Source: Eubacteriaceae bacterium (lineage in GTDB: Bacteria > Bacillota > Clostridia > Eubacteriales > Alkalibacteraceae). From it: a DNA stretch of 44,287 bases. How positions within the stretch are numbered: the stretch's first letter is position 1; each line of letters begins with the position of its first letter. Under the pieces are notes generated by a model. The model did not search any database and had not been told where the DNA came from. It saw only the letters and a program-made list of their open reading frames with translations. The stretch lies in contig JAAXUP010000009.1 of the NCBI GenBank assembly GCA_013335935.1, positions 1-44,287 on the forward strand, written 5' to 3'. This document shows positions 1-44,287 of this stretch, in pieces. A program made the translations under genes and the position numbers.

Positions 1-211
1 CTGCTGGCAGCTTGTACCCATTGGTTATAACAGCCTCTCCGACCATGCACCCACCAATACGGTCGCATTCCCTTTGCAGTTCTTCCGCACCAGCGGCTGA
101 GAAAATCGCGCCGCAGACACCCCCACCCATTTTCAGGGCAGTATTCGCTGCATTTACAATAGCATCAACCTGCATTTTTGTGATGTCATTTCTGACGATT
201 TCAAACGGCAT
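1..211 (-). CDS. Macro domain protein (O-acetyl-ADP-ribose deacetylase-like). Partial: the C-terminus lies beyond the window start.
   Basis: The reverse-complement translation begins [41 protein letters not shown], which is the macro-domain signature. An AAAGGGGG RBS precedes the ATG (complement of 209-211). Confidence 0.75.
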
Positions 212-226
212 ACCGTAATCCCCCTT

Positions 227-610
227 TTATCCTATTACAAAGCTATTGATCAGGTCATAAACTCTCAGGAGCAGGTTATCCATCTTTTTACCCTTGAAAA
301 ACTTCAACTCGATACTGATTCCTCCTGAAAGGGTAAGCTTGATTTCTGAGTCAAGGTCAAAGGTTCCAGCCGTTTCAACCGCATAAGTTATGATATTCTT
401 ATAAGGAATGGCAAAATATTCGATCTTTTTACCAGTAATCCCTTGCTTGTCAGCCACCAGAATTCTTTTATCCGTAAATACAGCAACATCCCGCAACGTT
501 TTCACACAAAATTGCACGGTTTCCTTCTGTGAGATGAACGGCTCCAAGTCCTGGGACAGGGGTACCTCATTATAAAAATTAAAAATTTTGTTTAAGTTAA
601 TGTCTGCCAT
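227..610 (-). CDS. Bacterial PH (pleckstrin-homology-like) domain protein
   Basis: 127-aa ORF with a bPH/YokE-like pattern. It lies upstream of the macro-domain gene on the same strand. Confidence 0.5.
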   Translation of the reverse strand: MADINLNKIFNFYNEVPLSQDLEPFISQKETVQFCVKTLRDVAVFTDKRILVADKQGITGKKIEYFAIPYKNIITYAVETAGTFDLDSEIKLTLSGGISIELKFFKGKKMDNLLLRVYDLINSFVIG

Positions 611-719
611 ATAAAAGCCTCCTATGAATAATCATTAGTGCTTGTCCTGGTACGAAATATAATCATATTATATACTTAATTTCATTAATTTTCTATGCGG
701 TCATAGGATAATCATTCGG

Positions 720-737
720 TTACACCTATGGTATAAT
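720..737 (+). promoter_or_regulatory. Extended -10 promoter (TGgTATAAT) for the NUDIX gene
   Basis: The sequence ctatggTATAATc lies ~40 nt upstream of the start. Two ATAATCATT direct repeats lie upstream at ~629 and ~708. Confidence 0.4.
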
Positions 738-777
738 CAAAATAAATACTTTTAATAATCTTAGAACGGTGGATGAC

Positions 778-1356
778 ATGGACTGGAAAAATCAGATAAG
801 AAATTATAATCCCAGCTGCAGACAGGAAGAAAGGGATAAGGAGATTGCTTTACTCTGCCTTGATACCTATGACAACCTTCTCACCAGAGAAAATCCCGTG
901 ATCCATGTCACCAGTTCGGCGTTTATCATAAATCCAAAGGGTGACAGGACACTGATGGTACATCATAACATCTACAATTCCTGGTCCTGGACAGGGGGAC
1001 ATGCGGATGGTGAGGAGGATCTTCTGTCCGTCGCCCTAAAGGAAGCAAAAGAAGAAACCGGGATCGAGAATATCAGGGTTTTGAACCCGGATATATCCTC
1101 ACTGGATATTCTTCCCGTATTGGGGCATCAGCGAAGAGGAAAATACGTAGCTCCACATTTGCATCTGTCTTTATCTTATCTCGTAGAGGGAGAAGAAGAA
1201 GATCCCTTAATCATCAACAAATTTGAAAATAGCGCTGTAAAATGGGTCCCCCTCAAGAAGATCAATGAGTACTCCACGGAAGTCCATATGCATGGCCTTT
1301 ATGAAAAATTGGTTCGGAAAACCGAGAAGTATTTACATATCGTTCAGCAAAAGTAA
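778..1356 (+). CDS. NUDIX hydrolase
   Basis: Nudix box GGHADGEEDLLSVALKEAKEETGIE. The ATG at 778 is in frame with the upstream GTG at 769. Confidence 0.85.
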   Translation: MDWKNQIRNYNPSCRQEERDKEIALLCLDTYDNLLTRENPVIHVTSSAFIINPKGDRTLMVHHNIYNSWSWTGGHADGEEDLLSVALKEAKEETGIENIRVLNPDISSLDILPVLGHQRRGKYVAPHLHLSLSYLVEGEEEDPLIINKFENSAVKWVPLKKINEYSTEVHMHGLYEKLVRKTEKYLHIVQQK

Positions 1357-1414
1357 GAAGGAGATGTTTCAAGCCTGACCCTGTGTTCTTCCTCGCTTAA
1401 CAGCATTGCAGGAG

Positions 1415-1443
1415 TTGACAGATGCAAGATAACCCTCTATTAT
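1415..1443 (+). promoter_or_regulatory. SigmaA promoter: TTGACA, 17-nt spacer, TATTAT
   Basis: Seen directly in the sequence, ~80 nt upstream of the NifX-like gene. Confidence 0.55.
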
Positions 1444-1520
1444 GTTAAATAAAGGATACAAATCAATAACTTAGTAAGTATAAGTGTACCTTATCAAATT
1501 TAATTGGAGGAATCATTCAC

Positions 1521-1883
1521 ATGAAAATTGCATTACCATCACGGCTTAATCAAATTGACGACCATTTCGGTCATTGCGAGTATTTCACGGTTTTCACAAC
1601 GGACAATGCCAACCAAGAAATCATTGACACAGAAATCATCGCATCTCCAACAGGATGCGGCTGTAAATCAAATATCGCACAAATCCTTGCTGCACTGAAT
1701 GTAAAAATTATGCTCGCGGGCAATATGGGAGAAGGTGCAGTGCGCGTTCTGAATAACGCTGGAATAGAAGTTTTACGGGGATGTTCCGGCGACGTCAAAA
1801 CCGTTGCGCTTAACTGGCTTGCAGGTTCCCTGACGGACTCTGGGGATTCTTGCCACGAGCATGAGCATAGTTGCCAAAACTGA
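1521..1883 (+). CDS. NifX/NifB-type dinitrogenase FeMo-cofactor biosynthesis domain protein
   Basis: Small protein with the conserved NifX/NafY-like fold pattern (MKIA.PS....HFGH...F...). AGGAGG RBS. Confidence 0.6.
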   Translation: MKIALPSRLNQIDDHFGHCEYFTVFTTDNANQEIIDTEIIASPTGCGCKSNIAQILAALNVKIMLAGNMGEGAVRVLNNAGIEVLRGCSGDVKTVALNWLAGSLTDSGDSCHEHEHSCQN

Positions 1884-1895
1884 TAGCAAACAAAT

Positions 1896-1947
1896 AAAAA
1901 TCTTCAAACTGAGGGTATTCAATTACTCAGATTGAAGATTTTTTTAT
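1896..1947. terminator. Bidirectional rho-independent terminator
   Basis: 15-bp stem aatcttcaaactgag/ctcagattgaagatt, flanked by an A-run on one side and a T-run on the other. It sits between convergent genes. Confidence 0.8.
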
Positions 1948-1963
1948 GAACTCAATAGATGTT

Positions 1964-2392
1964 CTATTCTCCTGTCACTGTCTCATAAGGCCAGTCCATC
2001 ATCCCTCCAAGGTCGTAAATATTTTTATATCCCATCTCCGCTAGCTGAGCTGAAGCCGCTGCGCTTCGGTTGCCGCTGCGACAGTAAACAAAATAGACGG
2101 AATCTTTATCGGGGATGACCTCCTGAGCATTCTCGGCAATAGTATCAACAGGCAAAAGAAGCGCATTTTCGATGTGTCCCTGGGTGTATTCTTCCTGAGT
2201 CCTGACATCCACAAGGATGATCCCTTCTTCACTGTCAATTCTCGCTTTTGCATCTTCTGCGGTGATCATGGTGATTCCTCCTTCATCTCCCGGCTGATCA
2301 TTATTATTTGAATTTGCATCATTCTGGTTTGAACAGCCTGCGGTCAGGCTTATCAATACGATTAAAACTAACAGGATTCTTTTCATCTTCAT
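1964..2392 (-). CDS. Rhodanese-domain lipoprotein
   Basis: MKMKRILLVLIVLISLTAGC lipobox, then a low-complexity linker and a rhodanese domain with the CRSGNRS active-site loop. Start chosen at the internal Met. Confidence 0.7.
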   Translation of the reverse strand: MKMKRILLVLIVLISLTAGCSNQNDANSNNNDQPGDEGGITMITAEDAKARIDSEEGIILVDVRTQEEYTQGHIENALLLPVDTIAENAQEVIPDKDSVYFVYCRSGNRSAAASAQLAEMGYKNIYDLGGMMDWPYETVTGE

Positions 2393-2437
2393 TTTCCTTT
2401 CATAACGATTGGATTGTTCACAGAGGTACCCTCCCAA

Positions 2438-3583
2438 TCAGAATTCAATGCTTCGATATAACAGCTTTCCTGATTTGATTGTAGCTTGCGGGACCAATAA
2501 GTACTTTCCGTGGATCTCACCACCATAATTATCTTTCATCGTCATATGATTTTCTTTCAATTTGACGATACATATATCCGCCAGGGCACCAGGTTTTAAG
2601 GTTCCAACCTGAGCTTCCATTTTCATCACTTTCGCCGGTCGGAGGGTACAAAGTTTAACGACTTCCTCCAGTGAATAATTTAAGTTCAAATACATGGACA
2701 TGGTATACAACAGGGAAAACAGAGGTCTTTGGAACATGTTAAATGTTACTAAATCGGTTCCTAAAAAATCAGGTTTGAAATTTTGCTGGAACGATGACTT
2801 GATGATTTCAAAGGAAAAACCGCTCCTTCCGCTTGCTACATCGAATAATACACCTCTTTCTTTGGCATCATACAATTCTTTGTAAATTTTCCCTTGGTCA
2901 TTTAAAATCGTTCTTCCTTTTAATTGATACATATGAACCCATATATCATCCTTACGAAGGATCCTGGCAATTTCCGAAACAGGAACAGAAGGATCCTTGA
3001 CATGAACGGATAAGGGCAGGCCCACATCCTCTGCAATCTCAATTGCTTTTTCTAAAGGTCTTAGTCCCATATCACCGCAGGATTCCTGACTGATTCGTAT
3101 TTTCAAACCGATTATCGTATCTATGTAGTTCTTGCAATAATATGAAATCCTCTCTCTATCAAAATATTTAGGATCAATGTTCTCATAGTAGCTTTCCGTA
3201 ATCAAACCGGAATTGGACACGTTCAAATACGCCTTGATATTCATTAAGGAATTCTGGACCACATGTCTGTAAAAGGCCTCAAAAGTTGAAACACCTGAGG
3301 ATCCCTGATCAATGGCACTGGTCACCCCTCCCGGCAGCATGATCACATCAGCACAGAAGCTGGGATCACCAACGCCCTGAAATACATGGGTGTGGTTTTC
3401 AATCAAGCCTGGAAGGACGTATGCTCCCTCTGCATTGATTGACTGATGGTATTTCACCTCATGTTTTGGTCTTTCCGGAGCTGGCATTATTCTATCCTGA
3501 TAGATATAAATATCTTTTTTTTCGCTTATACCCATGTATGGGTCTATGACATTCCCATTGCTGATGACAAAATCGTAAATCAT
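2438..3583 (-). CDS. Amidohydrolase-family metallo-dependent hydrolase
   Basis: 381 aa with the N-terminal metal-ligand motif NHTHVFQG and TIM-barrel amidohydrolase-like spacing. GAAAGAAGG RBS. Confidence 0.55.
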   Translation of the reverse strand: MIYDFVISNGNVIDPYMGISEKKDIYIYQDRIMPAPERPKHEVKYHQSINAEGAYVLPGLIENHTHVFQGVGDPSFCADVIMLPGGVTSAIDQGSSGVSTFEAFYRHVVQNSLMNIKAYLNVSNSGLITESYYENIDPKYFDRERISYYCKNYIDTIIGLKIRISQESCGDMGLRPLEKAIEIAEDVGLPLSVHVKDPSVPVSEIARILRKDDIWVHMYQLKGRTILNDQGKIYKELYDAKERGVLFDVASGRSGFSFEIIKSSFQQNFKPDFLGTDLVTFNMFQRPLFSLLYTMSMYLNLNYSLEEVVKLCTLRPAKVMKMEAQVGTLKPGALADICIVKLKENHMTMKDNYGGEIHGKYLLVPQATIKSGKLLYRSIEF

Positions 3584-3636
3584 AATATACCTTCTTTCAA
3601 GGGATCCCGACGGTCGATTTCAGTTTACTTTTTCAT

Positions 3637-4707
3637 TTATTTTCGTTTATTCTTTGATTTGATATAATCTCTGGCGTTTTTCATCCCGCCGAATCCTTCG
3701 AACATCTCCGTGACCTTTTCCTTTTCGATCTGTTTGAAGTTCAGGCTTTCATACTTTGCTTCTTTCTTCAATTTCTGATAGCTTATAAGCCTATCCTGGG
3801 AAAGGATGCCCTCTTCAATGGCTTGCCGGATGGCACAACCTGGTTCGTCCTTATGTTGGCAGTCCCGAAACCGGCATTGTTTCGAAAGTTCATCAATATC
3901 CAGGAACGCCTTCTCCAGGTCAATATTTTCCACACCGAGCTCCCGCATCCCCGGAGTGTCAATGACTGCGCCTCCAGCGGGAACCAGGATCAGCTCCCGT
4001 CTTGTGGTGGCGTGCCTTCCCTTGTCGTCCTTTCGGATTTCTCTTGTCTCAATGATTTCTTCCCCCAGCAGACGATTGATCAGCGTGGATTTTCCAACAC
4101 CTGAAGACCCAATAAAAGCAACGGTTTTTCCAGGAGCAATATAACTTTTTACGGCAAAATATCCATCATCAGTCATACTGGTGGTCACTAGGACATTTGC
4201 TCCCAGGGCAACCCTTTCAATTTCTGCGAGCCTGGCAGGAATATCACTGCACAGATCAGCCTTGGTTAGCACAATGACAGGTACTGCGCCGCTGTCCCAT
4301 GCGATGGACAGATACCGTTCGATCCTTCGCAGATTGAAATCGTTATTTAAAGACATGCAAATAAAAACCGTATCGATATTCGCTGCAACTACCTGTACTT
4401 CGTGGGCTGTCCCTGCCGCTTTTCGAACAAAGACGCTTTTTCTTGGCAAAACGCGGTGTATGATTCCGTTACCGGAATGATCATTGTTTCTGTCCACCAT
4501 CACAAAGTCCCCAACCCCGGGATAATCCCCGTGAGTTCTTACCTCAAAACGGAATTTCCCGGAGATTTCCGCCATGATTTCCCCGCTTTCAAACGCAACC
4601 TTGTACAGATCTTTATATTGGGCAGTTACCCTTCCTGGAAAAAGATTGCTGTATTGAGATGCCTCTCGTAATACGTCTTCTGTGAATCCTAAATTTATCA
4701 TCGTCAT
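3637..4707 (-). CDS. rsgA: Ribosome small-subunit-dependent GTPase A
   Basis: N/TKxD (VLTKADL), P-loop GSSGVGKSTLIN and a C-terminal zinc-finger region (CRFRDCQHKDEPGC). The start was moved to an internal ATG so it does not overlap the flavodoxin gene. Confidence 0.85.
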   Translation of the reverse strand: MTMINLGFTEDVLREASQYSNLFPGRVTAQYKDLYKVAFESGEIMAEISGKFRFEVRTHGDYPGVGDFVMVDRNNDHSGNGIIHRVLPRKSVFVRKAAGTAHEVQVVAANIDTVFICMSLNNDFNLRRIERYLSIAWDSGAVPVIVLTKADLCSDIPARLAEIERVALGANVLVTTSMTDDGYFAVKSYIAPGKTVAFIGSSGVGKSTLINRLLGEEIIETREIRKDDKGRHATTRRELILVPAGGAVIDTPGMRELGVENIDLEKAFLDIDELSKQCRFRDCQHKDEPGCAIRQAIEEGILSQDRLISYQKLKKEAKYESLNFKQIEKEKVTEMFEGFGGMKNARDYIKSKNKRK

Positions 4708-4735
4708 ATTTTGATTATCCACCACAAGACCATCC

Positions 4736-5197
4736 TTATTTTTTCGCCCATTTTGAGGCTCTTTCAAGTTCGCCTGTCTTTAAGGGCCCTTCTGATTCCA
4801 TAACAAAAAATCCCTCTGGCTTCTTTGCCAGTACTCCTCCCTTTTGTTCAAGTTTACGTCCAATAGGTTCAGCCCCGTAACCAAAAAGCTTCACCATGAC
4901 ATTCAGCACTTTATTATTGACTTGTTTCGAATCGATTCGAGTGTCAAAAGCCATGACACTTACTCCTTTCAGCGAATTTGCCGGGAGCCCTATGATAAAA
5001 TCAAGTATCCCCTTCGTCGGCCGAAAAGCCCTGGTTGGAGACCCGGCAATCAGGAGTTCAACACCCTCCAATGCCCCTGTTTTAAGATCATTTACATGGC
5101 TGATCACAACCTCTTCAGGATCGAAGGCGCTTCCCATCGCTTCTGCAATCTGCTTGGTGTTTCCAAAAAAAGTATCATATACGATCAAGGTTTTCAT
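4736..5197 (-). CDS. Flavodoxin
   Basis: MKTLIVYDTFFGNTKQIAEAMG, which is the flavodoxin FMN-binding N-terminus. Confidence 0.75.
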   Translation of the reverse strand: MKTLIVYDTFFGNTKQIAEAMGSAFDPEEVVISHVNDLKTGALEGVELLIAGSPTRAFRPTKGILDFIIGLPANSLKGVSVMAFDTRIDSKQVNNKVLNVMVKLFGYGAEPIGRKLEQKGGVLAKKPEGFFVMESEGPLKTGELERASKWAKK

Positions 5198-5256
5198 AAA
5201 ATGCTTCCTTTCTTGTTCCTTTATAAAAATATAATCTTACCTTGACAATATCACAA

Positions 5257-5832
5257 TCAAATGGCAGTTTCCACACAATTATTAAAGAATATTATGCTGA
5301 AATACGTGACGGTATTTGGACCATTATTGTAATGGATCCCGCAAAATTCAGCCTGTTTGGTGACAAGAATGCCATATCCTTCTATTGCGGGATACATCCG
5401 TTCAGGAAACCTGCAGGGGGAATCAGGATACGTGCAAACTGCGCAGAGGGTACAGCCTTCCGTTGATAAAACAAGGGGATTCTCGTATTCCTTTCTGAAG
5501 AGATCTGCAACTTTATCCGTCAATTTTTCATGTTTTATCCGTGCTTCATGCCAGCCCTTGATATCAAAACTATTTTTCATCTCAGTAGCTGTGGTAAACA
5601 TAAACGCATTTTCGTAGCGGAAGCATTTTTCTTTGCACTCTTCCATAGTGCCTACTGCAGGAGGACATGCCCAGGATGTCCCATACATGCCGCAGCTATT
5701 CTTTTCACATAACCCTCGGACTTCGTCAGAGAATAGTATGCTTTCCGGTTTAAAATAGCAATGCTCATGAATCGGAAGCTTTTCTAATTCATTATTTATC
5801 AGATCAACTTTTTGTTTATTTTTCACATTCAT
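5257..5832 (-). CDS. DUF2284-type predicted metal-binding protein (Cys-rich)
   Basis: Cys pattern CEKNSCGMYGTSWACPP...CTLCAVC. Confidence 0.5.
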   Translation of the reverse strand: MNVKNKQKVDLINNELEKLPIHEHCYFKPESILFSDEVRGLCEKNSCGMYGTSWACPPAVGTMEECKEKCFRYENAFMFTTATEMKNSFDIKGWHEARIKHEKLTDKVADLFRKEYENPLVLSTEGCTLCAVCTYPDSPCRFPERMYPAIEGYGILVTKQAEFCGIHYNNGPNTVTYFSIIFFNNCVETAI

Positions 5833-6004
5833 CTTCTTCTATTCCCTTTCTGCAGCTCATTTAATCAATCAAAAATTTACATTATTCAAATTTAGTGATA
5901 TATTAACAGAATAGCACATAATTATCACTGATGCTATTTTAACCCGAAGCCAGAATATTTCTATGTAAACGTTTTGATTAAAATAAAATAATGAGGTGAA
6001 CGAG

Positions 6005-8032
6005 ATGACACAATTCTTGCCAACATTAGTGACCGTATTTACAGTACTGATCGGAATCGTCCTGTTTTTGTGGATCATTGGTTTTAGGATCATCCCCAAT
6101 AACAAAATCGCTATCATTGAAAAATGGTGGTCTCAAAAAGGCTCCCTGGATATGCAGATCATTGCCCTAAAGGGAGAGGCTGGCTTTCAGCCTCAGGTAA
6201 TCAGGGGCGGTATTCATTTCCTCACACCGCTGATGTATCGTGTACATATCTGCCCTCTTGTGACGGTTCCCCAAGGACAGATCGCCTACGTATTTGCCCG
6301 TGATGGCCAGCCTCTTGAACCCATCCAGACATTGGGTAAAATAATTCCGGAATGCAATAATTTTCAGGATGCCCAAGGTTTTTTACTGAATGGAGGCCAA
6401 AGAGGTCCCCAGAGAGGGATCATCCGTGAAGGAACTTACGCCTTTAACCTGGCACAATTTATTATTATCACGGAAGATAAAATTTACTACCTTCCCATGG
6501 GTACCAAAGCTGAAGAATCTACCATCATGAACATGACCGACTTGTTGAAAGACAGAAGCGGTTTTACCCCGATTGTCATAAAGGGTACCGATGACAAGGT
6601 GGGGATCGTTACCGTCCATGACGGGCTTTCCCTGACTCAGGACGATATTATCGCCCCTGCTGTAGGTGATGACCCGACAGAATCGGGAATTTATCACAAT
6701 AATTTTCAGGACCCTGAAAAGTTCCTCAAAGCCGGCGGCTTCCGTGGAAGACAGTATCAGGTATTAGTTGAAGGTACCTACTTTATCAATCGTTTTTTTG
6801 CTACTGTTGAGCTTATTGAGAAGACCCTTATCGACGTGGGTTATGTCGGGGTAGTTGTTTCCTACATAGGACCCCGGGGAGTAGACTCCACTGGCGAAGA
6901 TTATAAGCACGGCGAACTTGTTGAGAAAGGTTTTAGAGGTGTATGGAGAGAGCCTTTGATGCCTGGAAAATACGCATTTAATACTTATGCTGGAAAAATC
7001 GTCAGGATCCCAACTACGAATATCATCTTAAAATGGATCAGCAACCAGACCGGTTTCCATCGGTTTGATGAAAATCTTACCGAAGTAAGTCTTATTACCA
7101 AGGACGCTTTCGAACCTTCACTGCCACTTTCCGTAGTCATGCACATCGACTATCGAAAAGCACCCTTGGTTATCCAGCGATTTGGCGATGTGAAAATGCT
7201 GGTTGAACAGACTCTCGATCCCATGGTTTCTGCTTATTTTAAAAACATCGGCCAGACGAAGACTTTGATCCAGCTCATTCAGGACAGGAATGAAATCCAG
7301 AATTTAGCCTCCAGTCAGATGAAGGCGAAATTTGATCATTATAATCTTGAACTTGAAGAAGTCCTCATCGGCACTCCGGCCGCTTCCGTAAACGATAATA
7401 AAATCGAAGTGATCCTTACTCAGCTGCGGGAACGACAGATCGCCATTGAACGAATTGAAACATACTCCCAGCAGGAAAAGGCAGCAGACAAAGAGAAGGA
7501 ATTAAGGGAGGCTGAATCTAAAGCGCTGCAGCAAAAATTCCTTACAGAATCAGATATCAATATCCAGATCCAAAGCAATGCCGGAAAAGCAGAATATCAA
7601 AGAGCCCTCCAGGAAGCCTCTAAAATTAAAGCGATTGCAGAAGCTGAAGCCGAAAGAGAAGCCCGTGTAGGTATTGGTAAAGCCATTGCCATCGAGGAAC
7701 AGGTAAAAGCTTATGGCGGACCGCAATATCAGGTCGTACAGGATGTCATGACGAAATTTACGGCAGCCATTGAAAAGTCAAAAGTCGACATTGTACCCAA
7801 AACCGTTTTAACCATGGGTGGTGGACAAGGACAAGGCAGTTCAGTAAATGCTTTCGAAATGCTTCTCAATCTATTGATCAGTGAAAAATTGGGAGTCGAA
7901 CTGAATAAGGGAAACAAGGAAGAAGATTCCCGGGTCAAGACCATAAAAGAGTCCATTATGAAGGCCATGGAAATGGAAACAAGTGCTGCTGTGGAGGCTG
8001 GTGCACAGACTGTACCGTCTAAGGAAAACTAA
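6005..8032 (+). CDS. Flotillin-like SPFH/band-7 membrane protein
   Basis: N-terminal transmembrane helix, SPFH-like core, long coiled coil and a flotillin-type AIAEAEAEREAR motif. GAGGTGA RBS before the ATG at 6005. Confidence 0.7.
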   Translation: MTQFLPTLVTVFTVLIGIVLFLWIIGFRIIPNNKIAIIEKWWSQKGSLDMQIIALKGEAGFQPQVIRGGIHFLTPLMYRVHICPLVTVPQGQIAYVFARDGQPLEPIQTLGKIIPECNNFQDAQGFLLNGGQRGPQRGIIREGTYAFNLAQFIIITEDKIYYLPMGTKAEESTIMNMTDLLKDRSGFTPIVIKGTDDKVGIVTVHDGLSLTQDDIIAPAVGDDPTESGIYHNNFQDPEKFLKAGGFRGRQYQVLVEGTYFINRFFATVELIEKTLIDVGYVGVVVSYIGPRGVDSTGEDYKHGELVEKGFRGVWREPLMPGKYAFNTYAGKIVRIPTTNIILKWISNQTGFHRFDENLTEVSLITKDAFEPSLPLSVVMHIDYRKAPLVIQRFGDVKMLVEQTLDPMVSAYFKNIGQTKTLIQLIQDRNEIQNLASSQMKAKFDHYNLELEEVLIGTPAASVNDNKIEVILTQLRERQIAIERIETYSQQEKAADKEKELREAESKALQQKFLTESDINIQIQSNAGKAEYQRALQEASKIKAIAEAEAEREARVGIGKAIAIEEQVKAYGGPQYQVVQDVMTKFTAAIEKSKVDIVPKTVLTMGGGQGQGSSVNAFEMLLNLLISEKLGVELNKGNKEEDSRVKTIKESIMKAMEMETSAAVEAGAQTVPSKEN

Positions 8033-8057
8033 ACCCTAAATCTTTCGTGGATGCACA

Positions 8058-8108
8058 CAAAAAGTGGAGACTGAATTCAGCAAATGCCGGATCCAGTCTC
8101 CACTCTTC
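8058..8108. terminator. Bidirectional terminator between flotillin and the convergent membrane-protein gene
   Basis: Stem agtggagactg/cagtctccact with a T-run after it. Confidence 0.7.
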
Positions 8109-8110
8109 AT

Positions 8111-8479
8111 TTATTTGGCCATTCCAAAAATTGCACCGGAAACAAAAGGTATCAACCAGATCAGCCATACGGCCAAACTGAATTTATGGAAGCTTGCTTT
8201 TACCTTATCGCTGTTTTTAATTAAAACCGCCGCTGCCCAAAGAGCATGGAAAAGCATCAGCACGATTGCCAGAAGTCCGGTTATCCCGTGAAAATTGAGT
8301 TTAAAACCGTCTCCTACGAGACTGCTCATCAGGGTAGTTCCAAGGGTATCGAACACTAACCCGATGATAAATACTGCCAGATGCCATTTTTTCAATTCAC
8401 CTTGTTTTTTTTCACTCCAAACACCTATGGTATAGAAGATGAGTGCCATGGTTATGGATAGTACTGCATAGATTAACAT
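8111..8479 (-). CDS. Small integral membrane protein (HsmA-like), co-transcribed with MarR
   Basis: 122 aa with 4 predicted transmembrane helices. Its 3' end overlaps the marR end. Confidence 0.45.
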   Translation of the reverse strand: MLIYAVLSITMALIFYTIGVWSEKKQGELKKWHLAVFIIGLVFDTLGTTLMSSLVGDGFKLNFHGITGLLAIVLMLFHALWAAAVLIKNSDKVKASFHKFSLAVWLIWLIPFVSGAIFGMAK

Positions 8480-8492
8480 GATTGATTCTCCT

Positions 8493-8957
8493 TTAAATTT
8501 TCTTCATAAATTGATGAAGAAGTGCCCTAAGCTGCCGGGCATTCTCCAAGTCGATATTTGCTGAACAGATCAGATCCCTGGGAATGTGTAAAGTTTCCTT
8601 CTTAAGGGTTTTTCCCTTCTCTGTCAAACTGATGAATACATTCCGCTCATCGGATCCACGCTTGCGGTCAAGTAATCCTAAAGCTTCCAGTTTCTTCAGT
8701 AGGGGCGTCAGCGTCCCGGAATCAAGATAAAGCCTTTCGCCCAAATCTTTTACGGTAACGTCGTCTTCCTCCCAAAGAGCCAATAATGCGATGTATCCTG
8801 TATAAGTTAACCCATAGGGCTCCAGCAGCGGTTTATATTTTTTTATGATTTCTTTTGAACTGACATATAATGCAAAGCAAAGCTGATGATCAAGCTTTAA
8901 CGCTTCTTCTGTAATCTCAAATTCTTCAGGTTTATTCATTCCTTCACGCCACCTCAA
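8493..8957 (-). CDS. MarR-family transcriptional regulator
   Basis: Winged-HTH MarR pattern (VTVKDLGERLYLDSGTLTPLLKKLEALGLLDRKR). Confidence 0.8.
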   Translation of the reverse strand: MRWREGMNKPEEFEITEEALKLDHQLCFALYVSSKEIIKKYKPLLEPYGLTYTGYIALLALWEEDDVTVKDLGERLYLDSGTLTPLLKKLEALGLLDRKRGSDERNVFISLTEKGKTLKKETLHIPRDLICSANIDLENARQLRALLHQFMKKI

Positions 8958-8984
8958 ATCCTATTATTTATCATTGCACACTAT

Positions 8985-9002
8985 TTAATTGCATGCAATT
9001 AA
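8985..9002. promoter_or_regulatory. Perfect 18-bp palindrome TTAATTGCATGCAATTAA. Candidate MarR operator.
   Basis: Seen directly, 28 bp upstream of the marR start. The half-site ATTGCA is also repeated just upstream. Confidence 0.45.
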
Positions 9003-9036
9003 TATACCAAATGAACTCCTTCATGTCAAACAATAT

Positions 9037-9078
9037 TTGGACAAGGGGACGTTTCGTTTGTCCCATAGTCCCCTTGCC
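9037..9078. repeat. REP-like palindromic element, inverted copy (REP-a)
   Basis: GGACAAgGGGACGTTTCGTTTGTCC is the reverse complement of the REP core at 9916 and 10712. It adds an outer 9-bp stem, CAAGGGGAC/GTCCCCTTG. Confidence 0.8.
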
Positions 9079-9086
9079 ATCTCATC

Positions 9087-9845
9087 CTAATTTTTCAGAG
9101 ATTTTACGACAGCACCTTTACTGAGCCCCATTACTCTGCCGATTTGCCTTATACTTGCTCCGGTATCCAAATATATTTGCTTCAATAATCTTTGCTTTTC
9201 ATTAGGATCCGTCAAAACCTTATCTTTAAAATATTCTCTACGGATAAGTATTGCTAAATCACTATCTGTATATATTTTTTTTTCTGAATACTCGAGACAG
9301 GTTCCCTTCACCAACTCCTTTGTAGTTTTTTCAAAGTTGTTTTTACTATCTATAAGTTCAAATATTATTTCCGGATCGATTATCTTAACATCACTTCTAT
9401 TTTCATACAAATTTATGTACGCCATGTAGCTGCTCCATTCATATTCCTCGCATGACGCAACCATATAAGCATTCACCGGATTTTGATGGATATACCGCAG
9501 AACAGAAATCAGGTACTCCTCGTTCTCAACAGGTTCACTTAAAAATCTGTTCTGAAAAAGATGACCTACTCTTGCGTACTTGCCATTATGCCATTGTGCA
9601 TAACTAATTGCGATCCTTTTAATACTTATTCCAAGTTCTTCTCCTTCTTTCATCAGGATATGAACGTGGTTATTCATCAGACAATATCCAAGCAAAGAAA
9701 ATTTTCCGGTTTCCTTTGATTTTGCAATGGAATCAATAAATTTTCTTCTGTCCTCGTTATCAATAAATATATCTCTTTTATCTAAACCTCTAAGCATTAC
9801 ATGATGAATTCCCGTGAGACTTTTTTTTCGATTTTGTCTCGGCAT
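9087..9845 (-). CDS. REP-associated tyrosine transposase (RAYT, IS200/IS605-like Y1 HUH transposase), with a C-terminal HTH extension
   Basis: HuH motif NNHVHILMK and catalytic-Tyr region LRYIHQNPV. ~120 aa of extra C-terminus ends in an HTH (ASIRQIGRVMGLSKGAV). Start taken at MPRQ, preceded by a GGGGTGAT RBS. Confidence 0.8.
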   Translation of the reverse strand: MPRQNRKKSLTGIHHVMLRGLDKRDIFIDNEDRRKFIDSIAKSKETGKFSLLGYCLMNNHVHILMKEGEELGISIKRIAISYAQWHNGKYARVGHLFQNRFLSEPVENEEYLISVLRYIHQNPVNAYMVASCEEYEWSSYMAYINLYENRSDVKIIDPEIIFELIDSKNNFEKTTKELVKGTCLEYSEKKIYTDSDLAILIRREYFKDKVLTDPNEKQRLLKQIYLDTGASIRQIGRVMGLSKGAVVKSLKN

Positions 9846-9848
9846 AAA

Positions 9849-9945
9849 ATCACCCCTATTAGACAATTATACAGTCAAACAGGGGTTCCTTTATTCTTTG
9901 TAAAATTTAATGTAGTTGGACAAACGAAACGTCCCGCTGTCCGGG
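9849..9945. repeat. Composite repeat, copy 1: hairpin H1 (AATCACCCCTATTAGAC..CAGTCAAACAGGGG), spacer, then REP-b (TGGACAAACGAAACGTCCCGCTGTCCGGG)
   Basis: Same architecture as copy 2 at 10654-10745. The 29-bp REP core is identical between the two. Confidence 0.75.
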
Positions 9946-9947
9946 TT

Positions 9948-10592
9948 TTAAATTAATTCAGCCCCTAACTGATATACATTTTCTAAATCGATAGGGAAGA
10001 CTTCCTCATGTCGCTTTAGCCTCTGCTCTACATCAAACATATCGGAAACGTACTTTGAGTAGTCTTTAAACTGAAGGGTTTCTGTTGAGAAATAGGAACG
10101 GGCATCTCCTTGAAAAAGCATTTTACTCAATCTTTCATTGCTAGACAAACTTTCTTCCAAATGCATCTTTTTAACCGCTTCTTCTGGAGCATTCATGGTA
10201 TAGATGAATAAAGTATTTAGCTTGCCAGTAAACAGTGATCGCTGTTTTTCTTTGGTATAAATTAAATATGGGAACCATAATCTTTCAAGAAAGCATCTCA
10301 GCATACCTGTTACGTTCCCGAAATAAATGGGTGAACCAAAAATAACTCCATCCGCATCTCCGAAGTTTTGAAGCAGAGGCGTCAGATCATCCTTCATGGC
10401 ACATTTTCCGTAATTTTTCCCATCTTTTAATTTACAGGCAAAACAACTGGTACAACCTCTGTAGTCTAAATCGTATAGATTGATCAGCTCTGTGTCTGCA
10501 CCTTTAGAAGAAGCACCTTCTAATGCACTCTTTAATAATTTCGAGGTATTCCAATCTTTCCTGGGGCTTGCATTATAAGCAACAACTTTCAT
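9948..10592 (-). CDS. Flavodoxin-like NAD(P)H-dependent FMN reductase family protein
   Basis: MKVVAYNASPRK...GSPIYFGNVTG is the typical NADPH-dependent FMN reductase / iron-sulfur flavoprotein N-terminus. A Cys cluster CTSCFAC is present. Confidence 0.65.
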   Translation of the reverse strand: MKVVAYNASPRKDWNTSKLLKSALEGASSKGADTELINLYDLDYRGCTSCFACKLKDGKNYGKCAMKDDLTPLLQNFGDADGVIFGSPIYFGNVTGMLRCFLERLWFPYLIYTKEKQRSLFTGKLNTLFIYTMNAPEEAVKKMHLEESLSSNERLSKMLFQGDARSYFSTETLQFKDYSKYVSDMFDVEQRLKRHEEVFPIDLENVYQLGAELI

Positions 10593-10653
10593 AAGACCAC
10601 CATCCTTTAAAATCAATTATAACAAAACGCGGAATGTTTAAACAGCGCAATAA

Positions 10654-10745
10654 ATCACCCCTATTTGACTGCGAACAGTCGAATAGGGGTGATACGTAGA
10701 TTAAAGTTAGCTGGACAAACGAAACGTCCCGCTGTCCGGGGTTCG
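10654..10745. repeat. Composite repeat, copy 2: near-perfect 16-bp inverted repeat CACCCCTATTTGACTG/CAGTCGAATAGGGGTG, spacer, then REP-c
   Basis: Seen directly. It lies immediately 3' of the aroD stop codon. Confidence 0.75.
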
Positions 10746-10747
10746 AT

Positions 10748-11503
10748 TTATGAAATTCGCATCAGGTTCAGGATATTTCTGGCATCATCGACACCGATCT
10801 GCCCAGGTGCGGAAATCTGTTTAGCTGCTGCAAAGGTCATGCAAGACCCTACCAATTCTCCGGCAAGACGGGATACTACCCCCAGAGCTCCCATGGACAT
10901 GGTGATGCATGGCCGGTCTCCTTTGGATTTCTTCATTTCTAATGTTGCGCTGAGCAAGGTCATGACATCCTCTTCGGATTGGGGCATGACCGCAATTTTT
11001 GTGATATCCGCGCCATACTCCTGCATTTTCATCAGTCGTTTTACCAATTCTTCTTTTTCAGGGGTCTTGAAAAAATCATGGTTTGACATAATGACTTTTA
11101 CATGGTTTTCATGTGCGTATGCAATCAGCTTGTTGATCTCCTCGGCTGTGCTAAAGAGCTCCACATCCACCAGGTCGATCAAGCCGCTTTCGATAGCGGC
11201 CCGATTGAGGGCGAAATATTTCTCTTCGGACATCTCATGGACGCCCCCTTCTTTTTTGGTTCTGAAAGTGAAAAGCAGCGGTTTAGAGCAGATTTCCCGG
11301 ATCTTCCCCAGAAGAGCTTTGACCTTATCCAGATCTTCTACGTCTTCATAGTGGTCGACTCGAAATTCTACGACATCATAGTCAACAGAACTCAGAAATT
11401 TGAATTCCTCTATAACGCCTTCTTCTGTTTTTCCAACGATGGGAACACAGATTTTAGGTGCGCCTTCATTGAAAATGATATCTTTAACTTTTAATGTTTT
11501 CAT
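10748..11503 (-). CDS. aroD: 3-dehydroquinate dehydratase, type I
   Basis: AroD family pattern across its length. Confidence 0.8.
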   Translation of the reverse strand: MKTLKVKDIIFNEGAPKICVPIVGKTEEGVIEEFKFLSSVDYDVVEFRVDHYEDVEDLDKVKALLGKIREICSKPLLFTFRTKKEGGVHEMSEEKYFALNRAAIESGLIDLVDVELFSTAEEINKLIAYAHENHVKVIMSNHDFFKTPEKEELVKRLMKMQEYGADITKIAVMPQSEEDVMTLLSATLEMKKSKGDRPCITMSMGALGVVSRLAGELVGSCMTFAAAKQISAPGQIGVDDARNILNLMRIS

Positions 11504-11544
11504 TTAAAACTCCTTTATGTTAAGATTTGCCATACTACCCTATC

Positions 11545-12423
11545 TTAAAATAATACATCCTTCATATAATCGATAGGCATCTCTTCATTTGTAAAGAGTT
11601 TAAAAGCAGCGGCTCCCTGAAAAAGCATCATTCCAAGTCCGTTGATTGCCTTGCAGCCCACTTCCTTGGCAATTTCCAGAAGCCTTGTCTCTGTAGGAGA
11701 ATAGACACAGTCAAAGACAACCAGATCAGGCCGAAGCATGGTTGGATCTGTGACCAACGATTCCCCAAGCATAGGCTTCATCCCCACACCAGTGGCATTG
11801 ATCAGGATATCGCTGGATGCAATTTCTGCTCTTAATTTGTCCTGATCTTCAAGTTTATAGAAAGCTGCCTTGCATGAGGTTTTATCATTTACCTTGGCGA
11901 CAGTTTCCTTCGCTTCAGGAACAAATTCATCAGCTCTATTGAAAACCGAAAGCTCCGCGGCACCGTCTAATCCGGCTTGAACTATGATGGCAGTACCGGC
12001 TCCTCCCGTCCCCATAATGGTGATTTTCTTTCCTTTGATGTCTATTCCTTCATCCGATAAGGCATGCATACATCCGATTCCATCGGTGATGTGACCAGTC
12101 AAAACTCCGTTGTCATTGACAACCGTATTCACTGATCCCGTCAATGCGGACGCATCCGATAATTTATCAAGATACTGGGTGATTTTTCTTTTATTCGGCA
12201 TGGATACGTTGCACCCTCTGATTTTCATTGCGCGAATACCCTTGACCGTATCCTCCAGAGTGCTGTTGTCTACTTCAAAAGCAACATACACATAATCCAG
12301 TCCTAATTTTTTAAACGCTTCATTGTGCATGGTAGGCGACATGCTATGTCTGATCGGATAGGCAATCAATCCAATTAATTCCGTATGTCCGGTGACTCTT
12401 TCCGTTATTGCAATTTTTCCCAT
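11545..12423 (-). CDS. aroE: Shikimate (or quinate/shikimate) dehydrogenase
   Basis: LIGxPIxHSxSP substrate-binding motif and a GAGGA Rossmann. Start at MGKIAIT, preceded by an AGGAGGA RBS. Confidence 0.8.
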   Translation of the reverse strand: MGKIAITERVTGHTELIGLIAYPIRHSMSPTMHNEAFKKLGLDYVYVAFEVDNSTLEDTVKGIRAMKIRGCNVSMPNKRKITQYLDKLSDASALTGSVNTVVNDNGVLTGHITDGIGCMHALSDEGIDIKGKKITIMGTGGAGTAIIVQAGLDGAAELSVFNRADEFVPEAKETVAKVNDKTSCKAAFYKLEDQDKLRAEIASSDILINATGVGMKPMLGESLVTDPTMLRPDLVVFDCVYSPTETRLLEIAKEVGCKAINGLGMMLFQGAAAFKLFTNEEMPIDYMKDVLF

Positions 12424-12568
12424 ATTATCCTCCTGAATAGTTAATAAATTAACATACATAGACAAAAAATAGTTTTATCCAGATTATCAACCTTTGAAAG
12501 TAGTATATTAAAATTTAATATCCCTGTCTAATAGAAACTTTTGCCGAATCTATAGTTTTTGTCTATGA

Positions 12569-13279
12569 TTACCAAACATACGGAATCAGTCGATATTTTA
12601 CTTTCTGGGTATATTCCTCGTACCCTTCCAGGGATTCACGGAGCATTTTTTCTTCATCTTGGATTCGGGGAATCAGTAAAGCGCATAAAACGAGCATTGG
12701 CAGCAACATAACGAAAGAACCCAGAATCAGCGGGATTGCCAGGTTGATCAGGATAGATGAAGCATACATGGGGTGCCGGACAATTGAATAAAGCCCGTTA
12801 TCGATAAGCTTCTGCCCTGGCTGGATTTCCAGGATGCGAGAAGCATAATGATTCTGATGCATGGAGGTATAATACAGGGAGAATCCGCATAGGATGATTC
12901 CATATCCAGCGATGCTAAGCCAGATAGGAACTTGGGACCACCCTAGCCGAAAGTCGAGCCCTGGTATAAGAAACGCAAGGATTTCTATAGCTAATGAGAA
13001 TTTGACCAGCTTTTTCTGACTTGTGCGTTTCTCCTGGTTTCTCATCCGTTTCTCTAATAACTCAGGATCTTTTGCCGCAAAGAATACCAGTGCAAAAATC
13101 ATGGGGACAACGCATGCGATAAGAAACAGCCACGCATTAGGATATAACAAGGTACCTGCCGTCAGGAAAATAATTGCCCCAATGACAACAATTCCCGCGC
13201 CAAATTCTAAGATGGCTTTCAGGACAAGCTTTACCCGATCGATCCTGATATTTTTTTCTTCCTCCACAGGAAATCCCAC
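12569..13279 (-). CDS. Membrane protein with an ICMT/PEMT-family methyltransferase domain
   Basis: Multiple transmembrane helices. C-terminal RHPMYAS...EEKMLRESLEGYEEYTQKVKYRLIPYVW is the isoprenylcysteine carboxyl methyltransferase signature. Confidence 0.65.
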   Translation of the reverse strand: MGFPVEEEKNIRIDRVKLVLKAILEFGAGIVVIGAIIFLTAGTLLYPNAWLFLIACVVPMIFALVFFAAKDPELLEKRMRNQEKRTSQKKLVKFSLAIEILAFLIPGLDFRLGWSQVPIWLSIAGYGIILCGFSLYYTSMHQNHYASRILEIQPGQKLIDNGLYSIVRHPMYASSILINLAIPLILGSFVMLLPMLVLCALLIPRIQDEEKMLRESLEGYEEYTQKVKYRLIPYVW

Positions 13280-13339
13280 CCTTCACGCTTCACTAGCTCT
13301 ATATCATATATTCCCCCATTCCCATGTTATCTACCATCC

Positions 13340-14017
13340 CTATTCGATTACTTTCAGAACTTCCTCCATACATCTTCGGGTTTTAGGGCGGTGATCCCGG
13401 TTGGTATAGCCGAAGGCCGCCATGCAGGATAACCCGAAATGCTTGGGATCGATAACCCCTTCTTCAATCAGGACACTTTCGACTTTATCTCTGTCGAAAC
13501 CTTCCATGGGAGTTGAATCTACGCCCAGCATGGCAGCAGTTGTCAGCATGTTCGCTAAAGCGATATACGTCTGCTTGCAGGTCCAGTCAAAAAGAGCTCT
13601 GTCGCTTTCCAGAAGCCTGAAATCGCTGGTTTGAAAACTCCTGCATTTTTCGCGTTTCGGGATCCGCAACTCGTCAGAAAATTGCTGGACGTTCTTTTGG
13701 ATATATTCGATGTATTTGGAATCATATCTCATATCCTCAGGGCTCCTGGCCAGTATCAGCACAAAATGACTTGCTCCTTCTATACTTTTCTCAGCTCCCC
13801 AGGCAAAGGGCTTGATTTTCTTCTTGATTTCCTTATTATTCAAAAGAATGAATTTCCAGGGTTCCAGCCCCATAGAACTTGGAGAAAGACGTCCTGCCTC
13901 CATGATCACATTAAAATCCTCATCAGCTACTCTTTTCTCAGGGTCATAGCCTTTGCAGGTATATCTGGTATGGAAGGTTTTTAGGATAAAATCTCTCATC
14001 TCTTTCTGATCCATCAT
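13340..14017 (-). CDS. Nitroreductase-family NAD(P)H oxidoreductase
   Basis: Nitroreductase fold pattern (RYTCKGYDPEKRVADEDFNVIMEAGRLSPSSMGLEPWKF). Confidence 0.75.
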   Translation of the reverse strand: MMDQKEMRDFILKTFHTRYTCKGYDPEKRVADEDFNVIMEAGRLSPSSMGLEPWKFILLNNKEIKKKIKPFAWGAEKSIEGASHFVLILARSPEDMRYDSKYIEYIQKNVQQFSDELRIPKREKCRSFQTSDFRLLESDRALFDWTCKQTYIALANMLTTAAMLGVDSTPMEGFDRDKVESVLIEEGVIDPKHFGLSCMAAFGYTNRDHRPKTRRCMEEVLKVIE

Positions 14018-14060
14018 TTCATCTCCTTAGACCGCATTTGTTAGATACATCTGACCGTTT

Positions 14061-15083
14061 TTATTTATAAACAATACAGTTTTTGATGACCTTGCCTCTT
14101 GAATGCTCCAGGATGGCCTCCTCTATCCTTTCGATGGGATACTCGTTGTTCACGAAATCCTCTTCTCGGATTGCTCCCATCTTAAGAAGCTCAAAGGCTG
14201 CATTCACATGTCTTGGGGTGGTGTGGAAAACCCCCTTCATGGTGATTTGGGAATAATGGAGCAATGTGGTATCCACTTCCACCGTTTCCCCTTTTGGTGT
14301 TCCTCCAAAGCAAAGTACGGTTCCCCCTGCCCTGACCATATTGAGGGCGATGGACCAAACCTTGGATAAGCCTACCGCTTCAATAGCAACATCCACCCCT
14401 CTCTTTTTTTCGGTCAGTTCACGAACGGCCTGAGCCTGATCTTCTGCCTCTGAAATATTCACCGTATGTGCAGCCCCCAGTTTTTTAGCCATTTCCAGCC
14501 GCTCCGGTGACTTGTCGCAGGCGATGACCCGGGCTCCCCTTAGATGACAAAGCCTGACAAACATAAGACCAATAGGACCGCAGCCATTTACCGCGACGGT
14601 ATCCCCCAACTCAATGGGAACTTCCGATGCGCCGTAAACCGCACAAGAAAAAGGTTCCAAAAGCGCCGCTTGTTTGAAAGACATCTCCGCCGGAATCAGG
14701 AAGGTGTTTTGGCGGACGATCCTTTCCGGGATCAGCTGATATTCCGTGAAAGCGCCTTTATTGAAAATAGGGTTTTCACATAGGGAATGCTGGGCTTTTT
14801 TACAGTAATAACACTCATGACAGGGTACGGAATTGTGTGCTACAACCCTGTCCCCAACCTTGAATTTCTCCACATTTTCACCAACGGCATAGACGACCCC
14901 AGAGGCTTCATGTCCAAAAGAGAAAGGCGGGTCCCATCGATAACCCCTCATATAGATTTTTACGTCCGTTCCACAGGTGAGGGATACCTTGTTTTTGATC
15001 ACGATCTCCCCCTGACCTGGAATGGGAATCTCGCTTTCTTCAACTCGAATGTCTTTAGGTGCATAAAACATTACTTTCTTCAT
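14061..15083 (-). CDS. Zn-dependent alcohol/polyol dehydrogenase (MDR family)
   Basis: GHE zinc ligand, structural-zinc Cys cluster CHECYYCKKAQHSLC, and a GxGxxG Rossmann (VNGCGPIGL). Confidence 0.8.
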   Translation of the reverse strand: MKKVMFYAPKDIRVEESEIPIPGQGEIVIKNKVSLTCGTDVKIYMRGYRWDPPFSFGHEASGVVYAVGENVEKFKVGDRVVAHNSVPCHECYYCKKAQHSLCENPIFNKGAFTEYQLIPERIVRQNTFLIPAEMSFKQAALLEPFSCAVYGASEVPIELGDTVAVNGCGPIGLMFVRLCHLRGARVIACDKSPERLEMAKKLGAAHTVNISEAEDQAQAVRELTEKKRGVDVAIEAVGLSKVWSIALNMVRAGGTVLCFGGTPKGETVEVDTTLLHYSQITMKGVFHTTPRHVNAAFELLKMGAIREEDFVNNEYPIERIEEAILEHSRGKVIKNCIVYK

Positions 15084-15340
15084 CTCTGTCCTCCCAATAT
15101 TATAATTTACATTCAGTATATCAAATTTAAAGAAGGATCACAGCCCTTTCCGTCTATGAATTTCAAACATTACAGAGGATATCCGTGTCTTTATGCTGCC
15201 CGATGACGTATTTTATTGATTGCAGGAAAATATCGGCTAGTATAAAATAAAGAGCATAGCGTTAATGATGCGAGGACAAGGAATCTGATGAGTTATCCAT
15301 CACAGGGGTAAATTTATGGGAAGAAGGAATGTAATAGAAC

Positions 15341-15529
15341 ATGATCGAACACTTGGAAAACACAGAAGAAATGGATTTATATGAAATTTATAATCTCCTG
15401 CCTAAAATCAACTGTCGTCGCTGCGGTGAAGAAACCTGCCTTGCTTTTGCTGCTATGGTGGAATGCGGGACAAAAAAAATCACCCAATGCAGGGTGTTAA
15501 TCGAAAAGGGAGTGAAAAACCATGAGTGA
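15341..15529 (+). CDS. Small protein with the putative Fe-S cluster domain (RnfB/CFeSP N-terminal-like)
   Basis: CRRCGEETCLAFAAMV Cys motif. Confidence 0.45.
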   Translation: MIEHLENTEEMDLYEIYNLLPKINCRRCGEETCLAFAAMVECGTKKITQCRVLIEKGVKNHE

Positions 15530-15977
15530 AAATGTATCTTTTGAAAGCGCCGAAACCTGCCTGATCATGGAACCAAGACATAGCAATCCTGCCGGGAATG
15601 TGCACGGAGGGGAACTGTTAAAAATCATGGATAACATTGCAGGCATCGTGGCTCATAAGCATGCAAGAGGCAATGTCGTGACAGCCCGAATAGACGAAAT
15701 CGTCTTCCACTGCCCCATAAATATTGGAGATATCATCACTTGCACGGGACAGCTTACTTATGTGGGAACAAGCTCCATGCAAGTCATGGTGACCGTACAT
15801 ACCCTGAAAAACTATACGGATACCTTGGTCGCTTTAACAGCATTTTTCACCATGGTCCATATGAAAGAAGGAAAACCTGCAAAGGTTCCGCGACTTACGG
15901 TGACCACTGAGGAAGAGAGAGACCTATACCTTTTAGGGGAAAGAAAGTACAAAGAAATCAAGAAAAAATACATGTAG
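15522..15977 (+). CDS. Hotdog-fold acyl-CoA thioesterase
   Basis: YciA/4HBT-like pattern (NPAGNVHGGELLKIMDNIAGIVA). Confidence 0.75.
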   Translation: MSENVSFESAETCLIMEPRHSNPAGNVHGGELLKIMDNIAGIVAHKHARGNVVTARIDEIVFHCPINIGDIITCTGQLTYVGTSSMQVMVTVHTLKNYTDTLVALTAFFTMVHMKEGKPAKVPRLTVTTEEERDLYLLGERKYKEIKKKYM

Positions 15978-15992
15978 TATCCCAGACGCAAA

Positions 15993-16022
15993 TAAAGACG
16001 GAGCAAGTCCGTCTTTATTCGC
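15993..16022. terminator. Rho-independent terminator (bidirectional)
   Basis: aaagacgga gcaa gtccgtcttt followed by a T-run. Confidence 0.7.
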
Positions 16023-16065
16023 TTTATCTTACGAGCATCCCCAATACTTCAGTCTATGGTTCAAA

Positions 16066-16497
16066 TCACACACGTTTCAGGATTATGGAATCCATTTCCT
16101 TAACGTTCTTTGAAAAATCACCTACGAGTATGGCTGCCTCCACAGGCTGAATCCTGTCGATGAACTTTTTCATACTTTCAGGTGTATCATTTTTAATACG
16201 ATATGATGTGGCATAGTAGCCCTCGTATGCTAAACCCAGAACGTAGGAACTCAGTTTACCCTTAACGGAAGAATAAATATCATCATGTACAAGAACCAGA
16301 AGTTTTCCCTTTGGATAATTTCTTTCTGAAAAAACTTCGAGATATTCCAACCCTTTAGGAAAAGCAGGCCTTGTCTGCAACTCGGCGATAAAATTAATTC
16401 TTGAAAGCAGTGCGGTCATTTGAGATTTGAACTCGATTCTTCCAGCAAGCACCTGACGTATTTTCGTAAGGTCTGGCAACGAAAACGCTAAAGCCAT
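16066..16497 (-). CDS. Hypothetical protein
   Basis: ORF with an AAAGGAG RBS before MALAFSLPDL. No family recognised. Confidence 0.4.
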   Translation of the reverse strand: MALAFSLPDLTKIRQVLAGRIEFKSQMTALLSRINFIAELQTRPAFPKGLEYLEVFSERNYPKGKLLVLVHDDIYSSVKGKLSSYVLGLAYEGYYATSYRIKNDTPESMKKFIDRIQPVEAAILVGDFSKNVKEMDSIILKRV

Positions 16498-16748
16498 TTT
16501 CTCAACTCCTTTCTGATTCAAACAAGAAAAGCAACTGCGTATTCACAGCTGCTCCAATGACAAATAAAATAAGAATCATGGGCAACTGGCTACCTTTGGA
16601 TCTCCCTTTAGGCCCTACAGTTTTGCGTCCCCGCTTTTCAGCAGGTTTGCCTTTTCAACTAATTCAAAATTGTATATCTGTATGTATTTATGACAATTTT
16701 ATACCCTGGATATCTCTTGTTCAAACATTTTCCTGCGATGCTCCTGTC

Positions 16749-17210
16749 CTAATCCCAAAAGCATTGAGCTGAACCCTCTTTAATCAGGCTATGCCTGCCA
16801 CAGCTTGGGCAATAATATTCGGAAAGATCGATGCTCTTATCATTGCAAAGCCGTTTCAATTTGTCTTCATTCAATAAATTCAGGATTCCATAGCATTTAT
16901 TGCATATGAATTTGGGTTCAAAATATCCTTCATCATGATAAATACAATAGCTGAAGCGTTCATGGAACTCTCCACATCGGGAACAAATGTAAATTCTGTG
17001 TCCGCATTTCCCTGCGAATTTTCCATTTTTATCCTTGATCAAACGCTTAACCAAAGATAGTGCCGCATTTGACTTGATCAAGTATTGCAGCATCGCATAC
17101 TTTGAATCAATGTCTCTCAGACTTCTTGGATTGTAATCAAAACCAATCCCTAACATAAAATCTTTCTTATAGTCGCATTCCCTGCATCCAATTCCAAAAC
17201 CAACGCCCAT
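16749..17210 (-). CDS. Cys-rich double zinc-ribbon protein (hypothetical)
   Basis: Four CxxC pairs (CREC, CSRC, CNKC, CPSC). An AGGAGGG RBS precedes the start. Confidence 0.5.
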   Translation of the reverse strand: MGVGFGIGCRECDYKKDFMLGIGFDYNPRSLRDIDSKYAMLQYLIKSNAALSLVKRLIKDKNGKFAGKCGHRIYICSRCGEFHERFSYCIYHDEGYFEPKFICNKCYGILNLLNEDKLKRLCNDKSIDLSEYYCPSCGRHSLIKEGSAQCFWD

Positions 17211-17439
17211 TTGTCCCTCCTGATTATAAGATAGCCTTTCCAGAATTTATACTCAGCTTTTAAAATGATAACGTTTACAACAACCTTGGTAATTCCTTTC
17301 AAAAGAAATGGTGAATGTTTTAATATTACCATATTATGTTATACAAGTAAATATATTATTTGTAATTCATGCGCCTTTTTTCATTATTTCATTTTATTGT
17401 GATTGATTAGTCTCTGAATAGGACAGACCATTTTGCAAT

Positions 17440-17472
17440 ATGCTATAATAATACTAACAATCGACAATTTGT
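17440..17472 (+). promoter_or_regulatory. dinB promoter (extended -10 TGcTATAAT) with the downstream palindrome CGACAAtTTGTCG, a candidate SOS operator
   Basis: Seen directly. The palindrome sits 8 nt 3' of the -10, around the likely transcription start. Confidence 0.4.
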
Positions 17473-17513
17473 CGACGGTGTTTAGCACGATTGTGAAAGG
17501 GTTATGGCTCTTT

Positions 17514-18740
17514 ATGAAAATAACAATTTTTCTTGTGGATATGAACTCATTTTTTATAAGCTGCGAAGGGACAAGACATCCTGAAATAACGGGCAAACCT
17601 GCGGCAGTAGCAGGGGACCCCAAGAACAGGACGGGGATCATTCTGACTTCCAACTATGAAGCCCGGAAGTTCGGCGTTAAAACTGCAATGGTCGTCCATG
17701 AAGCCTTGAGGCTTTGTCCAGATCTTATTCTTATTCCTCCCGACCACCGTTTCTATGGACAGAAATCTCGGGAGGTCATGGAAATACTCTCTGATTTCAC
17801 CCCTGTGATCGAACAAAACAGCATCGACGAAGCCTGGCTGGATATGACCGGATGCGAAGGAATTTTTGGCAAACCTGCTGAATCTGCCATAAAAATCATG
17901 GAAAGGCTGAAAAACGAGCTTGGTTTATGGTGTTCCATTGGGATATCCGAAAATAAATTCCTTGCGAAAATGGCCTCAGATATGAAAAAGCCTTTGGGCA
18001 TCACTGAGCTATGGAAGGAAGATATTGCCCTGAAGCTATGGCCTCTTCCTGTTCGATCCATGTACGGAGTTGGGAAGCAGACGGCAAAAAAACTTCAAAG
18101 CATCGGAATCATGACCATTGGGGATCTGGCAAGGATCAATGAAGACATCCTTTCCCGGAATCTTGGAAAATCCGGCATGGAATTCCATAGACTCGCTAAT
18201 GGCGTGGATAATTCCCCGGTTATCACTCATTCTCATGACGATGTAAAGTCAATTAGCAGATCGGTTACCCTGGCTGAGGATATTACAGATTTCGAGAAAG
18301 CAAAAATTGTATTGCTGCGGCTTTCCGACGAGATAAGCACCAATGCACGCAGACATGGCAAAAAAGGCCGCACAGTGCAAATCAGCATTAAATACGCTGA
18401 TTTTGAATCCATTACCCGGCAAACAACCGTTCCTGAAACTTTCCTAAGCCAGGAAATCTATACCGCGGCCCATGAACTTCTCAAAAAAATTTGGAATACT
18501 GACCTTCCGGTAAGACTCCTTGGGGTAAGCCTGACGGGCTTTTCCAAAGCAGATCATTCCGCCGAAGCAACGCAGCTTTCCCTGTTCAATCTGCCAGAAA
18601 TCCATTCGTCACTGGAGACATCTGTGAACACTGAAAACATCATCAAACAGGATCTTCTGGAAGGCACCATTGATGAATTGCGTCAAAAATACGGCGCTTC
18701 AATGATCAAGCGTGCCGTACTCATGAAAAAGCAAGAATAG
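17514..18740 (+). CDS. dinB: DNA polymerase IV (Y-family)
   Basis: FLVDMNSFFISCE N-terminus, a conserved acidic catalytic region and the little-finger domain. Start at the internal ATG. Confidence 0.85.
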   Translation: MKITIFLVDMNSFFISCEGTRHPEITGKPAAVAGDPKNRTGIILTSNYEARKFGVKTAMVVHEALRLCPDLILIPPDHRFYGQKSREVMEILSDFTPVIEQNSIDEAWLDMTGCEGIFGKPAESAIKIMERLKNELGLWCSIGISENKFLAKMASDMKKPLGITELWKEDIALKLWPLPVRSMYGVGKQTAKKLQSIGIMTIGDLARINEDILSRNLGKSGMEFHRLANGVDNSPVITHSHDDVKSISRSVTLAEDITDFEKAKIVLLRLSDEISTNARRHGKKGRTVQISIKYADFESITRQTTVPETFLSQEIYTAAHELLKKIWNTDLPVRLLGVSLTGFSKADHSAEATQLSLFNLPEIHSSLETSVNTENIIKQDLLEGTIDELRQKYGASMIKRAVLMKKQE

Positions 18741-18807
18741 AGAACCTTTTACTTCATATTCTAAAATGTTATTATATCTTAATAAAGATAAAAACGGAGG
18801 GAACTGA

Positions 18808-19548
18808 ATGAAACTTTTTGAAATTGACTTGAAAAAAATCGGCCGTATTATTGACGTCAGTGCTGTGCGCACCGACGTGACCATGGATGAGGTCGACAAA
18901 ATGATTGAAATCGTCAAGAAGTACAACTGCGTTTGCGCAAGCCCCATGCCCTGGATCACAAAATATACCCTGGACAAGCTGAAGGATACACCGGATGCCG
19001 TGGTCACAGGTGTGGTTTCCTTCCCTGGAGGTGGGGAAACCACCTTTATTAAAGTGGCCACAGCAAAAGACATGATTTCTCTTGGTTGCAGGGAACTGGA
19101 TATGGTAATGAACGTCAGTGCACTCAAATCCGGAATGTACGACCTGGTCAGAGACGATATGAAAGCTGTGGTGGATGCTGCGGGAGATGTCCCGGTAAAA
19201 TCGATCCTGGAGATTTGCTATCTGACTGAGGACGAGATTAAAAGAGGAAGCGAGCTCGCAGTGGAAGCAGGGATCACTTTTGTTAAAACGGGAACTGGCT
19301 GGGGGCCTAAGCCCACTACCGTGGATACCATCAAACTAATCAAATCCGTTATCGGGAATTCCGCCTACATCAAAGCTGCGGGTGGCGTGAGGGATTTGGA
19401 TACGCTCCTGGAGATGAGAGAGGCCGGCTGCGACCGATTCGGCATTGGTGTTCGCTCAGCTCTGACCATTCTCAGCGAGGCCTACTCCCGCGCCGGAATC
19501 ATAACAAAAGATAGTTCGGAAGGAGTCAGCCAAACTGATTTATATTAG
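18808..19548 (+). CDS. Deoxyribose-phosphate aldolase family (DeoC-like class I aldolase)
   Basis: Pattern consistent with the DeoC Schiff-base Lys region, IKAAGGVRD. GGAGGG RBS. Confidence 0.65.
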   Translation: MKLFEIDLKKIGRIIDVSAVRTDVTMDEVDKMIEIVKKYNCVCASPMPWITKYTLDKLKDTPDAVVTGVVSFPGGGETTFIKVATAKDMISLGCRELDMVMNVSALKSGMYDLVRDDMKAVVDAAGDVPVKSILEICYLTEDEIKRGSELAVEAGITFVKTGTGWGPKPTTVDTIKLIKSVIGNSAYIKAAGGVRDLDTLLEMREAGCDRFGIGVRSALTILSEAYSRAGIITKDSSEGVSQTDLY

Positions 19549-19594
19549 AACATCCGCATTATTGCATAATGAGATTTGGAGAGGTGATTCATAA

Positions 19595-20419
19595 ATGGAA
19601 AAGAAATTATCAGGGAAGGTTGCCCTCGTGACTGGCGCCGCCCGGGGAATAGGTCGGGAATATGCCTTAAGACTAGCCAAGTTAGGCGCAGATGTAGTCA
19701 TAACCGATATCGATCTTTCGGCGGGTATCTATAAAGAAACTGACATTTCCGCCTCAACCGTCAAAGAAGAGCTGGAACTTTTGGGTGTTAAAGCACTGGA
19801 ATTTCAAGGAGACGGAACCGATGAGTCGTTTGTAAAGGAAGTGATTCGCACCACTCAGGATCAGTTGGGAAGGCTCGATATCCTGATCAATAACATTGGC
19901 GGGACAGGTGGTGCAGGGCCTGGACTTTCCACAGAGATGTCGGTAGAAAAGTTTCGAAAGGTGATCGATATCAATCTTGTAACCACCTTTATCTATTCCA
20001 AATACGCTGCTCAAATCATGAAAGAACAAAAAAGCGGAAAAATCATCAATGTAGCCTCTGTCGCTGCTTTCGTACCCCTCTTTGTTGTACAGCCACACTA
20101 CGCAGCAGGTAAAGCCGCCGTGATTTCTCTGACGAAGACGATGGCTTTGGAACTGGCCCCTTACGGTGTGACGGTCAATGCCATCGCGCCTGGTTACATT
20201 GGCACCGTTAAATGGGATACTCACTTTCAAAGTCAAATGGACGAACTGGTACGGAAGGTTCCTCTGGGCAGAATTGGAACCACAGAAGACTGTGCAAAGG
20301 TCATCGAATTTTTGGCAACGGATTTGTCCGACTATCTTACTGGACAAACCATTTTAGTTGATGGCGGTCTGCTGGAACTCAATCCCTCATCGGTCAGCAC
20401 AGAAACCTATCACGTATGA
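19595..20419 (+). CDS. SDR-family oxidoreductase
   Basis: TGAARGIG cofactor motif and a YxxxK catalytic pair (YAAGK). Confidence 0.8.
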   Translation: MEKKLSGKVALVTGAARGIGREYALRLAKLGADVVITDIDLSAGIYKETDISASTVKEELELLGVKALEFQGDGTDESFVKEVIRTTQDQLGRLDILINNIGGTGGAGPGLSTEMSVEKFRKVIDINLVTTFIYSKYAAQIMKEQKSGKIINVASVAAFVPLFVVQPHYAAGKAAVISLTKTMALELAPYGVTVNAIAPGYIGTVKWDTHFQSQMDELVRKVPLGRIGTTEDCAKVIEFLATDLSDYLTGQTILVDGGLLELNPSSVSTETYHV

Positions 20420-20438
20420 TCAAGACAGCTCTCAGCAA

Positions 20439-20472
20439 CAGCCCGGGTTTAGGATCCCAGGCTGTTTTTTTT
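20439..20472 (+). terminator. Rho-independent terminator
   Basis: cagcccggg...cccaggctg followed by T8. Confidence 0.7.
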
Positions 20473-20551
20473 AATTGCACTCGTTTAAGATTAGATTAAG
20501 TGTTTTGCCTTATGATACCTTTAAACGATCATAGTACCAGGAGGTATGGCA

Positions 20552-21277
20552 ATGTCCATAAAGACTTTTAAGCGTGTGGAGAAAAAATTTCTGCTGAGTG
20601 AATCTCAATTCAAGGCGATCCTCCCTGAATTATTAGAGTATTTGATACCTGATGAACACTGCCTGAACGGGCAAGACTACGCTATCAATAATATCTACTT
20701 CGACACGAAAGATTCTGCCATCATCCGGCATTCCCTGTCCAAACCAGATTATAAGGACAAACTCAGACTTCGAAGCTATGGCAATCCCACATCCCAGGAA
20801 AGCATCGTTTTTCTCGAGTTGAAAAAGAAAGTTACCGGTATTGTAGGAAAACGACGGGCAGTAATGACGCTTGGAGAAGCTTCCGCATTTCTGGAGCAGG
20901 GGACTCTTCCCAATCCCTCCGACTACCTTACTGACCAGGTCCTAAAAGAAATATCGTATTTTCTGACGCTTTACGATGTTCATCCTACTGCCTTTATCGG
21001 CTATGATCGGACTGCCTTCTTCGGGCGAGACGATAGTCACCTTCGCATCACCTTCGACCGGAACATCAATACCCGAAGAGATGACCTGCTCCTGGAGAAT
21101 GGCAGCTATGGAACCCCGCTTCTCCAAAGGGGTGAAGTCCTGATGGAAGTAAAATCCGCTGGAGCTTTTCCTGTCTGGATGACAAAACTTCTTTCGGCTA
21201 ACCGGATTTATACAACCAGCTTCTCCAAATATGGGAAAGAATATATGAAGAAGCTCCATTTAGATCAGATGATATAA
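20552..21277 (+). CDS. VTC-domain (polyphosphate-polymerase-like, CYTH fold) protein
   Basis: N-terminal pattern KRVEKKFLLSESQF...NNIYFDT, typical of the VTC domain. Confidence 0.6.
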   Translation: MSIKTFKRVEKKFLLSESQFKAILPELLEYLIPDEHCLNGQDYAINNIYFDTKDSAIIRHSLSKPDYKDKLRLRSYGNPTSQESIVFLELKKKVTGIVGKRRAVMTLGEASAFLEQGTLPNPSDYLTDQVLKEISYFLTLYDVHPTAFIGYDRTAFFGRDDSHLRITFDRNINTRRDDLLLENGSYGTPLLQRGEVLMEVKSAGAFPVWMTKLLSANRIYTTSFSKYGKEYMKKLHLDQMI

Positions 21278-21304
21278 ACATTCTAAAGAAAGGGGTGATA
21301 AACT

Positions 21305-21994
21305 ATGCTGGAAACCCTGTTATCTTCCGCTGCTAGTGATACCCTTACCATTGAAAAAACACTTACCATCGTCGCAGCGTCCCTCATACTGGGCTTTGCT
21401 ATCAGCCTGGTTTACATCTTCACTCATAAAAAAGAAGGGTATTCTCCATCCTTTACGGTTACACTGATCATGCTGCCCTCGATCATCGCCATTGTCATCT
21501 TATTGATCGGAAATAATGTGGCAAGGGCTTTTAGTCTGGCCGGTGCATTTTCCCTGATACGATTCAGAAGCGCACCAGGAGATCCAAAGGATATCGCCTA
21601 TGTGTTTTTCACACTTGCGGTGGGTCTGGCCTGCGGTATGGGATATGTGGGATATGGAGCACTCTTTACACTGATTCTATGTGGCGTCATGGTTTTACTC
21701 AGCAGCACCCAATATTCCCGTCCAAAAAATTCCATGATGACGCTGAAGATCACCATTCCCGAAGATTTGAACTACATGGACCTTTTTGACGATATTTTTC
21801 CGAAATATACCGATTCCTGGCAGCTGCATCGGGTAAAAACCTGTGATTTCGGAACGCTGTTCAACGTTTCATACCGTATAAAACTGAAAGAGAGCTCAAG
21901 CCATAAAGATTTTCTGGATGAGCTCCGGTGCCGCAATGGCAATCTGGATATCGTGCTCACGCTGGCAGAGTTTGAAGACAAGGCGTACCTATAA
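21305..21994 (+). CDS. DUF4956-family membrane protein (common partner of VTC-domain proteins)
   Basis: N-terminal transmembrane segments plus a conserved cytoplasmic C-terminal domain. Immediately downstream of the VTC gene. Confidence 0.55.
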   Translation: MLETLLSSAASDTLTIEKTLTIVAASLILGFAISLVYIFTHKKEGYSPSFTVTLIMLPSIIAIVILLIGNNVARAFSLAGAFSLIRFRSAPGDPKDIAYVFFTLAVGLACGMGYVGYGALFTLILCGVMVLLSSTQYSRPKNSMMTLKITIPEDLNYMDLFDDIFPKYTDSWQLHRVKTCDFGTLFNVSYRIKLKESSSHKDFLDELRCRNGNLDIVLTLAEFEDKAYL

Positions 21995-22104
21995 ATCCTT
22001 AATATAGATAATTCTATTGCCAAAATCATCTTAGTATACTAACATTAATGAATAGTCATCATTTTGAAGACTTGTACTTTAGTTAATACAAAGGAGGTCT
22101 ATAC

Positions 22105-22578
22105 ATGAGCAACATATTTTTCAAATTTAATGATTTTAATTGGGATGGTATCACGAAGATCGACTATAAGCCCGCAGATGGAGAAGGTCCTGTGACCTTC
22201 AACGAAACCACAAGGCAAAATCTTGTGGAGAATGAAGCTGATACCGCCTTCCATTTACGATATTTCGAATGCGCCAAAGGTGGATTTTCCACACTGGAGA
22301 AGCATCAGCATGTACATGTGGTCGTCATTGCCAGAGGAAAAGGCAAGATCATTGTCAACGATCAGATTTTCGATGCTAACCCCATGGATCTTATCGTTGT
22401 ACCGCCTCATGCCAGTCATCAACTTATTAATACGGAAGATGAGCCCTTTGGATTCTTCTGCACGGTGGATGCTGAAAGAGATAAATTCTCTCTTCTGACC
22501 AAGGAAGAAATTATGAGTTTGAAAGAAAATCCTGAAATAGCAGCCTATATCCAGGTTCCAGAGAAATATTTCAACTAA
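22105..22578 (+). CDS. Cupin-domain protein
   Basis: Cupin motifs (HQHVHVVVIARGKG...VPPHASHQLIN). Confidence 0.65.
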   Translation: MSNIFFKFNDFNWDGITKIDYKPADGEGPVTFNETTRQNLVENEADTAFHLRYFECAKGGFSTLEKHQHVHVVVIARGKGKIIVNDQIFDANPMDLIVVPPHASHQLINTEDEPFGFFCTVDAERDKFSLLTKEEIMSLKENPEIAAYIQVPEKYFN

Positions 22579-22602
22579 CATTATATGTATAACCCACCTA
22601 CA

Positions 22603-22645
22603 AAAGAAGCGCCGGAGATGACTTTCTCCAGCGCTTCTTTTATAT
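22603..22645. terminator. Bidirectional terminator
   Basis: 14-bp stem aagaagcgccggag/ctccagcgcttctt. Confidence 0.75.
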
Positions 22646-22648
22646 CTC

Positions 22649-22888
22649 CTATTTACTGTTTTCAATGTGCTTTGCGATTTCCTTTGGTTTTAAAACTTTT
22701 CCATAGGAAACTACCTTTTCGTCAATGACAAGGGCTGGCGTTGACATCACTCCGTAGGCCATGATGTCCTGAAATTCTGTAACCTTTACGATTTCTGCCT
22801 CAAGGCCCAGTTCTTTAAGCGCCTCTTTTGTATTGTCTGTTAAGGTGTTGCAATTTTTACAGCCTGACCCTAAAATTTTAATGATCAT
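22649..22888 (-). CDS. Thioredoxin-fold redox-active disulfide protein 2 family
   Basis: MIIKILGSGCKNC with a CxxC motif. 79 aa. Typical partner of DUF318 permeases. Confidence 0.75.
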   Translation of the reverse strand: MIIKILGSGCKNCNTLTDNTKEALKELGLEAEIVKVTEFQDIMAYGVMSTPALVIDEKVVSYGKVLKPKEIAKHIENSK

Positions 22889-22915
22889 TATTATTCACTC
22901 CAGTTCTTCTATTAT

Positions 22916-23920
22916 TTAGAGAAAAAGATAGCCAAAAGCATTGAAGCTATATCCAATGATGATAATTCCCAGGGTCACCGTTCCGGCGAAAATCACCAGA
23001 AGTTTGGTCTTCACAACCTTTTTAAGCATGATCATGGATGGCAGCGAAAGTGCGGTAACCGCCATCATGAAAGAAAGTGCTGTTCCCAGTCCTACTCCTT
23101 TTAGTACCAGGGCTTCTGCAATGGGAAGTGTCCCAAAAATATCAGCATACATGGGGACTCCAACCAGGGTCGCCAGCAGGACCGAGTACCATTTATCCTG
23201 GCCAAGGACAGCAGAAATCACACTTTCAGGGATCCAGTTGTGTATGAGTGCTCCGATTCCAACGCCAATAAGGATATACAGCCATACCTTCTTAATGATA
23301 CTCAGTACCTGTTCCTTGCCGAATTCCATTCGGTCTCTTCTGGTGAGACTTTCCTGAGCCACTTCCATTACCTTACTGCCGTACACGAAGGGTTCAACAT
23401 ACTTCTCCAGTTTGGCCAAACTGATCACGGTCCCTCCTGCCACCGCAAGGATAAGACCTACCACTACATAGGCGATGGCGATCTTCCAATTGAAGATACT
23501 AGCCAGTAGGAGTACCGAGGCCAGATCCACCAATGGCGAGGAGATCAGGAATGAAAAGGTGACCCCGATTGGCAGCCCGGCACTTGTAAACCCGATAAAC
23601 AAAGGGATGGAGGAACAGGAGCAAAAAGGTGTGATGGTTCCCAGCAGCGCTCCCAGGATATTTGCGGTTATCCCGTTGAATCTTCCCAGTATCTTCCGTG
23701 TCCTCTCTGGAGGGAAATAACTCTGAATGTAGGAGATACAAAAGATAAGTATGGAGAGCAGGATAAATATTTTAACCACATCGTAGATAAAAAAATGGAT
23801 GCTGCCTCCCAAGGGCTCTGAAATTTTTAGTCCGAATACATTCTCTACCAGTTGCTTGACCATATCGTACAGCCATTGCATTTTTAATAGCTGGTTGTTT
23901 AACCAAGTAAATAAATCCAA
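22916..23920 (-). CDS. DUF318/ArsP-like permease
   Basis: Polytopic membrane protein with the TPFCSCSSIP motif. Confidence 0.7.
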   Translation of the reverse strand: MDLFTWLNNQLLKMQWLYDMVKQLVENVFGLKISEPLGGSIHFFIYDVVKIFILLSILIFCISYIQSYFPPERTRKILGRFNGITANILGALLGTITPFCSCSSIPLFIGFTSAGLPIGVTFSFLISSPLVDLASVLLLASIFNWKIAIAYVVVGLILAVAGGTVISLAKLEKYVEPFVYGSKVMEVAQESLTRRDRMEFGKEQVLSIIKKVWLYILIGVGIGALIHNWIPESVISAVLGQDKWYSVLLATLVGVPMYADIFGTLPIAEALVLKGVGLGTALSFMMAVTALSLPSMIMLKKVVKTKLLVIFAGTVTLGIIIIGYSFNAFGYLFL

Positions 23921-23924
23921 ATAA

Positions 23925-24293
23925 TTACCTCCTCAGCATTTCTTCCTGAAATGTCTGTTTTTTCTCTGCCTTAGTACCGATGCTGTTAAGAAGCTCCTGA
24001 ATATTGTTAAGCCTTTCTGCATGGATGGAATATTTCATCCAAATTCCATCTTTTCTTCCCTTAACTAAGCCGCTTTCAATCAGGATCTTCATATGGTACG
24101 AAAGTGTGGGCTGTGTGATCTGAAATTTCTCAAGGATATTGCAGGCGCAGAGTTCACCCTCAGTAAGCATGGTAAATATCCTCAGCCTTGTCTCATCGGA
24201 AAGCGCCTTAAAAAGATGGGCATACCCTGTATATTCTTTTTCCACTTTTTCACCTCTGGTCTTATTCCGCCCAATGCATAAATGCTTATGCAT
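23925..24293 (-). CDS. ArsR/SmtB-family metalloregulator
   Basis: HTH ELCACNILEKFQITQPTLSYHMKIL, where the CAC may form a metal-binding site. Start at the first ATG (MHKH...), which lies inside the palindrome. Confidence 0.75.
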   Translation of the reverse strand: MHKHLCIGRNKTRGEKVEKEYTGYAHLFKALSDETRLRIFTMLTEGELCACNILEKFQITQPTLSYHMKILIESGLVKGRKDGIWMKYSIHAERLNNIQELLNSIGTKAEKKQTFQEEMLRR

Positions 24294-24338
24294 AGACAAC
24301 TCTCTATATGTAGTTTATCTCACACATAGAGAGTTGTC
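24274..24338. promoter_or_regulatory. Candidate ArsR operator(s): 20-bp palindrome ATGCATAAatgcTTATGCAT, plus a 13-bp perfect inverted repeat GACAACTCTCTAT-N18-ATAGAGAGTTGTC that overlaps the arsR -35 (TTGACA) and start codon
   Basis: Seen directly in the divergent arsR/sigma-54-regulator intergenic region. Confidence 0.5.
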
Positions 24339-24449
24339 AATATGTATCCATTTGTTTTTTATGTTTCTTGCTATCGGTTAACAACTTTTTTCACTGGATT
24401 ACCAGAAATCATGTATTATTAAGGTATAACGACTGTTGGGAGGGATCAT

Positions 24450-25844
24450 ATGTCTAAAGATTGTGATACGCGGTTTAACGACCTGCTTCTGGAGGTTGAA
24501 GCGATAATGGAGTCAACTCCAGACGGACTTTATACTACTGACGCAAAAGGCAATATTTTAAGGTTCAACAGTATGCTGGGAAGAATTCTGGGAATCGACA
24601 CCTCTGTGCTTGCAGGAAACAGTCTTAAGGAACTTAAAGAGAAGGGCTGCTATCCAGAAAATGTAGCCCTCATGAGCATCGAGCAGAAAAAAAGCATTAC
24701 CCTGACTCAGGAGCTCCCAGATGGCAGACATGTGATCATATCTTCTTACCCGATTTTCAGAGACAGCGAAGTGGCTTTCACGGTAACCAAAATTCGGGAC
24801 ATGGACGAGCTCAGCCAAATGCAGGACGAGCTGGAAGCCTTTAAGCGTCTATCCAGCAATTATTACAATGAATTGAAGTTGCTGCGAAAAAGAGCGACTG
24901 AAAGCGGAGAGGTTGTTGTCCAAAGCGAAGCCATGAAAAATGTAGCGGATATCGCCTACCGCATCGCTTCTGTTGACACAACGGTCCTTTTATTTGGAGA
25001 ATCAGGGACCGGCAAGGAAGTCATCGCGAAAATCATCCATACGGAAAGCAAAAGAAATGAAGGCCCTTTCATTAAAATCAACTGCGGCGCCATACCAGAA
25101 AATCTATTGGAGTCGGAGCTTTTTGGATATGCCGAAGGATCCTTTACTGGCGCTGGAAAAGGAGGCAAGCCAGGTTTGCTGGAAGTCGCCAATGGGGGCA
25201 CTCTCCTTCTTGACGAAATCGGGGATCTTCCTCTTTCGCTTCAGGTCAAACTTCTGAGGGTACTTCAGGATCAGGAATACTACCGGATTGGCGATATCAA
25301 ACCAACCAGAACAGATATCAGAATCATCGCAGCCACAAACCGCAATCTGCTTGAAATGGTGAAGTCCGGAAATTTCAGGGAAGACCTTTATTACAGGCTG
25401 AATGTGGTGCAGATCATCATTCCTCCTCTTCGGGAGAGGATCGAAGATATCATTCCCCTGATCTATAATTTTCTGAAAAAATACAATCAAAAATATAATT
25501 TCAACAAGGATATCAATTCCGATGTTGTGGATGAACTCCTCACCTACTCCTGGCCGGGGAATGTCAGAGAGCTGGAAAACACCATAGAAAACATGCTCGT
25601 ACTGAGTCCAAATCATACCATTGAAAAAAGTGCTTTACCAAAAAACATCTTCAAGGATCATGAAGCTGGTTACAATATTCAGTCTCCTAAGGACAAGTCG
25701 AGCCTTGAATTTATGGTGAATAACTTTGAAAAGAAATTGATTGAGAATGCCCTGGCTGAATACGGAAATATGAGCGCTGCTGCTAAAGCCCTTGGCCTCC
25801 ACCGTACTACCCTTGCAAGAAAACTTCACAGGAATCGCAGTTGA
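24450..25844 (+). CDS. Sigma-54-dependent transcriptional activator (PAS sensor, AAA+ sigma-54 interaction domain, Fis-type HTH)
   Basis: Walker A GESGTGKE, GAFTGA, and a C-terminal HTH (AAAKALGLHRTTLARKL). Confidence 0.85.
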   Translation: MSKDCDTRFNDLLLEVEAIMESTPDGLYTTDAKGNILRFNSMLGRILGIDTSVLAGNSLKELKEKGCYPENVALMSIEQKKSITLTQELPDGRHVIISSYPIFRDSEVAFTVTKIRDMDELSQMQDELEAFKRLSSNYYNELKLLRKRATESGEVVVQSEAMKNVADIAYRIASVDTTVLLFGESGTGKEVIAKIIHTESKRNEGPFIKINCGAIPENLLESELFGYAEGSFTGAGKGGKPGLLEVANGGTLLLDEIGDLPLSLQVKLLRVLQDQEYYRIGDIKPTRTDIRIIAATNRNLLEMVKSGNFREDLYYRLNVVQIIIPPLRERIEDIIPLIYNFLKKYNQKYNFNKDINSDVVDELLTYSWPGNVRELENTIENMLVLSPNHTIEKSALPKNIFKDHEAGYNIQSPKDKSSLEFMVNNFEKKLIENALAEYGNMSAAAKALGLHRTTLARKLHRNRS

Positions 25845-25859
25845 AACGCTCCGAAAATA

Positions 25860-25974
25860 GTGCATATGCGCACTACCTCCGTGCGTAATTGCACAGCAAC
25901 GTAATACGTAGGTTTCAGAACCCTGTCATGTCTTTCGTCCTGCGTCTGATCAAAGCTTACGTGCATTATTGCAC
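25860..25974 (+). promoter_or_regulatory. Three GTGC-N6-GCAC dyads (25860-25873, 25881-25894, 25961-25974). Candidate enhancer (UAS) sites for the adjacent sigma-54 activator.
   Basis: Seen directly. They lie 75-190 bp upstream of the -24/-12 element. Confidence 0.45.
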
Positions 25975-26010
25975 ACACCCTTGCATTCCTGTTGATTTCA
26001 CGATCCCCTG

Positions 26011-26040
26011 AAAGCCTGTATCACCAGGCTTTTTTTATTT
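26011..26040 (+). terminator. Terminator for the regulator gene
   Basis: aagcctgta tcac caggctt followed by T7. Confidence 0.65.
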
Positions 26041-26049
26041 TTCATAAAA

Positions 26050-26066
26050 TTTAGACATACGGCATG
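26050..26066 (+). promoter_or_regulatory. Sigma-54 promoter: GGCATG-N5-TTGCA (-24 GG, -12 GC)
   Basis: cGGCATGATACTTGCAtt matches the consensus TGGCACG-N4-TTGCW. It lies ~70 nt upstream of the RLP start. Confidence 0.7.
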
Positions 26067-26132
26067 ATACTTGCATTAACTATATGCAGGCAGGGTATGA
26101 ATTGATTGAAAAGATTAAAGGAGATGTTGATT

Positions 26133-27446
26133 ATGTATTATGATCCCATTATGTTCAACTGTATGGAAGGACTTGATATTGAGGAGCATATGATAGCCAC
26201 CTATTATATGCGAGCGGAAATGCCTGTAGAAGCCATCAAATTCGCTCAGGCAATCGCCGCAGAACAGGCTACCGGAACCTGGCTGAATGTTCCCTTTGAA
26301 ACAGCCGAAGTACGAAAAAAACATGGCGCAAAAGTAATAGGTATCTACGAGGTCCCCGCTTATGACAGGGAACTTCCCAAGAACCTGGAATACAGAGATT
26401 TCATCATTAAAATCGCCTTCCCTAATGTAAATATCGGGAATAATTTCCCCATGATTTTCACCACCCTGATTGGAAACATCTCTGCAGGGCGGATCAAGCT
26501 GGTGGATATCGAATTTTCGAAAAAATATCTGGAGAATTTCAAAGGTCCGAAATTCGGAATCGACGGCCTCCGGAAGTATCTGGAGATCCCAGACAGACCT
26601 CTCACCCTTGCCATGATCAAGCCCGATGTCGGCTGGACCCCTGAGCAAGGCGGCATTATGGCATATCAGGCCTTCTCAGGAGGAATCGATATCATAAAAG
26701 ATGATGAGCTTGTCGTTGGAGACTCAGATTTTTGTCCATTGACCGCGCGTGTCAAAAAAATAATGGAAGCTGCAAAAAAAGCCGAGGAAGAAACCGGCGA
26801 GAAAAAAATGTACACGCCAAATATCACTGATGATGTCTCCAGACTTAAAGACAACGCCTATAGAGCCCTTGATGCCGGGGCCAACGCCTTGATGATCAAT
26901 ACCTACACTGTAGGATTTTCCGCCTTCAGGATGATCGCAGACGATCCAAACATCAAGGTCCCAATCCTATCCCATCCGGACTACGCAGCCGCCCAATCCT
27001 ACGCTCAGGATACAGGCGTTGCCATCTATCTCCTATGGGGCAAACTGGTGAGAATGGCTGGAGCCGATCTTGCCGTTACCACGAATTATCATGGGAAGAT
27101 TCCCGTTATGAAGGATAGATATATCCAAAGCTGCATCGCTCTTACCATGCCCTTTGGTAAATTGAAACGATGCTTCCCCGCTCCCGGAGGAGGAGTATAT
27201 CAGGGGATCGTTCCAGAGACTATTGACGAAATCGGCAAAGATGTGATACTTGCTGCCGGCGGAGCTGTCCATGGACATCCTATGGGTGCCGTCGCTGGTG
27301 GAAAATCTCTGAGACAGGCTATCGATTCGGTTATGGAAGGCGTCAATATCCGGGAATACGCAAAGGACAAGCCTGAGCTGCAGGCTGCAATAGACGCTTG
27401 GGGAATCTCTAATGAGAAGGAAGATCTCTTCGATATGAAGAAATAA
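26133..27446 (+). CDS. RuBisCO-like protein (form IV RuBisCO large-subunit family)
   Basis: GGIDIIKDDE aligns with RuBisCO GGLDFTKDDE, and MIKPDVGW with KPKLG (K177 replaced by D). TIM-barrel C-terminal domain. Start at MYYDP, preceded by an AAGGAGA RBS. Confidence 0.75.
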   Translation: MYYDPIMFNCMEGLDIEEHMIATYYMRAEMPVEAIKFAQAIAAEQATGTWLNVPFETAEVRKKHGAKVIGIYEVPAYDRELPKNLEYRDFIIKIAFPNVNIGNNFPMIFTTLIGNISAGRIKLVDIEFSKKYLENFKGPKFGIDGLRKYLEIPDRPLTLAMIKPDVGWTPEQGGIMAYQAFSGGIDIIKDDELVVGDSDFCPLTARVKKIMEAAKKAEEETGEKKMYTPNITDDVSRLKDNAYRALDAGANALMINTYTVGFSAFRMIADDPNIKVPILSHPDYAAAQSYAQDTGVAIYLLWGKLVRMAGADLAVTTNYHGKIPVMKDRYIQSCIALTMPFGKLKRCFPAPGGGVYQGIVPETIDEIGKDVILAAGGAVHGHPMGAVAGGKSLRQAIDSVMEGVNIREYAKDKPELQAAIDAWGISNEKEDLFDMKK

Positions 27447-27449
27447 CAT

Positions 27450-27478
27450 TTGACTTGACGTTCGTTTTCAACTATAAT
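27450..27478 (+). promoter_or_regulatory. SigmaA promoter: TTGACT, 17-nt spacer, TATAAT
   Basis: Seen directly. It begins at the RLP stop codon and drives the riboswitch transcript. Confidence 0.6.
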
Positions 27479-27495
27479 AAACAAAAATATACAAG

Positions 27496-27655
27496 GTTAT
27501 AGGTGCTCTTAAAGAGAGAATAGGGAATCAGGTGTAAATCCTGAACGGGCCCGCCACTGTAACAGGTTAGTGTATGCCATTGCCACTCATTGTTCGGGGA
27601 AGGCGGCATATGCAACGATCCTTAAGTCAGGAGACCTGCCTATAACTTGAATGAT
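27496..27655 (+). promoter_or_regulatory. Cobalamin (B12) riboswitch
   Basis: Matches the cobalamin riboswitch core AGGGAAtcaGGTGtAAATCCtgaACGGGCCCGCCACTGTAA and the B12 box GTCAGGAGACCTGCC. Confidence 0.85.
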
Positions 27656-27693
27656 CTGTCCCGAGTCAGGATGGAGATTTGTGAGGATGTTGG

Positions 27694-27728
27694 AAAGTCC
27701 ACGCTTTTATAAGCGTGGACTTTTTTGT
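27694..27728 (+). terminator. Riboswitch expression-platform terminator
   Basis: aaagtccacgctt ttat aagcgtggacttt followed by T6, immediately before the RBS of the first gene. Confidence 0.75.
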
Positions 27729-27745
27729 GTGAGAGGAATGACGAA

Positions 27746-28771
27746 ATGAAAAAACTTATACTGGCTAAAACTGAAATCTTCAAAACAGTGGTCGCACCTG
27801 AAATTCATTTGGAGGATCGTGAAATTTTAATTAAGGTTGCTTTCAGCGGCATCTGCGGGGCGGATATGAAAAGCTTTCGAAAAGGACACAGGGATCTGGT
27901 ACTTCCCCGAGTCTTAGGCCATGAAATCACCGGAACTATTCACAAAATGGGTAAAAATGCAAAAACGAACTATCAGATTGGTGACAGGGTACAGATATTT
28001 CCCGGAGTATTTTGCGGTGAATGTGAATATTGTCTAACCGGGCGAGATAACCTCTGTGACACCATGCAAATCCTGGGTTTTCACATTGACGGAGGACTCC
28101 AGGAATACCTTGTTGTCAATCGGGAGATCCAGGAAAATATGCTTAACCTCATCCCAGACGGGCTCCCTATGGAATATGCCACCTTCGCCGAACCCCTTGC
28201 CTGTTCCATCAATATCCAGGATAAGCTGGATTTAGGCACGGAGGATACCCTGCTGATCCTGGGTGCCGGAAGACTGGGTATGATAAATTATTTTCTTGCC
28301 AGGAAAAGAGGGCTAAGAAAGGTCATTATAGCGGACAACTTCTCTCCAAGGCTGGACAAAACCCTTTATGATAACACCATTGATTTGACAGCGTCCGATC
28401 CATTAAAGACGCTTGCTGAAATTACCGGGAAAATAGGAGTCACTGGGGTAATCATCTGCACACCTTCCCCAGCTTCCCTGGAGCTTGCCATCAGCCTGGC
28501 CGCTAAAGGAGGCAAGATCGGTTACTTCAGCGGTCTCCATGAATTCCCGATCTCAACAAAACTTTTAAACTATTTGCATTACAAGGAGCTTGTTGTTACA
28601 GGATCCTACGGCTGTACCCTTCAGGGGAATAAAGATGCACTGGAGCTTTTACGGGATAAGCTTATTCCTTTCGATAAAATCAGCCTCAATTTTTTCAGCC
28701 TGGAGGATACCCAAAAGGCAGTTGAAATGCTTGAAAACAGAGAAATTCTTTCAGCAATCGTTAAACTATAA
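27746..28771 (+). CDS. MDR-family Zn-dependent dehydrogenase (threonine/sorbitol-dehydrogenase-like)
   Basis: GICGADMK, GHE, structural-zinc cluster CGECEYCLTGRDNLC, and GAGRLG Rossmann. Confidence 0.75.
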   Translation: MKKLILAKTEIFKTVVAPEIHLEDREILIKVAFSGICGADMKSFRKGHRDLVLPRVLGHEITGTIHKMGKNAKTNYQIGDRVQIFPGVFCGECEYCLTGRDNLCDTMQILGFHIDGGLQEYLVVNREIQENMLNLIPDGLPMEYATFAEPLACSINIQDKLDLGTEDTLLILGAGRLGMINYFLARKRGLRKVIIADNFSPRLDKTLYDNTIDLTASDPLKTLAEITGKIGVTGVIICTPSPASLELAISLAAKGGKIGYFSGLHEFPISTKLLNYLHYKELVVTGSYGCTLQGNKDALELLRDKLIPFDKISLNFFSLEDTQKAVEMLENREILSAIVKL

Positions 28772-28820
28772 GTACAAAATATTAAAAATCGTGAACCCAA
28801 GAAAAAGGAGAGTATGAAAA

Positions 28821-29936
28821 ATGGAAAACAAAGGAATGGAAATGAAGGAATTTGGCGGTCTTATCGCCAAGCTGTCAAGAAGAGAGAACTTGTCAAAGGA
28901 GGAATCAGACAGAGCCTTCACATCGCTATTAAACAACGAACAAAACGACATGCAGCAGGGAGCGTTCCTTTCAGCCCTGACCACCAAAGGAGAGACTATC
29001 GAGGAGATGGCTGCCTGCTGGAGAGCGATCTATCACGTGGACACCATAAAACCTGAAACCCTCCTGGATATGAGTTTCACTGACAATTCCGGAACAGGTA
29101 TGGATACCTTCAAGACCTTCAATGTCAGCACGGCTGCTTCCATAATTGCTGCTGCTGCAGGGATCAAAATGGCCAAGCATGGTTCAAGAGCCCTAACCTC
29201 CATGTGCGGAACGATTGACCTCCTGGAAACATTGGGCATCGATGTGGAAGGCGGCGCTGAGCCGGTTGTCCAAAGTATTGAAAAGACTGGCATAGGCATC
29301 TTTAATGGAATGAGCCCGAAGGTTCATCCTCAGGCGCTTGGAAGGATCCTTTCACAAATTTCATTTGGAACGATCCTGAACATATCCGCTTCTCTGGCAA
29401 ATCCTGCCCTTCCAAAATATGCTGTCAGAGGTGTGTACTCAAAGGAAATGCTGGTTCCTGTTGCCAAGCTCATGAGAGAAATCGGATATATACGGGCAAT
29501 GATCATCTTTGGGGAGGCCGAAGGCTTCAGCACCGGAATGGACGAAGCCTCCACCATTGGAAAAACCTACGTAGCCAAATTAAGTGACGACGGAGCCATC
29601 ACCGAATATTGTTTCACACCGGAAGATTTGGGGATCACAAGAGGAAACCCTGATGATCTAAGACCCCTTAAGGACAGAGAGGCTGAAGCGGTAAGGTTTA
29701 TTGAAATACTTAACGGAAGCGACAAGGGCACAAGAAGCGATATCGTATGTCTGAACAGCGGACTGATCTTAGAACTGATGGGTGTGGCTAACAGTCTTAA
29801 AGAAGGCTATGAAATGTCAAAAAACATTATCGACGACGGCCGAGCCTATCAAAAGCTCTTTGACTGGGTAACCCATCAGAATAGCGATGACAGTGGTGTC
29901 AAAAAACTCGAAATTTTGGCAGCAAAGGCCAACTGA
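28821..29936 (+). CDS. TrpD-family paralog (glycosyl transferase family 3, anthranilate phosphoribosyltransferase-like)
   Basis: Aligns along its length with the bona fide TrpD at 35128..36159 (RENLSxEE, KGET.EE, TFNVSTAAxIxAAAAG, KHGSR), but the PRPP-binding motif GTGGDG is GTGMDT. Confidence 0.7.
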   Translation: MENKGMEMKEFGGLIAKLSRRENLSKEESDRAFTSLLNNEQNDMQQGAFLSALTTKGETIEEMAACWRAIYHVDTIKPETLLDMSFTDNSGTGMDTFKTFNVSTAASIIAAAAGIKMAKHGSRALTSMCGTIDLLETLGIDVEGGAEPVVQSIEKTGIGIFNGMSPKVHPQALGRILSQISFGTILNISASLANPALPKYAVRGVYSKEMLVPVAKLMREIGYIRAMIIFGEAEGFSTGMDEASTIGKTYVAKLSDDGAITEYCFTPEDLGITRGNPDDLRPLKDREAEAVRFIEILNGSDKGTRSDIVCLNSGLILELMGVANSLKEGYEMSKNIIDDGRAYQKLFDWVTHQNSDDSGVKKLEILAAKAN

Positions 29937-29937
29937 C

Positions 29938-30165
29938 ATGGTCATGTATATAATAAAGTCTGATGAAGGATATCTTAGGATCCCAAAGGATGCCCCGGCG
30001 GAGGTCACTTCCATGGAAAAAGCTTCGGTTTACACGGACTTTGAAAAATGCAGAGCCCTCCTGGAGGCGGCAGCTCATGAGGTTACATTCTCCTGCTTGA
30101 GAATAGCAGAAATCAGAATAACCGAAAAGGATCATATTTTCCCTCCGTTTTCATCTGAATTATGA
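29938..30165 (+). CDS. Small hypothetical protein (75 aa), apparently translationally coupled to the TrpD paralog
   Basis: The ATG lies 2 nt after the upstream stop. No homology recognised. Confidence 0.3.
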   Translation: MVMYIIKSDEGYLRIPKDAPAEVTSMEKASVYTDFEKCRALLEAAAHEVTFSCLRIAEIRITEKDHIFPPFSSEL

Positions 30166-30207
30166 TAATATTAATCCTATAGAAGATATTTTGTAGGAGG
30201 GTCAAAA

Positions 30208-31467
30208 ATGACTGATTTTTTTGTAAACAACCGAAAGAAGCTTATAGAAAGTTTGAATGATAAATCTCTGCTGGCCGTGTTCTCAGGGTCTGCTCCTCAC
30301 CGTTCTGCAGATGCGTATTACTTTTTTGATGTGAATAAAAACTTTTACTATTTGACGGGAATCGAGAGGGAAAAATTCATCTATGCTGCGGTCAAGACAA
30401 AGGAAATTGTGGAGGAGTTTCTGTTTATCGAAAAAGCCGACCCGGTTCTAGAGAAATGGACCGGCAAGAAGATGACAAAAGAAGAGGCAACGGACATTTC
30501 AGGAATAAAGACCATTTATTTTCTGGACGAATTCCATGGAAAGGTCAATTCTCTGGTTGCCAGCAACAACAAGCCCATTGAAAATGTTGCTCTTGACATG
30601 TACCGGAATGCTTTTGATGACAAGCATAGTCCTGCCGGTGATTTTGCCTCTTACATCAAGGAGAAATACCCCCAGTTAAAAATCGACGATATTTCGAAAA
30701 AATTCGCTGTTCAGCGCTTTATCAAGTCTGATTCTGAGGTTCAAAGAATCAGGAAAGCCGTGACCATCACGAAAAACACCTTCGAACTCCTGTTGGAGAA
30801 AGCACCCATGTGCACATATGAGTATGAGCTTGAAGCCTATCTGGATTTTTCTTTTAAATTCCAGGGTACGGACCACGCTTTTGATACTATTGCCGCTTCA
30901 GGAAAAAATGCCACCGTCTTGCACTATGTGGACAATAATTCACAGATGACATCCGGAGACCTGGTCATGTTCGATTTCGGGGCCAGATACGAAAATTACT
31001 GTGCCGACATCAGCAGGACCTTCCCTTTGAACGGAAAATTCAACACAAGGCAAAAACAAGTATATAACGTTGTTTTAGAGACTTTGAAGGAGACCTCCTC
31101 ACGGATGAAACCGGGCATTTCCATGAAGGAAATCAATGAGTTCGCAAAAGATATGCTTGCAGAAGGCGCCATCAGGCTGGGCCTCATCAAGGAAAAATCC
31201 GAAATCGGAAAATACTATTACCACGGAATTGGACATCCCCTGGGACTTGATACCCACGACGTGGGAGACCGGGAGATGGTTTTAAAGCCTGGGATGGTCT
31301 ATACCTGTGAACCGGGACTTTATATCGAAGAGGAAGGCATCGGCATCAGGATCGAGGACGACATCCTGATCACCGAAAATGGAAGTGAAAACCTGTCAAA
31401 GGAAATCATCAAAGAAGTCGATGAGATTGAAGCGTTCATGGCTAATGCCATGCGGTTAAAAGCTTAA
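30208..31467 (+). CDS. M24-family Xaa-Pro aminopeptidase / creatinase-fold peptidase
   Basis: Pita-bread metal ligands (DFGARY..D, HGIGH, E..E) and an N-terminal creatinase-like domain. Confidence 0.8.
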   Translation: MTDFFVNNRKKLIESLNDKSLLAVFSGSAPHRSADAYYFFDVNKNFYYLTGIEREKFIYAAVKTKEIVEEFLFIEKADPVLEKWTGKKMTKEEATDISGIKTIYFLDEFHGKVNSLVASNNKPIENVALDMYRNAFDDKHSPAGDFASYIKEKYPQLKIDDISKKFAVQRFIKSDSEVQRIRKAVTITKNTFELLLEKAPMCTYEYELEAYLDFSFKFQGTDHAFDTIAASGKNATVLHYVDNNSQMTSGDLVMFDFGARYENYCADISRTFPLNGKFNTRQKQVYNVVLETLKETSSRMKPGISMKEINEFAKDMLAEGAIRLGLIKEKSEIGKYYYHGIGHPLGLDTHDVGDREMVLKPGMVYTCEPGLYIEEEGIGIRIEDDILITENGSENLSKEIIKEVDEIEAFMANAMRLKA

Positions 31468-31517
31468 ATGCTTAAATGCTTAAATGCTTAAATGCTTAAA
31501 TGCTTAAATGCTTAAAA
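31462..31517. repeat. Tandem 8-bp microsatellite (GCTTAAAT), 7 copies, starting inside the aminopeptidase stop codon
   Basis: Seen directly. Confidence 0.9.
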
Positions 31518-31530
31518 TAAATGATACAAA

Positions 31531-31580
31531 AGAGATATGGAAACTTAACAAAAGTTTTCATATCTCTTTTTAGTTTTTGC
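31531..31580. terminator. Bidirectional terminator serving the aminopeptidase operon (+) and the trp operon (-)
   Basis: Stem agagatatggaaactt/aagttttcatatctct with T-runs on both sides. Confidence 0.7.
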
Positions 31581-31713
31581 CAACCACCAAACCACCTAGT
31601 CACCTAACCACCAAGTAAGTCGTAAGTCCTAAGTATGCCAGATTTCAGCATTCCTGGCACTTCAACATTTCAACACTTCAACACTTAAACACTTAAACAT
31701 TTCCATGCCTTTG
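31580..31713. repeat. Low-complexity blocks: CCAACCACCAAACCACC..., TAAGTC repeats, and a degenerate 8-bp tandem (CACTTCAA/CATTTCAA/CACTTAAA), ~6 copies
   Basis: Seen directly. Confidence 0.8.
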
Positions 31714-31718
31714 TTCTG

Positions 31719-32516
31719 CTAATTGCTGATTGCATCCTTAAGTTCCCCTACGAACTTCCTGACCTTCTCTACGGAACTTCCGTCTTCCAGACCTTCCTCG
31801 ATTTTTTTGATGATTGCGCTCCCAACGATGAGTCCCTCCGCCAGGTCTTTGAGTTCTCTGATAGCTTCAGGGCTTGATATTCCAAACCCGATTGCCCGGG
31901 GCACAGAGGTGTAACCTGCAATGCTTTCAAGAAACTCTCCCAGGTTCTCCGAAAAACTGCTTCTCATACCGGTTACCCCAAGAGAGGAAACACAGTAGAT
32001 GAACCCCGAGGCGTCTTCAACGATACTCTTTACCCTTTCATTTGACGTCGGGGCAACCAATGGTATCAGATCTATGGCATGACTTTTCAGGGCATCTTTA
32101 AAATCCTTTCTTTCTTCCAAAGGCAGGTCTGCGATAATCAGACCGTCCATTTCTGTCTCATCACACCTCATAATGAATTTATCCATACCATACCTTAGGA
32201 TCGAATTGTAATATAGAAGAAATGCCATGGGTATCTTCGTTCTTTTCCTAACCCGCCTGATCATTTCAAAGATATCGTCAATATTAATATTATTTTCCAG
32301 TGCTCGCTGAGCAGCCCGCTGGATCACGGGCCCATCTGCCAGGGGATCAGAATAGGGGATGCCCAGTTCTATGATATCTGCACCGGCCTCTTCCATGGTG
32401 TAAATGAGTTCTTCTGTCTTTTCCAGCGTCGGATCACCTGCGGTGATATATACGATAAGCGCTTTTTTGTTTTCGCCCTTCAGTTTTTCGAAATTCGTGG
32501 TTATTTTACTTTTCAT
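31719..32516 (-). CDS. trpA: Tryptophan synthase alpha subunit
   Basis: TrpA family. Its start overlaps the trpB 3' end. Confidence 0.85.
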
Positions 32517-33720
32517 GTCGTCTGCCTCCCAGAATTTCTGCCACCTGCTCCACATCCTTGTCCCCTCTGCCTGAAAGATTCACGATGATGATATCCTCCT
32601 TACGGGTGGTTGGAGCAAATTTTTCCACATATGCCAGAGCATGAGAACTTTCCAAAGCGGGTATGATTCCCTCTATCTGGGAAAGGAGCTGGAAGGCTTC
32701 AATGGCTTCATCGTCCGTGACAGACACATATTGAACCCTGCCTGTGTCGTGAAGGTAGGCATGTTCCGGTCCGATGCCGGGGTAGTCCAGCCCTGCGGAG
32801 ACAGAATGTGCCGGCAGGATCTGCCCATAGTCATCCTGAAGAAGATAGGTCATCATACCGTGTATGATTCCTAAGGATCCTTTCGTGAAAGAAGCTGCAT
32901 GCTTCTCCGTTTCCACTCCCTCACCGGCAGCTTCCACCCCAATGATCTTTACCTCCTTGTCTTCAATAAAAGGATAAAAAAGACCCATGGCATTGCTTCC
33001 GCCGCCGACACAAGCCACCAGATAATCAGGAAGTCTTCCTTCCTTCTCAAGAATCTGCACTTTGGCCTCGTCTCCAATGATCCTTTGAAAATCCCTGACC
33101 ATGGTTGGGTATGGGTGCGGCCCAACCACCGAACCGATGACATAGTAGGTTTCATCCACATTTGCGACCCAGTCCCGGATAGCTTCGTTGGTGGCATCCT
33201 TCAGCGTTTTTGTCCCTGAAGTTACAGGGATGACCTTTGCTCCCAAAAGTTCCATTTTAAATACATTAAGGGCTTGTCTTTTAACGTCTTCCTCTCCCAT
33301 GAATACCTCGCACTTTAAACCGAACATGGCGCAGATGGTCGCTGTGGCAACTCCGTGCTGCCCGGCTCCCGTTTCTGCAATGATCCTCTTTTTGCCCATT
33401 CTTCTTGCCAGAAGCACCTGACCTACCACATTGTTGATTTTATGAGCTCCTGTATGATTGAGATCTTCCCGCTTGAGGTAGATCTTTCCACCTCCAAGCT
33501 TTTTCGTAAGGTTTTCCGCATAATATAGAGAAGTCGGCCTTCCGGAATACTCTTTCAGATAATACAGGTAGTCTTTTTTGAACTTTTCATCATTTATTGC
33601 CTTGATATATTCTTCCTCAAGCTCAATCAGAGCATTCATCAGGGTTTCAGGAACGTACTGACCTCCATATTGCCCAAACCTGCTTTGAAGTTTATATTTA
33701 TCCTTGTCATTTATTTTCAT
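32506..33720 (-). CDS. trpB: Tryptophan synthase beta subunit
   Basis: PLP-lysine region HTGAHKINN, and GGGSNA. Confidence 0.9.
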
Positions 33721-34333
33721 AGCTTCTCACCTTTTCGATAATTTTTCTTATTTTCTCTTTATCCTTGAATCCACCAGTTTCGACACCGCTGCTGATATCC
33801 AGTGTATCGATTCCCTCTATTTTCAGAGCTTCCTCTATATTTTCTTCGTTTATTCCACCAGCCAGGATCAGCTCCTTGTCGCATTTCAGATCACTTAGCA
33901 TCTTCCAGTCAAAAACTTCTCCTGTCCCGCCGTATGCCTTTTTATTGAAAGCATCTAAAAGATATCCATCGGCATTAAAGGTTTCCATTACCCCAAGGTC
34001 TTCAGACGACCTTATCCTAAACGCCTTCCACACCTTCATCCCTGGGCTGTTTTTTAAAACCCTCACATCATCTCTGGTTTCCTCACCATGAAGCTGAACA
34101 ATATCCAGTCCACAGAAATCCGCGATCCTTTTAACCTCTTCTACGTCCTCATTTACAAATATTCCGACTTTTTTGATATTCTTGTCCAATAGACAAGACA
34201 GTTTCTTTGCCATTTCAGGGGTTATCTGTCTTCTGCTTTTCGCGAAAATGAAACCCACATAATCAGGCCTGAACGCATTGACATAATCTACGTCCACCTG
34301 CCTTCTTATTCCGCATATCTTGACCTTTTTCAT
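33707..34333 (-). CDS. trpF: Phosphoribosylanthranilate isomerase
   Basis: [12 protein letters not shown]-terminus, TrpF family. Confidence 0.85.
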
Positions 34334-35109
34334 TTTTTCCCTCTTAGCTCAGCAATCTTAGCGGAAATCGAGTCCGCTCTCATGAAGGTTTCCCCAATAA
34401 GGACACCATTCACTCCTACACCTCTAAGATACTCCATATCTTCATAACTATCAATCCCACTTTCACTGATCACGATTTTTCCCTTGGGAATATATTCTAT
34501 TAGCTTTTCTGTGGTTTTGATATCCGTTACGAAAGTATTTAGATCCCGGTTGTTGATTCCAATAATTTCAGCATCTGTAGAAAGGACTCTGTCCAATTCT
34601 TCCTTGTTATGAACTTCCGTAAGGACCTCAATTCCCAGCTCACGGGCAGTTTGGCTTAACGTTTTAAGTTCCAGGTCTGTGAGAGATGCCGCAATCAAAA
34701 GGACCGCATCTGCGCCAAGGACCTTCGCCTCGATGATTTGGTAAGGATCCAGTATGAAATCCTTCCTCAGGATCGGCCTGGTTGTATTTTCTTTAACCAG
34801 GGGGATATAGATTTTGTCTCCCAGAAAGAAATCTGTTTCCGTAAGAACCGATATTGCCTGGATATCACTTTTCTCATATTCTCTGGCGATTTCCACAGGA
34901 TCAAAATTTGGCCTGATCAGTCCTTTTGAGGGAGAGGCTTTCTTCACCTCTGCTATGATTGAAAGTCTGTCCCCCAGAACCAGACTTTTTGAAAATCTTT
35001 TAGTCATCCTGGTATCTTCGATCATGTCCCATAGCATATCCGATGATATCCGCGCTTTTTCCTCTATGAGAGCTTTTCTCTTGTTTTCATTTATTCGATC
35101 AAGTATCAA
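34330..35109 (-). CDS. trpC: Indole-3-glycerol phosphate synthase
   Basis: TrpC family (IIAEVKKASPSKG). Confidence 0.85.
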   Translation of the reverse strand: MILDRINENKRKALIEEKARISSDMLWDMIEDTRMTKRFSKSLVLGDRLSIIAEVKKASPSKGLIRPNFDPVEIAREYEKSDIQAISVLTETDFFLGDKIYIPLVKENTTRPILRKDFILDPYQIIEAKVLGADAVLLIAASLTDLELKTLSQTARELGIEVLTEVHNKEELDRVLSTDAEIIGINNRDLNTFVTDIKTTEKLIEYIPKGKIVISESGIDSYEDMEYLRGVGVNGVLIGETFMRADSISAKIAELRGKK

Positions 35110-35127
35110 CTTGTATTCTTCCTTCCT

Positions 35128-36159
35128 TCAGTAGTGAAATATTTTAGCAACCTCTTGAGATATTCTGATAAATTCATTCAGCTTTTCCATTGCCCTGCCA
35201 GAATCGATGGCTTGTCTGGCCAATTGGATTCCTTCCATAATGGAGTCGGCTTTTCCTCCCATATAGATCGCTGCTCCTGCATTAAAGAGAATAATATCTC
35301 TAACTGTGCCTTCCCCCCCGTTTAACAGGGATATGATCATTCTGGAATTTTCTTCAGGATCTCCCCCTTTTATGTCATCAATATTTCCCCTTTTGAATCC
35401 AAAGCTTTCCGGTTCGATATAATAGGTTTTGATTTCTCCATCTTTCAGTTCTGATACCTTCGTCGCTGCGGAGATACTGATTTCATCCAGTCCGTCCATC
35501 CCGTGAATGATCAGCGCTCTCTTTAGTCCCAGTTCCTTTAGCACCTGTGCGATGGTTTCAGTCAATTTTTCATCGAACACTCCGATAATCTGACTGTTTA
35601 CCATTCCTGGATTGGCGAGAGGTCCAAGGATATTGAAAATTGTTCTGACTCCCAGTTCTCTTCTGGCTTTCATGACATACTTCATGGAAGGATGGTATTT
35701 GGGTGCGAAGAGGAAGGTGATTTTCGCTTGAGCAAGACATCTCTGGGCACCTTCCGGATCCAAATCAATATTTACTCCAAGGTCTGCCAGGACGTCAGCA
35801 CTGCCGCACTTGCTGGATACACTACGGTTTCCATGCTTCACCACTGTGACTCCCGCAGCTGCTGCAACGATTGCTGCCAGGGTAGATACATTGAAAGTAT
35901 GCTTGCCGTCTCCCCCTGTGCCGCAGGTATCGATGGCATTTTCATCCAGTACATTAACCTTGGAGGCTTTCTCTCTCATTACCTTTGCGCAGCCGGTTAT
36001 TTCTTCTTTTGTTTCACCCTTTGCTCTCAGCGCAGTCAGGATGCCGGCGATTTGTGAGTCGGTGAGCTTTCCGCTCATTATTTCATTCATCAGAGTTACC
36101 ATTTCATTTTCAGAAAGGTTCTCCCTGTTGATCAGTTTTTCCATCATTTCTTTATACAT
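35128..36159 (-). CDS. trpD: Anthranilate phosphoribosyltransferase
   Basis: DTCGTGGDGKHTFNVST and KHGNRS motifs. Confidence 0.9.
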   Translation of the reverse strand: MYKEMMEKLINRENLSENEMVTLMNEIMSGKLTDSQIAGILTALRAKGETKEEITGCAKVMREKASKVNVLDENAIDTCGTGGDGKHTFNVSTLAAIVAAAAGVTVVKHGNRSVSSKCGSADVLADLGVNIDLDPEGAQRCLAQAKITFLFAPKYHPSMKYVMKARRELGVRTIFNILGPLANPGMVNSQIIGVFDEKLTETIAQVLKELGLKRALIIHGMDGLDEISISAATKVSELKDGEIKTYYIEPESFGFKRGNIDDIKGGDPEENSRMIISLLNGGEGTVRDIILFNAGAAIYMGGKADSIMEGIQLARQAIDSGRAMEKLNEFIRISQEVAKIFHY

Positions 36160-36171
36160 TCATTATTCCTC

Positions 36172-36735
36172 CTACATATTCAAAAAGTTACGTAATATCT
36201 CTTTCCCGCTTTCTGTCATGACCGACTCTGGATGAAATTGAACGCCATATATGGGGTAATCTCTGTGTTTTAAACCCATGATTTCTCCGTCTTCTGTCCT
36301 GGCGGTGACGATGATTTCTTCAGGGAGGTTTTCATCGTTCACCTTCAGGGAGTGGTACCTCATAACCGTTAGTGGATTTTTTATATCCTTGAAAAGACCT
36401 TTGCCATCGTGATCGATTCTGGAAGTTTTCCCATGAAACATCAGTCTGCTCTCGACGATCTCCCCGCCAAACACCTCGGCAATGGCTTGATGTCCCAGAC
36501 AAACGCCCAAAACCGGAATTACCTTGCCAAAGCATTCAATAACTTCCTTTGATATGCCCGCACTTGAAGGATATCCTGGTCCAGGAGAGATGATGATGTG
36601 CTGGGGCTTCAATAGCAGAAGGTCCTCTATGGTGATTTCATCATTTCGTATGACTTTAACATCTGGATTGATCTCCCCAATATACTGATAAAGGTTATAG
36701 GTAAAGGAATCGTAATTATCGATGATCACTACCAT
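36172..36735 (-). CDS. trpG: Anthranilate synthase component II (glutamine amidotransferase)
   Basis: Class I GATase with GVCLGHQ (catalytic Cys) and a His/Glu triad. Confidence 0.85.
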   Translation of the reverse strand: MVVIIDNYDSFTYNLYQYIGEINPDVKVIRNDEITIEDLLLLKPQHIIISPGPGYPSSAGISKEVIECFGKVIPVLGVCLGHQAIAEVFGGEIVESRLMFHGKTSRIDHDGKGLFKDIKNPLTVMRYHSLKVNDENLPEEIIVTARTEDGEIMGLKHRDYPIYGVQFHPESVMTESGKEILRNFLNM

Positions 36736-36738
36736 TTT

Positions 36739-38193
36739 TTATTCCCCAGCTTTCTTAATGGTTTCCAGAACCGCTCTGGCCTTGCTCATTGTTTCCCTGT
36801 ATTCTGATTCAGGTACTGAATCTGCGACGATTCCCGCCCCTGCCTGGACGATGGCATAACCGTCCTTAAAAATGACCGTTCGTATGGTGATGCAGGTGTC
36901 CATGTTTCCGTTGAAGCCGAAGTAGCCCACCCCTCCGCCATAGATGCCTCTCCGGGTATTTTCCAGTTCCTCGATAATTTCCATTGCTCTTACTTTTGGG
37001 GCCCCTGATAGGGTACCTGCCGGGAGACACGCTTTGAGAGCATCAAACATATCGTACTTCTCCCTGATCCGCCCTGCTACATTAGATACGATGTGCATAA
37101 CATGGGAGTATTTCTGTATTTCCATGAAGTGGGTAACTTCAACGGAGCCAAATTCTGAAACCCTTCCGATATCGTTTCTGGCCAGATCCAGGAGCATCAG
37201 GTGTTCTGCCCTTTCCTTATCATCTTCCAAAAGATCAGCTGCCAGTTCCTGGTCTTCCTCTTCCGTCTTACCTCGAGGCCTCGTTCCTGCAATGGGACAA
37301 GTTTCGATAACTCCGTCAGCAACTTTAACCAGCAGTTCCGGGGAAGAACCGACGACACAGTAGTCCTCAAAATTCATGTAATACAGATAGGGTGATGGAT
37401 TTACGCTCCGCAGTACCCGGTAGGCCGCAAAAGGATCGATGTCGGTCTTTGCCTTAAGCCGCTGAGACAGAACCACCTGGAAGATATCACCTTTACGGAT
37501 ATATTCTTTCGCCTGTACGACTTTTTTGCAGAAGGATTCTTCCGTCTCATTGCTCTCGAAGACCACTTCTCCGCTTTTTACACTTTTATCGGGTTTAACC
37601 GGTGATGTTCGTATTTCTTCCGCAATATCGTTTAACTTCTTCTCGATTTCGCCATAGGTCACGTTCTGTTTGAAACTATTGTAGACAATGAATATCTTCT
37701 GCTTCATGTGATCATACACGATGATTTCCTTCATCATCAAAAGATGAATCTCCGGCACATTCAGCTCATCAGGATTTTCCTGAGGTAGCGTCTCGATCTC
37801 TCTTACCAGGTCGTAAGTGACATATCCTACCGCACCACCAGGAAATTCGGGTATAATCAGGGAATTGGTCTTAGGGTATTTGATATCCCCAAAATACATC
37901 TTTAGATTGTCCAGGCTCTTTCCTTCATGAAGGACTTCCCCGTCTTCTGTTGCGATTTTCGTTATCCCATCCCGGCTGGTAATCTCTCCGTAAGGGTTTC
38001 TTCCAATATAGGAATATCTTCCCCATTTGCTTCCGCCCTCAACGCTTTCCAACAGAAAACTCTTGCCTCCATTGCATAGCTTCTTAAAGATGCTGATGGG
38101 TGTATCCGTATCTCCATGGATCACTGAAACAAAAGGGATTACTGTATATTCTTCTTTTAGTTTTTGATATTCTTCCATTGATGGGTAAAGCAT
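36739..38193 (-). CDS. trpE: Anthranilate synthase component I
   Basis: Chorismate-binding enzyme family (LLESVEGG...GAGIVADS). Confidence 0.9.
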   Translation of the reverse strand: MLYPSMEEYQKLKEEYTVIPFVSVIHGDTDTPISIFKKLCNGGKSFLLESVEGGSKWGRYSYIGRNPYGEITSRDGITKIATEDGEVLHEGKSLDNLKMYFGDIKYPKTNSLIIPEFPGGAVGYVTYDLVREIETLPQENPDELNVPEIHLLMMKEIIVYDHMKQKIFIVYNSFKQNVTYGEIEKKLNDIAEEIRTSPVKPDKSVKSGEVVFESNETEESFCKKVVQAKEYIRKGDIFQVVLSQRLKAKTDIDPFAAYRVLRSVNPSPYLYYMNFEDYCVVGSSPELLVKVADGVIETCPIAGTRPRGKTEEEDQELAADLLEDDKERAEHLMLLDLARNDIGRVSEFGSVEVTHFMEIQKYSHVMHIVSNVAGRIREKYDMFDALKACLPAGTLSGAPKVRAMEIIEELENTRRGIYGGGVGYFGFNGNMDTCITIRTVIFKDGYAIVQAGAGIVADSVPESEYRETMSKARAVLETIKKAGE

Positions 38194-38229
38194 GATTAAC
38201 TTCCTCCTTTGGATGTTGGTGCACGAGAA

Positions 38230-38304
38230 CAGCGTCTTTGACGCGTTATTCTCGTGTGATAGTAAAGTTTGGACCCCAGCGAGCTAGTCGAACTTTCCTA
38301 TCAC
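38230..38304. repeat. 5'-UTR repeat, copy A (core AAAGTTTGGACCCCAGCGAGCTAGTCGAACTTTCCT at 38264-38299)
   Basis: Near-identical to 42143-42177. The flanking 30 nt are also related (AGCGTC, ACGCGTTATTC). Confidence 0.8.
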
Positions 38305-38650
38305 AAAAAAAAGTCCCTATCATATTTCTATGATAAGGACGAATAGGTTATCCGTGGTGCCACCTCTGTTAGATCCTACATACAAAAAAACATCCCGTCC
38401 CTATAGGACGAAATGCTGTGCATTCGCTCTGCCACCTAATTTGTATATATTCTCTCACTTTATCAGGTACGGAATCAGCTGGACTGTTCGATACCCTGTC
38501 TCTATAACGTGAAACCCACGGCGTCAGCTACTCTTTACATTTCACCTTGCTTCTCGGGGAACCATTCAGACATTGCTCTCGTTCCGGGCTCACACCATCC
38601 CCGGTTCGCTGCACTCAAACGAATTGTCTTACTTTTTCCCGTCGTCGAAT
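38305..38650 (-). promoter_or_regulatory. T-box leader of the trp operon, candidate tRNA-Trp responsive
   Basis: Minus-strand RNA carries the T-box-like sequence AACAGAGGUGGCACCACGG and a strong terminator (GUCCUUAUCAUAgaaaUAUGAUAGGGAC-U9). Upstream is a second T-box-like AAUUAGGUGGCA, an AGAGA motif, and a loop GAAUGGU containing UGG. Confidence 0.6.
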
Positions 38651-38663
38651 TTTGCTTTAAATC

Positions 38664-38693
38664 AATATACTACAGATACGCTCATTATGTCAA
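38664..38693 (-). promoter_or_regulatory. trp operon sigmaA promoter (minus strand): TTGACA, 18-nt spacer, TATATT
   Basis: Seen directly. Confidence 0.55.
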
Positions 38694-38756
38694 CGTTTTT
38701 TTATATCGTGAAACCAATTAGGATCAGTTTAAAGCACGATGAAGAAACGAGCAGGA

Positions 38757-38795
38757 TTAAAAAAAATCTGACCCGCGCATTCGTGGGTCAGATCC
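38757..38795 (-). terminator. hcp terminator (minus strand)
   Basis: ctgacccacgaatgcgcgggtcag followed by U8 on the minus strand. Confidence 0.8.
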
Positions 38796-38846
38796 TTCCA
38801 TATCTATTCTCTATTCTCTTTTATCTGTTCTCTTTTGTCTAGGATA

Positions 38847-40412
38847 TTAACCCAGGATCGCTTTCAGGTCCGCTTCCGGAGTAGTGATTGGCTTTAATGC
38901 AAATTTGTCTACCAGAACACTTAGCACGGTAGGTGAGAAGAACGCCGGCAGTGATGGTCCGATGTAGATATTCTTGATGCCTAAAGCTAAAAGTGTAAGA
39001 AGTATACAAACCGCTTTCTGCTCATACCATGAAAGTACCAATGTCAGCGGAAGTTCATTGACTCCAACACCAAAGGCTTCGGCAAGGGCTACGGCTACCT
39101 GGATAGCTGAGTAGGCATCGTTGCATTGTCCCATGTCCATGATTCTTGGAAGTCCGCCGATTTCTCCGATATTAAGATCATTGAATCTGAACTTGCCGCA
39201 TGCAAGAGTCAGTATTATTGTATCTTTCGGAGTCTGCTCAACAAATTCTGTGTAGTAGTTTCTGCCAGGCTTAGCACCATCGCAGCCGCCTACCAGGAAG
39301 AAATGCTTGATGGCTCCGCCTTTTACCGCGTCGATCACAGTATCTGCAACGCCAAGAACGGTATTTCTTGCAAAACCAGTCATCATGGTGTCTCCACCAT
39401 TTAAGCCTGTGAAGTTCTGATCTTCCTTGAATCCACCAAGAGCAAGGGCTTTTTCGATAACCGGTGAAAAATCCTTCACTCCGTCTTTTCCGTCAGGAAT
39501 ATGCTTAAGTCCCGGGTATTCAACAACTGCAGTGGTATAGATATTATCCTTATAAGAATCTTTTGGTGGCATTAAGCAGTTTGTCGTAAACAGGATCGCT
39601 CCAGGCAGCTTTTCAAATTCTTTGTGCTGATTCTGCCATGCTGTTCCAAAGTTTCCTTTGAGGTGTGCATATTTTTTAAGTTCCGGATAACCATGTGCCG
39701 GAAGCATTTCGCCGTGAGTGTAGATGTTGATTCCTTTTCCTTCTGTTTGCTCAAGAAGCTGCTTAAGATCCAGCAGATCGTGTCCTGTGACAACAATAAA
39801 AGGTCCTTTCTCAACTTTTGTAGTTACTGCGGTTGGAACAGGATGTCCGTAAGCTGATGTGTTTGCTTCATCCAAAAGACCCATACATTTCAGGTTCATC
39901 ATACCAAATTCCATAAGCAAACCAAGCCATTCGTCAACAGAATGATCGTCCCCTAAAGCTTTCATACCTTTATAGAACCATGCTGTTACTTCAGGATCAT
40001 CTTTGCCCAATGCATGGGCATGATAGGCGTAAGCTGCCATCCCTCTGAGTCCCAATAACAGTGTAGATCTCAAGGATCTTATATCTTCATTGCCAGTCCA
40101 AAGCTCCGTCCATGGGAAATTTTCTGCCCCGCCATACAGTGCTTTTTCTGCTTCCACCTGAACAACTAATTCTTCGACTTTCGTTTCATCGAAGTTTACA
40201 TTTGTGACTTCCGTAAAGAGACTTTCCAGCATCAGCTTATTTGCATTCTCACTGGGAGTCTTTCCTTCTACTGCTCTTGCTAATCCGATCAGGGCACCTG
40301 TTAATTCATCCTGCTTGTTTGAAACTGCAGGTGATTTTCCACAAGCACCATATTTCGTACAAGCTACCCCTCCTACTGTCTGTTCGCACTGAAAACAAAA
40401 CATGTCTGACAT
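38847..40412 (-). CDS. hcp: Hydroxylamine reductase / hybrid-cluster protein
   Basis: N-terminal CFQCEQT...C..C...C cluster motif and Hcp family length. Confidence 0.9.
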   Translation of the reverse strand: MSDMFCFQCEQTVGGVACTKYGACGKSPAVSNKQDELTGALIGLARAVEGKTPSENANKLMLESLFTEVTNVNFDETKVEELVVQVEAEKALYGGAENFPWTELWTGNEDIRSLRSTLLLGLRGMAAYAYHAHALGKDDPEVTAWFYKGMKALGDDHSVDEWLGLLMEFGMMNLKCMGLLDEANTSAYGHPVPTAVTTKVEKGPFIVVTGHDLLDLKQLLEQTEGKGINIYTHGEMLPAHGYPELKKYAHLKGNFGTAWQNQHKEFEKLPGAILFTTNCLMPPKDSYKDNIYTTAVVEYPGLKHIPDGKDGVKDFSPVIEKALALGGFKEDQNFTGLNGGDTMMTGFARNTVLGVADTVIDAVKGGAIKHFFLVGGCDGAKPGRNYYTEFVEQTPKDTIILTLACGKFRFNDLNIGEIGGLPRIMDMGQCNDAYSAIQVAVALAEAFGVGVNELPLTLVLSWYEQKAVCILLTLLALGIKNIYIGPSLPAFFSPTVLSVLVDKFALKPITTPEADLKAILG

Positions 40413-40656
40413 TCAAATTCCTCCTTAGTTTTTATTATTAAATAATAATCTTGCAGGAAACATTTTCGCATATGATATTTACCCGTTTCCCTGTCTTTCT
40501 AAACTATTACTTAACATCCTACCCTTTCAGGTATTTTTCTTTTGTTTATAGGTTGATTATAATATAATAGTTTTAATAAATCGGTAACTGAGGCTACCAA
40601 ATGTCAAGTTTAACAAATAAATATCAAATAATTATATGCAAAAAGGAGGAATTGCG

Positions 40657-41163
40657 ATGATTTCAGCAATTTTTATGGACATGATCGATTATTTTCAGGA
40701 GGATATTAAAAGAATCAACCATGCGCTAAAAGTGCATTCCTTTGCCCGGCTGATTGGCGAAAAAGAGCTCATCAGCAGTCCGGATAAGCACCATATGATG
40801 AGCATCATTGAACTTACGGCAATTCTCCATGATATTGGCATTAAAATCAGCGAAGAGAAATACGGCTCCCCTTCCGGCAAATATCAGGAAATCGAAGGAC
40901 CGGATATTGCCCGGGGAATAATGAAGAAAAATCAGACAGAGGAAAATGTCATGGACAGGGTATGTTTTATCATCGGAAACCACCATACCTACGGAAAAAT
41001 CGACCGATTGGATTTTCAGATCATCGTGGAAGCGGATTTTCTTGTAAATATCCATGAGGACGAACTGCCTGAAATTTCAATCTCCAGGTTAAAAGAAAAA
41101 CATTTCAGGACTGAAACGGGAAACAAACTCGTGGACAGTCTATATCTGAGACCCTGGCAATAA
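40657..41163 (+). CDS. HD-domain phosphohydrolase
   Basis: H..LHDIG and an NHH motif. AAGGAGG RBS. Confidence 0.6.
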   Translation: MISAIFMDMIDYFQEDIKRINHALKVHSFARLIGEKELISSPDKHHMMSIIELTAILHDIGIKISEEKYGSPSGKYQEIEGPDIARGIMKKNQTEENVMDRVCFIIGNHHTYGKIDRLDFQIIVEADFLVNIHEDELPEISISRLKEKHFRTETGNKLVDSLYLRPWQ

Positions 41164-41168
41164 GACCC

Positions 41169-42083
41169 TTAGCGCTTCTTACCAGAACCGGCGATTCTCT
41201 CCACAAAAACCCCTATCTGACCCACTGCCCTTCGAGCTTCAGGAATGAGATAGTAGAAAAACTGCCACACATGAAACATTCCTTTGTAGATCTCCAGACT
41301 GACATCCACATGACAGTTTTTCAGAGCCTTTGCCATTTGGATGGAATCATCGTAAAGAATCTCTTCGGTGCCGATTTGAATCATCGTTTTTGGAAGCCCT
41401 GTCAGATCGGCATAAACTGGTGAAATCAGCGGATTTTCAGGATCTTCATTTTTGCAGTAGTACCCTGAGCATCTTTTGATAATATCCGGATTTAAAAGCG
41501 GGTCTCGTTTCGCTCTGGTCTTGATGCTTTTTCCGGATAACGTCAAATCTGTCCAGGGGGACATGCAGACAATTCCTGCTGGAAGACTTATCCCCTCAGC
41601 CTTAAGTTTTACACAAGTTGACAAGGCAAGACCTCCTCCTGCGGAGTCTCCAACGAGGAAAATCGCTTCACTTTTATACCCTTTTTCAATAAGCCATTTG
41701 AATGCCTTTACGCTGTCCTGGATGGCGCCGGGAAAAGGATGCTCCGGAGCCAGTCTGTAATTTATGATCAAAAGCTCTGCTCTGCATGTATCGGCAATCT
41801 TTCGGGCAAGGATCCGGTAGGATTTTACGGTACCTGTACAGTAAGCTCCTCCATGAAGATACAGAATGATACGTCCTGGCACGAATTCTTCTCCCTCTAT
41901 GATCTGCCCTTTTATATCCCCAATCCTGACATCGATGAATTCACCACCAGGAATCAGATTGAGGATCCTGGCATTTCTCTCCTGGATTTTTCTTTTTTTC
42001 TTTATCCCCACCACTTGATTATCAGCGTTCAGGTTATACTTTCTTAGCAATTTTTCAATTAATTTGCTTTGCCAACTGGACAT
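41169..42083 (-). CDS. Alpha/beta-hydrolase esterase/lipase (HSL/Aes family)
   Basis: Oxyanion hole HGGAY, nucleophile elbow GDSAGG. AGGAGGG RBS before MSSWQ. Confidence 0.8.
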   Translation of the reverse strand: MSSWQSKLIEKLLRKYNLNADNQVVGIKKKRKIQERNARILNLIPGGEFIDVRIGDIKGQIIEGEEFVPGRIILYLHGGAYCTGTVKSYRILARKIADTCRAELLIINYRLAPEHPFPGAIQDSVKAFKWLIEKGYKSEAIFLVGDSAGGGLALSTCVKLKAEGISLPAGIVCMSPWTDLTLSGKSIKTRAKRDPLLNPDIIKRCSGYYCKNEDPENPLISPVYADLTGLPKTMIQIGTEEILYDDSIQMAKALKNCHVDVSLEIYKGMFHVWQFFYYLIPEARRAVGQIGVFVERIAGSGKKR

Positions 42084-42106
42084 TTGTATCCCTCCTGTTC
42101 GCTGTA

Positions 42107-42180
42107 AACAAGCGTCGACCACACGTTATTCAAGTATACAAGGAAAGTTTGGACCACAGCGAGCTAGTCGAACTATCCTA
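42107..42180. repeat. 5'-UTR repeat, copy B (core 42143-42177)
   Basis: See copy A. Confidence 0.8.
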
Positions 42181-42185
42181 GTTTA

Positions 42186-42230
42186 ATAAGAAAAGCCCAC
42201 AGAAATTTCCGCAGGCTTGTTTTTGAGGTT
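42186..42230 (-). terminator. Terminator of the zinc-ribbon gene
   Basis: aagccugcgg...cugugggcuu hairpin (with G-U pairs) followed by a U-run on the minus strand. Confidence 0.5.
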
Positions 42231-42232
42231 TG

Positions 42233-42397
42233 TTAGAATCTTGATCCTCTGCTTTTTTGCTGTTTTCTTGCTTTTCTGCAGTCAGGACATCTTACCGGAT
42301 CGTTTTCGAATCCTTTTTCCTGATAGAAAGCCTGTTCACTTTCAGTGAAAACAAATTCGCTTCCGCAGTCCTTGCAATCTAATCTTTTGTCAGCCAT
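42233..42397 (-). CDS. CxxC-x17-CxxC zinc-ribbon small protein (54 aa). Not in the supplied ORF track because it is under 60 aa.
   Basis: Translation is MADKRLDCKDCGSEFVFTESEQAFYQEKGFENDPVRCPDCRKARKQQKSRGSRF. GGAAAGGAG RBS. Confidence 0.65.
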   Translation of the reverse strand: MADKRLDCKDCGSEFVFTESEQAFYQEKGFENDPVRCPDCRKARKQQKSRGSRF

Positions 42398-42527
42398 ATC
42401 AATATTCTCCTTTCCTCTAATGGTTATTTAAAACGTTCTGATTCGCCGGAAAGGAGATTCTGACTCGTTTAAATATTTATCATATATGTTAAATATATCA
42501 TATTAATAATCATGTTTCAATAGACTA

Positions 42528-43010
42528 TCAATAATCGAGGAAAGGAATTTCACCATTTCTAAATTTTTTACACTCCCCAATGGCGCTGCACATCTGGCAA
42601 TTCCTGGAGAGTTTGTCGCTTTTATAGAGAACCCTTGAAAGGTCTGAATTGGATTCCATATTCCTGTGACTGCCTATTGCGTCACTGATCATATTGATTT
42701 CGATCCTGTTAAAATCGTTTCTTACCAGAATCTCCTCTGATAGTCTGGCACTTGACACCGCATGGTCCTCTCCGTTTTCATATTCAAGCCACCTTCCGGT
42801 GTCGTGAAGCAGCGCTGCAGCATAAACGATTTCCTTTTCTATGTCCAGTCCTTCTTCCAAGACCAGAATCCAGGCAATTCTTGCAACATCTAAAAAGTGA
42901 GGCATGTCATGTCTGCAAAAAATCCTGTCTTTTTCAGCTTTCTGATTTTTCTCCACATATTCCAGATATTTTTGGTCTCTGATGATTTTATTCACCCTGA
43001 CCATGCTCAT
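42528..43010 (-). CDS. HD-domain phosphohydrolase, encoded next to the folate genes
   Basis: HD motif (RHDMPHFLDV...LLHDTG). Its 3' end overlaps the folK start. Confidence 0.6.
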   Translation of the reverse strand: MSMVRVNKIIRDQKYLEYVEKNQKAEKDRIFCRHDMPHFLDVARIAWILVLEEGLDIEKEIVYAAALLHDTGRWLEYENGEDHAVSSARLSEEILVRNDFNRIEINMISDAIGSHRNMESNSDLSRVLYKSDKLSRNCQMCSAIGECKKFRNGEIPFLDY

Positions 43011-43483
43011 AGATCCTTACGAAGCCTTACCTCTTCTCCTTTCAGGGAAGATAGTATGTCGCAGGCCCTCCTGCCTTTAATTTCAAGTTCGGGTGCAATC
43101 TCACAAAGTGGCACCATCACGAAAGCCCTTTCCAGCATTCTTGGATGGGGCACCGTAAGTATTTCACTTTCGGACTCATAGCCTTCATAAAGAAGAATGT
43201 CCACATCGATGGATCTTGGTCCAAATCGTATGGTCTTTACTCTTTTCAGCCCTCTTTCGATGCCCTGGCAAAAGGACAGCAGCTCCATAGGCTCAAGCTC
43301 CGTCTCTCCTTCCAGTACAATATTCAGGAACCATTCCTGATCCTTATAACCCACCGGTTCAGTCTCGTAGTACGAGGAAATCTGGCTTATATTTACATGC
43401 TGCCTTAACACCTCAACGGCTTTTTCAAGATTTTCCATGGTGTTGCCGACGTTGCTCCCTAGACTCAAGTAAATCTTTTTCAT
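43007..43483 (-). CDS. folK: 6-hydroxymethyl-7,8-dihydropterin pyrophosphokinase
   Basis: HPPK family (IYLSLGSN...RFGPR.IDVDIL). Confidence 0.9.
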   Translation of the reverse strand: MKKIYLSLGSNVGNTMENLEKAVEVLRQHVNISQISSYYETEPVGYKDQEWFLNIVLEGETELEPMELLSFCQGIERGLKRVKTIRFGPRSIDVDILLYEGYESESEILTVPHPRMLERAFVMVPLCEIAPELEIKGRRACDILSSLKGEEVRLRKDL

Positions 43484-43499
43484 GTTTTATCTCCGCCTG

Positions 43500-43862
43500 T
43501 TACATTCTTTTTCTTTCTATCTCAACGCCCATATAATCAAATATTCCTGGGACAGGAGCCTCCGGTTTTTTGACCCTGACCGTGATCCGGCTAACCAGTG
43601 GAAAATCATGCAGTACCCGGGAGCAGATCCTTTCTGCCAATGCCTCGATCAAACCATATCTCTCATTTTCAACAGTGTCTTTGATCAAACTGTACACCAT
43701 CCCATAATGAATGGTATCGGTCACATTGTCCGTCCGTCCTGCTTTTTCAAGATCAGCGAAAAGCTGTACATCGATAAAAAATTTCTGGCCGAGAACCTTT
43801 TCTTCATTCATAACTCCATGATATCCAAAAAACGCCATGTTTTTCATTATGATACTATCCAT
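43500..43862 (-). CDS. folB: Dihydroneopterin aldolase
   Basis: FolB family (FFGYHGV..EEK..GQ.F). Confidence 0.85.
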   Translation of the reverse strand: MDSIIMKNMAFFGYHGVMNEEKVLGQKFFIDVQLFADLEKAGRTDNVTDTIHYGMVYSLIKDTVENERYGLIEALAERICSRVLHDFPLVSRITVRVKKPEAPVPGIFDYMGVEIERKRM

Positions 43863-43865
43863 ATT

Positions 43866-44287
43866 TCACCCTCTGACGATGGCATCAGTAACTTTTGCCG
43901 CTCTTGAATTTTCTTTCACATCATGGACTCTGACAATATCCATTCCCTGCAGAATTCCCATAACCGTGGTGGCAACGGTTCCATCTGTTCTTTCTTTGGG
44001 TGGAAGGTCCAAAATCTTGCCGATCATGGACTTTCTTGAGGTTCCAAGAAGAACCGGATATCCAAGATCTCTGATTTCTTTCAGTCTTGTCATGACTTCC
44101 TTATTTTGCTCAAGCGTCTTGCCAAAACCCACTCCCGGATCAAGGATAATATTCTCTTTATTCAGGCCGCCTTTAACCGCCATATCGATAGAGGCCATCA
44201 AAAACTTATTAATGCTGTCAATCAAGTCTCCCTGATAAACGGTGCCTTCATGATTATGCATGATAATGACAGGTACATCATATTTTA
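43866..44287 (-). CDS. folP: Dihydropteroate synthase. C-terminal part only; the N-terminus lies beyond the window end.
   Basis: DPGVGFGKT and GTSRKS motifs. Confidence 0.85.
   Translation of the reverse strand, partial: KYDVPVIIMHNHEGTVYQGDLIDSINKFLMASIDMAVKGGLNKENIILDPGVGFGKTLEQNKEVMTRLKEIRDLGYPVLLGTSRKSMIGKILDLPPKERTDGTVATTVMGILQGMDIVRVHDVKENSRAAKVTDAIVRG

Follow-up and report, generated by a model that had tools for sequence, protein, structure and literature searches.

The window, by which we mean the whole 44,287-nt stretch of DNA that was analysed, contains one gene for a tyrosine transposase (tnpA), which is bracketed by two hairpins, a and b, in inverted orientation. An FMN-reductase gene lies on the far side of hairpin b, and a third hairpin copy, c, lies just past the end of aroD. 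The features are located as follows.

9036–9066, plus strand: hairpin a, the right end (exact 18-mer, covariance model R1, inverted-repeat pairs I1 and I2).
9068–9078, minus strand: a′, a partial copy GGCAAGGGGAC consisting of the 5′ arm and GGGGAC, abutting copy a.
9087–9845, minus strand: tnpA, encoding a 252-aa HUH/Y1 tyrosine transposase of RAYT/TIRYT type (NCBI NTW71166.1).
9849–9886, minus strand: H1b, an imperfect hairpin in the tnpA leader (sequence reading, inverted pairs I6 and I10, folds).
9915–9945, minus strand: hairpin b, the left end, on the gene strand (exact 18-mer, R1).
9948–10595, minus strand: an FMN-reductase/flavodoxin-like gene (Pfam FMN_red, E = 1e-20; GC 37.3%).
10654–10693, minus strand: H1c, an 18-bp hairpin that is almost perfect and has a UUCG loop, with UUUAUU after it (arms 94% complementary).
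10710–10740, minus strand: hairpin c, oriented as b (exact 18-mer, R1).

The exact 18-mer GGACAAACGAAACGTCCC occurs at 9046–9063 (minus strand), 9918–9935 (plus strand) and 10713–10730 (plus strand). The whole 44,287-nt window holds no fourth site at up to three mismatches, and 100 dinucleotide shuffles yielded no match. The covariance model R1, which was trained solely on elements of other genomes with the window left out, returned exactly the same three sites at 33.5 bits (a, E = 1e-7), 20.5 bits (b, E = 1e-3) and 20.3 bits (c), the next match having E = 1.8; the stems of b and c are weakened, and R1 gives each of them only ~20 bits. The three copies of a REP core described in the original prediction were therefore recovered by both routes. 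All of them lie inside 1.7 kb, and the other 42.5 kb of the window is devoid of copies, which does not agree with the dispersed multi-copy family that the word REP had implied. No Rfam family matched between 8800 and 10900 at E ≤ 1.

Hairpin a has a GGACAA/TTGTCC stem with a closing G·T pair and the loop GGGACGTTTCG, and lies 20 nt past the tnpA stop codon, inverted relative to the gene. Its 25-mer arm at 9039–9063 is 92% complementary to both 9918–9942 and 10713–10737, with CT in copy a where copies b and c have GC. The stub a′ and positions 9040–9050 form an extra stem, in which CAAGGGGAC (9042–9050) pairs with GTCCCCTTG (9068–9076) and which folds as single-stranded DNA at −10.7 kcal/mol (z = −3.7). 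These features bear out the proposal that copy a is the reverse complement of b and c with an additional stem. Hairpin b precedes the tnpA ATG by 70 nt and follows the FMN-reductase stop codon by 3 nt, and hairpin c is located 8 nt past the aroD stop codon (TAA, 10748–10750). Gene-less inverted doublets are absent from the window, where the sole extra element is the stub a′ beside a.

The tnpA product contains a Y1_Tnp domain (Pfam, E = 8e-11). Its sole match in NCBIfam is REP_Tyr_transpos (NF047646) at 64.5 bits, under the RAYT equivalog cut-off of 80, and none of the IS200 models of NCBIfam matches it at E ≤ 1. The HUH motif is formed by H60-V-H62, the catalytic Y118 is situated in RYIHQNP, and a WSS motif occupies residues 137–139. 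Among 38 homologues, H60, H62, Y118, I119, N122 and P123, aligned to TnpA-REP, are invariant, as are W137 and S139, with S138 at least 90% conserved, 19–21 residues past Y118. The catalytic region carries a YI..NPVK motif, as in TnpA-REP. A sequence search of the PDB gave E. coli TnpA-REP (4ER8) as the only match, with the TnpA proteins of IS608 and ISDra2 absent, and the AF2 model of TnpA (pLDDT 90) had the same structure as its best Foldseek match (E = 1e-7, TM 0.77), with ISDra2 and IS608 TnpA lower at ~5e-5.

The C-terminal tail of TnpA comprises ~110 aa, in which AF2 modelled helices at 194–205, 214–228, 232–239 and 243–251. A three-helix HTH is predicted at ~214–251, where the Pfam models HTH_23, HTH_38, HTH_28 and Sigma70_r4 all match below threshold; Bac_DnaA_C gave no Pfam match in the tail. 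The original assignment of the protein as a RAYT is thus supported by the Y1_Tnp domain, the only NCBIfam match and the best structural match, but is qualified by the score of 64.5 bits and by the HTH-type tail.

With 34.5% GC as against 43.1%, tnpA is the spot of lowest GC in the window and, given this composition, was probably acquired horizontally. No tnpB lies next to the gene, which the window holds once; the replicons of A. noterae, Halocella and A. woodii likewise have one copy each. As a statement on the literature, the earlier remark that Firmicutes loci of this kind are less often documented is fair. The protein family itself is large and little studied, with >1000 relatives, mostly in Clostridia, and this tnpA is an ordinary member of it. 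The gene neighbourhoods of tnpA homologues were different in every genome examined, and two homologues adjoin other transposase genes. Only 12 of 72,556 plasmid records match the family, two at full length, which rules out a plasmid-borne mobile family.

The hairpin element recurs in 44 related loci, mostly Clostridial, with a covarying stem and the loop GGGGACG(G/T)TTC. The loop motif flanks homologues in Paramaledivibacter, A. woodii, Halocella and Alkaliphilus and in metagenome loci, and it is conserved across genera despite protein identities of just 31–54%. When no stem filter was applied, 75% of the 83 gene-flanking loop-motif sites in the 44 loci were paired in register, compared with 33–48% when slid, and 64 different 7-nt arms were present among these sites. 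The covariation score of 82 stem-selected instances was 0.776, compared with 0.243 for shuffled and at most 0.24 for slid instances, and in 85 instances sequence information was restricted to the loop and one CA/TG stem pair. Judged from these alignments, the hairpin consists of a conserved 11-nt loop, G-GGGACG(G/T)TTC-N, on a stem of 6–10 bp whose sequence is free. An alternative stem within the core, GGGAC/GTCCC, was rejected, since in relatives it is the outer arms that vary and the loop that is kept. Neither a GTAG nor a CGTC foot is conserved within ±30 nt of the 85 hairpins; the reading as a canonical REP was discarded for want of a conserved foot, the GTAG that adjoins copy b being absent beside a and c.

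Orientation follows a rule across the family: upstream copies share the strand of the gene (26 versus 2 loci), and downstream copies are inverted (25 versus 2 loci). Hairpin b agrees with this rule in place and orientation, and the rule, together with the Y1_Tnp-encoding frame at 9087–9845 on the minus strand, upholds the proposal that copies a and b flank a transposase gene in inverted orientation. Thymine is enriched 3′ of the hairpin, in 36–47 of the 85 instances at +21 to +24 against a background of 29%; the window's own copies have no T-tail. Relatives often carry partial copies that consist of an arm and the first bases of the loop, and tandem ‘stutter’ partial copies occur. Their breakpoints are scattered across loop positions 0–6, so a single nick position was not called from them.

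A scan of the GTDB representative genomes, a set without the source MAG, with the core GGGACGTTTCGTTTGTCC gave 15 loci, approximately the chance estimate, and the exact 18-mer occurs at most twice per GTDB representative genome. In Bacillota MES5 and Syntrophomonas, the elements form extragenic inverted doublets beside stop codons, with no tnpA in the 8-kb loci fetched. Acetoanaerobium noterae, which has a single tnpA, carries the hairpin at 32 BLAST places in that record, with at most one in any other, and ~40 loop-motif copies lie at 341,965–423,176 (82 kb), on one side of the gene. Many of the A. noterae doublets have an interior that corresponds to the tnpA 3′ end plus the right hairpin, while their flanks are unrelated. 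Since they retain the tnpA 3′ end, these doublets resemble deletion derivatives of MITE type; an origin of the copies by segmental duplication was rejected in view of the unrelated flanks. The regional confinement in A. noterae, unlike the genome-wide dispersal of REPs, could have a cause other than transposition. Garciella (locus L105) contains decayed copies that still have hairpins on both sides.

Such remnants raise the question of an autonomous insertion sequence of IS200/IS605 type, in which the whole hairpin-gene-hairpin unit transposes and copy c is an end left from an earlier insertion. The Y1_Tnp domain, the low GC of tnpA, the neighbourhoods that vary among all genomes examined with two homologues next to other transposase genes, the decayed hairpin-bracketed copies in Garciella and the internal-deletion derivatives in A. 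noterae are all consistent with this explanation. However, at IS200/IS605 ends the hairpins share one orientation on one strand, whereas the end hairpins here are inverted. The refuting finding named in the original prediction, an ordinary IS200 TnpA with IS-type ends, was likewise not encountered: no IS200 model matches, and TnpA-REP is nearest by both sequence and fold. The window and every replicon that could be checked have one gene each, tnpB is not adjacent, and plasmids carry almost none of the family. We consider an autonomous insertion sequence quite improbable.

A second explanation takes TnpA as a domesticated DNA-binding or nicking protein, with the hairpins as operators for the HTH or as insulating terminators and the extra copies produced by recombination or slippage. 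Conservation of the loop across genera would also fit a protein-binding operator, and the hairpins stand at fixed distances beside the promoter and the stop codon. The T-enriched 3′ side in the family, the predicted C-terminal HTH, the terminator-like H1c and the tandem ‘stutter’ copies point the same way. On the other hand, the window copies have no T-tail, the HUH and Tyr catalytic residues are invariant, and gene-less doublets occur with unrelated flanks or in 8-kb loci that contain no tnpA. The stems also covary while the loop is fixed, which favours a folded single strand over a duplex operator. We regard domestication as unlikely.

Copies b and c lie inside homologous segments of ~105 nt (9842–9955 and 10647–10750), which include the H1 hairpin. 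Across 109 aligned columns, the segments are 73% identical; the 29-nt core is perfect and the remainder is only ~64% identical, suggesting that constraint or conversion continues on the hairpin itself. From this alignment, copy c reads as a piece of an old, diverged partial duplicate of the tnpA left flank and not as an independent REP insertion, so that its description as a separate REP does not hold. The ~105-nt homology between b and c and the position of the FMN-reductase stop codon 3 nt from b were both missed in the original prediction.

The alignment also shows H1c to be homologous to H1b; the H1 arm sequence is ATCACCCCTATTTGAC. In H1b, the loop contains TGTATAAT, which is a possible extended −10 element of the tnpA promoter, and the 3′ arm contains a GGGGTGA ribosome-binding site. 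The RNA of 10640–10750 on the minus strand, which holds H1c, folds at −40.5 kcal/mol (z = −5.0), and from this folding and the sequence reading H1c is probably the aroD terminator. A simple promoter/terminator scan called neither H1b nor H1c. The placement of copy c and its partner hairpin immediately after the aroD stop codon was correct, with a distance of 8 nt and with 18-nt H1 arms at 10654–10693 that are 94% complementary.

We treat the FMN-reductase gene between the b and c segments as a bystander and not as a proven passenger. A composite transposon extending from a to c, with this gene as cargo, is disfavoured by the lack of conserved neighbour genes across homologues. At one related locus (L031), hairpins bracket tnpA together with 4.6 kb encoding GlnRS and an EF-G-like protein, and given these products the stretch reads as intergenic spread and not as cargo. 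In the window, the cargo reading retains some plausibility, with the low GC of both tnpA and the FMN-reductase gene as a weak hint toward it.

The b/c homology bears on a third explanation, in which the source genome has no repeat family at all, the three copies being the two ends of the unit and the remnant of one local duplication of ~800 bp, and the term REP is inapplicable to the organism. Three copies only are present in 44 kb, all within 1.7 kb, and the ~105-nt homology of b and c, two segments of like orientation separated by ~800 nt, extends beyond the hairpin. The confinement of the A. noterae copies to one region beside the gene and the limit of two exact 18-mers per GTDB representative genome are in line with this account. 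It is weakened by the perfect 29-nt b/c core in a duplicate that is otherwise ~64% identical and by the dispersed doublets in relatives. We judge its chances to be slightly short of even. It concerns copy number only, and is compatible with the explanation of the unit that we prefer.

We next compared the locus with known systems. TIRYT/TIRtron elements (Di Nocera et al. 2013, PMC3733652) have been equated with TnpA-Y1 subclass 2.1 (Quentin et al. 2018, PMC6006769). The published consensus of the TIRYT inverted repeats is GGGGWSAS (PMC3733652; PMC6006769), Quentin et al. state that subclass 2.1 yielded no REP-like structures (PMC6006769), and the main text of the TIRYT paper mentions neither Firmicutes nor Clostridia (PMC3733652). 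The present locus resembles TIRtrons in its RAYT-like Y1 enzyme, which exceeds classical RAYTs in length and has a tail of predicted HTH type (with sub-threshold Pfam matches), and in a conserved Ser motif past the catalytic Tyr (here WSS at 137–139, a candidate counterpart of the published motif). It also resembles them in the inverted repeats beside the gene, which have a GGGG-A-C motif instead of the GTAG of REPs, and in the moderate abundance of the repeats, often as dimers or clusters. In the window and its closer relatives, GGGGACG(G/T) agrees with 6–7 of the 8 positions of GGGGWSAS, and exact GGGGACAG versions occur in more distant relatives (L005, L024 and L039). In contrast to the statement on subclass 2.1, the repeat here can be shown to form a hairpin, whose stem covaries and whose loop holds the conserved motif.

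Classical REPtrons (Nunvar 2010, PMC2817692; Ton-Hoang 2012, PMC3333891) share with this locus the single-copy gene between inverted hairpins, and relatives of the locus carry gene-less inverted doublets that are extragenic and beside stop codons. By sequence and fold, TnpA-REP (4ER8, PMC3479197; Corneloup 2021, PMC8266576) is the closest relative of TnpA. The locus differs in the 64.5 as against 80 bits on the RAYT equivalog, in the lack of a GT[AG]G foot, in the C-terminal HTH tail and in its copies, which are few and local wherever examined. Moreover, the conserved 11-nt loop is common to several genera and is not a species-specific palindrome. REPs normally co-evolve fast with their RAYT, and the cross-genus conservation of the loop is unusual in comparison. 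On the available alignments, what is kept in this hairpin is the loop rather than the flanking tag of classical REPs. The REPtron label of the original prediction therefore stands for the bracketing by inverted hairpins, but TIRtron- or TnpA-Y1 subclass 2.1-like probably fits better and would be the more precise term because of the sub-cut-off RAYT score, the predicted C-terminal HTH tail, the missing GTAG foot and the GGGGAC loop.

Group 1 RAYTs are also found in Clostridia, with only ~12 copies of the flanking 16-mer per replicon (Bertels et al. 2017, PMC5581495). As in REPIN-RAYT systems (Bertels and Rainey 2011, PMC3116915), the inverted-hairpin doublets appear to be mobilised and the gene is single-copy and mostly chromosomal; unlike REPINs, the A. 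noterae doublets keep the tnpA 3′ end and are limited to one region of the replicon. With IS200/IS605 elements such as IS608 and ISDra2, the locus has in common the HUH/Y1 fold and sub-terminal hairpins as presumed recognition elements, and it is set apart by the inverted end hairpins, the lack of an IS200 model match, the single copy, the missing tnpB and the additional 110-aa tail.

Taken together, these findings suggest that the locus is probably a TIRtron/REPtron-type unit, in which a single-copy RAYT-like HUH/Y1 gene of an HTH-tailed branch lies between two inverted cognate hairpins. This explanation draws on the enzyme fold, the catalytic motifs, the anatomy and covariation of the hairpin, the orientation rule and the doublets with unrelated flanks, each of which was established computationally; the catalytic steps of the HTH-tailed branch members are proposed by analogy. 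If it works like the TnpA of IS608 and the TnpA-REP of E. coli, the enzyme would bind the hairpin in its folded, single-stranded form, such as might arise at a replication fork, probably reading the loop sequence, and would cut and rejoin the DNA via a 5′-phosphotyrosine link. In relatives, this activity would yield gene-less inverted doublets, REPIN- or MITE-like internal-deletion derivatives, mostly near the gene. In the window, the system looks almost quiescent, comprising the end hairpins a and b, the stub a′ and the old left-flank duplicate (c and H1c), which now marks the end of aroD transcription, where it probably acts as the terminator.

A broader proposal, which we offer tentatively and regard as rather doubtful, is that the HTH-tailed RAYT-like Clostridial enzymes, probably of subclass 2.1, have a cognate REP-like hairpin that they would recognise by the 11-nt loop GGGGACGKTTC within a free covarying stem and not by a GTAG foot. 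The one-sided partial copies ending in the first loop bases would then mark a nick site in the loop, nearer to that of rolling-circle Rep proteins than to that of IS608 TnpA, and short-range hops would build up a regional cloud of copies beside the single gene.

For the window itself, the outcome is mainly a cleaner annotation, namely a TIRtron/REPtron-type unit and not an ordinary insertion sequence, with a spare copy of the left end that has apparently found new use in terminating aroD. What the comparison yielded along the way weighs more, namely a specific DNA substrate, open to testing, for a large branch of HUH/Y1 enzymes that is as yet uncharacterised. This candidate substrate is an 11-nt loop that is conserved across genera, on a stem that merely needs to pair, and it calls into question the published claim that the branch lacks REP-like structures.

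The 18-mer core GGACAAACGAAACGTCCC occurs as an exact match at three sites in the window, in agreement with the original prediction:

9046–9063, minus strand: copy a, exact match
9918–9935, plus strand: copy b, exact match
10713–10730, plus strand: copy c, exact match

No fourth site was found at up to three mismatches in the 44,287 nt, and 100 dinucleotide-preserving shuffles gave no match. The 25-mer arm at 9039–9063 is 92% complementary to both 9918–9942 and 10713–10737. The cores lie in hairpins a (9036–9066, plus strand), b (9915–9945, minus) and c (10710–10740, minus), and R1, a hairpin covariance model built from other genomes' elements with the window excluded, scored them at 33.5, 20.5 and 20.3 bits, respectively, with no other window site below E = 1.8. 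Rfam gave no match within 8800–10900. Copies a and b are inverted on either side of the transposase gene (tnpA, ORF 9087–9845, minus strand), as proposed when the locus was called a REPtron, that is, a RAYT with inverted REP hairpins. Copy b, on the gene strand 70 nt upstream of the tnpA ATG, is the left end of the unit, and copy a, inverted and 20 nt past the tnpA stop codon, is the right end. Copy b also lies 3 nt past the stop codon of an FMN-reductase gene (9948–10595), a position previously overlooked. The extra stem proposed at copy a is formed by CAAGGGGAC (9042–9050) and GTCCCCTTG (9068–9076), with a single-stranded DNA folding energy of −10.7 kcal/mol (z = −3.7). A MarR-family gene (8493–8939) has a strong sigma-70-like promoter at 9001–9029 on the minus strand (TTGACA, 17-nt spacer, TATATT, upstream TG) directly beside hairpin a, so that the right end of the unit abuts the regulator's promoter. 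A perfect palindrome at 15993–16017 (TAAAGACGGAG…CTCCGTCTTTA), between convergent ORFs 15522–15977 (plus) and 16066–16521 (minus), scored 10.4 bits with R1 (E = 1.8); it does not belong to the hairpin family and probably acts as an ordinary terminator in both directions.

The 252-aa protein encoded by tnpA has the exact sequence of NCBI entry NTW71166.1, 'MAG: transposase [Eubacteriaceae bacterium]'. It matched Pfam Y1_Tnp (E = 8e-11), and REP_Tyr_transpos was its sole NCBIfam match at 64.5 bits, below the equivalog cut-off of 80. Across 38 aligned homologues, little or no variation occurs at His60 and His62 of the HUH motif, Tyr118, Ile119, Asn122, Pro123 or the WSS motif (137–139). A profile made from this alignment matched one solved structure by sequence, that of E. 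coli TnpA-REP (4ER8), and brought the HUH and YI..NPVK regions of the two proteins into register. The AlphaFold model (pLDDT 90.3) likewise matched the 4ER8 fold best (E = 1e-7, target TM 0.77), with ISDra2 and IS608 TnpA behind at ~5e-5. This ranking and the lack of any IS200 model match in the NCBIfam search argue against an ordinary IS200 TnpA. Residues ~145–252 form an extra helical tail whose last three helices (214–251) gave matches to HTH_23, HTH_38, HTH_28 and Sigma70_r4, all sub-threshold. More than 1000 relatives were found, the named ones mostly from Clostridia and the closest just 50–54% identical, nearly all on one or a few contigs each; 12 of 72,556 plasmid records carry any relative, and only 2 a full-length one. 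The GC content of tnpA (34.5%) is the minimum of the window (mean 43.1%, sd 3.3%, 700-nt windows). A trough of 35–39% against the window mean of 43% extends over 8700–10500, roughly the a-to-c interval, and covers tnpA and the FMN-reductase gene, a weak hint that the two were acquired together. The Acetobacterium woodii homologue (CP002987.1, locus L003, 2501–3260) is called as 224 aa owing to an in-frame TAG, beyond which the same frame encodes a recognisable HTH (…SIRQLSRVLGIGKRIIENAIKDQE), indicating either a pseudogene or TAG read-through; an extra hairpin lies at ~1094 of this locus, between two Transposase_31 genes.

The same motif flanks the gene on both sides in the Paramaledivibacter, A. 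woodii, Halocella and Alkaliphilus homologues and is present in many of 80 metagenome loci. Aligned on the motif, these instances share a stem that is free in sequence (GAGTCAAC/GTTGACTC, GGATCACG/CGTGATCC and AGGCAA/TTGCCT are examples) and encloses the loop G-GGGACG(G/T)TTC-N; only this loop and a single CA/TG stem pair carry information content. Among 83 gene-flanking loop-motif sites from 44 loci, chosen without a stem filter, 75% were paired in register, compared with 33–48% when the partner was slid, and 64 different 7-nt arms were present. For 82 stem-selected instances, a selection that biases the percentage paired while leaving arm diversity unaffected, the covariation score was 0.776, compared with 0.243 after shuffling and at most 0.24 after sliding. 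The upstream copy lies on the gene strand at 26 loci versus 2, and the downstream copy on the opposite strand at 25 versus 2. More distant relatives carry variant loops of the same design (GGGGACGGGGT, GGGGACGGAGTA and GGGGACAGG). Throughout the family, the repeat is a hairpin whose loop is conserved and whose stem is under selection for pairing. A full-text literature search of incomplete coverage returned no description of a GGGGAC-loop hairpin, including for RAYTs, REPINs or TIRYTs in Clostridia or Bacillota.

Copy c and its partner hairpin H1 adjoin the aroD stop codon, as first described (copy c begins 8 nt past it, and H1 spans 10654–10693), but the interpretation of copy c as a further REP copy gave way to a different origin. 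Copies b and c lie inside ~105-nt homologous segments (9842–9955 and 10647–10750, 73% identical) that had been missed and that both contain an H1 hairpin, and copy c and its H1 (H1c) together are a duplicate of the tnpA left flank that has since diverged. The segments share a perfectly identical 29-nt core; the ~64% identity outside it indicates that the duplication is old and that the hairpin core has since been kept or homogenised. In the tnpA leader, the loop of H1b (9849–9886, minus strand) contains TGTATAAT, and the 3′ arm contains the ribosome-binding site GGGGTGA. The homologous H1c (minus strand), downstream of aroD, has an 18-bp stem closed by a UUCG tetraloop, with UUUAUU next on the aroD strand, and is the main stem in the RNA fold of 10640–10750 (minus; −40.5 kcal/mol, z = −5.0). 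The likeliest reading is that a spare copy of the left end, once a transposase leader, now serves as the aroD terminator.

Partial copies adjoining full hairpins were found 24 times across all loci. In 23 of these, the partial copy starts with the 5′ arm and ends within the first 0–6 loop bases, and none of the 24 was built from the 3′ arm. They are usually tandem 'stutters' just 5′ of a full copy (for example L120 8150–8200, L041 and L083). Stub a′ of the window (9068–9078, minus strand), consisting of the 5′ arm plus GGGGAC, has the same make-up. Such polarity indicates a process with a direction, which could be nicking within the loop or slippage where a fork has stalled.

A scan of GTDB representatives, which do not include the source MAG, with GGGACGTTTCGTTTGTCC returned 15 loci, about the chance level as estimated and none from the source; several are nevertheless real family elements. 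These data do not show a dispersed REP family in the source genome. The hairpins of Bacillota MES5 and of two Syntrophomonas MAGs form inverted doublets (starts 35–57 nt apart) that are extragenic and adjoin stop codons, and the 8-kb loci containing them have no tnpA homologue. Extra copies lie a few kb from the gene in L031, L055, L058, L061 and L079. L031 has two tandem hairpins upstream of its tnpA homologue (5526–5608) and two inverted hairpins 4.6 kb downstream of it (11061–11148). Genes for an EF-G-like GTPase, glutaminyl-tRNA synthetase and a DUF218 protein lie between the hairpins, and the first two argue against the interval being cargo and for intergenic insertions. In L105, from an uncultured Garciella sp., two decayed transposase fragments (2573–2869 and 4954–5421), one a 35-aa stretch of the N-terminus and the other C-terminal, are each still flanked by inverted hairpins and look like intermediates between the full unit and the gene-less doublet.

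Acetoanaerobium noterae NZ_CP154629.1, a complete 2.63-Mb replicon filed as 'plasmid' with only 4 annotated features, carries a single tnpA homologue (34% identity). By BLAST, its own hairpin occurs at 32 places in this replicon and at most once in any other record of the plasmid collection. Eleven 50-kb stretches (~21% of the replicon) were sampled. About 40 copies of the loop motif lie within 341,965–423,176 (82 kb; L128, L126 and L120), a region ending at the tnpA gene; there is none at 450–550 kb, and five distant stretches gave one lone match without hairpin context. The spread is regional, not genome-wide. The scanned part of the 82-kb region encodes accessory-type functions (Fic/DOC, Schlafen AlbA_2, an IrrE-like peptidase, SelO and ABC transporters). 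Inverted doublets, with start-to-start distances of 65–116 nt, account for many of the copies; their interior is made up of the final ~40 nt of tnpA and the right hairpin, which marks them as internal-deletion derivatives. The outer flanks of the doublets are unrelated, which favours insertion at new sites over segmental duplication.

Y1 HUH enzymes (IS608 and ISDra2 TnpA, E. coli TnpA-REP) bind folded hairpins on single-stranded DNA and cut and rejoin DNA via a 5′-phosphotyrosine intermediate (PMC3333891, PMC3479197, PMC8266576). By computational evidence, the tnpA family combines this fold and its catalytic residues with a cognate fixed-loop hairpin, a strict orientation rule and, in relatives, gene-less derivatives at unrelated sites. 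The loop may be the recognition determinant for the enzyme, which would cut in or near it and mobilise doublets, mostly over short distances.

Classical REPtrons carry GT[AG]G-footed REPs, found for subclasses 2.2, 2.4, 2.5, 2.7 and 2.8, whereas automatic and manual searches found no REP-like sequences in subclass 2.1, the HTH-tailed group equated with TIRYTs (PMC6006769). Inverted repeats with GGGGWSAS in common lie on both sides of TIRYT genes (PMC3733652). Clostridia are also among the carriers of Group 1 RAYTs, which have ~12 flanking 16-mer copies per replicon (PMC5581495). Unlike the REPs of classical REPtrons, the family's hairpins have no conserved GTAG foot; the 30 nt to each side contain no conserved sequence like GTAG or CGTC. 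Compared by published description, the protein's length, tail and Ser motif and the GGGGAC-bearing inverted repeats resemble TIRYT/subclass 2.1. The inverted-hairpin arrangement and enzyme class of the REPtron reading hold, and TIRtron/TIRYT-like is the more precise label. The main value of the finding would lie at the family level, in a conserved-loop hairpin and its local spread in what, by description, appears to be a branch said to lack REP-like structures.

Follow-up and report, generated by a model that had tools for sequence, protein, structure and literature searches.

Two questions are raised by the gene for a RuBisCO-like protein (RLP) found on a contig of a Eubacteriaceae MAG: whether it is the target of the enhancer-binding protein (EBP) encoded upstream of it, and what reaction its product may catalyze. 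We have analyzed in silico the whole stretch of 44,287 bp (the window), relying on domains, motifs, conservation, EBP-RLP linkage and the pattern of active site residues. All the features reported by a first-pass annotation were found again where it had placed them (Table 1). Judging from sequence comparisons, the regulatory architecture that it proposed, consisting of the EBP, the dyads, a -24/-12 promoter and the RLP, is very likely correct, and it is probable that EBP and RLP form a self-contained unit in which one activator serves one target.

Table 1. Features of the EBP-RLP locus, in window coordinates.
Feature	Position	Strand	Details and basis
EBP gene (PAS / sigma-54 AAA+ / Fis-type HTH activator)	24450..25844	+	464 aa; Pfam
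UAS dyad 1, GTGCATATGCGCAC	25860..25873	.	centre 194.5 bp 5' of the -24 GG
UAS dyad 2, GTGCGTAATTGCAC	25881..25894	.	21 bp from dyad 1; 173.5 bp 5' of the GG
UAS dyad 3 (proximal), GTGCATTATTGCAC	25961..25974	.	centre 93.5 bp 5' of the GG
Intrinsic terminator of the EBP gene	26010..26043	+	between UAS and promoter; folding energy
Predicted sigma-54 promoter, cGGCATGATACTTGCA	26060..26075	+	GG 26061-26062, GC 26073-26074; motif match and conservation
Ribosome-binding site AAGGAG	26118..26123	+	9 nt 5' of the ATG; read from the sequence
RLP gene	26133..27446	+	437 aa; KPD motif; metal site K189/D191/E192
Downstream boundary of the RLP transcript	27450..27727	+	sigma-70-like promoter, cobalamin riboswitch, riboswitch terminator

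The activator, its putative enhancer sites and the predicted RLP promoter

Pfam recognizes in the EBP a PAS domain (aa 15-62), a Sigma54_activat domain (aa 156-322, E = 1.4e-69), AAA_lid_14 and a Fis-type HTH_8 (aa 425-460, E = 1.2e-11); on the DNA the PAS sensor spans ~24492-24809, the sigma-54 AAA+ domain ~24915-25415 and HTH_8 ~25722-25829. Walker A (GESGTGKE), Walker B and the GAFTGA loop, here in the form GSFTGA, can be read directly in the sequence, and the combination of a PF00158 AAA+ domain carrying a loop of this type with a C-terminal HTH is that of a bacterial sigma-54 activator. As the contig (44,287 nt) does not include rpoN, only the EBP points to the presence of sigma-54 itself. 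The top NCBIfam match is PrdR, an identity that we rejected: with 446 bits the score falls short of the cut-off of 795, the alignment is confined to positions 126-575 of the 577 in the model, and the target is RLP, not prd. Among 5.8 billion proteins there are only four orthologues with at least 60% identity (P0122-P0125, 60-67%), the similarity extending to the PAS domain; all four are encoded next to a gene for this RLP, in tandem or divergently, with unrelated flanking genes. The next-best EBPs (≤54% identity) are not beside it, and the nearest group outside the orthologue set adjoins a gene for an Fe-ADH.

The sequence GTGC-N6-GCAC occurs exactly three times in the window, counting both strands (0.14 occurrences expected by chance; maximum of 2, with none of 100 shuffles reaching 3). 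Read with its flanks the dyad becomes (T)GT-N10-AC(A), which places these sites, on sequence grounds, in the TGT-N10-ACA class known from Clostridial PAS-EBPs. A search of other genomes, as suggested by the first-pass annotation, recovered the same class of motif upstream of -24/-12 elements that precede RLP or ADH-RLP: dyads and promoter element stand together 5' of RLP, or of a Zn-ADH-RLP operon, in seven independent lineages with differing gene order and flanks (loci L001-L004, L006, L005, L009, L090 and L096). The common architecture consists of two dyads 20-21 bp apart (distal pairs also in L005, L009 and L096) and one more dyad located 59-81 bp (start to start) 3' of a distal dyad (also in L001, L006, L009, L090 and L096), with centres 72-245 bp from the GG across lineages and 320-390 bp in L005. 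The original proposal that a PAS/sigma-54 activator drives RLP through three dyads is supported by this conservation of dyads and promoter in seven lineages and by the linkage of EBP to RLP.

The promoter, cGGCATG-ATAC-TTGCA, is the sole match in the window, a count that is not significant by itself (0.33 expected). Its spacer had been given as GGCATG-N5-TTGCA; it is in fact GGCATG-N4-TTGCA, which corresponds to the canonical GG-N10-GC, placed 5' of RLP and 3' of the UAS. The base preceding the GG is C where the consensus has T; overall the element fits the Clostridiales sigma-54 consensus TTGGCATNNNNNTTGCT (PMC6615313). In L001, L005, L006, L009, L090 and L096 a promoter of the form TGGCA(C/T)-N5-TTGC(A/T) is found 28-66 nt 5' of the first gene of the RLP operon. 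In 1.33 Mb of related loci this pattern has a frequency of about one per 63 kb and strand; chance therefore does not account for its presence, in each of these lineages, no more than 70 nt from the start of the operon. Transcription is predicted to start at about 26085-26087. The stem of the EBP terminator (26010-26033) is followed by a T-run (-11.7 kcal/mol, z = -4.9). Translation of RLP starts at the ATG at 26133 (MYYDPIMF, conserved in L001, L006 and L096, where the arrangement of RBS and ATG is also equal) and not at the TTG at 26106. Folding reveals no terminator 3' of the RLP stop and no hairpin in 27440-27484; directly 3' of the gene there are a sigma-70-like promoter (27450-27478) and a cobalamin riboswitch (27484-27657), whose own terminator (27692-27727, -22 kcal/mol) is the first that the RLP transcript would meet. 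In L001-L004 a peroxiredoxin gene lies 3' of RLP, with a separate sigma-70 promoter and a PerR-like box; L006, L005 and the window do not have this gene.

RLP had also been described as an orphan, monocistronic gene. This holds for the contig and for relatives with 89-91% identity, but relatives at 85%, 83% and 66% identity have a sigma-54 promoter followed by Zn-ADH and then RLP; from these comparisons, the single-gene state looks derived by reduction from ADH-RLP. The conserved Zn-ADH partner is not encoded anywhere in the 44 kb (identity to it is only 27-32% for the two Zn-ADHs that are), and no kinase or PTS gene is close to RLP in the window, so that any pathway logic has to be taken over from relatives sharing 50-85% identity. 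In Anaerofustis-type relatives (65% identity) RLP comes with a sigma-70-type promoter and without EBP or dyads: control by sigma-54 is thus the feature of one sub-clade and not of the enzyme family.

Active site and affiliation of the RLP

Both RuBisCO domains are recognized in the RLP, PF00016 (RuBisCO_large) with 176.8 bits (cut-off 30.1) and PF02788 (RuBisCO_large_N) with 37.5 bits (cut-off 20.7), at E = 8e-52. Residues were mapped on spinach RbcL (sequence verified as identical to 8RUC), whose numbering we use unless the position is of the RLP itself. Six of the 20 RuBisCO active site positions are substituted (T173M, K177D, R295P, H298A, H327V, S379G), while E60, T65, W66, N123, K175, K201, D203, E204, H294, K334, G380, G381, G403 and G404 are retained; L335I is also changed. 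The KPK motif reads K163-P164-D165 in the RLP, and the earlier reading of this KPD as the mark of a form IV protein, not a carboxylase, was right: both Pfam domains are present and the metal site (K189/D191/E192 of the RLP) is kept, but the set of carboxylase residues is incomplete. A bona fide RuBisCO of forms I-III is ruled out, since the residues for catalysis and substrate binding are not complete. K177 is lost, and so are R295, H298 and H327 of the distal-phosphate site, whereas the Gly motifs that bind the proximal phosphate are kept.

The closest solved structures are those of MtnW (265 bits) and of the C. tepidum RLP (245 bits), with weaker scores for 3NWR (144 bits) and 3QFW (122 bits), and the RLP is below cut-off for every NCBIfam equivalog, including the two for MtnW (NF007095, 344.2 vs 409; TIGR03332, 294.5 vs 513.6). 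E60, N123 and the loop-6 K334 are invariant in the RLP family and lost in the MtnW and C. tepidum references. The position of spinach N123 is Asn115 in the RLP, is Asn in 37 of 37 family members, and is Lys in both YkrW references; it aligns with residue 98 of G. kaustophilus, the catalytic base Lys of MtnW, a role that Imker et al. reportedly described in 2007. The phylogenetic placement called for by the first-pass annotation yielded a separate clade for the RLP family, sister to YkrW and with the C. tepidum RLP outside, in a NJ tree that took in two YkrW references only. On these sequence comparisons we are highly confident that the RLP is neither a carboxylase nor MtnW, and it is classified as a form IV member of a large, uncharacterised clade of anaerobes beside IV-YkrW.

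Genomic context, proposed function and alternatives

A survey of 77 loci shows RLP genes next to those for SorC regulators (28), FGGY kinases (22), Zn-ADHs (14), EIIC-GAT PTS components (13), PEP-hydrolase-like proteins (24) and UPF0261 (16), the last being a kinase domain (PMC12624787). Kinase or PTS genes are found in 35 of these loci, and some sugar-type neighbour in 67. The clade is linked repeatedly to three phosphorylation systems, namely the Gat-type PTS, the FGGY kinase and the UPF0261-type kinase. In Peptococcia and Propionispira RLP is part of a sigma-54/LevR-type operon (EIIA-EIIB-EIIC-ZnADH-SorC-RLP-aldolase II), while in Syntrophomonas-type loci it sits between UPF0261 plus PEP-hydrolase-like genes and a ComB-like phosphatase. 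Class II aldolase genes (MtnB/Ald2-type family) adjoin RLP in L091 and the PTS clusters. Since the neighbourhoods are heterogeneous across the family, its members may not share one substrate.

The phosphorylation systems (PTS, FGGY, UPF0261), the polyol-type dehydrogenases and the SorC regulators near the relatives suggest an isomerase of keto-sugar monophosphates, and we tentatively propose that the RLP is an enolising isomerase of a ketose monophosphate. The EBP would be a one-component regulator that senses a small molecule or redox signal via its N-terminal PAS domain; we infer that it binds the three dyads, centred ~94, 174 and 195 bp 5' of the promoter, and, through ATP hydrolysis and its GSFTGA loop, would open the sigma-54 RNA polymerase complex. 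A transcript beginning about 47 nt 5' of the ATG would then encode RLP and stop 250 nt further on, at the terminator of the cobalamin riboswitch, or, at low B12, may run into the next operon. The enzyme would deprotonate a ketose or diketone monophosphate beside its carbonyl, in a Mg2+-dependent, RuBisCO-style reaction, and the resulting enolisation would lead to isomerisation or epimerisation, as a late step of a polyol or sugar-phosphate route whose upstream steps, in relatives, would be provided by a PTS or kinase and a polyol-type Zn-dehydrogenase. EBP binding, in vivo dependence on sigma-54, inducer, substrate and reaction are all to be read in this conditional sense. In a broader formulation, to which we give somewhat less than even chances, a clade widespread in anaerobic Bacillota, Chloroflexota and archaea would carry out a reaction so far unassigned in RLPs on a phosphorylated keto-polyol or enol-phosphate substrate, with C-C chemistry possible, and would be reduced here to a one-gene regulon under a private PAS-EBP; if so, the ligand of the EBP would report the pathway substrate.

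Other explanations of the regulatory part of the locus have to be weighed against this scheme. The dyads might be operators of another regulator, or serve only autoregulation, with RLP transcribed from a sigma-70 promoter and a fortuitous -24/-12 match, as the lack of significance of the lone match within the window and the lack of rpoN on the contig would allow. We consider this highly improbable: dyads, -24/-12 element and EBP are co-conserved across seven lineages with differing gene orders, the sigma-54 interaction domain of the EBP is intact, and the stretch from the terminator (26033) to TTGAAA at 26106, with a -10 hexamer that overlaps the start codon, shows no sigma-70-like site. It is also improbable that the unit responds to redox or oxidative stress, with O2 or redox state perceived by the PAS domain and the RLP assigned a role linked to stress or sulfur on the model of the C. 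tepidum RLP. PAS domains are often redox or O2 sensors (PMC6615313), the C. tepidum RLP is one of the nearest homologues with a solved structure and L001-L004 have the peroxiredoxin gene 3' of RLP; this gene, however, has its own promoter and PerR-like box and does not occur in L006, L005 or the window, the C. tepidum RLP falls outside the family in the tree, and the family-wide neighbours are sugar-metabolic.

With respect to the reaction, salvage of SAM by-products, with the RLP isomerising 5-methylthioribulose-1-P or 5-deoxyribulose-1-P and the EBP sensing a sulfur- or SAM-related metabolite, agrees with the conserved proximal and lost distal phosphate site, because its substrates are 2-keto-1-phosphate monophosphates; it also agrees with the class II aldolase genes in L091 and the PTS clusters, and a solitary inducible enzyme would suit salvage. 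We regard it as unlikely, as no conserved mtnA, mtnK, mtnP, mtnN or cupin partner is near RLP in the window and the annotated close loci, and the surroundings are dominated by genes for sugar PTS, FGGY kinases, SorC regulators and polyol dehydrogenases. A role as the DK-MTP-1-P enolase of methionine salvage (MtnW), as in the automatic JGI annotations of several homologues, is favoured by the top PDB and NCBIfam matches but is extremely improbable given the scores below both equivalog cut-offs (344 vs 409; 294 vs 513.6), the invariant Asn at the position of the base Lys, the separation of the clade from the YkrW references and the lack of methionine-salvage genes nearby; no mtn gene is among the annotated ORFs of the window. 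The invariance of E60, N123 and K334 points in another direction, that of C-C chemistry (carboxylation, decarboxylation or transcarboxylation, cf. the apiose-pathway RLPs) on an enol or keto monophosphate by means of the retained CO2-site residues, and the Syntrophomonas-type trio recalls the combination of kinase, carboxylase and phosphatase in acetovanillone catabolism (PMC12624787). This analogy is purely formal, however, K177, R295, H298 and H327 have been lost, the score for the OiaX model is only 196 against a cut-off of 700, and isomerisation is simpler for the ADH and PTS contexts; C-C chemistry as the activity of the clade is, in our view, quite unlikely.

Comparison with known systems

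Among characterized proteins, the solved structures nearest to the RLP, with a full-length match (E = 9e-78), are those of the 2,3-diketo-5-methylthiopentyl-1-phosphate enolase MtnW (IV-YkrW; G. kaustophilus 2OEK, B. cereus 3FK4). MtnW and the RLP have in common the metal site (KCX-D-E), K175 and H294, as well as the loss of R295, H298 and H327, from which a monophosphate substrate can be deduced; they differ in the base (Lys in MtnW, Asn in the RLP), in E60 and K334 (lost in MtnW, kept in the RLP) and in the methionine-salvage gene context, which the RLP lacks. The RLP of Chlorobaculum tepidum (IV-Photo, 1YKW), also a full-length homologue (E = 1.7e-71) and also non-carboxylating, has KPN instead of KPD, and E, R and Q at the positions of N123, K334 and T65. 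A plausible mechanistic analogue, likened by its described reaction and not by sequence, is the R. rubrum RLP (IV-DeepYkr), a 5-methylthioribulose-1-P 1,3-isomerase that enolises a 2-keto-1-phosphate before migration of the carbonyl (PMC6302742); its context, the MTA-isoprenoid shunt, differs from the PTS, FGGY, SorC and polyol dehydrogenase genes found around the RLP family.

On the regulatory side, the closest parallel is offered by the one-component Clostridial PAS-EBPs with TGT-N10-12-ACA UAS motifs (PrdR, AdhR and SadR groups) described by Nie et al. 2019 (PMC6615313), in whose Clostridiales sigma-54 reconstruction PAS is the dominant domain among EBPs. The likeness includes the PAS-AAA+-HTH_8 organization, the proximity of EBP to target, and multiple UAS ~100-250 bp 5' of a promoter of the TTGGCAT-N5-TTGCT type (PMC6615313). 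The EBP and its orthologues form a small group of their own (60-67% identity among them, ≤54% to other EBPs); the EBP lacks the first 125 residues of PrdR, and no RLP target is present in that regulon reconstruction or its supplement. LevR-type sigma-54/PRD PTS operons include RLP homologues with ~50% identity in Peptococcia and Propionispira (EIIA-EIIB-EIIC(GAT)-ZnADH-SorC-RLP...LevR-like-HPr); they rely on a PRD/EIIA-containing LevR instead of a PAS-EBP, and the window is devoid of their PTS, conserved ADH partner and SorC, but their occurrence indicates that sigma-54 control of the RLP family recurs. The sigma-54 mechanism is canonical and the RLP is a new target for it, and the recurrence of the EBP-RLP unit in related anaerobes offers a practical handle on the function of the RLP family.

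The RuBisCO-like protein and its class

To our knowledge most clades of RuBisCO-like proteins (RLPs) have no assigned reaction, and these clades are central to ideas on the origin of RuBisCO chemistry. There is no doubt about the fold of the RLP in the window. We aligned it to spinach RbcL (the reference sequence was confirmed to be identical to the 8RUC chain), whose numbering is used here. Residues E60, T65, W66, N123, K175, K201, D203, E204, H294, K334, G380, G381, G403 and G404 are kept, and seven positions are replaced (T173M, K177D, R295P, H298A, H327V, L335I, S379G); at the K177 position the family of homologues has Cys or Asp. In RuBisCO the distal (C5) phosphate is held by R295, H298 and H327, and the proximal phosphate by the Gly motifs, T65 and W66. 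Because the distal-phosphate residues are replaced and the proximal ones kept, a monophosphate substrate is expected, and a function as RuBP carboxylase is impossible. The first-pass annotation had assigned the protein to form IV, as a non-carboxylase, from its KPD motif; all the replacements except L335I bear this out.

Identity with MtnW was also considered and rejected. The protein scores below both NCBIfam cut-offs (344 vs 409 and 294 vs 513.6), and the position of spinach N123, which we take to be that of the base Lys of MtnW, is Asn in 37 of 37 family members sampled. In a neighbour-joining tree whose RLP references were two YkrW sequences and the C. tepidum RLP, 82 family sequences form their own clade, sister to YkrW, with the C. 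tepidum RLP outside; the phylogenetic placement that had been proposed is thus achieved relative to these two groups. It is very probable that the RLP is non-carboxylating and is not MtnW. The YkrW (MtnW) and C. tepidum RLPs differ from the family in that E60, N123 and the loop-6 Lys are kept in the family only. Because the family keeps them, carbamylated K189 (window numbering; spinach K201) is the likely base, as in RuBisCO, which would imply deprotonation of the carbon beside the 2-keto group of a substrate resembling a 1-phospho-ketose.

The activator, the dyads and the promoter

Features of the regulatory unit and its downstream boundary in the window (EBP, enhancer-binding protein; L-numbers denote loci with RLP or EBP homologues)
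Feature	Coordinates	Strand	Details
EBP ORF	24450-25844	+	464 aa; Pfam and reading of the sequence
Three exact GTGC-N6-GCAC dyads	starts 25860, 25881, 25961		first one 16 bases past the EBP stop codon
Hairpin and T-run	26010-26043		-11.7 kcal/mol, z = -4.9 (folding)
Promoter cGGCATG-ATAC-TTGCA	26060-26075		canonical GG-N10-GC spacing
Ribosome-binding site AAGGAG	between promoter and RLP ATG		
RLP gene	ATG at 26133		N-terminus MYYDPIMF kept in L001, L006 and L096
Sigma-70-like promoter TTGACT-17-TATAAT	<=3 nt past the RLP stop codon		
Cobalamin riboswitch	after the sigma-70-like promoter		112.8 bits
Terminator of the cobalamin riboswitch	27692-27727		-22 kcal/mol, strong

The window is a complete contig of 44,287 bp from an NCBI MAG labelled Eubacteriaceae bacterium. 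Its EBP matches protein P0121 at 100%; according to Pfam it has a PAS fold in residues 15-62, then a Sigma54_activat AAA+ domain in residues 156-322 (E 1.4e-69), an AAA lid and, in residues 425-460, a Fis-type HTH_8. Its Walker A motif reads GESGTGKE and its sigma-54 contact loop GSFTGA, a variant of GAFTGA. The three dyads are the only GTGC-N6-GCAC matches on either strand of the contig; dinucleotide shuffling gives an expectation of 0.14, and none of 100 shuffles contained three. With its flanks the dyad reads (T)GTGCA-N4-TGCAC(A), that is, TGT-N10-ACA. Activator and dyads are therefore present as first described, the domains being recovered by Pfam and the dyads by scan; the -24/-12 element is also present, with a spacer of N4 rather than N5 and with CGG rather than TGG at its start. 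Since the promoter pattern by itself is not significant within the window (0.33 expected), the regulatory reading rests on other genomes.

No terminator was found 3' of the RLP gene, and 27440-27484 does not fold. Beyond this point (27450-29936) the strong sigma-70-like promoter, the riboswitch and its terminator control two genes, one for a Zn-ADH and the other for a second TrpD-like phosphoribosyltransferase (260 bits on TIGR01245). The latter shares only 35% identity with the canonical TrpD encoded in the complete trp operon (31719-38193, minus strand); this B12-controlled paralogue might be linked to the activation of cobamide lower ligands. On the other side, an ArsR/ArsP permease pair (22916-24299, minus strand) diverges from the EBP, and an inverted repeat CTCTCTATATGT...ACATAGAGAG at its 5' end (24300-24332) is probably an ArsR operator; a separate locus with a 52% EBP paralogue, L099, also has an ArsR/ArsP pair close by. 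Elsewhere in the window a c-di-GMP-I riboswitch (16578-16661, minus strand, 73 bits) lies upstream of an ORF at 16066-16521(-) with no Pfam match.

Conservation of the unit and the orphan state

The closest RLP homologues were drawn from metagenomes and GTDB genomes. In L001-L004 and L006 (RLP 89% identical to that of the window) the EBP is divergent from the RLP, with two perfect dyads (GTGCAAATATGCAC, present twice in L001) and with TGGCATGTAAGTTGCA or TGGCACGCAAGTTGCA placed 64-66 nt before the RLP ATG. At 85% identity, L005 has the order EBP, dyads, TGGCATAGAACTTGCT, Zn-ADH, RLP; L090 (83%) has a terminator, dyads and TGGCATAGTTATTGCA, and L009 (66%) three dyads and TGGCACGATAATTGCA, each followed by Zn-ADH and RLP. 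The search for the dyad upstream of sigma-54 promoters in other genomes, suggested by the first-pass annotation, was thus successful in all these loci and in L096. Common to them is a dyad pair 20-21 bp apart, with a third dyad that starts 59-81 bp downstream of the start of a distal one, and a dyads-to-promoter distance of about 70-245 bp, or 320-390 bp in L005, where about 300 bp of extra sequence (6590-6890) separates dyads and promoter. Related loci (2 x 1.33 Mb) contain 42 matches to the promoter pattern, and because this background is only about 1 per 63 kb per strand, the position of the pattern immediately before the operon in all these lineages is not due to chance.

A search of 5.8 billion proteins yielded four EBP orthologues (P0122-P0125, 60-67% identity), all four adjoining the gene for this RLP; below these, identity is at most 54%, mostly in longer proteins that carry additional PAS or CBS domains, and EBPs at 40-54% identity are found at other sites, in one case beside an Fe-ADH. 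The EBP of L096 (P0124) is divergent from an RLP whose first 192 residues are 91% identical to those of the window, with three exact dyads spaced by 20 and 66 bp and the promoter TTGGCATAACAATTGCAT. Scanning metagenomes with just the EBP sequence gave no match, and a scan with an EBP alignment gave only the known locus and 40% paralogues without an RLP. The orthologous group appears to be private to the RLP. The unit is flanked in the window by ArsR/ArsP and a riboswitch operon, in L001 by genes for an ADH and a peroxiredoxin, in L005 by ApbA and a flavodoxin-like gene, and in L096 by an uncharacterised ORF and, beyond the RLP, an HTH gene; because these flanks differ in every lineage, EBP, upstream dyads, promoter and RLP are taken to act as a unit. 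IS200-like Y1 transposase genes lie a few kb from the unit in the window (9087-9866, minus strand) and in L001 (2795-3739, minus strand), and could be related to its differing arrangement. Anaerofustis-type relatives (RLP 65% identity) are without sigma-54 control, which they have lost or never had. In two of them, L086 and L089, the RLP gene lies behind a sigma-70-like promoter (TTGACA...TATTAT), overlapped in L086 by a different palindrome, AACATAACTATG...CATAGTTATGTT; these sequences suggest repressor control in place of sigma-54 control.

The description of the RLP as an orphan is correct for the 44-kb contig, on which no partner-family ADH, kinase or PTS was found. The window and its 89-91% relatives have retained just the RLP and its activator, and the orphan looks like a reduced form of the ADH-RLP operon. 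Several candidate partners were rejected. The Zn-ADH at 27725-28771 has 26-33% identity to the partner ADH family of the relatives, and its own promoter and cobalamin riboswitch in front. In L001 and L006 an ADH adjoins the EBP, and its orthologue in the window (14061-15083, minus strand) is 83% identical; neither copy has a -24/-12 element in its upstream region, which is of the sigma-70 type, and each shows about 30% identity to the partner family, so that the adjacency is taken as incidental. The window SDR at 19595-20419 clusters with RLP-near SDRs at only 34-36% identity, and we regard it as generic. In L001 a peroxiredoxin gene lies downstream of the RLP; it is not conserved and has a separate promoter and a PerR-like box.

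Neighbourhoods, proposed reaction and known sigma-54 regulons

Genes were called and clustered in 77 loci with family members, and cluster representatives were annotated by Pfam and NCBIfam. Neighbours include a SorC/DeoR sugar-phosphate regulator (28 loci), PEP-hydrolase-like genes (24), FGGY kinase (22), UPF0261 (16), Zn-ADH (14), Gat-type PTS EIIC (13) and a LevR-like EBP (7); any kinase or PTS is found in 35, and any of these sugar-type neighbours in 67 of the 77. In Peptococcia and Propionispira a sigma-54 promoter is followed in turn by EIIA-EIIB-EIIC, Zn-ADH, (EI or PHP), SorC, RLP, (class II aldolase), (SDR), LevR-like EBP, HPr. The Zn-ADH of these operons, of the threonine/xylitol/sorbitol-dehydrogenase branch, has 40-44% identity to the ADH directly before the RLP in L005, L009 and L090. 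In L016, L017, L019, L023 and L024 sigma-54 promoters (e.g. TGGCATAATACTTGCA), some 5-6 kb ahead of the RLP, precede EIIA-EIIB-EIIC(GAT)-ZnADH-...-SorC-RLP operons with a LevR-like activator, and sigma-54 control of the family therefore recurs with another activator class; L031 shares this gene order, with no sigma-54 promoter match found. In Syntrophomonas-, Formimonas- and Desulfoscipio-type genomes (L034, L035, L037, L038, L040, L044, L050, L051, L065 and others) two PEP-hydrolase-like genes (PF09370) and one for UPF0261 come directly after the RLP, often together with a 2-phosphosulfolactate-phosphatase-like gene, a kinase/RLP/phosphatase set of formal likeness to kinase-carboxylase-phosphatase ketone pathways.

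It is probable that a PAS-sensed signal acts through the EBP on the three dyads and the sigma-54 promoter to express the RLP. The EBP would assemble on the dyads in response to the signal, looping and ATP hydrolysis would produce the open complex at the -24/-12 promoter, and the mRNA would end at the riboswitch terminator or, at low B12, read into the ADH/TrpD-like operon. As to the reaction, we propose, tentatively, that the RLP enolises a ketose (or diketone) monophosphate in a Mg2+-dependent step, so that the substrate is isomerised or epimerised. In the simplest common logic, a PTS or kinase would phosphorylate a polyol or sugar, an ADH or GlpA-like dehydrogenase would oxidise the product to a ketose phosphate, and the RLP would act on the latter. 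Rival explanations are salvage of a SAM by-product, C-C bond chemistry or a redox-stress role and, for control, a sigma-70 promoter or a foreign operator. Given the conserved polyol-type Zn-dehydrogenase and the PTS, FGGY and UPF0261 contexts, the search for the substrate can be narrowed to monophosphates of keto-sugars or keto-polyols. Because the system comprises a single private activator, a defined operator class of 14 bp, a single promoter and a single enzyme, the EBP inducer should point directly to the substrate or pathway; the locus is an unusually clean experimental handle that makes the role of this RLP clade directly testable.

These observations can be set beside published work. 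A recent study showed that UPF0261 is a kinase domain (MarK; PMC12624787). The literature searched for RLPs with UPF0261 and for new RLP functions contained nothing about the present clade; no link between an RLP and sigma-54 was found in it, and an RLP target is absent from the 2019 reconstruction of Clostridiales sigma-54 regulons and its supplement (PMC6615313). New here are the RLP target, the small EBP orthologous group and a map of gene neighbourhoods for a large RLP clade that is uncharacterised, and the RLP is an added target class for clostridial sigma-54 regulons. The mechanism of regulation is canonical, with no sign of a new principle. In that reconstruction (PMC6615313) the promoter consensus is TTGGCATNNNNNTTGCT, upstream activator sites lie mostly 100-250 bp upstream and are usually multiple, 357 of 387 one-component EBPs have a PAS domain, and TGT-N10-12-ACA is the site class of PrdR, AdhR, SadR and other groups; the features of the unit in the window match this published pattern.

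Follow-up and report, generated by a model that had tools for sequence, protein, structure and literature searches.

What are a dehydrogenase and a paralog of anthranilate phosphoribosyltransferase (TrpD) doing behind a cobalamin riboswitch? This question is raised by a contig of a Eubacteriaceae bacterium (JAAXUP010000009.1), of which a stretch of 44,287 nt was analysed (the window). A first, sequence-only reading had proposed that the riboswitch controls an operon of four genes (Table 1), none of them a known B12 gene, and that the operon is a candidate new member of the B12 regulon. The genes downstream indeed include no known B12 gene.

Table 1. Features of the riboswitch-controlled operon and its surroundings (positions in the window)
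Feature	Position	Strand	Basis
Sigma-70-type promoter, TTGACT-17 nt-TATAAT	27450-27478	+	11/12 consensus match
Cobalamin riboswitch aptamer (RF00174)	27484-27657	+	Rfam match, 112.8 bits
Expression platform: intrinsic terminator hairpin and T-run	27692-27732	+	MFE and centroid folds of 27484-27745, sequence
MDR dehydrogenase, Zn-dependent, NAD-type, polyol/threonine-dehydrogenase-like	27746-28771	+	Pfam ADH_N, ADH_zinc_N
TrpD paralog ('GTGMD' subfamily, NP-II/phosphoribosyltransferase fold)	28821-29936	+	Pfam Glycos_transf_3, Glycos_trans_3N
Small protein, ~70-75 aa	29938-30165	+	HMM of orthologous ORFs; hypothetical protein in NCBI
M24B Xaa-Pro aminopeptidase-like gene	30208-31467	+	Peptidase_M24, AMP_N
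Intrinsic terminator closing the transcription unit	31528-31570	+	19-bp stem, then T-run
Complete canonical trpEGDCFBA operon with its own trpD	31719-38193	-	Domain/family profile searches

The riboswitch was confirmed with the Rfam covariance model, which matches at full length without truncation (model positions 1-189 of 189, E 1.2e-27; gathering score 31.5 bits). The promoter proposed for it is present as well, and is the best and the sole 11/12 match in 27300-31750. Because matches of this class are no commoner than shuffling predicts (7 found, 7.2 expected), the case for this promoter is one of position and not of count: the preceding RuBisCO-like gene has its stop 4 nt before it, and the Rfam match follows 6 nt after it. 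The terminator said to abut the ribosome binding site was likewise recovered. Its hairpin (27692-27725) has 15 bp, a TTAT loop and a following TTTGTG, and the RBS GAGAGGAA (27731-27738) comes directly after it in the arrangement GAGAGGAA-N7-ATG, with the ATG at 27746. A simple terminator scan did not flag this hairpin, part of the T-run being paired with an A-tract. The leader terminator is predicted to work as an OFF switch: since the hairpin stands just ahead of the RBS, the operon should be transcribed through only under cobamide scarcity, as in other cobalamin riboswitches.

On the + strand there are no terminator-like sites between the MDR, TrpD-like, small ORF and M24 genes, which points to their co-transcription. 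The NCBI protein of the TrpD-like gene uses an alternative start at 28836, and the small ORF starts at 29938 or 29944, the mechanically called start at 29887 being wrong. Though likely co-transcribed in this genome, the M24 peptidase gene (268 bits against PRK10879, cutoff 465) has no tblastn match in any of 80 related loci and is no part of the conserved unit but a lineage-specific passenger.

The first two genes, by contrast, belong together. The MDR and TrpD-like genes are neighbors in 74 of the 80 related loci, from Bacteria and Archaea, and the rest are mostly at contig ends. Using our own covariance model we found a cobalamin riboswitch directly 5' of the pair in 43 loci spread over three bacterial phyla (Firmicutes, 29 of 31 loci; Desulfobacterota, 11 of 14; Dehalococcoidales, 3 of 4), to which the Rfam model adds one more (L055); in the subset tested with Rfam, a riboswitch lies directly 5' of the orthologous pair in 9/9 loci. 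No such riboswitch was found for the sister TrpD subfamily (53 loci). An HMM of the orthologous small ORFs picks up this gene in 34 loci, immediately 3' of the TrpD-like gene (E 1e-20 to 1e-29); the small protein has no Pfam or NCBIfam match, and is a conserved third member of the module in Firmicutes and Desulfobacterota. The neighborhood therefore upholds the proposal of a new member of the B12 regulon, and we found no published description of the MDR/TrpD-paralog module in the literature.

Could the TrpD-like gene simply specify a second anthranilate phosphoribosyltransferase? It is so annotated in all sources, and at 260 bits it clears the 199-bit cutoff of TIGR01245. Cobalamin riboswitches control B12-independent isozymes, and by this metE/nrd logic a second TrpD, or some other B12-independent bypass enzyme, would be shut down whenever the cell can use a B12-dependent alternative. 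We regard this as very improbable. A full trp operon with a canonical trpD lies in the same window, about 5 kb from the paralog, and we know of no B12-dependent counterpart. Identity of the paralog to the 80 family loci runs at 50-72%, against no more than 30-37% to the canonical trpD of the window, and a bit-score gap sets the GTGMD subfamily apart from canonical TrpD. The two-domain fold is common to both (TIGR01245; e.g. PDB 9ucw, 1zvw, 1o17), the best PDB matches of the paralog (106-175 bits) are all TrpD, and the PRPP/Mg motifs NxST, HG and GMDE are retained. Relative to TrpD, however, GTGGD has become GTGMD, KHGN has become (K/R)HG(A/S), the RR/K...R segment is replaced, and there are insertions, a C-terminal W..QN extension and an additional Arg203. 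The signatures GTGMD, (K/R)HG(A/S)R and Arg203 are invariant in the family, M94 and R203 are specific to it, and GTGMD together with Arg203 distinguishes it from canonical and sister TrpDs alike. Several 'non-canonical' residues are common to the sister subfamily, which occurs in trp-like clusters, has lost KHGN and carries an LGR.LSQ.RF motif, so that their loss alone does not exclude an anthranilate-like acceptor. Lastly, the paralog family is found in no trp operon; it lies next to an MDR gene and either behind a B12 riboswitch or beside CobT, and its placement beside or fused to CobT and in cob clusters points to cobamide synthesis.

The connection to CobT is extensive. The pair adjoins or is fused to CobT in 34 loci, which bears out the suspected tie to the lower ligand. 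Eight Desulfobacterota loci have an MDR::CobT fusion of 690-777 aa whose CobT domain scores 423 bits with DBI_PRT and 426 with TIGR03160. Elsewhere CobT is a neighbor, in some loci without a riboswitch and in others alongside one. The bacterial type adjoins the pair in L073, L074 and L049, and occurs beside it in Dehalococcoidales, ANME and Syntrophoarchaeum; in about 20 loci of the Methanothrix type its neighbor is the archaeal CobT (TIGR00303, 317-391 bits, cutoff 240). The two types of CobT, archaeal and bacterial, are reportedly non-homologous (PMC7617358), so that the common partner of the pair is a reaction and not one particular protein. Other nucleotide-loop neighbors are rare by comparison (CobS, CobC and CobU, 2 loci each). 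One locus, L072, has the order cbiB-cobD-[riboswitch]-MDR-TrpDlike-cobT-cobS-cobC-...-cobU. In Firmicutes cobT is never beside the module, which is free-standing, and there it is accordingly the riboswitch by itself that makes the link to CobT. The sequence-only reading had raised a CobT-like role for the pair as one possibility; as it sits beside or is fused to CobT, it more likely works with CobT than instead of it. The interpretation as a whole thus keeps its riboswitch, regulon and lower-ligand elements and loses M24 membership and the replacement of CobT.

What might the dehydrogenase do? It shares its Zn ligands, Rossmann GxGxxG and NAD-type acidic residue with the L-threonine 3-dehydrogenase (Tdh)/polyol dehydrogenase branch. 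Catalytic Cys37, His59, Glu60 and Glu149, the four structural-Zn Cys, GxGxxG and acidic residue 197 are kept across 72 family members, and from their conserved motifs both this protein and the TrpD paralog look like active enzymes. Its best PDB matches reach 98-121 bits (e.g. 4ilk RspB, 2dfv Tdh), and it falls below all NCBIfam equivalog cutoffs (Tdh, 141 bits against 458). Unlike the Tdh/polyol branch, the family has the motifs GhRDL..PR.lGHE, I.GF..DGGF and HYkE....GaYG, and CobT fusions in Desulfobacterota. Tdh is nevertheless among the best NCBIfam similarities, which would suit a 'substrate supply' operon in which the MDR serves the aminopropanol linker (L-threonine -> 2-amino-3-oxobutanoate -> aminoacetone -> (R)-1-amino-2-propanol) and the TrpD paralog has a separate supply role. 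It would also suit this idea that the MDR gene directly follows cobD (threonine-phosphate decarboxylase family) in Dehalococcoidales and that, to our knowledge, the kinase for making threonine phosphate is absent from many genomes. A linker role, already raised in the sequence-only reading, is possible but fits the CobT linkage less well, and the supply operon as such appears quite unlikely: Tdh scores (141-150 bits) are far under the cutoff, the route would be redundant with cobD in the same clusters, the recurrent partner is CobT and not CobD (near the pair in 4 loci) or CbiB (5 loci), and neither the CobT fusion nor the almost invariable company of the TrpD paralog is explained.

The TrpD fold with its Tdh-like partner has also to be weighed as a feedback-insensitive source of phosphoribosylamine/AIR for a BzaF/ThiC-type lower-ligand synthase, the dehydrogenase turning threonine into an enamine or keto-amino acid and the TrpD paralog coupling this product to PRPP. 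Salmonella TrpD can reportedly couple enamines to PRPP, and B12-repressed expression would match lower-ligand demand. We give this little credence, however, because in the loci examined the module is adjacent to neither bza nor pur genes, and because CobT adjacency and fusion and the occurrence in salvage clusters would go unexplained.

Does the module instead make or tailor the lower-ligand base, with the MDR as the last step before the product is handed to CobT, as in BluB-CobT2? In one version the TrpD paralog would use PRPP to ribosylate an aromatic amine, and the dehydrogenase would oxidise the adduct towards a heterocycle. The MDR::CobT fusion suggests consecutive steps, and the near-constant pairing of the two genes, the N-ribosylamine-type reductase, RibD_C, that adjoins the sister subfamily, and the SSF- and AI-2E-family transporters that flank the pair in archaeal loci all count in favor. 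Yet Acetobacterium and Eubacterium limosum have the module together with a bza route to benzimidazoles, published isotope labelling reportedly fits the AIR route, we know of no candidate precursor, and Dehalococcoidales, typical salvagers, carry the module within a salvage cluster. Base making is on balance unlikely.

Anaerobic bacteria and archaea have the pair downstream of a B12 riboswitch or else next to, or fused with, CobT, and so the pair probably represents a B12 biosynthesis step that has gone unrecognised. The best explanation overall, which we advance tentatively from sequence and gene context, is that it may form a riboswitch-controlled helper module of the CobT step (lower-ligand activation in cobamide nucleotide-loop assembly) and not a tryptophan enzyme set. 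The leading candidate for the mechanism of such help, though a rather doubtful one, would be PRPP-dependent supply of CobT's beta-ribotide donor. CobT uses beta-NaMN, and the stereochemistry from PRPP runs alpha -> beta -> alpha. The TrpD paralog, its PRPP binding kept and its acceptor pocket remodelled, would convert alpha-PRPP to a beta-N-ribotide by inversion, and CobT would use this as ribosyl donor, a second inversion giving the alpha-ribotide. In the simplest version the nicotinate released by CobT would be regenerated to nicotinate mononucleotide (net, PRPP + base -> alpha-ribazole phosphate), but this leaves the dehydrogenase with no obvious job and does not explain the invariant Arg203 or the small protein. 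The MDR might carry out an NAD-linked oxidoreduction of the acceptor or ribotide immediately beside the reaction of CobT, and the MDR::CobT fusions would then make sense.

With CobT (PF02277/TIGR03160; archaeal TIGR00303) the proposed module would have in common phosphoribosyl transfer in lower-ligand activation, and membership of the B12 regulon. The fold of CobT is unrelated, the window proteins having no DBI_PRT match; CobT forms alpha-products from NaMN whereas the TrpD fold normally forms beta-products from PRPP, and the module accompanies CobT without replacing it. Two further systems are the riboswitch-controlled bza operon of E. limosum, which serves the anaerobic lower-ligand route and has cobT among its genes, and, in Propionibacterium, the BluB-CobT2 fusion. 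They resemble the module in cobalamin-riboswitch control or CobT fusion, in belonging to the lower-ligand branch, and in their anaerobic hosts, but their enzymes are radical-SAM ThiC-like proteins, methyltransferases and a flavin destructase, whereas the module combines an MDR dehydrogenase with a TrpD fold.

The cobalamin riboswitch that the sequence-only reading had placed in front of this operon is real: an RF00174 search matched the model over its full length (positions 1-189 of 189, untruncated), so that the element belongs to the family by Rfam's own criterion. The best promoter-like match in 27300-31750 ends 6 nt before it; taken together, such matches occur there no more often than in shuffled sequence, and the case for this promoter is therefore its position. 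The riboswitch terminator escaped a simple terminator scan and was confirmed by folding 27484-27745. After its hairpin come first a T-run and then GAGAGGAA-N7-ATG, in which the ATG (27746) is the start of the MDR dehydrogenase gene. The same scan found no terminator-like site on the + strand between the four genes of the operon, and one after the last of them. Judged from this anatomy (promoter, aptamer, terminator hairpin, RBS) and from its conservation in other genomes, the module formed by the MDR dehydrogenase and the TrpD paralog is predicted to be B12-repressible. The riboswitch itself is an ordinary RF00174 member; its cargo is not ordinary. Rfam models run over the entire window gave one other match above gathering score, a c-di-GMP-I riboswitch; the 151-aa ORF downstream of it matches nothing in Pfam.

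Features of the window and of related loci (positions are those of the window unless a locus from the genome searches, L-number, is given)
Feature	Position	Strand	Remarks
151-aa ORF	16066-16521	-	
c-di-GMP-I riboswitch RF01051	16578-16661	-	73.2 bits
Sigma-54 PrdR-like activator	24450-25844	+	
RuBisCO-like protein	26106-27446	+	
Promoter TTGACT-17-TATAAT	27450-27478	+	11/12 positions
Cobalamin riboswitch RF00174	27484-27657	+	112.8 bits vs gathering score 31.5; E 1.2e-27
Terminator hairpin, 15 bp	27692-27725	+	folding
Zn-dependent MDR dehydrogenase	27746-28771	+	ADH_N, ADH_zinc_N domains
TrpD-fold protein (paralog)	28821-29936	+	Glycos_transf_3, 190 bits
Small ORF	29938-30165	+	no Pfam/NCBIfam model matched
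M24B aminopeptidase-like gene	30208-31467	+	Pfam Peptidase_M24 and AMP_N
Six tandem 9-mers	31467-31520		
Terminator after M24 gene, 19 bp	31528-31570	+	terminator scan
Short repeats before trpA	31580-31710		
Tryptophan operon	31719-38193	-	trpE-G-D-C-F-B-A
trpA	31719-32555	-	
trpB	32506-33720	-	
trpF	33707-34333	-	
trpC	34330-35109	-	
trpD	35128-36159	-	Glycos_transf_3, 330 bits
trpG	36172-36735	-	
trpE	36739-38193	-	
Group II intron	L007:4226-6111		RF02005, RF00029, reverse-transcriptase ORF
Second cobalamin riboswitch	L083:15245-15418		
Sister trp-like cluster (example)	L102:5315-12877		
PF01902 gene	L072:11694-12380		
PF01902 gene	L023:1808-2491	-	
PF01902 gene	L049:4893-5600	-	
Predicted transporter trio	L049:3217-4896	-	
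Predicted transporter trio	L080:5044-6723	-	

The locus had been described correctly except for the start of the small ORF, which was misplaced. A conserved unit that includes the M24 peptidase, as also proposed, is wrong: neither this gene nor the RuBisCO-like protein that abuts the riboswitch promoter on its 5' side occurs with the module in any of 80 related loci. The M24 gene falls short of the equivalog model for the Xaa-Pro aminopeptidase PepP (NF008131; 267.9 bits vs a cutoff of 465), and the RuBisCO-like protein, which follows a sigma-54 PrdR-like activator gene, is MtnW-like yet under all cutoffs. At the M24 stop codon begins a tandem array of the 9-mer AAATGCTTA, six copies long, and the spacer before the convergent trpA gene holds more short repeats (cacttcaaca / cacttaaaca, accacc-type).

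The 80 loci come from a genome scan for relatives of the paralog (50-72% identity), with neighbours judged within flanks of about 8-10 kb. They represent Bacillota (Eubacteriaceae, Alkalibacter, Acetobacterium, Eubacterium limosum, Tissierella, Desulfosporosinus, Desulfitobacteriaceae, Dehalobacter, Formimonas and Syntrophomonadaceae), Desulfobacterota, Dehalococcoidales and, among Archaea, Methanothrix, Methanosarcinales, ANME-1/Methanophagales and Syntrophoarchaeum. Conservation of the pair behind B12 elements, which the sequence-only reading had named as a check, was borne out. The MDR gene adjoins the paralog in 74 loci, the exceptions lying mostly at contig ends, and all nine Bacillota loci tested with Rfam have RF00174 immediately upstream of the MDR gene (96-119 bits). 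A covariance model built from these nine hits was run on all 80 loci, and same-strand elements just upstream were counted. Riboswitches were found in 29 of 31 Bacillota loci (the other two are truncated upstream), 11 of 14 in Desulfobacterota (one by Rfam only), 3 of 4 in Dehalococcoidales and none of 29 in Archaea. The module thus belongs to the B12 regulon, with a riboswitch at 43 loci in three bacterial lineages. As a control, 53 metagenome loci (314 kb) of a sister subfamily of TrpD relatives had no cobalamin riboswitch.

Bacillota carry the module as an operon of three genes that stands by itself, the genes on either side being unrelated. The third gene is the small ORF: a homolog of about 70 aa lies directly 3' of the paralog in 34 Bacillota and Desulfobacterota loci (HMM E 1e-20 to 1e-29). 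A word-indexed protein search with the small ORF returned two relatives only, and its AlphaFold model, made from a shallow alignment, was unusable (pLDDT 43). The database protein P0129 (435 aa) looked like a TrpD-like protein fused at its C-terminus to a small-ORF homolog, but it has segments that resemble frameshifts; faulty assembly or gene calling is the more probable source of the fusion, and the protein was set aside as evidence. Two loci show further elements. L083 has a second cobalamin riboswitch 4 kb downstream of the module, in front of a pair of small ORFs that bear no annotation and of an aldehyde:ferredoxin oxidoreductase (AFOR) gene; this unit is another non-canonical B12-regulated cargo. 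In L007 (Candidatus Formimonas warabiya) group II intron RNA domains, together with a reverse-transcriptase ORF, have inserted just 5' of the riboswitch.

Is the TrpD-like protein simply a second TrpD? It does pass the TrpD model TIGR01245 (260.4 bits vs a cutoff of 199.05), and every source checked names it 'anthranilate phosphoribosyltransferase', as do hundreds of database entries; no curated family in NCBIfam sets it apart from TrpD. The window, however, has a complete tryptophan operon, convergent with the B12-controlled one, and since this includes its own trpD the genome has two TrpD-fold genes 5 kb apart. That trpD shares no more than 30-37% identity with the paralog family, and trp genes adjoin the paralog in none of the 80 family loci. 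Among 1.84 billion representative proteins searched, a gap in bit score separates full-length family members (about 370 aa, about 220-408 bits) from ordinary TrpDs (about 340 aa, from about 195 bits down). The gene is a paralog and in all likelihood not the tryptophan enzyme; that it is just another TrpD, or that the riboswitch controls it as a B12-independent bypass, is very improbable.

The family retains the PRPP/Mg motifs NxST, HG and GMDE but departs from the canonical TrpD motifs (GTGGD, KHGN and the RR/KELG segment with its conserved Arg). Its sequences are also lengthened, by insertions and by a W..QN extension at the C-terminus. In all 80 members GTGMD replaces GTGGD and (K/R)HG(A/S) replaces KHGN, and in the RRELG..R segment (RR/K...R) the basic residues have become L, S and G. 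In the Sulfolobus and M. tuberculosis TrpD structures these residues have a role in binding anthranilate. Loss of KHGN and of the Arg residues was considered as proof of a non-anthranilate acceptor, a case weakened by the sister subfamily (P0127-like, about 41% identical; GTGGD or GTGAD, RHAAR). Because that subfamily has several of the same changes in trp-like clusters, the changes alone leave an anthranilate-like acceptor possible. Met94, Arg203, Ser191, Phe161, Met164, Ser165 and Leu186 are found only in the B12-linked family when this is compared with canonical and sister TrpDs. The sister genes lie in the order trpC-trpF-RibD_C reductase-TrpD'-molybdopterin oxidoreductase-trpB-trpA, conserved in 37 metagenome loci (within L090-L136) with no trpE/G nearby; this trp-like cluster is itself unusual.

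The dehydrogenase is a Zn-dependent MDR superfamily member by its domains, Zn ligands, structural Cys4 and GxGxxG. Across 72 members, the fusions among them, the catalytic Zn ligands C37, H59, E60 and E149, the structural-Zn cysteines C90/93/96/104 and the GxGxxG glycines G173/175/178 are conserved in at least 96%. Conservation is at least 94% once the acidic residue that closes beta-2, the mark of an NAD-type MDR, is counted with them. Polyol and threonine dehydrogenases are closest, and the protein is far under every curated cutoff. With threonine dehydrogenases among its nearest relatives and both L-threonine 3-dehydrogenase models failed (TIGR00692, 141.2 bits vs 458.35; NF003808, 132.7 vs 380), supply of aminopropanol from threonine appears improbable.

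Outside Bacillota the recurrent neighbor of the module is CobT, the enzyme of cobamide lower-ligand attachment. Eight Desulfobacterota loci encode an MDR::CobT fusion (690-777 aa) with a full CobT domain (DBI_PRT 423 bits; TIGR03160 426 bits vs a cutoff of 319). In Dehalococcoidales, L072 reads btuF-btuC-...-cbiB-cobD-[riboswitch]-MDR-TrpDlike-cobT-cobS-cobC-(PF01902)-cobU. A cobT of bacterial type lies right beside the pair in L073, in L074 (Syntrophoarchaeum) and in L049 (ANME-1), and an archaeal-class CobT is encoded directly upstream of the MDR gene in about 20 Methanothrix-type loci (TIGR00303 317-391 bits vs a cutoff of 240). Counted by locus, the neighbors are CobT-like in 34, CbiB in 5, CobD in 4, and CobS, CobC and CobU in 2 each. 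No window protein matched DBI_PRT (PF02277) or the CobT models TIGR03160 and TIGR00303. Archaeal and bacterial CobT are reported to be non-homologous (2024 survey, PMC7617358), so that the partner conserved across domains is the CobT reaction and not one CobT protein. The module is very probably coupled in function to the CobT lower-ligand activation, or nucleotide-loop, step.

Other genes accompany the module in some of these clusters. A PF01902 (Dph6-like) PP-loop ATP pyrophosphatase, under the diphthine-ammonia ligase cutoff, lies in or beside module-bearing cobamide salvage clusters of Dehalococcoidales and ANME-1, and ANME-type loci have a predicted transporter trio (DUF2149 / MotA-ExbB-like / DUF2162) nearby.

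The sequence-only reading had proposed a candidate new member of the B12 regulon, with a lower-ligand role as one possibility; by the riboswitches and the adjacency or fusion to CobT, this is largely right. It also saw in the pair an analog of CobT; this is probably wrong, since the pair accompanies CobT. What, then, might the pair do? TrpD-fold enzymes convert alpha-PRPP to beta-N-ribotides by inversion, and CobT, again with inversion, turns a beta-ribotide (NaMN) into the alpha-ribotide of cobamides. The most economical job for a PRPP enzyme tied to CobT would be to supply or regenerate the beta-ribotide donor, and we tentatively suggest this role for the paralog. Since nicotinate is nearly isosteric with anthranilate and is set free by CobT, it is the natural candidate for the acceptor; a nicotinate/NaMN carrier cycle, or some other beta-ribotide donor, would give the net conversion of PRPP and base to alpha-ribotide. 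In this scheme the MDR may use either the acceptor or the ribotide as its substrate beside the CobT reaction, as the MDR::CobT fusion suggests. The same fusion recalls that of BluB with CobT2, by analogy with which the module might make or tailor the base; we consider this rather unlikely. An alternative supply of phosphoribosylamine/AIR is highly improbable. If the donor role is right, the pair (with the small protein in bacteria) could possibly constitute a previously unrecognised, ancient anaerobic cobamide step that couples PRPP to CobT. On the same reading, and just as provisionally, the step would be common to acetogens, sulfate reducers, Dehalococcoidia, Methanothrix, ANME and Syntrophoarchaeum.

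Cobamide biosynthesis is regarded as essentially solved, and predictions of B12 forms from genomes use a fixed gene list. Identity of 50-72% across Bacteria and Archaea, B12 sensing in three bacterial phyla and physical association with two CobT classes, reportedly non-homologous, together point to a missing lower-ligand activation function. If this is true, a piece of nucleotide-loop assembly has been omitted from standard pathway maps and from genome-based predictions of B12 producers, and it would concern the heaviest corrinoid users: Wood-Ljungdahl organisms, methanogens, methane/alkane oxidisers and dehalogenators. The paralog entries called 'anthranilate phosphoribosyltransferase' expose a systematic mis-annotation. 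The module is widespread, ancient and mis-annotated, and the question is open to direct test with purified proteins and CobT. A full-text literature search found the module undescribed, a passing mention in older comparative-genomics work being possible. In a Chlorobium paper a figure legend puts trpD and a dehydrogenase alongside cob genes, with no function given (PMC8620254), and the 26 corrin and lower-ligand enzymes of the 2024 survey omit this pair (PMC7617358). The locus is very probably a B12-riboswitch-controlled cobamide operon of unrecognised enzymes.

Follow-up and report, generated by a model that had tools for sequence, protein, structure and literature searches.

The 44,287-nucleotide stretch of Eubacteriaceae DNA analysed here (the window) encodes two proteins of the TrpD family, and the question is what the second of them does. 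As had been proposed from the sequence, a genuine trpD lies within a complete trp operon (minus strand, trpE-G-D-C-F-B-A, 31719..38193). The second gene, whose open reading frame is present where the original prediction placed it, is a full-length paralogue of this trpD and lies outside the operon; its product is here named TrpD'.

35128..36159, minus strand: canonical trpD (TIGR01245, 448 bits), the comparator, outside the TrpD' module
28821..29936, plus strand: TrpD', a TrpD-fold phosphoribosyltransferase paralogue of the 'GTGMD' subfamily, 371 aa (366 aa from the NCBI start at 28836)

TrpD' has the two-domain fold of anthranilate phosphoribosyltransferase (AnPRT; TrpD, EC 2.4.2.18), composed of a helical bundle and an α/β domain. 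Pfam recognizes both TrpD domains (PF02885, 58 bits; PF00591, 190 bits), and a Foldseek comparison of the AF2 model (pLDDT 89.7) with the PDB returned AnPRTs for all of the top 50 matches (TM 0.76–0.93). Residues 14–350 align with residues 5–331 of the window TrpD (35% identity, E 7e-56), and phmmer matches TrpD' to the solved AnPRT 9ucw with an E value of 2.6e-50. The trpD equivalog model TIGR01245 gives TrpD' 260.4 bits, much below the score of true TrpD but above the cut-off of 199, which explains why the public annotations of the family are all TrpD.

GTGGD is the signature motif of the AnPRT family (PMC5537072), and in the glycine loop of TrpD' a Gly of this motif is replaced by Met. This change had been noticed at the outset, and the strings then quoted (DNSGTGMDTFKTFNVST versus DTCGTGGDGKHTFNVST) are right. 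GTGMD is invariant among the best 120 homologues (120/120), and is neither a sequence error nor a chance change. In solved TrpDs the carboxylate of anthranilate is held by Asn138 of KHGN (Mtb numbering) and by an Arg of helix α8, which is R193 in Mtb, R164 in Sso and R159 in Tk (PMC9835598, PMC5537072). Both anchors are replaced in TrpD'. The Asn becomes Ser or Ala (KHGSR in the window; [KR]HG[AS]R in the best 120 homologues, Ala in 83 and Ser in the other 37), and the α8 Arg corresponds to an invariant Leu177 in a MAFFT and two HMMER alignments to solved TrpDs, a placement that is alignment-based, with an invariant Arg175 two residues earlier and a two-residue gap near by. The TrpD of the window keeps GTGGD, KHGN, the α8 Arg and the DE motif. 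Around the acceptor channel TrpD' further differs from TrpD by two inserted residues ('NG') and two deleted ones, and its invariant Arg203 is new relative to TrpD.

The PRPP and Mg ligands of TrpD', in contrast, are invariant or nearly so: Ser103, the Ser of FNVST in α5 (Mtb S119), Thr126-Ser127 in the β2-α6 loop (S142, S143) and Asp241-Glu242, the DE motif (D251, E252). Arg123 of the β2-α6 loop and Lys119-His120 are also kept. The proposal of a different substrate gains from the loss of both carboxylate anchors besides the change to GTGMD, whereas its emphasis on the PRPP site is not supported, since the Mg and phosphate ligands are preserved. As judged from the aligned residues, it is the acceptor that has likely changed, and TrpD' probably shares with AnPRT the attack of a nitrogen nucleophile on C1 of PRPP. 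Given Arg175 and Arg203, a carboxylated acceptor such as nicotinate may nevertheless be used, and some residual activity on anthranilate may persist, as the score for TIGR01245 is above cut-off.

To define the extent of the subfamily, sequence collections were scanned with two short peptide patterns, GTGMD being one of them. At least 558 relatives were confirmed in a one-genome-per-species collection and at least 534 in metagenomes. The subfamily signature consists of GTGMD, [KR]HG[SA]R and L-x-R-[IV]-L-x-x-I-x-F-G-[ST]. Members from Firmicutes and Euryarchaeota are 50–72% identical to each other but only 35% identical to the TrpD of the same genome, and a subfamily HMM scores members at 565–678 bits and the window TrpD at 249.5 bits. 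By these measures TrpD' is a separate orthologous group, and a large, tightly conserved and uncharacterised subfamily.

TrpD' had at first been labelled a TrpD2-type paralogue, a label that we abandon. TrpD2/YbiB proteins, which are nucleic-acid-binding TrpD homologues, likewise share the superfamily fold and are TrpD paralogues that do not belong to the trp operon. However, the YbiB model NF006005 scores TrpD' at 23.8 bits (cut-off 185; match over residues 23–72 only), and PRK07394 (51.9 versus 287 bits) and PRK09071 (50.4 versus 257 bits) fail too. TrpD' further differs from TrpD2/YbiB in that its catalytic DE motif and phosphate ligands are preserved, in its much closer resemblance to TrpD than to YbiB, and in its control by a cobalamin riboswitch. 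Membership in the nucleoside phosphorylase-II family (thymidine, pyrimidine-nucleoside and AMP phosphorylases), which shares the N-terminal helical and α/β domains with TrpD', was rejected as well: its models score 45–53 bits against cut-offs of 409–535, over residues 14–165 only (TIGR02644, 53 versus 409; TIGR03327, 51.7 versus 535), and Pfam detects no third, C-terminal domain in TrpD'.

The surroundings of TrpD' in the window are as follows.

26106..27446: RuBisCO-like gene, directly upstream of the promoter and riboswitch of the TrpD' unit
27450..27478, plus strand: near-consensus sigma-70-like promoter, TTGACT-17-TATAAT, 11/12 matches
27484..27657, plus strand: Cobalamin riboswitch aptamer RF00174, full-length model (Rfam 112.8 bits versus gathering score 31.5, E 1.2e-27)
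27694..27729, plus strand: intrinsic terminator, the riboswitch expression platform, with a 13-bp stem (AAAGTCCACGCTT / AAGCGTGGACTTT), loop TTAT and a T-run
27746..28771, plus strand: Zn-dependent NAD-type medium-chain dehydrogenase of the threonine/polyol-dehydrogenase branch (Pfam ADH_N and ADH_zinc_N)
29938..30165, plus strand: 75-aa ORF (MVMYIIKSDEGYL...KASVY...), 1 nt past the TrpD' stop, annotated as hypothetical (NTW71190.1)
30208..31467, plus strand: Xaa-Pro aminopeptidase-like gene (M24; Pfam), possibly co-transcribed
31528..31570, plus strand: strong terminator-like hairpin of 19 pairs, which closes the plus-strand transcription unit

The prediction that TrpD' is riboswitch-regulated was thus correct; neither the class of the riboswitch (cobalamin) nor the place of TrpD' as second gene of a conserved three-gene unit, itself tied to CobT and nucleotide-loop genes, had been named in it. 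The promoter begins just past the stop codon of the RuBisCO-like gene (27446) and lies 5 nt 5' of the riboswitch, and upon folding, the MFE and centroid structures both contain the terminator hairpin. Riboswitch and terminator head a unit made up of the dehydrogenase gene, TrpD' and the 75-aa ORF; scanning the window, we found no plus-strand terminator between the dehydrogenase gene and TrpD', and none before the hairpin at 31528. Transcription would start from the promoter at 27450 and read through past the riboswitch only if corrinoid is scarce, giving the dehydrogenase, TrpD' and the small protein, while the terminator at 27694..27729 would form when corrinoid is plentiful. Neither the RuBisCO-like gene nor the Xaa-Pro aminopeptidase-like gene recurs among the neighbour-gene clusters of related loci, and the RuBisCO-like neighbour is found in this window only. 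In archaea, AMP phosphorylase and RuBisCO act in one pathway. Nucleotide salvage of that type was rejected for TrpD', since the RuBisCO-like gene lies 5' of the promoter and riboswitch and is not recurrent in related loci.

We compared 160 related bacterial and archaeal loci. The dehydrogenase gene adjoins TrpD' in 133 of them, and in 98 of the 99 loci that have enough flanking sequence; the pair occurs in both gene orders, and is found in Bacillota, Desulfobacterales, Dehalococcoidales, Aquificota, Methanothrix, Methanomassiliicoccales, ANME-1 and Syntrophoarchaeum. The dehydrogenase is, thus, an obligate partner gene of TrpD'. In the window its product (341 aa from the ATG at 27746) is exactly NTW71188.1. 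Among NCBIfam models it comes nearest to Tdh and YdjJ-like ones, in each case below the cut-off; in the PDB, RspB, Tdh and the sorbitol/xylitol dehydrogenases are its best matches.

The small ORF is a conserved third gene of the bacterial unit, directly 3' of TrpD' in 34 of the first 80 loci (as detected with an HMM of 18 such ORFs) and in 53 of all 160. It has no Pfam or NCBIfam match. AF2 models the 75-aa protein as β-β-β-α-β (pLDDT 88), a model without a significant match in the PDB. A word-indexed search found 2 relatives and an exhaustive phmmer search 7 weak matches, among which there were no informative fusions.

The same loci connect the unit to cobamide synthesis. A cobalamin riboswitch precedes the orthologous pair in all eight bacterial loci tested with Rfam, and nhmmer places one directly upstream in 90 of the 160 loci, none of them recognisably archaeal. 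CobT is encoded on the same strand within 2.8 kb in 61 of the 160 loci (38%), and in 33 of these 61 it is of the archaeal type, which, according to a published comparison, is not homologous to bacterial CobT (PMC7617358). In 19 of the 61, a single protein of ~710 aa combines the dehydrogenase with bacterial CobT. The fusion tested scores 426 bits with TIGR03160 (cut-off 319), and the archaeal-type neighbour tested scores 307 bits with TIGR00303 (cut-off 240). Since both non-homologous types of CobT adjoin the unit, it is linked to the CobT reaction and not to one CobT protein. A 'second dehydrogenase' 3' of TrpD' in several loci was discarded as a further partner: by BLAST it is stand-alone CobT, clustered with dehydrogenases via the fusion proteins.

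Other genes of cobamide assembly are also found beside the pair. Two loci, from Dehalococcoidales and a metagenome contig (L063, L130), have the order cbiB-cobD-[riboswitch]-ADH-TrpD'-cobT-cobS-cobC(-cobU), where ADH is the dehydrogenase; a Fuchsiella locus (L017) reads riboswitch-ADH-TrpD'-bzaA-bzaB-cobT; and in Aquificota btuFCD and cobU adjoin the unit. The unit shows two features of a cobamide gene set, namely riboswitch control in bacteria and clustering or fusion with cobT, cobS, cobC, cobU, cbiB, cobD and bzaAB. It is the cobalamin riboswitch and the linkage to CobT and nucleotide-loop genes, rather than the motif, that point to the function of TrpD'. A full-text literature search found no TrpD-like protein linked to cobamides. 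Rodionov et al. (JBC, 2003) reportedly listed hypothetical B12-regulated 'lower ligand' genes, and an earlier, purely bioinformatic mention of the dehydrogenase/TrpD' pair is therefore possible. TrpD' is unmentioned in the paper on corrinoid starvation in Dehalobacter (PMC4285132).

The above results support the view that TrpD' is a real TrpD paralogue and not an enzyme of the trp pathway: to the differences in the active site are added control by a cobalamin riboswitch, a constant dehydrogenase partner and a position outside the trp operon. From genomic context and residue conservation, we think it reasonably probable that the dehydrogenase and TrpD', joined in many bacteria by the ~70-aa protein, form a unit of cobamide nucleotide-loop assembly or lower-ligand activation that works beside the CobT step and does not serve tryptophan synthesis. 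For the reactions we infer the following order. TrpD' would bind Mg-PRPP and move its 5-phosphoribosyl group to a nitrogen nucleophile lacking the ortho-carboxylate of anthranilate, most likely on a lower-ligand-type base that is neutral and heteroaromatic, or alternatively on the pyridine carrier of CobT's donor, to give a β-N-ribotide. The dehydrogenase would then act on the ribose or ribotide part of this product, and the output would enter the CobT/CobS step, either as an α-ribotide made without NaMN or as a regenerated phosphoribosyl donor for CobT. Several observations sit uneasily with a cobamide role. CobT adjoins the unit in just 38% of loci, and no single model explains the chemical role of the dehydrogenase. 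The bza operon of E. limosum together with cobT is said to suffice for the formation of DMB and cobalamin in E. coli; if so, the known pathway does not everywhere depend on the TrpD' module.

TrpD' and CobT (EC 2.4.2.21; TIGR03160 in bacteria, TIGR00303 in archaea) would both be phosphoribosyl transferases connected with lower-ligand activation, and in bacteria they share cobalamin-riboswitch control. No CobT model is among the family matches of TrpD', and in at least 61 loci they co-occur and do not substitute for each other. CobT uses NaMN and forms α-ribotides, whereas a TrpD-type enzyme acting on α-PRPP would form β-ribotides unless these are processed further. The fusion of the dehydrogenase to CobT has a precedent in BluB-CobT2 of Propionibacterium (PMC10038948), where CobT is likewise joined to the enzyme of a neighbouring step. 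BluB, however, is an O2-dependent flavin destructase, whereas the partner in the present fusion is a Zn/NAD medium-chain dehydrogenase that needs TrpD'. The dehydrogenase of the TrpD' unit apparently occurs in anaerobes only.

How the unit might act beside CobT can be pictured differently. One version of the cobamide reading makes TrpD' a nicotinate phosphoribosyltransferase of a new type (nicotinate + PRPP → NaMN + PPi) that recycles the nicotinate released by CobT, the net reaction being PRPP + base → α-ribotide. NaMN is the sole substrate or product of CobT that is made with PRPP, the module accompanies both non-homologous CobT types and occurs not just in producers but also in apparent salvagers (Dehalococcoidales), the very high conservation across domains suits a universal substrate, and the new invariant Arg175 and Arg203 could hold a carboxylate. 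We nonetheless place NaMN regeneration on the unlikely side, because the carboxylate of nicotinate is three bonds from the nucleophilic nitrogen, as it is in anthranilate, so that Arg193 and Asn138 would be expected to be kept, yet both are lost (to Leu and to Ser/Ala); and it assigns no role to the dehydrogenase, the most constant partner. That constant pairing would instead suit consecutive steps independent of NaMN, in which TrpD' makes the β-ribotide of a benzimidazole or purine from PRPP and the NAD/Zn dehydrogenase inverts C1' through transient oxidation of the neighbouring ribose hydroxyl, to yield an α-ribotide for CobS. The shift of the acceptor pocket to hydrophobic or smaller residues (Arg to Leu, Asn to Ser/Ala, Gly to Met), the sugar/polyol branch of the dehydrogenase, a 5'-nucleotidase gene that comes after the unit in Acetobacterium loci and the position of the pair immediately 5' of cobT-cobS-cobC in L063 and L130 are in keeping with this scheme. 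We know of no precedent for a redox-neutral epimerisation in this dehydrogenase branch, a route that bypasses CobT would oddly be fused to it or lie beside it in 38% of loci, and high conservation is unexpected if the bases are lineage-specific. It is thus unlikely that these steps take place, or that anaerobic Bacteria and Archaea possess, in the dehydrogenase, TrpD' and the small protein, a second and so far undescribed way of activating lower ligands that produces α-ribotides without NaMN. As for variable lower bases in general, the very high cross-domain conservation argues for one universal substrate.

Other readings move the pair away from the CobT step. It could make or modify the lower-ligand base or, with a Tdh-like enzyme oxidizing L-threonine, supply the aminopropanol(-phosphate) linker, and would then act upstream of CobT or CbiB and not in the formation of ribotides. 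The nearest named models of the dehydrogenase are indeed L-threonine 3-dehydrogenases, in L063 and L130 the unit has cobD on one side and cobT on the other, and to our knowledge the L-threonine kinase step lacks an assigned gene in many anaerobes. The dehydrogenase::CobT fusion also recalls BluB-CobT2, which joins a base synthase to the activating enzyme (PMC10038948), and a candidate for the kinase step was proposed by the authors of the Dehalobacter study (PMC4285132). Against a part in base or linker supply, a PRPP enzyme has no chemically sensible place in linker synthesis, all Tdh models are far under their cut-offs (141 bits versus 458), and apparent salvagers have the unit as well. Anaerobic benzimidazole synthesis is, moreover, already accounted for by labelling studies and the bza pathway, and we regard base or linker supply as distinctly unlikely. 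Cobalamin riboswitches also precede B12-independent isozymes such as metE and nrdD (PMC8620254), and there are no cob genes near the unit within the window, so that TrpD' might merely be a B12-repressed bypass enzyme, like metE or nrdDG, unrelated to cobamide assembly. The fusion to CobT, the placement inside cbiB-cobD-...-cobT-cobS-cobC operons and the linkage to archaeal CobT where lineages have no such riboswitches make this very improbable. Hardly credible is a second genuine AnPRT isozyme, a nucleic-acid binder of the TrpD2/YbiB type, or a nucleoside/nucleotide phosphorylase feeding the RuBisCO-like protein: the score above the TIGR01245 cut-off, the uniform public annotation as TrpD and the RuBisCO-like gene directly upstream in the window would fit, but a canonical trpD is present in the trp operon, TrpD' has lost the carboxylate anchors and scores far under the cut-offs of the YbiB and nucleoside-phosphorylase models, and no C-terminal phosphorylase domain was detected.

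The biosynthesis of vitamin B12 is considered essentially mapped. In 2024, 26 enzymes of corrin and lower-ligand synthesis were surveyed, and no mention of the dehydrogenase/TrpD' pair was found in the passages searched (PMC7617358). The two- to three-gene unit is conserved at 50–70% identity from acetogens to methanogens, and TrpD' may mark an undescribed step of B12 assembly. As TrpD' is annotated as trpD in several hundred genomes, calls of the tryptophan pathway are inflated and a B12-linked function is hidden. If the route without NaMN were true, a new enzymatic step of B12 assembly would have been concealed under the name 'anthranilate phosphoribosyltransferase'. If the unit performs a real step, be it donor regeneration, alternative activation or base processing, a gap in anaerobic cobamide assembly would be filled, predictions of cobamide producers in microbial communities would be affected, and a handle for guided cobamide production would be gained.

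The TrpD-fold protein TrpD' is encoded behind a cobalamin riboswitch and a Zn-dependent dehydrogenase gene, in a locus whose parts and surroundings in the window are:

26106..27446, +, RuBisCO-like gene (RuBisCO large-chain N and C domains)
27450..27478, near-consensus sigma-70 promoter, TTGACT-17-TATAAT
27484..27657, full-length cobalamin riboswitch aptamer (RF00174, 112.8 bits; gathering score 31.5)
27694..27729, terminator, a GC-containing hairpin with a 13-bp stem and then a T-run
27746..28771, +, Zn-dependent medium-chain dehydrogenase (ADH), first gene of the unit (true start ATG 27746; 341-aa product exactly NTW71188.1)
28821..29936, +, TrpD' (371 aa)
29938..30165, +, 75-aa small ORF, starting 1 nt past the TrpD' stop codon
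35128..36159, -, genuine trpD, in a complete trpE-G-D-C-F-B-A operon

The original prediction had called the TrpD' gene riboswitch-regulated, and the sequence bears this out: the hairpin reads as a classical terminator forming the riboswitch's expression platform, and transcription of the dehydrogenase-TrpD' unit is firmly predicted to be B12-repressible. The dehydrogenase and TrpD' genes are separated by 49 nt, the small ORF is apparently translationally coupled to TrpD', and the first predicted + strand terminator downstream of the unit lies at 31528..31570, beyond an aminopeptidase-P-like gene. The RuBisCO-like gene, which ends 4 nt ahead of the promoter, is part of another transcription unit and does not recur beside TrpD' in the other related loci; the NCBIfam models that come nearest to its protein, those for DK-MTP-1-P enolase and type III RuBisCO, all stay under their cut-offs. 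Upstream of it is a PAS/sigma-54-dependent activator gene (24450..25844, +). No other cobalamin genes were found in the window, and the functional link to cobamides therefore rests on locus comparison. Elsewhere in the window a c-di-GMP-I riboswitch (RF01051, 73.2 bits; 16578..16661, -) precedes a 151-aa ORF with no Pfam family (16066..16521, -), and an IS200/IS605-type Y1 transposase gene (9087..9866, -) lies near same-strand genes for type I dehydroquinase (10748..11503) and shikimate dehydrogenase (11545..12465).

TrpD' is indeed a second, full-length TrpD paralogue: it carries both TrpD domains (PF02885 and PF00591, Pfam) and shares 35% identity with the window's genuine TrpD (E 7e-56) over nearly full length. 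The NCBI model (P0001) starts 15 nt later and is 100% identical over its 366 aa. For the trp operon itself (31719..38193, -), Rfam at gathering threshold gave neither a T-box nor another known leader ahead of trpE. The predicted change from GTGGD to GTGMD (DTCGTGGD in TrpD, DNSGTGMD in TrpD') is real, and with GTGMD in 120 of the 120 closest database homologues it is a trait of the family rather than noise. Scanning with two degenerate peptide patterns, one of which contains GTGMD, confirmed at least 558 relatives in a collection with one genome per species and at least 534 in metagenome contigs. The relatives of TrpD', 50-72% identical to it, occur in acetogens and other Bacillota (Acetobacterium, Eubacterium limosum, Alkalibacter, Fuchsiella, Desulfosporosinus, Desulfofarcimen, Dehalobacter, Dehalobacterium, Formimonas, Syntrophomonadaceae), Desulfobacterales and other Thermodesulfobacteriota, Dehalococcoidales, Aquificota and Archaea (Methanothrix, Methanomassiliicoccales, Methanosarcinales, ANME-1, Syntrophoarchaeum). 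Against a 16-member TrpD' HMM the 120 top homologues reach 565-678 bits, the TrpD of the same genome 249.5. TrpD' and its relatives form a distinct, deeply conserved orthologous group.

Structure modelling (AF2; pLDDT 89.7, pTM 0.90) returned only anthranilate phosphoribosyltransferases as best PDB matches (TM 0.76-0.93), and the changed residues were mapped onto solved TrpDs by alignment, with residue roles taken from an AnPRT structure review (PMC9835598) and a Thermococcus TrpD paper (PMC5537072).

Alignment-based mapping of TrpD' residues
Mg ligand on α5: Mtb S119, TrpD' Ser103, retained
β2-α6 loop, ribose contact: Mtb R139, TrpD' Arg123, retained
5'-phosphate contacts: Mtb S142 and S143, TrpD' Thr126 and Ser127, retained
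Metal-binding DE motif: Mtb D251 and E252, TrpD' Asp241 and Glu242, retained
KH of KHGN: TrpD' Lys119 and His120, retained
Anthranilate carboxylate anchor: Mtb N138, TrpD' Ser or Ala in 120/120 homologues
Anthranilate carboxylate anchor on α8: Mtb R193 (Tk R159), TrpD' invariant Leu177
Gly loop, fourth residue: Mtb G110, TrpD' Met94

As aligned, the PRPP/Mg ligands are intact and the acceptor pocket is rebuilt. MAFFT and two HMMER alignments against TrpDs of solved structure all place Leu177 at the Arg193 position, and substitutions at either anchor position reportedly raise the Km for anthranilate (PMC9835598). Invariant residues new in the family include Asn89, Ser165, Arg175, Ser191 and Arg203. 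We read TrpD' as an enzyme that would still bind PRPP and use an acceptor other than anthranilate, with the caveat that Arg175 stands, in the alignment, two residues before the lost α8 Arg and beside a 2-residue deletion. A different substrate, proposed from the altered PRPP motif, is thus favoured by the replaced carboxylate anchors, while the PRPP site itself is retained.

TrpD' passes the curated trpD model TIGR01245 (260 bits, cut-off 199; true TrpD 448) and falls far below the cut-offs of YbiB/TrpD2-type and nucleoside-phosphorylase models, which is why public records all call these proteins 'anthranilate phosphoribosyltransferase'. The TrpD2-type label was dropped, and so was membership of nucleoside phosphorylase II, as those family models miss by large margins. 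TrpD' probably resembles a TrpD-type phosphoribosyltransferase in its mode of action; its TIGR01245 score notwithstanding, we do not file it as TrpD, because three defining features (GTGGD, KHGN and the α8 Arg) and a place in the trp operon are missing. Taken together, the readings as a true TrpD isozyme, as a protein of the YbiB kind or as a phosphorylase are very improbable.

For locus comparison, ORFs were called and clustered in 80 genome loci, and all 160 related loci, from genomes and metagenome contigs, were re-annotated by BLAST and HMM searches. The two sets have lineages in common, especially Methanothrix, so none of the counts that follow are of independent events. The dehydrogenase adjoins TrpD' in 133 of the 160 (98/99 where flanks were long enough). 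The coupling is obligate. Bacillota, Dehalococcoidales and most Archaea have the order ADH-TrpD', Desulfobacterales and Aquificota the order TrpD'-(small)-ADH. In 8/8 bacterial loci checked with Rfam, a same-strand cobalamin riboswitch immediately precedes the unit; nhmmer, with an HMM from nine Rfam-validated examples, detected one in 90/160 loci, never in a recognisably archaeal one. In one Bacillota MAG contig (L019, 2268..2405) the match is downstream of TrpD'. One Methanotrichaceae MAG (MFD04716.bin.3.283; L038 and L055) has two ADH-TrpD' pairs, one of them with archaeal CobT directly upstream.

Next in frequency among the neighbours comes CobT, the NaMN:base phosphoribosyltransferase of lower-ligand activation, whose gene lies no more than 2.8 kb away and in the same direction in 61/160 loci (38%). 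It is of the archaeal type in 33 of these (TIGR00303, 307 bits versus cut-off 240) and of the bacterial type (TIGR03160) in the remainder; the two are not homologous according to a published comparison (PMC7617358). In 19/160 loci, from Desulfobacterales/Thermodesulfobacteriota and metagenome contigs (L016, 9103..11238; L053, 1735..3936; 17 further loci), a Tdh-like Zn dehydrogenase is fused at the N terminus to a complete bacterial CobT in a polypeptide of ~705-777 aa; in the fusion tested, residues 377-707 scored 426 bits as CobT (cut-off 319). A Dehalococcoidales MAG (L063) has the operon cbiB-cobD-[riboswitch]-ADH-TrpD'-cobT-cobS-cobC-x-cobU, whose core recurs in metagenome contig L130. 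Fuchsiella alkaliacetigena (L017) has riboswitch-ADH-TrpD'-bzaA-bzaB-cobT, the bza genes being two ThiC-family genes assigned via PF01964, and Aquificota loci have btuF-TrpD'-ADH-...-btuFCD-cobU. The unit is thus coupled physically and genetically to the CobT reaction, repeatedly and whichever CobT family is present. In two Aquificota MAGs (L058 and L079), where the HMM detected no riboswitch, TrpD'-ADH is flanked by two paralogous radical-SAM activase-like and two btuF-like genes, followed by btuC, btuD and cobU. In an E. limosum MAG, riboswitch-ADH-TrpD'-small is a separate unit; anaerobic lower-ligand synthesis was identified in this species (PMC7617358). A same-strand PF06189 5'-nucleotidase gene downstream of TrpD'/small ORF, seen only in six closely related loci, mostly Acetobacterium (L024, L031, L036, L037, L039, L056), could encode a dedicated phosphatase for a ribotide product, by analogy with CobC.

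The dehydrogenase, read off its sequence with conservation checked, has the ligands of both the catalytic and the structural zinc (Cys in GICGAD, His-Glu in GHE, Glu in AEP, four Cys in CGECEYCLTGRDNLC). An acidic residue comes after its GxGxxG motif, so that the cofactor is more likely NAD than NADP. Every named dehydrogenase model scores far below cut-off; the nearest named relatives, threonine, sorbitol/xylitol and sugar-acid dehydrogenases, suggest that it acts at a secondary alcohol group of a substrate that is sugar-like or an amino alcohol. An ORF of ~70 aa homologous to the small ORF follows TrpD' in 53/160 loci (for example L003, 9096..9323; L053, 1533..1748; L045, 7479..7688), in Bacillota, Desulfobacterales and one Actinomycetes MAG; the HMM detected none in archaeal or Dehalococcoidales loci. 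Its consensus is M-x-L-Y-x-[LI]-K-x-x-x-G-Y-[LI]-[KR] ... K-A-S-V-[FY] ... T-E; the small protein matches no database family and gives a confident small α/β model without structural match.

The unit very probably belongs to cobamide nucleotide-loop/lower-ligand metabolism. We propose that it forms an accessory branch in the activation of lower ligands, in which TrpD' would N-ribosylate a non-anthranilate nucleophile with PRPP as donor and the dehydrogenase would work on the resulting ribotide; this whole statement, including PRPP-dependent ribotide formation, we hold with moderate confidence. A B12-independent bypass is very improbable because of the CobT fusions and operon contexts.

Three sub-models compete within the proposal. 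That TrpD' regenerates NaMN from nicotinate for CobT is stereochemically elegant and consistent with the universal conservation of TrpD', but it leaves the dehydrogenase idle, is hard to square with two lost carboxylate anchors, and seems rather unlikely. β-Ribosylation of the base by TrpD', then redox-assisted inversion to the α-ribotide, would employ both enzymes and agree with a hydrophobic pocket; however, it makes the CobT fusions odd, we know of no precedent for such inversion in this dehydrogenase branch, which also counts against it, and we think it unlikely. That the unit supplies a base or linker is quite improbable.

In the literature searched, no report tied a TrpD-like protein or its partner dehydrogenase to cobamides. 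Rodionov et al. (2003) reportedly listed hypothetical genes under B12 control as 'linked to lower ligand assembly', so an earlier, purely comparative mention of the unit is possible. In the passages searched, the unit goes unmentioned in a 2024 study (PMC7617358) that covers 26 enzymes of corrin and lower-ligand synthesis across acetogens and methanogens. There is a modest chance that its chemistry is new, and we rate TrpD' as a TrpD-fold enzyme that was probably recruited to B12 metabolism.

Follow-up and report, generated by a model that had tools for sequence, protein, structure and literature searches.

Short two-hairpin repeats located behind intrinsic terminators in Eubacteriaceae, including a trp T-box leader

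Results

The window, a 44,287-nt stretch of a metagenome-assembled (MAG) contig from a Eubacteriaceae bacterium, contains two minus-strand genes whose 5' leaders share a related sequence. The first is trpE (36739..38193; Pfam Chorismate_bind and Anth_synt_I_N), which encodes anthranilate synthase component I and is the first gene of the trp operon. The second encodes an esterase/lipase-type alpha/beta hydrolase (41169..42083; Pfam Abhydrolase_3, 7.6e-58). Upstream of trpE lies a Trp-specific T-box leader with a UGG specifier (38332..38654, minus strand), composed of two successive modules, each a T-box sequence followed by a terminator. The leader matches Rfam RF00230 with 76.3 bits (E 1e-16), below the gathering threshold of 93 bits; the T-box is real despite this score. 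Its second and final terminator hairpin occupies 38313..38340 (minus strand), and the T8 run of that hairpin abuts the first copy of the shared sequence, c1. Upstream of the esterase, the intrinsic terminator of a zf_Tbcl gene (42193..42218, minus strand) has a T-rich tail that runs into the second copy, c2. A promoter scan found no sigma-70-like promoter overlapping c1 or c2, and an element-borne promoter for the esterase was dropped because the region from the upstream terminator to the ATG contained no sigma-70-like site in the same scan. In the window, the strand that codes for the flanking genes is rich in G overall, as expected of a leading strand.

An earlier note on this DNA had reported that a 36-mer is shared by the two leaders, and this is the case. 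Within the window, a degenerate 36-mer has exactly two matches, at 38264-38299 and 42144-42179 (plus-strand coordinates), with two mismatches between the copies, and it has none in 100 dinucleotide-preserving shuffles. The first coordinate pair given in the note was correct, and the second (42143-42177) was off by 1-2 nt. The flanks are also related, as had been claimed: a repeat finder extends the pair on the low-coordinate side to 70 nt with 80% identity (38231-38300 versus 42111-42180). Both copies are on the transcribed minus strand, each between a terminator and an RBS, and are direct repeats 3.88 kb apart. At c1 the order is T-box terminator (stem 38313-38340, then T8), c1, trpE RBS and the ATG at 38193; at c2 it is the terminator of the small zinc-finger gene (stem 42193-42218), c2, esterase RBS and the ATG at 42083. 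These are the only two copies within the window. A covariance-model match at 30690-30756 was weak and inside an ORF, and was treated as noise.

The repeat unit is approximately 83-91 nt and consists of a long hairpin, H1, followed by a short G+C hairpin, H2, with a U-rich tail. H1 has 17 pairs and an invariant 12-nt loop, UAGCUCGCUGNG; the core pairing of H2 is GCGUC/GACGC. The c1 unit (H1 plus an extended H2) spans 38222..38304 on the minus strand; it is defined by the 36-mer match, the 70-nt repeat, its fold, a score of 109 bits with covariance model R1 and the lack of a counterpart in the leaders of relatives. Its H1 (38256..38304, minus strand) is built, according to the fold and pair counts, from a GUGAUAG/CUAUCAC base, an AAAGUU/AACUUU middle and a GAC/GUC top, and folding places the 12-nt loop UAGCUCGCUGGG at 38275-38286 (minus strand). 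The longer palindrome (GTGATAG...CTATCAC) in which the trp copy had been noted to lie is thus the base of this hairpin. The H2 of c1 (38223..38255, minus strand) is predicted to have the core GCGUC-AAA-GACGC (38232-38244), extended by ACGAGAAUA/UGUUCUCGU. Its U-rich tail is degenerate, and its core scored as terminator-like on the plus strand only. The c2 unit (42102..42184, minus strand) is likewise defined by the 36-mer match, the 70-nt repeat and its fold, with an R1 score of 100.5 bits and absence from orthologous esterase loci; its H1 is at 42136-42184 (minus strand; loop UAGCUCGCUGUG, 42155-42166) and its predicted H2 core at 42112-42124 (minus strand).

Five clear copies were found in about 240 kb of sampled Eubacteriaceae DNA, in this MAG and in Alkalibaculum-type genomes; the sample covered one contig of the MAG and about 20 kb of Alkalibaculum sporogenes. 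One Alkalibaculum sporogenes copy is near-identical, with a 27-nt core that is 100% identical, and lies between a flavoprotein gene and a PTS operon; its H2 plus T7 scores as an intrinsic terminator. The PTS operon has its own sigma-54 promoter (TTGGCACGATAATTGCT), located downstream of the copy, and a LevR-type activator. A diverged copy follows the trp operon terminator of A. sporogenes, and a further diverged copy comes from another Alkalibaculum-type genome; the trp operons of this genome and of A. sporogenes share 78% nucleotide identity. In sequence, c1 is 79% identical to the A. sporogenes copy and only 69% identical to c2. The neighbours of the copies (trpE, the esterase, the PTS operon, the 3' end of trpA and an HlyD-type gene) are functionally unrelated.

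Searches for further occurrences covered several collections. The scan of a genome collection, which yielded the near-identical A. sporogenes copy, used an exact 22-mer. An exact-pattern scan of JGI metagenomes gave 4 matches, all of them chance matches within high-GC coding DNA. The repeat had no match in plasmid and phage DNA by blastn or in a scan of viral contigs. Against Rfam 15, at the gathering threshold and at E up to 10, both window copies and the Alkalibaculum copies gave only chance hairpin matches.

Conservation within the hairpin is uneven. Among 5 family members, 84.5% of cells in the hairpin are paired, compared to 42-49% in slid controls, and 6 pairs are altered on both sides. 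Between copies in two genera, the apical part of H1, comprising its top stem and loop, is 91-94% identical and the remainder 55-71%. This is not what would be expected of freely decaying dead copies and could reflect a host-level function of the H1 apex. The fold of c1 (MFE -38.1 kcal/mol) is far better than that of shuffled sequences (z = -4.2), whereas c2 and the A. sporogenes copy fold no better than shuffles (z = -0.06 and +0.21, respectively). A first impression that G.U-only changes reveal the active strand was dropped after counting: 8 G.T and 5 A/C wobble pairs do not identify it. The unit has no terminal inverted repeats, as one end is part of H1 and the other of H2, and the two show no mutual complementarity.

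Each of the five clear copies starts 0-13 nt downstream of the T-run that follows an intrinsic terminator hairpin and is co-oriented with that terminator, although this adjacency is partly forced in short intergenic regions (c1, c2 and L021a). The sites include the attenuator terminator of the trp T-box. A related insert of 169 nt in A. sporogenes is a borderline family member only (R1 19.8 bits, E 0.08), and it occupies the same kind of site, downstream of a hairpin and T's. It interrupts a tandem-repeat ORF in which two intact neighbouring repeat units serve as empty sites; comparison of filled and empty units places the insert 7-9 nt after a 10-bp hairpin plus TTCTTTT, without target duplication. 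The repeats likewise show no target-site duplication: a likeness of T-rich flanks had been considered, but the flanks of true pairs are no more similar than those of cross pairs (30/120 permutations as high).

The leaders of relatives were compared with those in the window. The nearest relatives, whose TrpE is 74% identical, share the T-box leader, with 74% nucleotide identity up to the terminator (leader of relative L015). In their trp leaders the T-run of the terminator is followed by the RBS within about 13 nt, whereas the window has approximately 92 extra nt at this point, which correspond to the element. Orthologous esterase loci (58-62% amino acid identity) also lack it, and the synteny fol-HD-esterase-HD-hcp is conserved. 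All the relatives compared for c1 and c2 fall below the >90% nucleotide identity level, and their loci are therefore not exact empty sites. The nearest relatives lack the repeat in both orthologous leaders, trp and esterase, and it is thus not a conserved leader element. Its copies are insertions: the sites that they occupy in different genera are not orthologous, and each lies immediately 3' of a hairpin and T-run. The possibility that c1 and c2 form the borders of an inserted 3.9-kb island was rejected, because the genes between them keep the ancestral order seen in relatives without the repeat.

Discussion

We consider it fairly probable that c1 and c2 are members of a family of short interspersed non-coding repeats, not described before, that occurs in some Eubacteriaceae and whose members are non-autonomous and insert after terminators. 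The suggestion of the earlier note that the shared sequence is a small mobile repeat preferring terminator-proximal sites is supported by its absence from orthologous leaders, its presence at non-orthologous sites in another genus and the position of every clear copy directly after a terminator. Such an element would be moved in trans by an enzyme recognising the H1 hairpin and a T-run or hairpin target, with the conserved H1 apex as the part that is read. Transposition would probably take place on single-stranded DNA, as with Y1 (HUH) transposases of the IS200/IS605 type; an alternative mode would resemble the way in which group IIC introns choose their targets. As part of the trpE and esterase leaders, the element would be a passenger, co-transcribed on read-through and adding two stable hairpins to the 5' UTR. 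The decay of the H2 U-tail in c1 and c2 suggests that H2 no longer resembles an efficient terminator there. The host contig encodes Y1/HUH machinery, a RAYT-like gene at 9090-9845. This was the sole Y1 gene found in the 345 kb searched, and its flanks differ from the element; neither an autonomous partner, including a full-length IS, nor a cognate enzyme or TnpA was found there.

The element shares features with several known systems. REP/REPIN sequences, mobilised by RAYTs (Y1, IS200/IS605-like), are likewise short extragenic hairpin repeats in which the hairpin is kept while other positions drift, which lack terminal inverted repeats and target duplications, and which are often located behind genes and transcribed in 3' ends (PMC3733652); the RAYT-like protein of the host contig adds to this resemblance. 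However, REPs are single palindromes of 20-40 bp with GTAG (or CGTC) at one end that flank their RAYT gene (PMC3733652), whereas the element is ~85 nt (83-91) with two unlike hairpins. It has no GTAG at a conserved position: the 5' foot of H1 reads TAGG, TAGG, CAGG, TATG and TAGG in the five copies, and CGTC lies inside the H2 stem in three copies, the remaining ones having GTGT or CGTT. Repeats of another type, GGACAAACGAAACGTCC, border the RAYT-like gene of the window, and a proposed likeness of the element to the GGACAAACGAAACGTCC repeats was discarded, as their alignment is no better than that of shuffles (p 0.19-0.96). Group IIC introns also target sites immediately downstream of an inverted repeat and T's, in the orientation of the terminator and without target duplication, but are ribozymes of >600 nt with domains I-VI that usually carry a reverse-transcriptase ORF (PMC1702495). 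The element has a length of 85 nt, and its larger relative one of 169 nt; Rfam searches at E up to 10 matched it neither to Intron_gpII nor to any other group II model.

IS200/IS605 elements and their ORF-less derivatives resemble the element in having sub-terminal hairpins in place of terminal inverted repeats, in causing no target duplication, and in inserting 3' of a short specific sequence (here a T-run) in a fixed orientation (PMC6006769); the clear copies of the element are all on the strand of the flanking genes. IS608 and ISDra2 carry a tnpA gene, and their left and right hairpins are alike (PMC6006769). By comparison, the H1 and H2 of the element are unrelated, and the conserved part is the hairpin apex instead of the foot and cleavage site. 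Among Gram-positive repeats, bcr1 has the target duplication TTTAT. The bcr1 repeats of the Bacillus cereus group and the RUP/BOX repeats of pneumococci are, like the element, structured intergenic repeats of ~100 nt that insert in both 5' and 3' UTRs; their distribution among strains and species is patchy, and they can change the transcripts next to them (PMC3184786). These MITE-like repeats have terminal inverted repeats and/or defined target duplications, whereas the element has neither.

An alternative reading, which we regard as unlikely, is that of a host-selected RNA element, in which H1 and H2 act in cis in read-through or leader RNA and the 12-nt loop is a recognition site. It might serve as a hairpin bound by a protein, determine RNase processing or stability, or provide a back-up terminator or insulator behind leaky terminators. 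The high conservation of the H1 apex across two genera, the two-sided changes that preserve the stem, the co-orientation of every clear copy with local transcription, the terminator-like H2 of A. sporogenes and the strong fold of c1 are all in line with it. Against it, the nearest relatives lack the sequence in both leaders, the neighbouring genes have no common function (and the PTS operon has its own promoter), and most copies sit behind efficient-looking terminators and would rarely be transcribed. Rfam gave no match, the predicted folds show no pairing of the element with the RBS, c2 and the A. sporogenes copy fold like shuffles, and the wobble pairs show no strand asymmetry. The proposal of a shared cis-regulatory RNA or processing/stability element, also made in the earlier note, is not supported by these observations, although the element may have an RNA-level side effect. 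The copy preceding the PTS operon also brought a RAT/BglG-type antiterminator site into consideration, which was rejected given the sigma-54 promoter downstream of that copy, the LevR-type activator and the location of the other copies away from PTS genes.

It is very improbable that the sequence functions as a double-stranded DNA site, that is, that the imperfect inverted repeat AGTTCGAC-N12-GTCCAAACT serves a DNA-binding protein as operator or recombination site, through which the flanking genes are co-regulated or rearranged. The inverted-repeat architecture with an invariant centre would suit such a site, as would wobble counts that favour neither strand as active, but an invariant 12-bp spacer and a second hairpin are atypical for operators. 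The copies lie downstream of promoters and terminators and not at promoters, with no sigma-70-like overlap; the site is missing from the orthologous regulatory regions, and the genes next to it are unrelated; and the direct repeats bound no inserted island, since the intervening gene order is that of repeat-free relatives. Comparison by eye with cre, CIRCE, CtsR, LexA-box, tRNA/tmRNA fragment, ssoA CS-6 and integron attC sequences gave no fit to the conserved positions.

It is scarcely credible that the pair arose by chance local duplication or as an assembly artefact limited to the contig, even though only two copies occur in the 44-kb window and the window is a MAG contig. The identical 27-nt core in a cultured strain of another genus already refutes it, and further diverged copies exist. 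Moreover, c1 and c2 differ by 20-30%, unlike a recent duplication. A second public assembly, a Logan contig of run SRR11449212, contains c2 and the beginning of c1 within the same flanking sequence, although it may derive from the same reads as the MAG; the exact esterase protein was also present in the collection searched. The earlier note had named two observations that would together indicate chance duplication, absence from orthologous UTRs and confinement to the two sites. The former was observed; the latter was not, and the copies beyond the window sites lead us to reject chance duplication.

A bolder form of the mobile-repeat reading, which is quite doubtful at present, is that these sequences represent a new kind of mobile element that homes to terminators. 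It would be a minimal two-hairpin DNA without terminal inverted repeats or target duplication, whose putative enzyme reads the apex UAGCUCGCUGNG and inserts it on single-stranded DNA behind any hairpin plus T-run, including riboswitch and T-box attenuators. It would bring a terminator-like hairpin of its own and would have passed from one Eubacteriaceae genus to another. If true, such an element would be a Gram-positive counterpart that joins a REP-like anatomy to the target choice of group IIC introns.

The evidence for the mobile-repeat reading comes from five to six copies, and its wider significance is still unproven. If it is right, the family is a compact, easily recognised repeat that lands behind terminators, even within a T-box leader, where it separates the attenuator from the start codon. 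Terminator targeting is best known so far for group IIC introns, and the same site choice by a tiny ORF-less element would point to another enzyme that reads a hairpin plus T-run. For annotation, it would be a mistake to read the element as a tandem riboswitch or as a new regulatory RNA of trp. For the evolution of leaders, a regulated 5' UTR would acquire two stable hairpins from the insertion, together with a potential second terminator, whose tail appears to have decayed where read-through is needed.

A hairpin repeat upstream of trpE and an esterase gene

A degenerate 36-mer matched the window exactly twice, at 38264-38299 and 42144-42179, and was matched in none of 100 dinucleotide-preserving shuffles of it. 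This confirms the near-identical pair described in the earlier note, whose coordinates were correct for the first copy and 1-2 nt off for the second. The flanks proved to be related as well, as had been proposed, with a repeat finder aligning 38231-38300 with 42111-42180 over 70 nt (80% identity). The whole unit is about 83-91 nt long on the transcribed strand. Its two copies in the window, both on the minus strand, are referred to here as c1 (38222-38304) and c2 (42102-42184).

The window makes up one complete 44,287-nt contig of an NCBI MAG labelled Eubacteriaceae bacterium. Pfam searches identified the surrounding minus-strand genes as trpE (36739-38193), followed by trpG and trpD, and those for a hybrid-cluster (Prismane) protein (38847-40412), an Abhydrolase_3 esterase (41169-42083), a small zf_Tbcl protein (42233-42397) and an HD-domain protein (42528-43010). 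c1 is bounded by the last T-box terminator (stem 38313-38340, then T8) and the trpE ribosome-binding site, and c2 by the zf-gene terminator (42193-42218) and the esterase ribosome-binding site, so that the proposed placement between terminator and ribosome-binding site holds for both. A separately built contig from the same organism (Logan contig of SRR11449212, 4112 nt, equivalent to 38284-42395) ends inside the c1 loop, which could reflect population polymorphism or more copies in the genome.

The T-box leader upstream of trpE scored 76.3 bits against an Rfam gathering threshold of 93 (E 1e-16), and its specifier-loop codon, following the conserved GAA, is UGG. This Trp leader (38313-38660, minus strand) has one Stem I/specifier domain and two successive modules of T-box sequence (GGUGGCA) plus terminator, which accounts both for the score falling below threshold and for an insert of 79 nt in the Rfam alignment. 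The two-module arrangement is kept in five lineages and was also seen upstream of trpE in the related loci L015, L018, L022 and L024. In Alkalibaculum sporogenes, the 600 nt preceding trpE yielded no T-box. Elsewhere, the window carries a cobalamin riboswitch (27484-27657, plus strand, 112.8 bits) and a c-di-GMP-I riboswitch (16578-16661, minus strand, 73.2 bits). An 8-nt tandem repeat, TTAAATGC (about 8 copies, 31448-31524), and a related TTCAACAC/TTAAACAC run at 31669-31697 lie just past the trp operon, with convergent genes on either side.

The element is absent from orthologous leaders

The closest TrpE proteins, 74% identical, are encoded on several contigs from metagenomes and MAGs. The same T-box is present in the trp leaders of these contigs (Rfam 96-98 bits), which align with the window at 74% nucleotide identity up to the terminator. 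No more than about 13 nt separate the terminator T-run from the ribosome-binding site in these relatives; at this junction the window is longer by about 92 nt, which correspond to the element. Orthologous esterase loci (58-62% amino acid identity) retain the order folK-HD-esterase-HD-hcp, and none was found to contain the element. A profile search and R1, a covariance model of the element, detected no copy in trp- or esterase-locus relatives over about 240 kb of related DNA. Compared with the nearest relatives, the element is an insertion and not a conserved leader component. The suggestion of a shared regulatory signal was not upheld, given that orthologous trp and esterase sites lack the element and the flanking genes have no common function.

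In the relatives the esterase gene lies 24-263 nt after the HD gene, whereas in the window the zf_Tbcl gene, its terminator and c2 part it from the fol-HD operon. The esterase may therefore depend on read-through here.

Dispersed copies in Alkalibaculum

A 22-mer of the element core, scanned over one genome per species, matched a single place, in A. sporogenes M08DMB (GCA_009362815.1; copy A1, L001 738-826). A1 shares a 27-nt identical core and the layout of a long hairpin, H1, and a short G+C hairpin, H2, with the window copies. It lies between a flavoprotein-gene terminator and a galactitol-type PTS operon. A sigma-54 promoter belonging to the operon lies downstream of A1 (TTGGCACGATAATTGCT, L001 1036-1052), which places A1 outside the PTS leader; upstream TGTAATTACA repeats and a LevR-type activator were also noted. 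The promoter was likewise noted upstream of the PTS IIB gene in two orthologous contigs, L025 and L026, both of which break 200-300 nt upstream of the operon.

Profile searches yielded two diverged copies. L021a lies immediately behind the A. sporogenes trp operon terminator, and L022a about 600 nt past trpA in a second Alkalibaculum-type genome, which is 78% identical to A. sporogenes in nucleotide sequence over the trp operon. c1 is 79% identical to A1 and 69% identical to c2 in its own genome. Identity among c1, c2 and A1 is 91-94% in the upper part of H1 and 55-71% over the remainder. Chance local duplication, which the earlier note had tied to an element confined to two sites and missing from orthologous UTRs, is ruled out: the element is missing from those UTRs, yet copies exist elsewhere in Alkalibaculum, and c1 is nearer to A1 than to c2. 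The element thus belongs to a dispersed, structured family common to two genera.

Four of the six family members (c1, L021a, L021b and L022a) adjoin trp operons in three genomes, an adjacency that may be ascertainment, as L021 and L022 were obtained through TrpE. An 11-mer, TAAGTAGGTGC, occurs in hairpin loops just past terminators in two Alkalibaculum-type genomes, directly upstream of A1 (L001 714-724) and right after the trp T-box terminator (L022 9881-9891). It may mark a further small repeat family.

Insertion sites behind terminators

All five clear copies have a strong hairpin and T-run within 70 nt upstream and begin 0-13 nt past the T-run, co-oriented with the hairpin, an adjacency partly forced in short intergenic regions though not in A1 and L022a. 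This bears out the idea of a terminator-proximal repeat. The upstream hairpin is the T-box terminator for c1, the zf-gene terminator for c2, a second hairpin behind the flavoprotein terminator for A1, the 18-bp trp operon terminator for L021a and a terminator behind a small ORF for L022a. Since c1 falls within a transcription unit, its position points to recognition of the terminator structure and not just to a tolerance for post-gene insertions. Apart from a common T-richness, the flanks showed no target duplication (a score as high was reached in 30 of 120 permutations).

In A. sporogenes, the contig end upstream of trpE (L021 1-600; WHNX01000024) contains an ORF whose tandem repeat units are 45 aa long (KEQMKTCFHLANARVETNSRSEFVDALRGSFEEADKWLANLAVLT). 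A strongly palindromic insert of 169 nt (L021 320-488) breaks this ORF at a unit boundary, and two adjacent intact units serve as empty sites for it. Within the insert are a hairpin resembling H1 (GAAAGTTTGGCCAGCTTGCTGAGTTAAAC) and an 11-mer from A1's H2, CGTCGAAGACG. Its match to R1 is borderline (19.8 bits, E 0.08) and it is therefore treated as a probable relative. Read in element orientation, the insertion point is 7-9 nt past a 10-bp hairpin and TTCTTTT; the site is of the same kind as in the five clear copies. The hairpin here is antisense to coding sequence, a setting that requires no terminator. Comparison of filled and empty units revealed no target duplication.

Predicted fold of the element

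The fold check suggested earlier was run, and H1 and H2 were both predicted. In c1, H1 (38256-38304, minus strand) has a GUGAUAG/CUAUCAC base, an AAAGUU/AACUUU middle helix, a small internal loop and a GAC/GUC top helix closing a 12-nt loop, UAGCUCGCUGNG. The H2 core, GCGUC-NNN-GACGC, is lengthened by A-rich and U-rich flanks and so resembles a two-way terminator. The c1 fold (-38.1 kcal/mol) has z = -4.2, and the c2 fold was no better than shuffles. Across five copies, 84.5% of cells at the proposed pairs are standard pairs, versus 42-49% with the partners slid. Both sides changed at 6 pairs, a number reached by 7 of 500 shuffles. The support these five sequences give for a maintained hairpin is modest, though consistent, and does not tell an RNA role from a DNA role; G.T wobbles (8) were not clearly in excess of A/C mismatches (5). 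Predicted folds contained no pairing between the element and ribosome-binding sites, and a promoter scan found no sigma-70-like promoter inside it.

Comparison with known families

No Rfam family matched at gathering or permissive thresholds, group II intron models included. The element was not found in known plasmids and phages or in viral contigs, and a metagenome scan gave chance matches only. It bears some resemblance to REPs, MITEs and group IIC introns, but fails the defining tests for each. Its site choice matches that described for group IIC introns (PMC1702495).

The window also encodes a RAYT-like Y1 transposase (9090-9845, minus strand; 252 aa, NTW71166.1; Pfam Y1_Tnp, 8.5e-11) that carries HUH and YxxxNP motifs and is extended at its C terminus; it scored 64 bits against NCBIfam REP_Tyr_transpos, under the cut-off of 80. 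Inverted copies of GGACAAACGAAACGTCC flank the gene (9039-9942), with a third copy at 10713-10729; the arrangement is REPtron-like, here in a Firmicute. A stretch of about 110 nt surrounding the right-hand copy (9842-9955) is duplicated at 10647-10750, with an FMN-reductase gene between. The GGACAAACGAAACGTCC repeat has no significant similarity to the element; the two are thus separate repeat families, as the earlier note had held in distinguishing the element from the window's REP.

Origin and significance of the element

The main alternative is a host-selected RNA hairpin that would act in stability, processing or back-up termination. Uneven conservation within the element and its co-orientation with transcription would fit such a role, but orthologous sites lack the element and the flanking genes share no function, both of which argue against it. 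The copies stand behind hairpin-plus-T-run motifs, always in the same orientation, and show neither terminal inverted repeats nor target duplication; we infer that the element is a non-autonomous mobile element. The conserved H1 apex may be the handle for an enzyme acting in trans, plausibly on single-stranded DNA, for which the IS200/IS605 and RAYT families offer a model (PMC6006769, PMC3733652). As a mobile element, it would be a co-transcribed passenger in the trpE and esterase leaders. The H2 U-tail is degenerate in c1 and c2 but intact in A1, where H2 with its T7 scored as a terminator; such decay would be expected if transcription had to continue into trpE and the esterase gene. The element is a real feature and represents a new family of small interspersed hairpin repeats, known from five to six copies, with an unusual preference for post-terminator sites.
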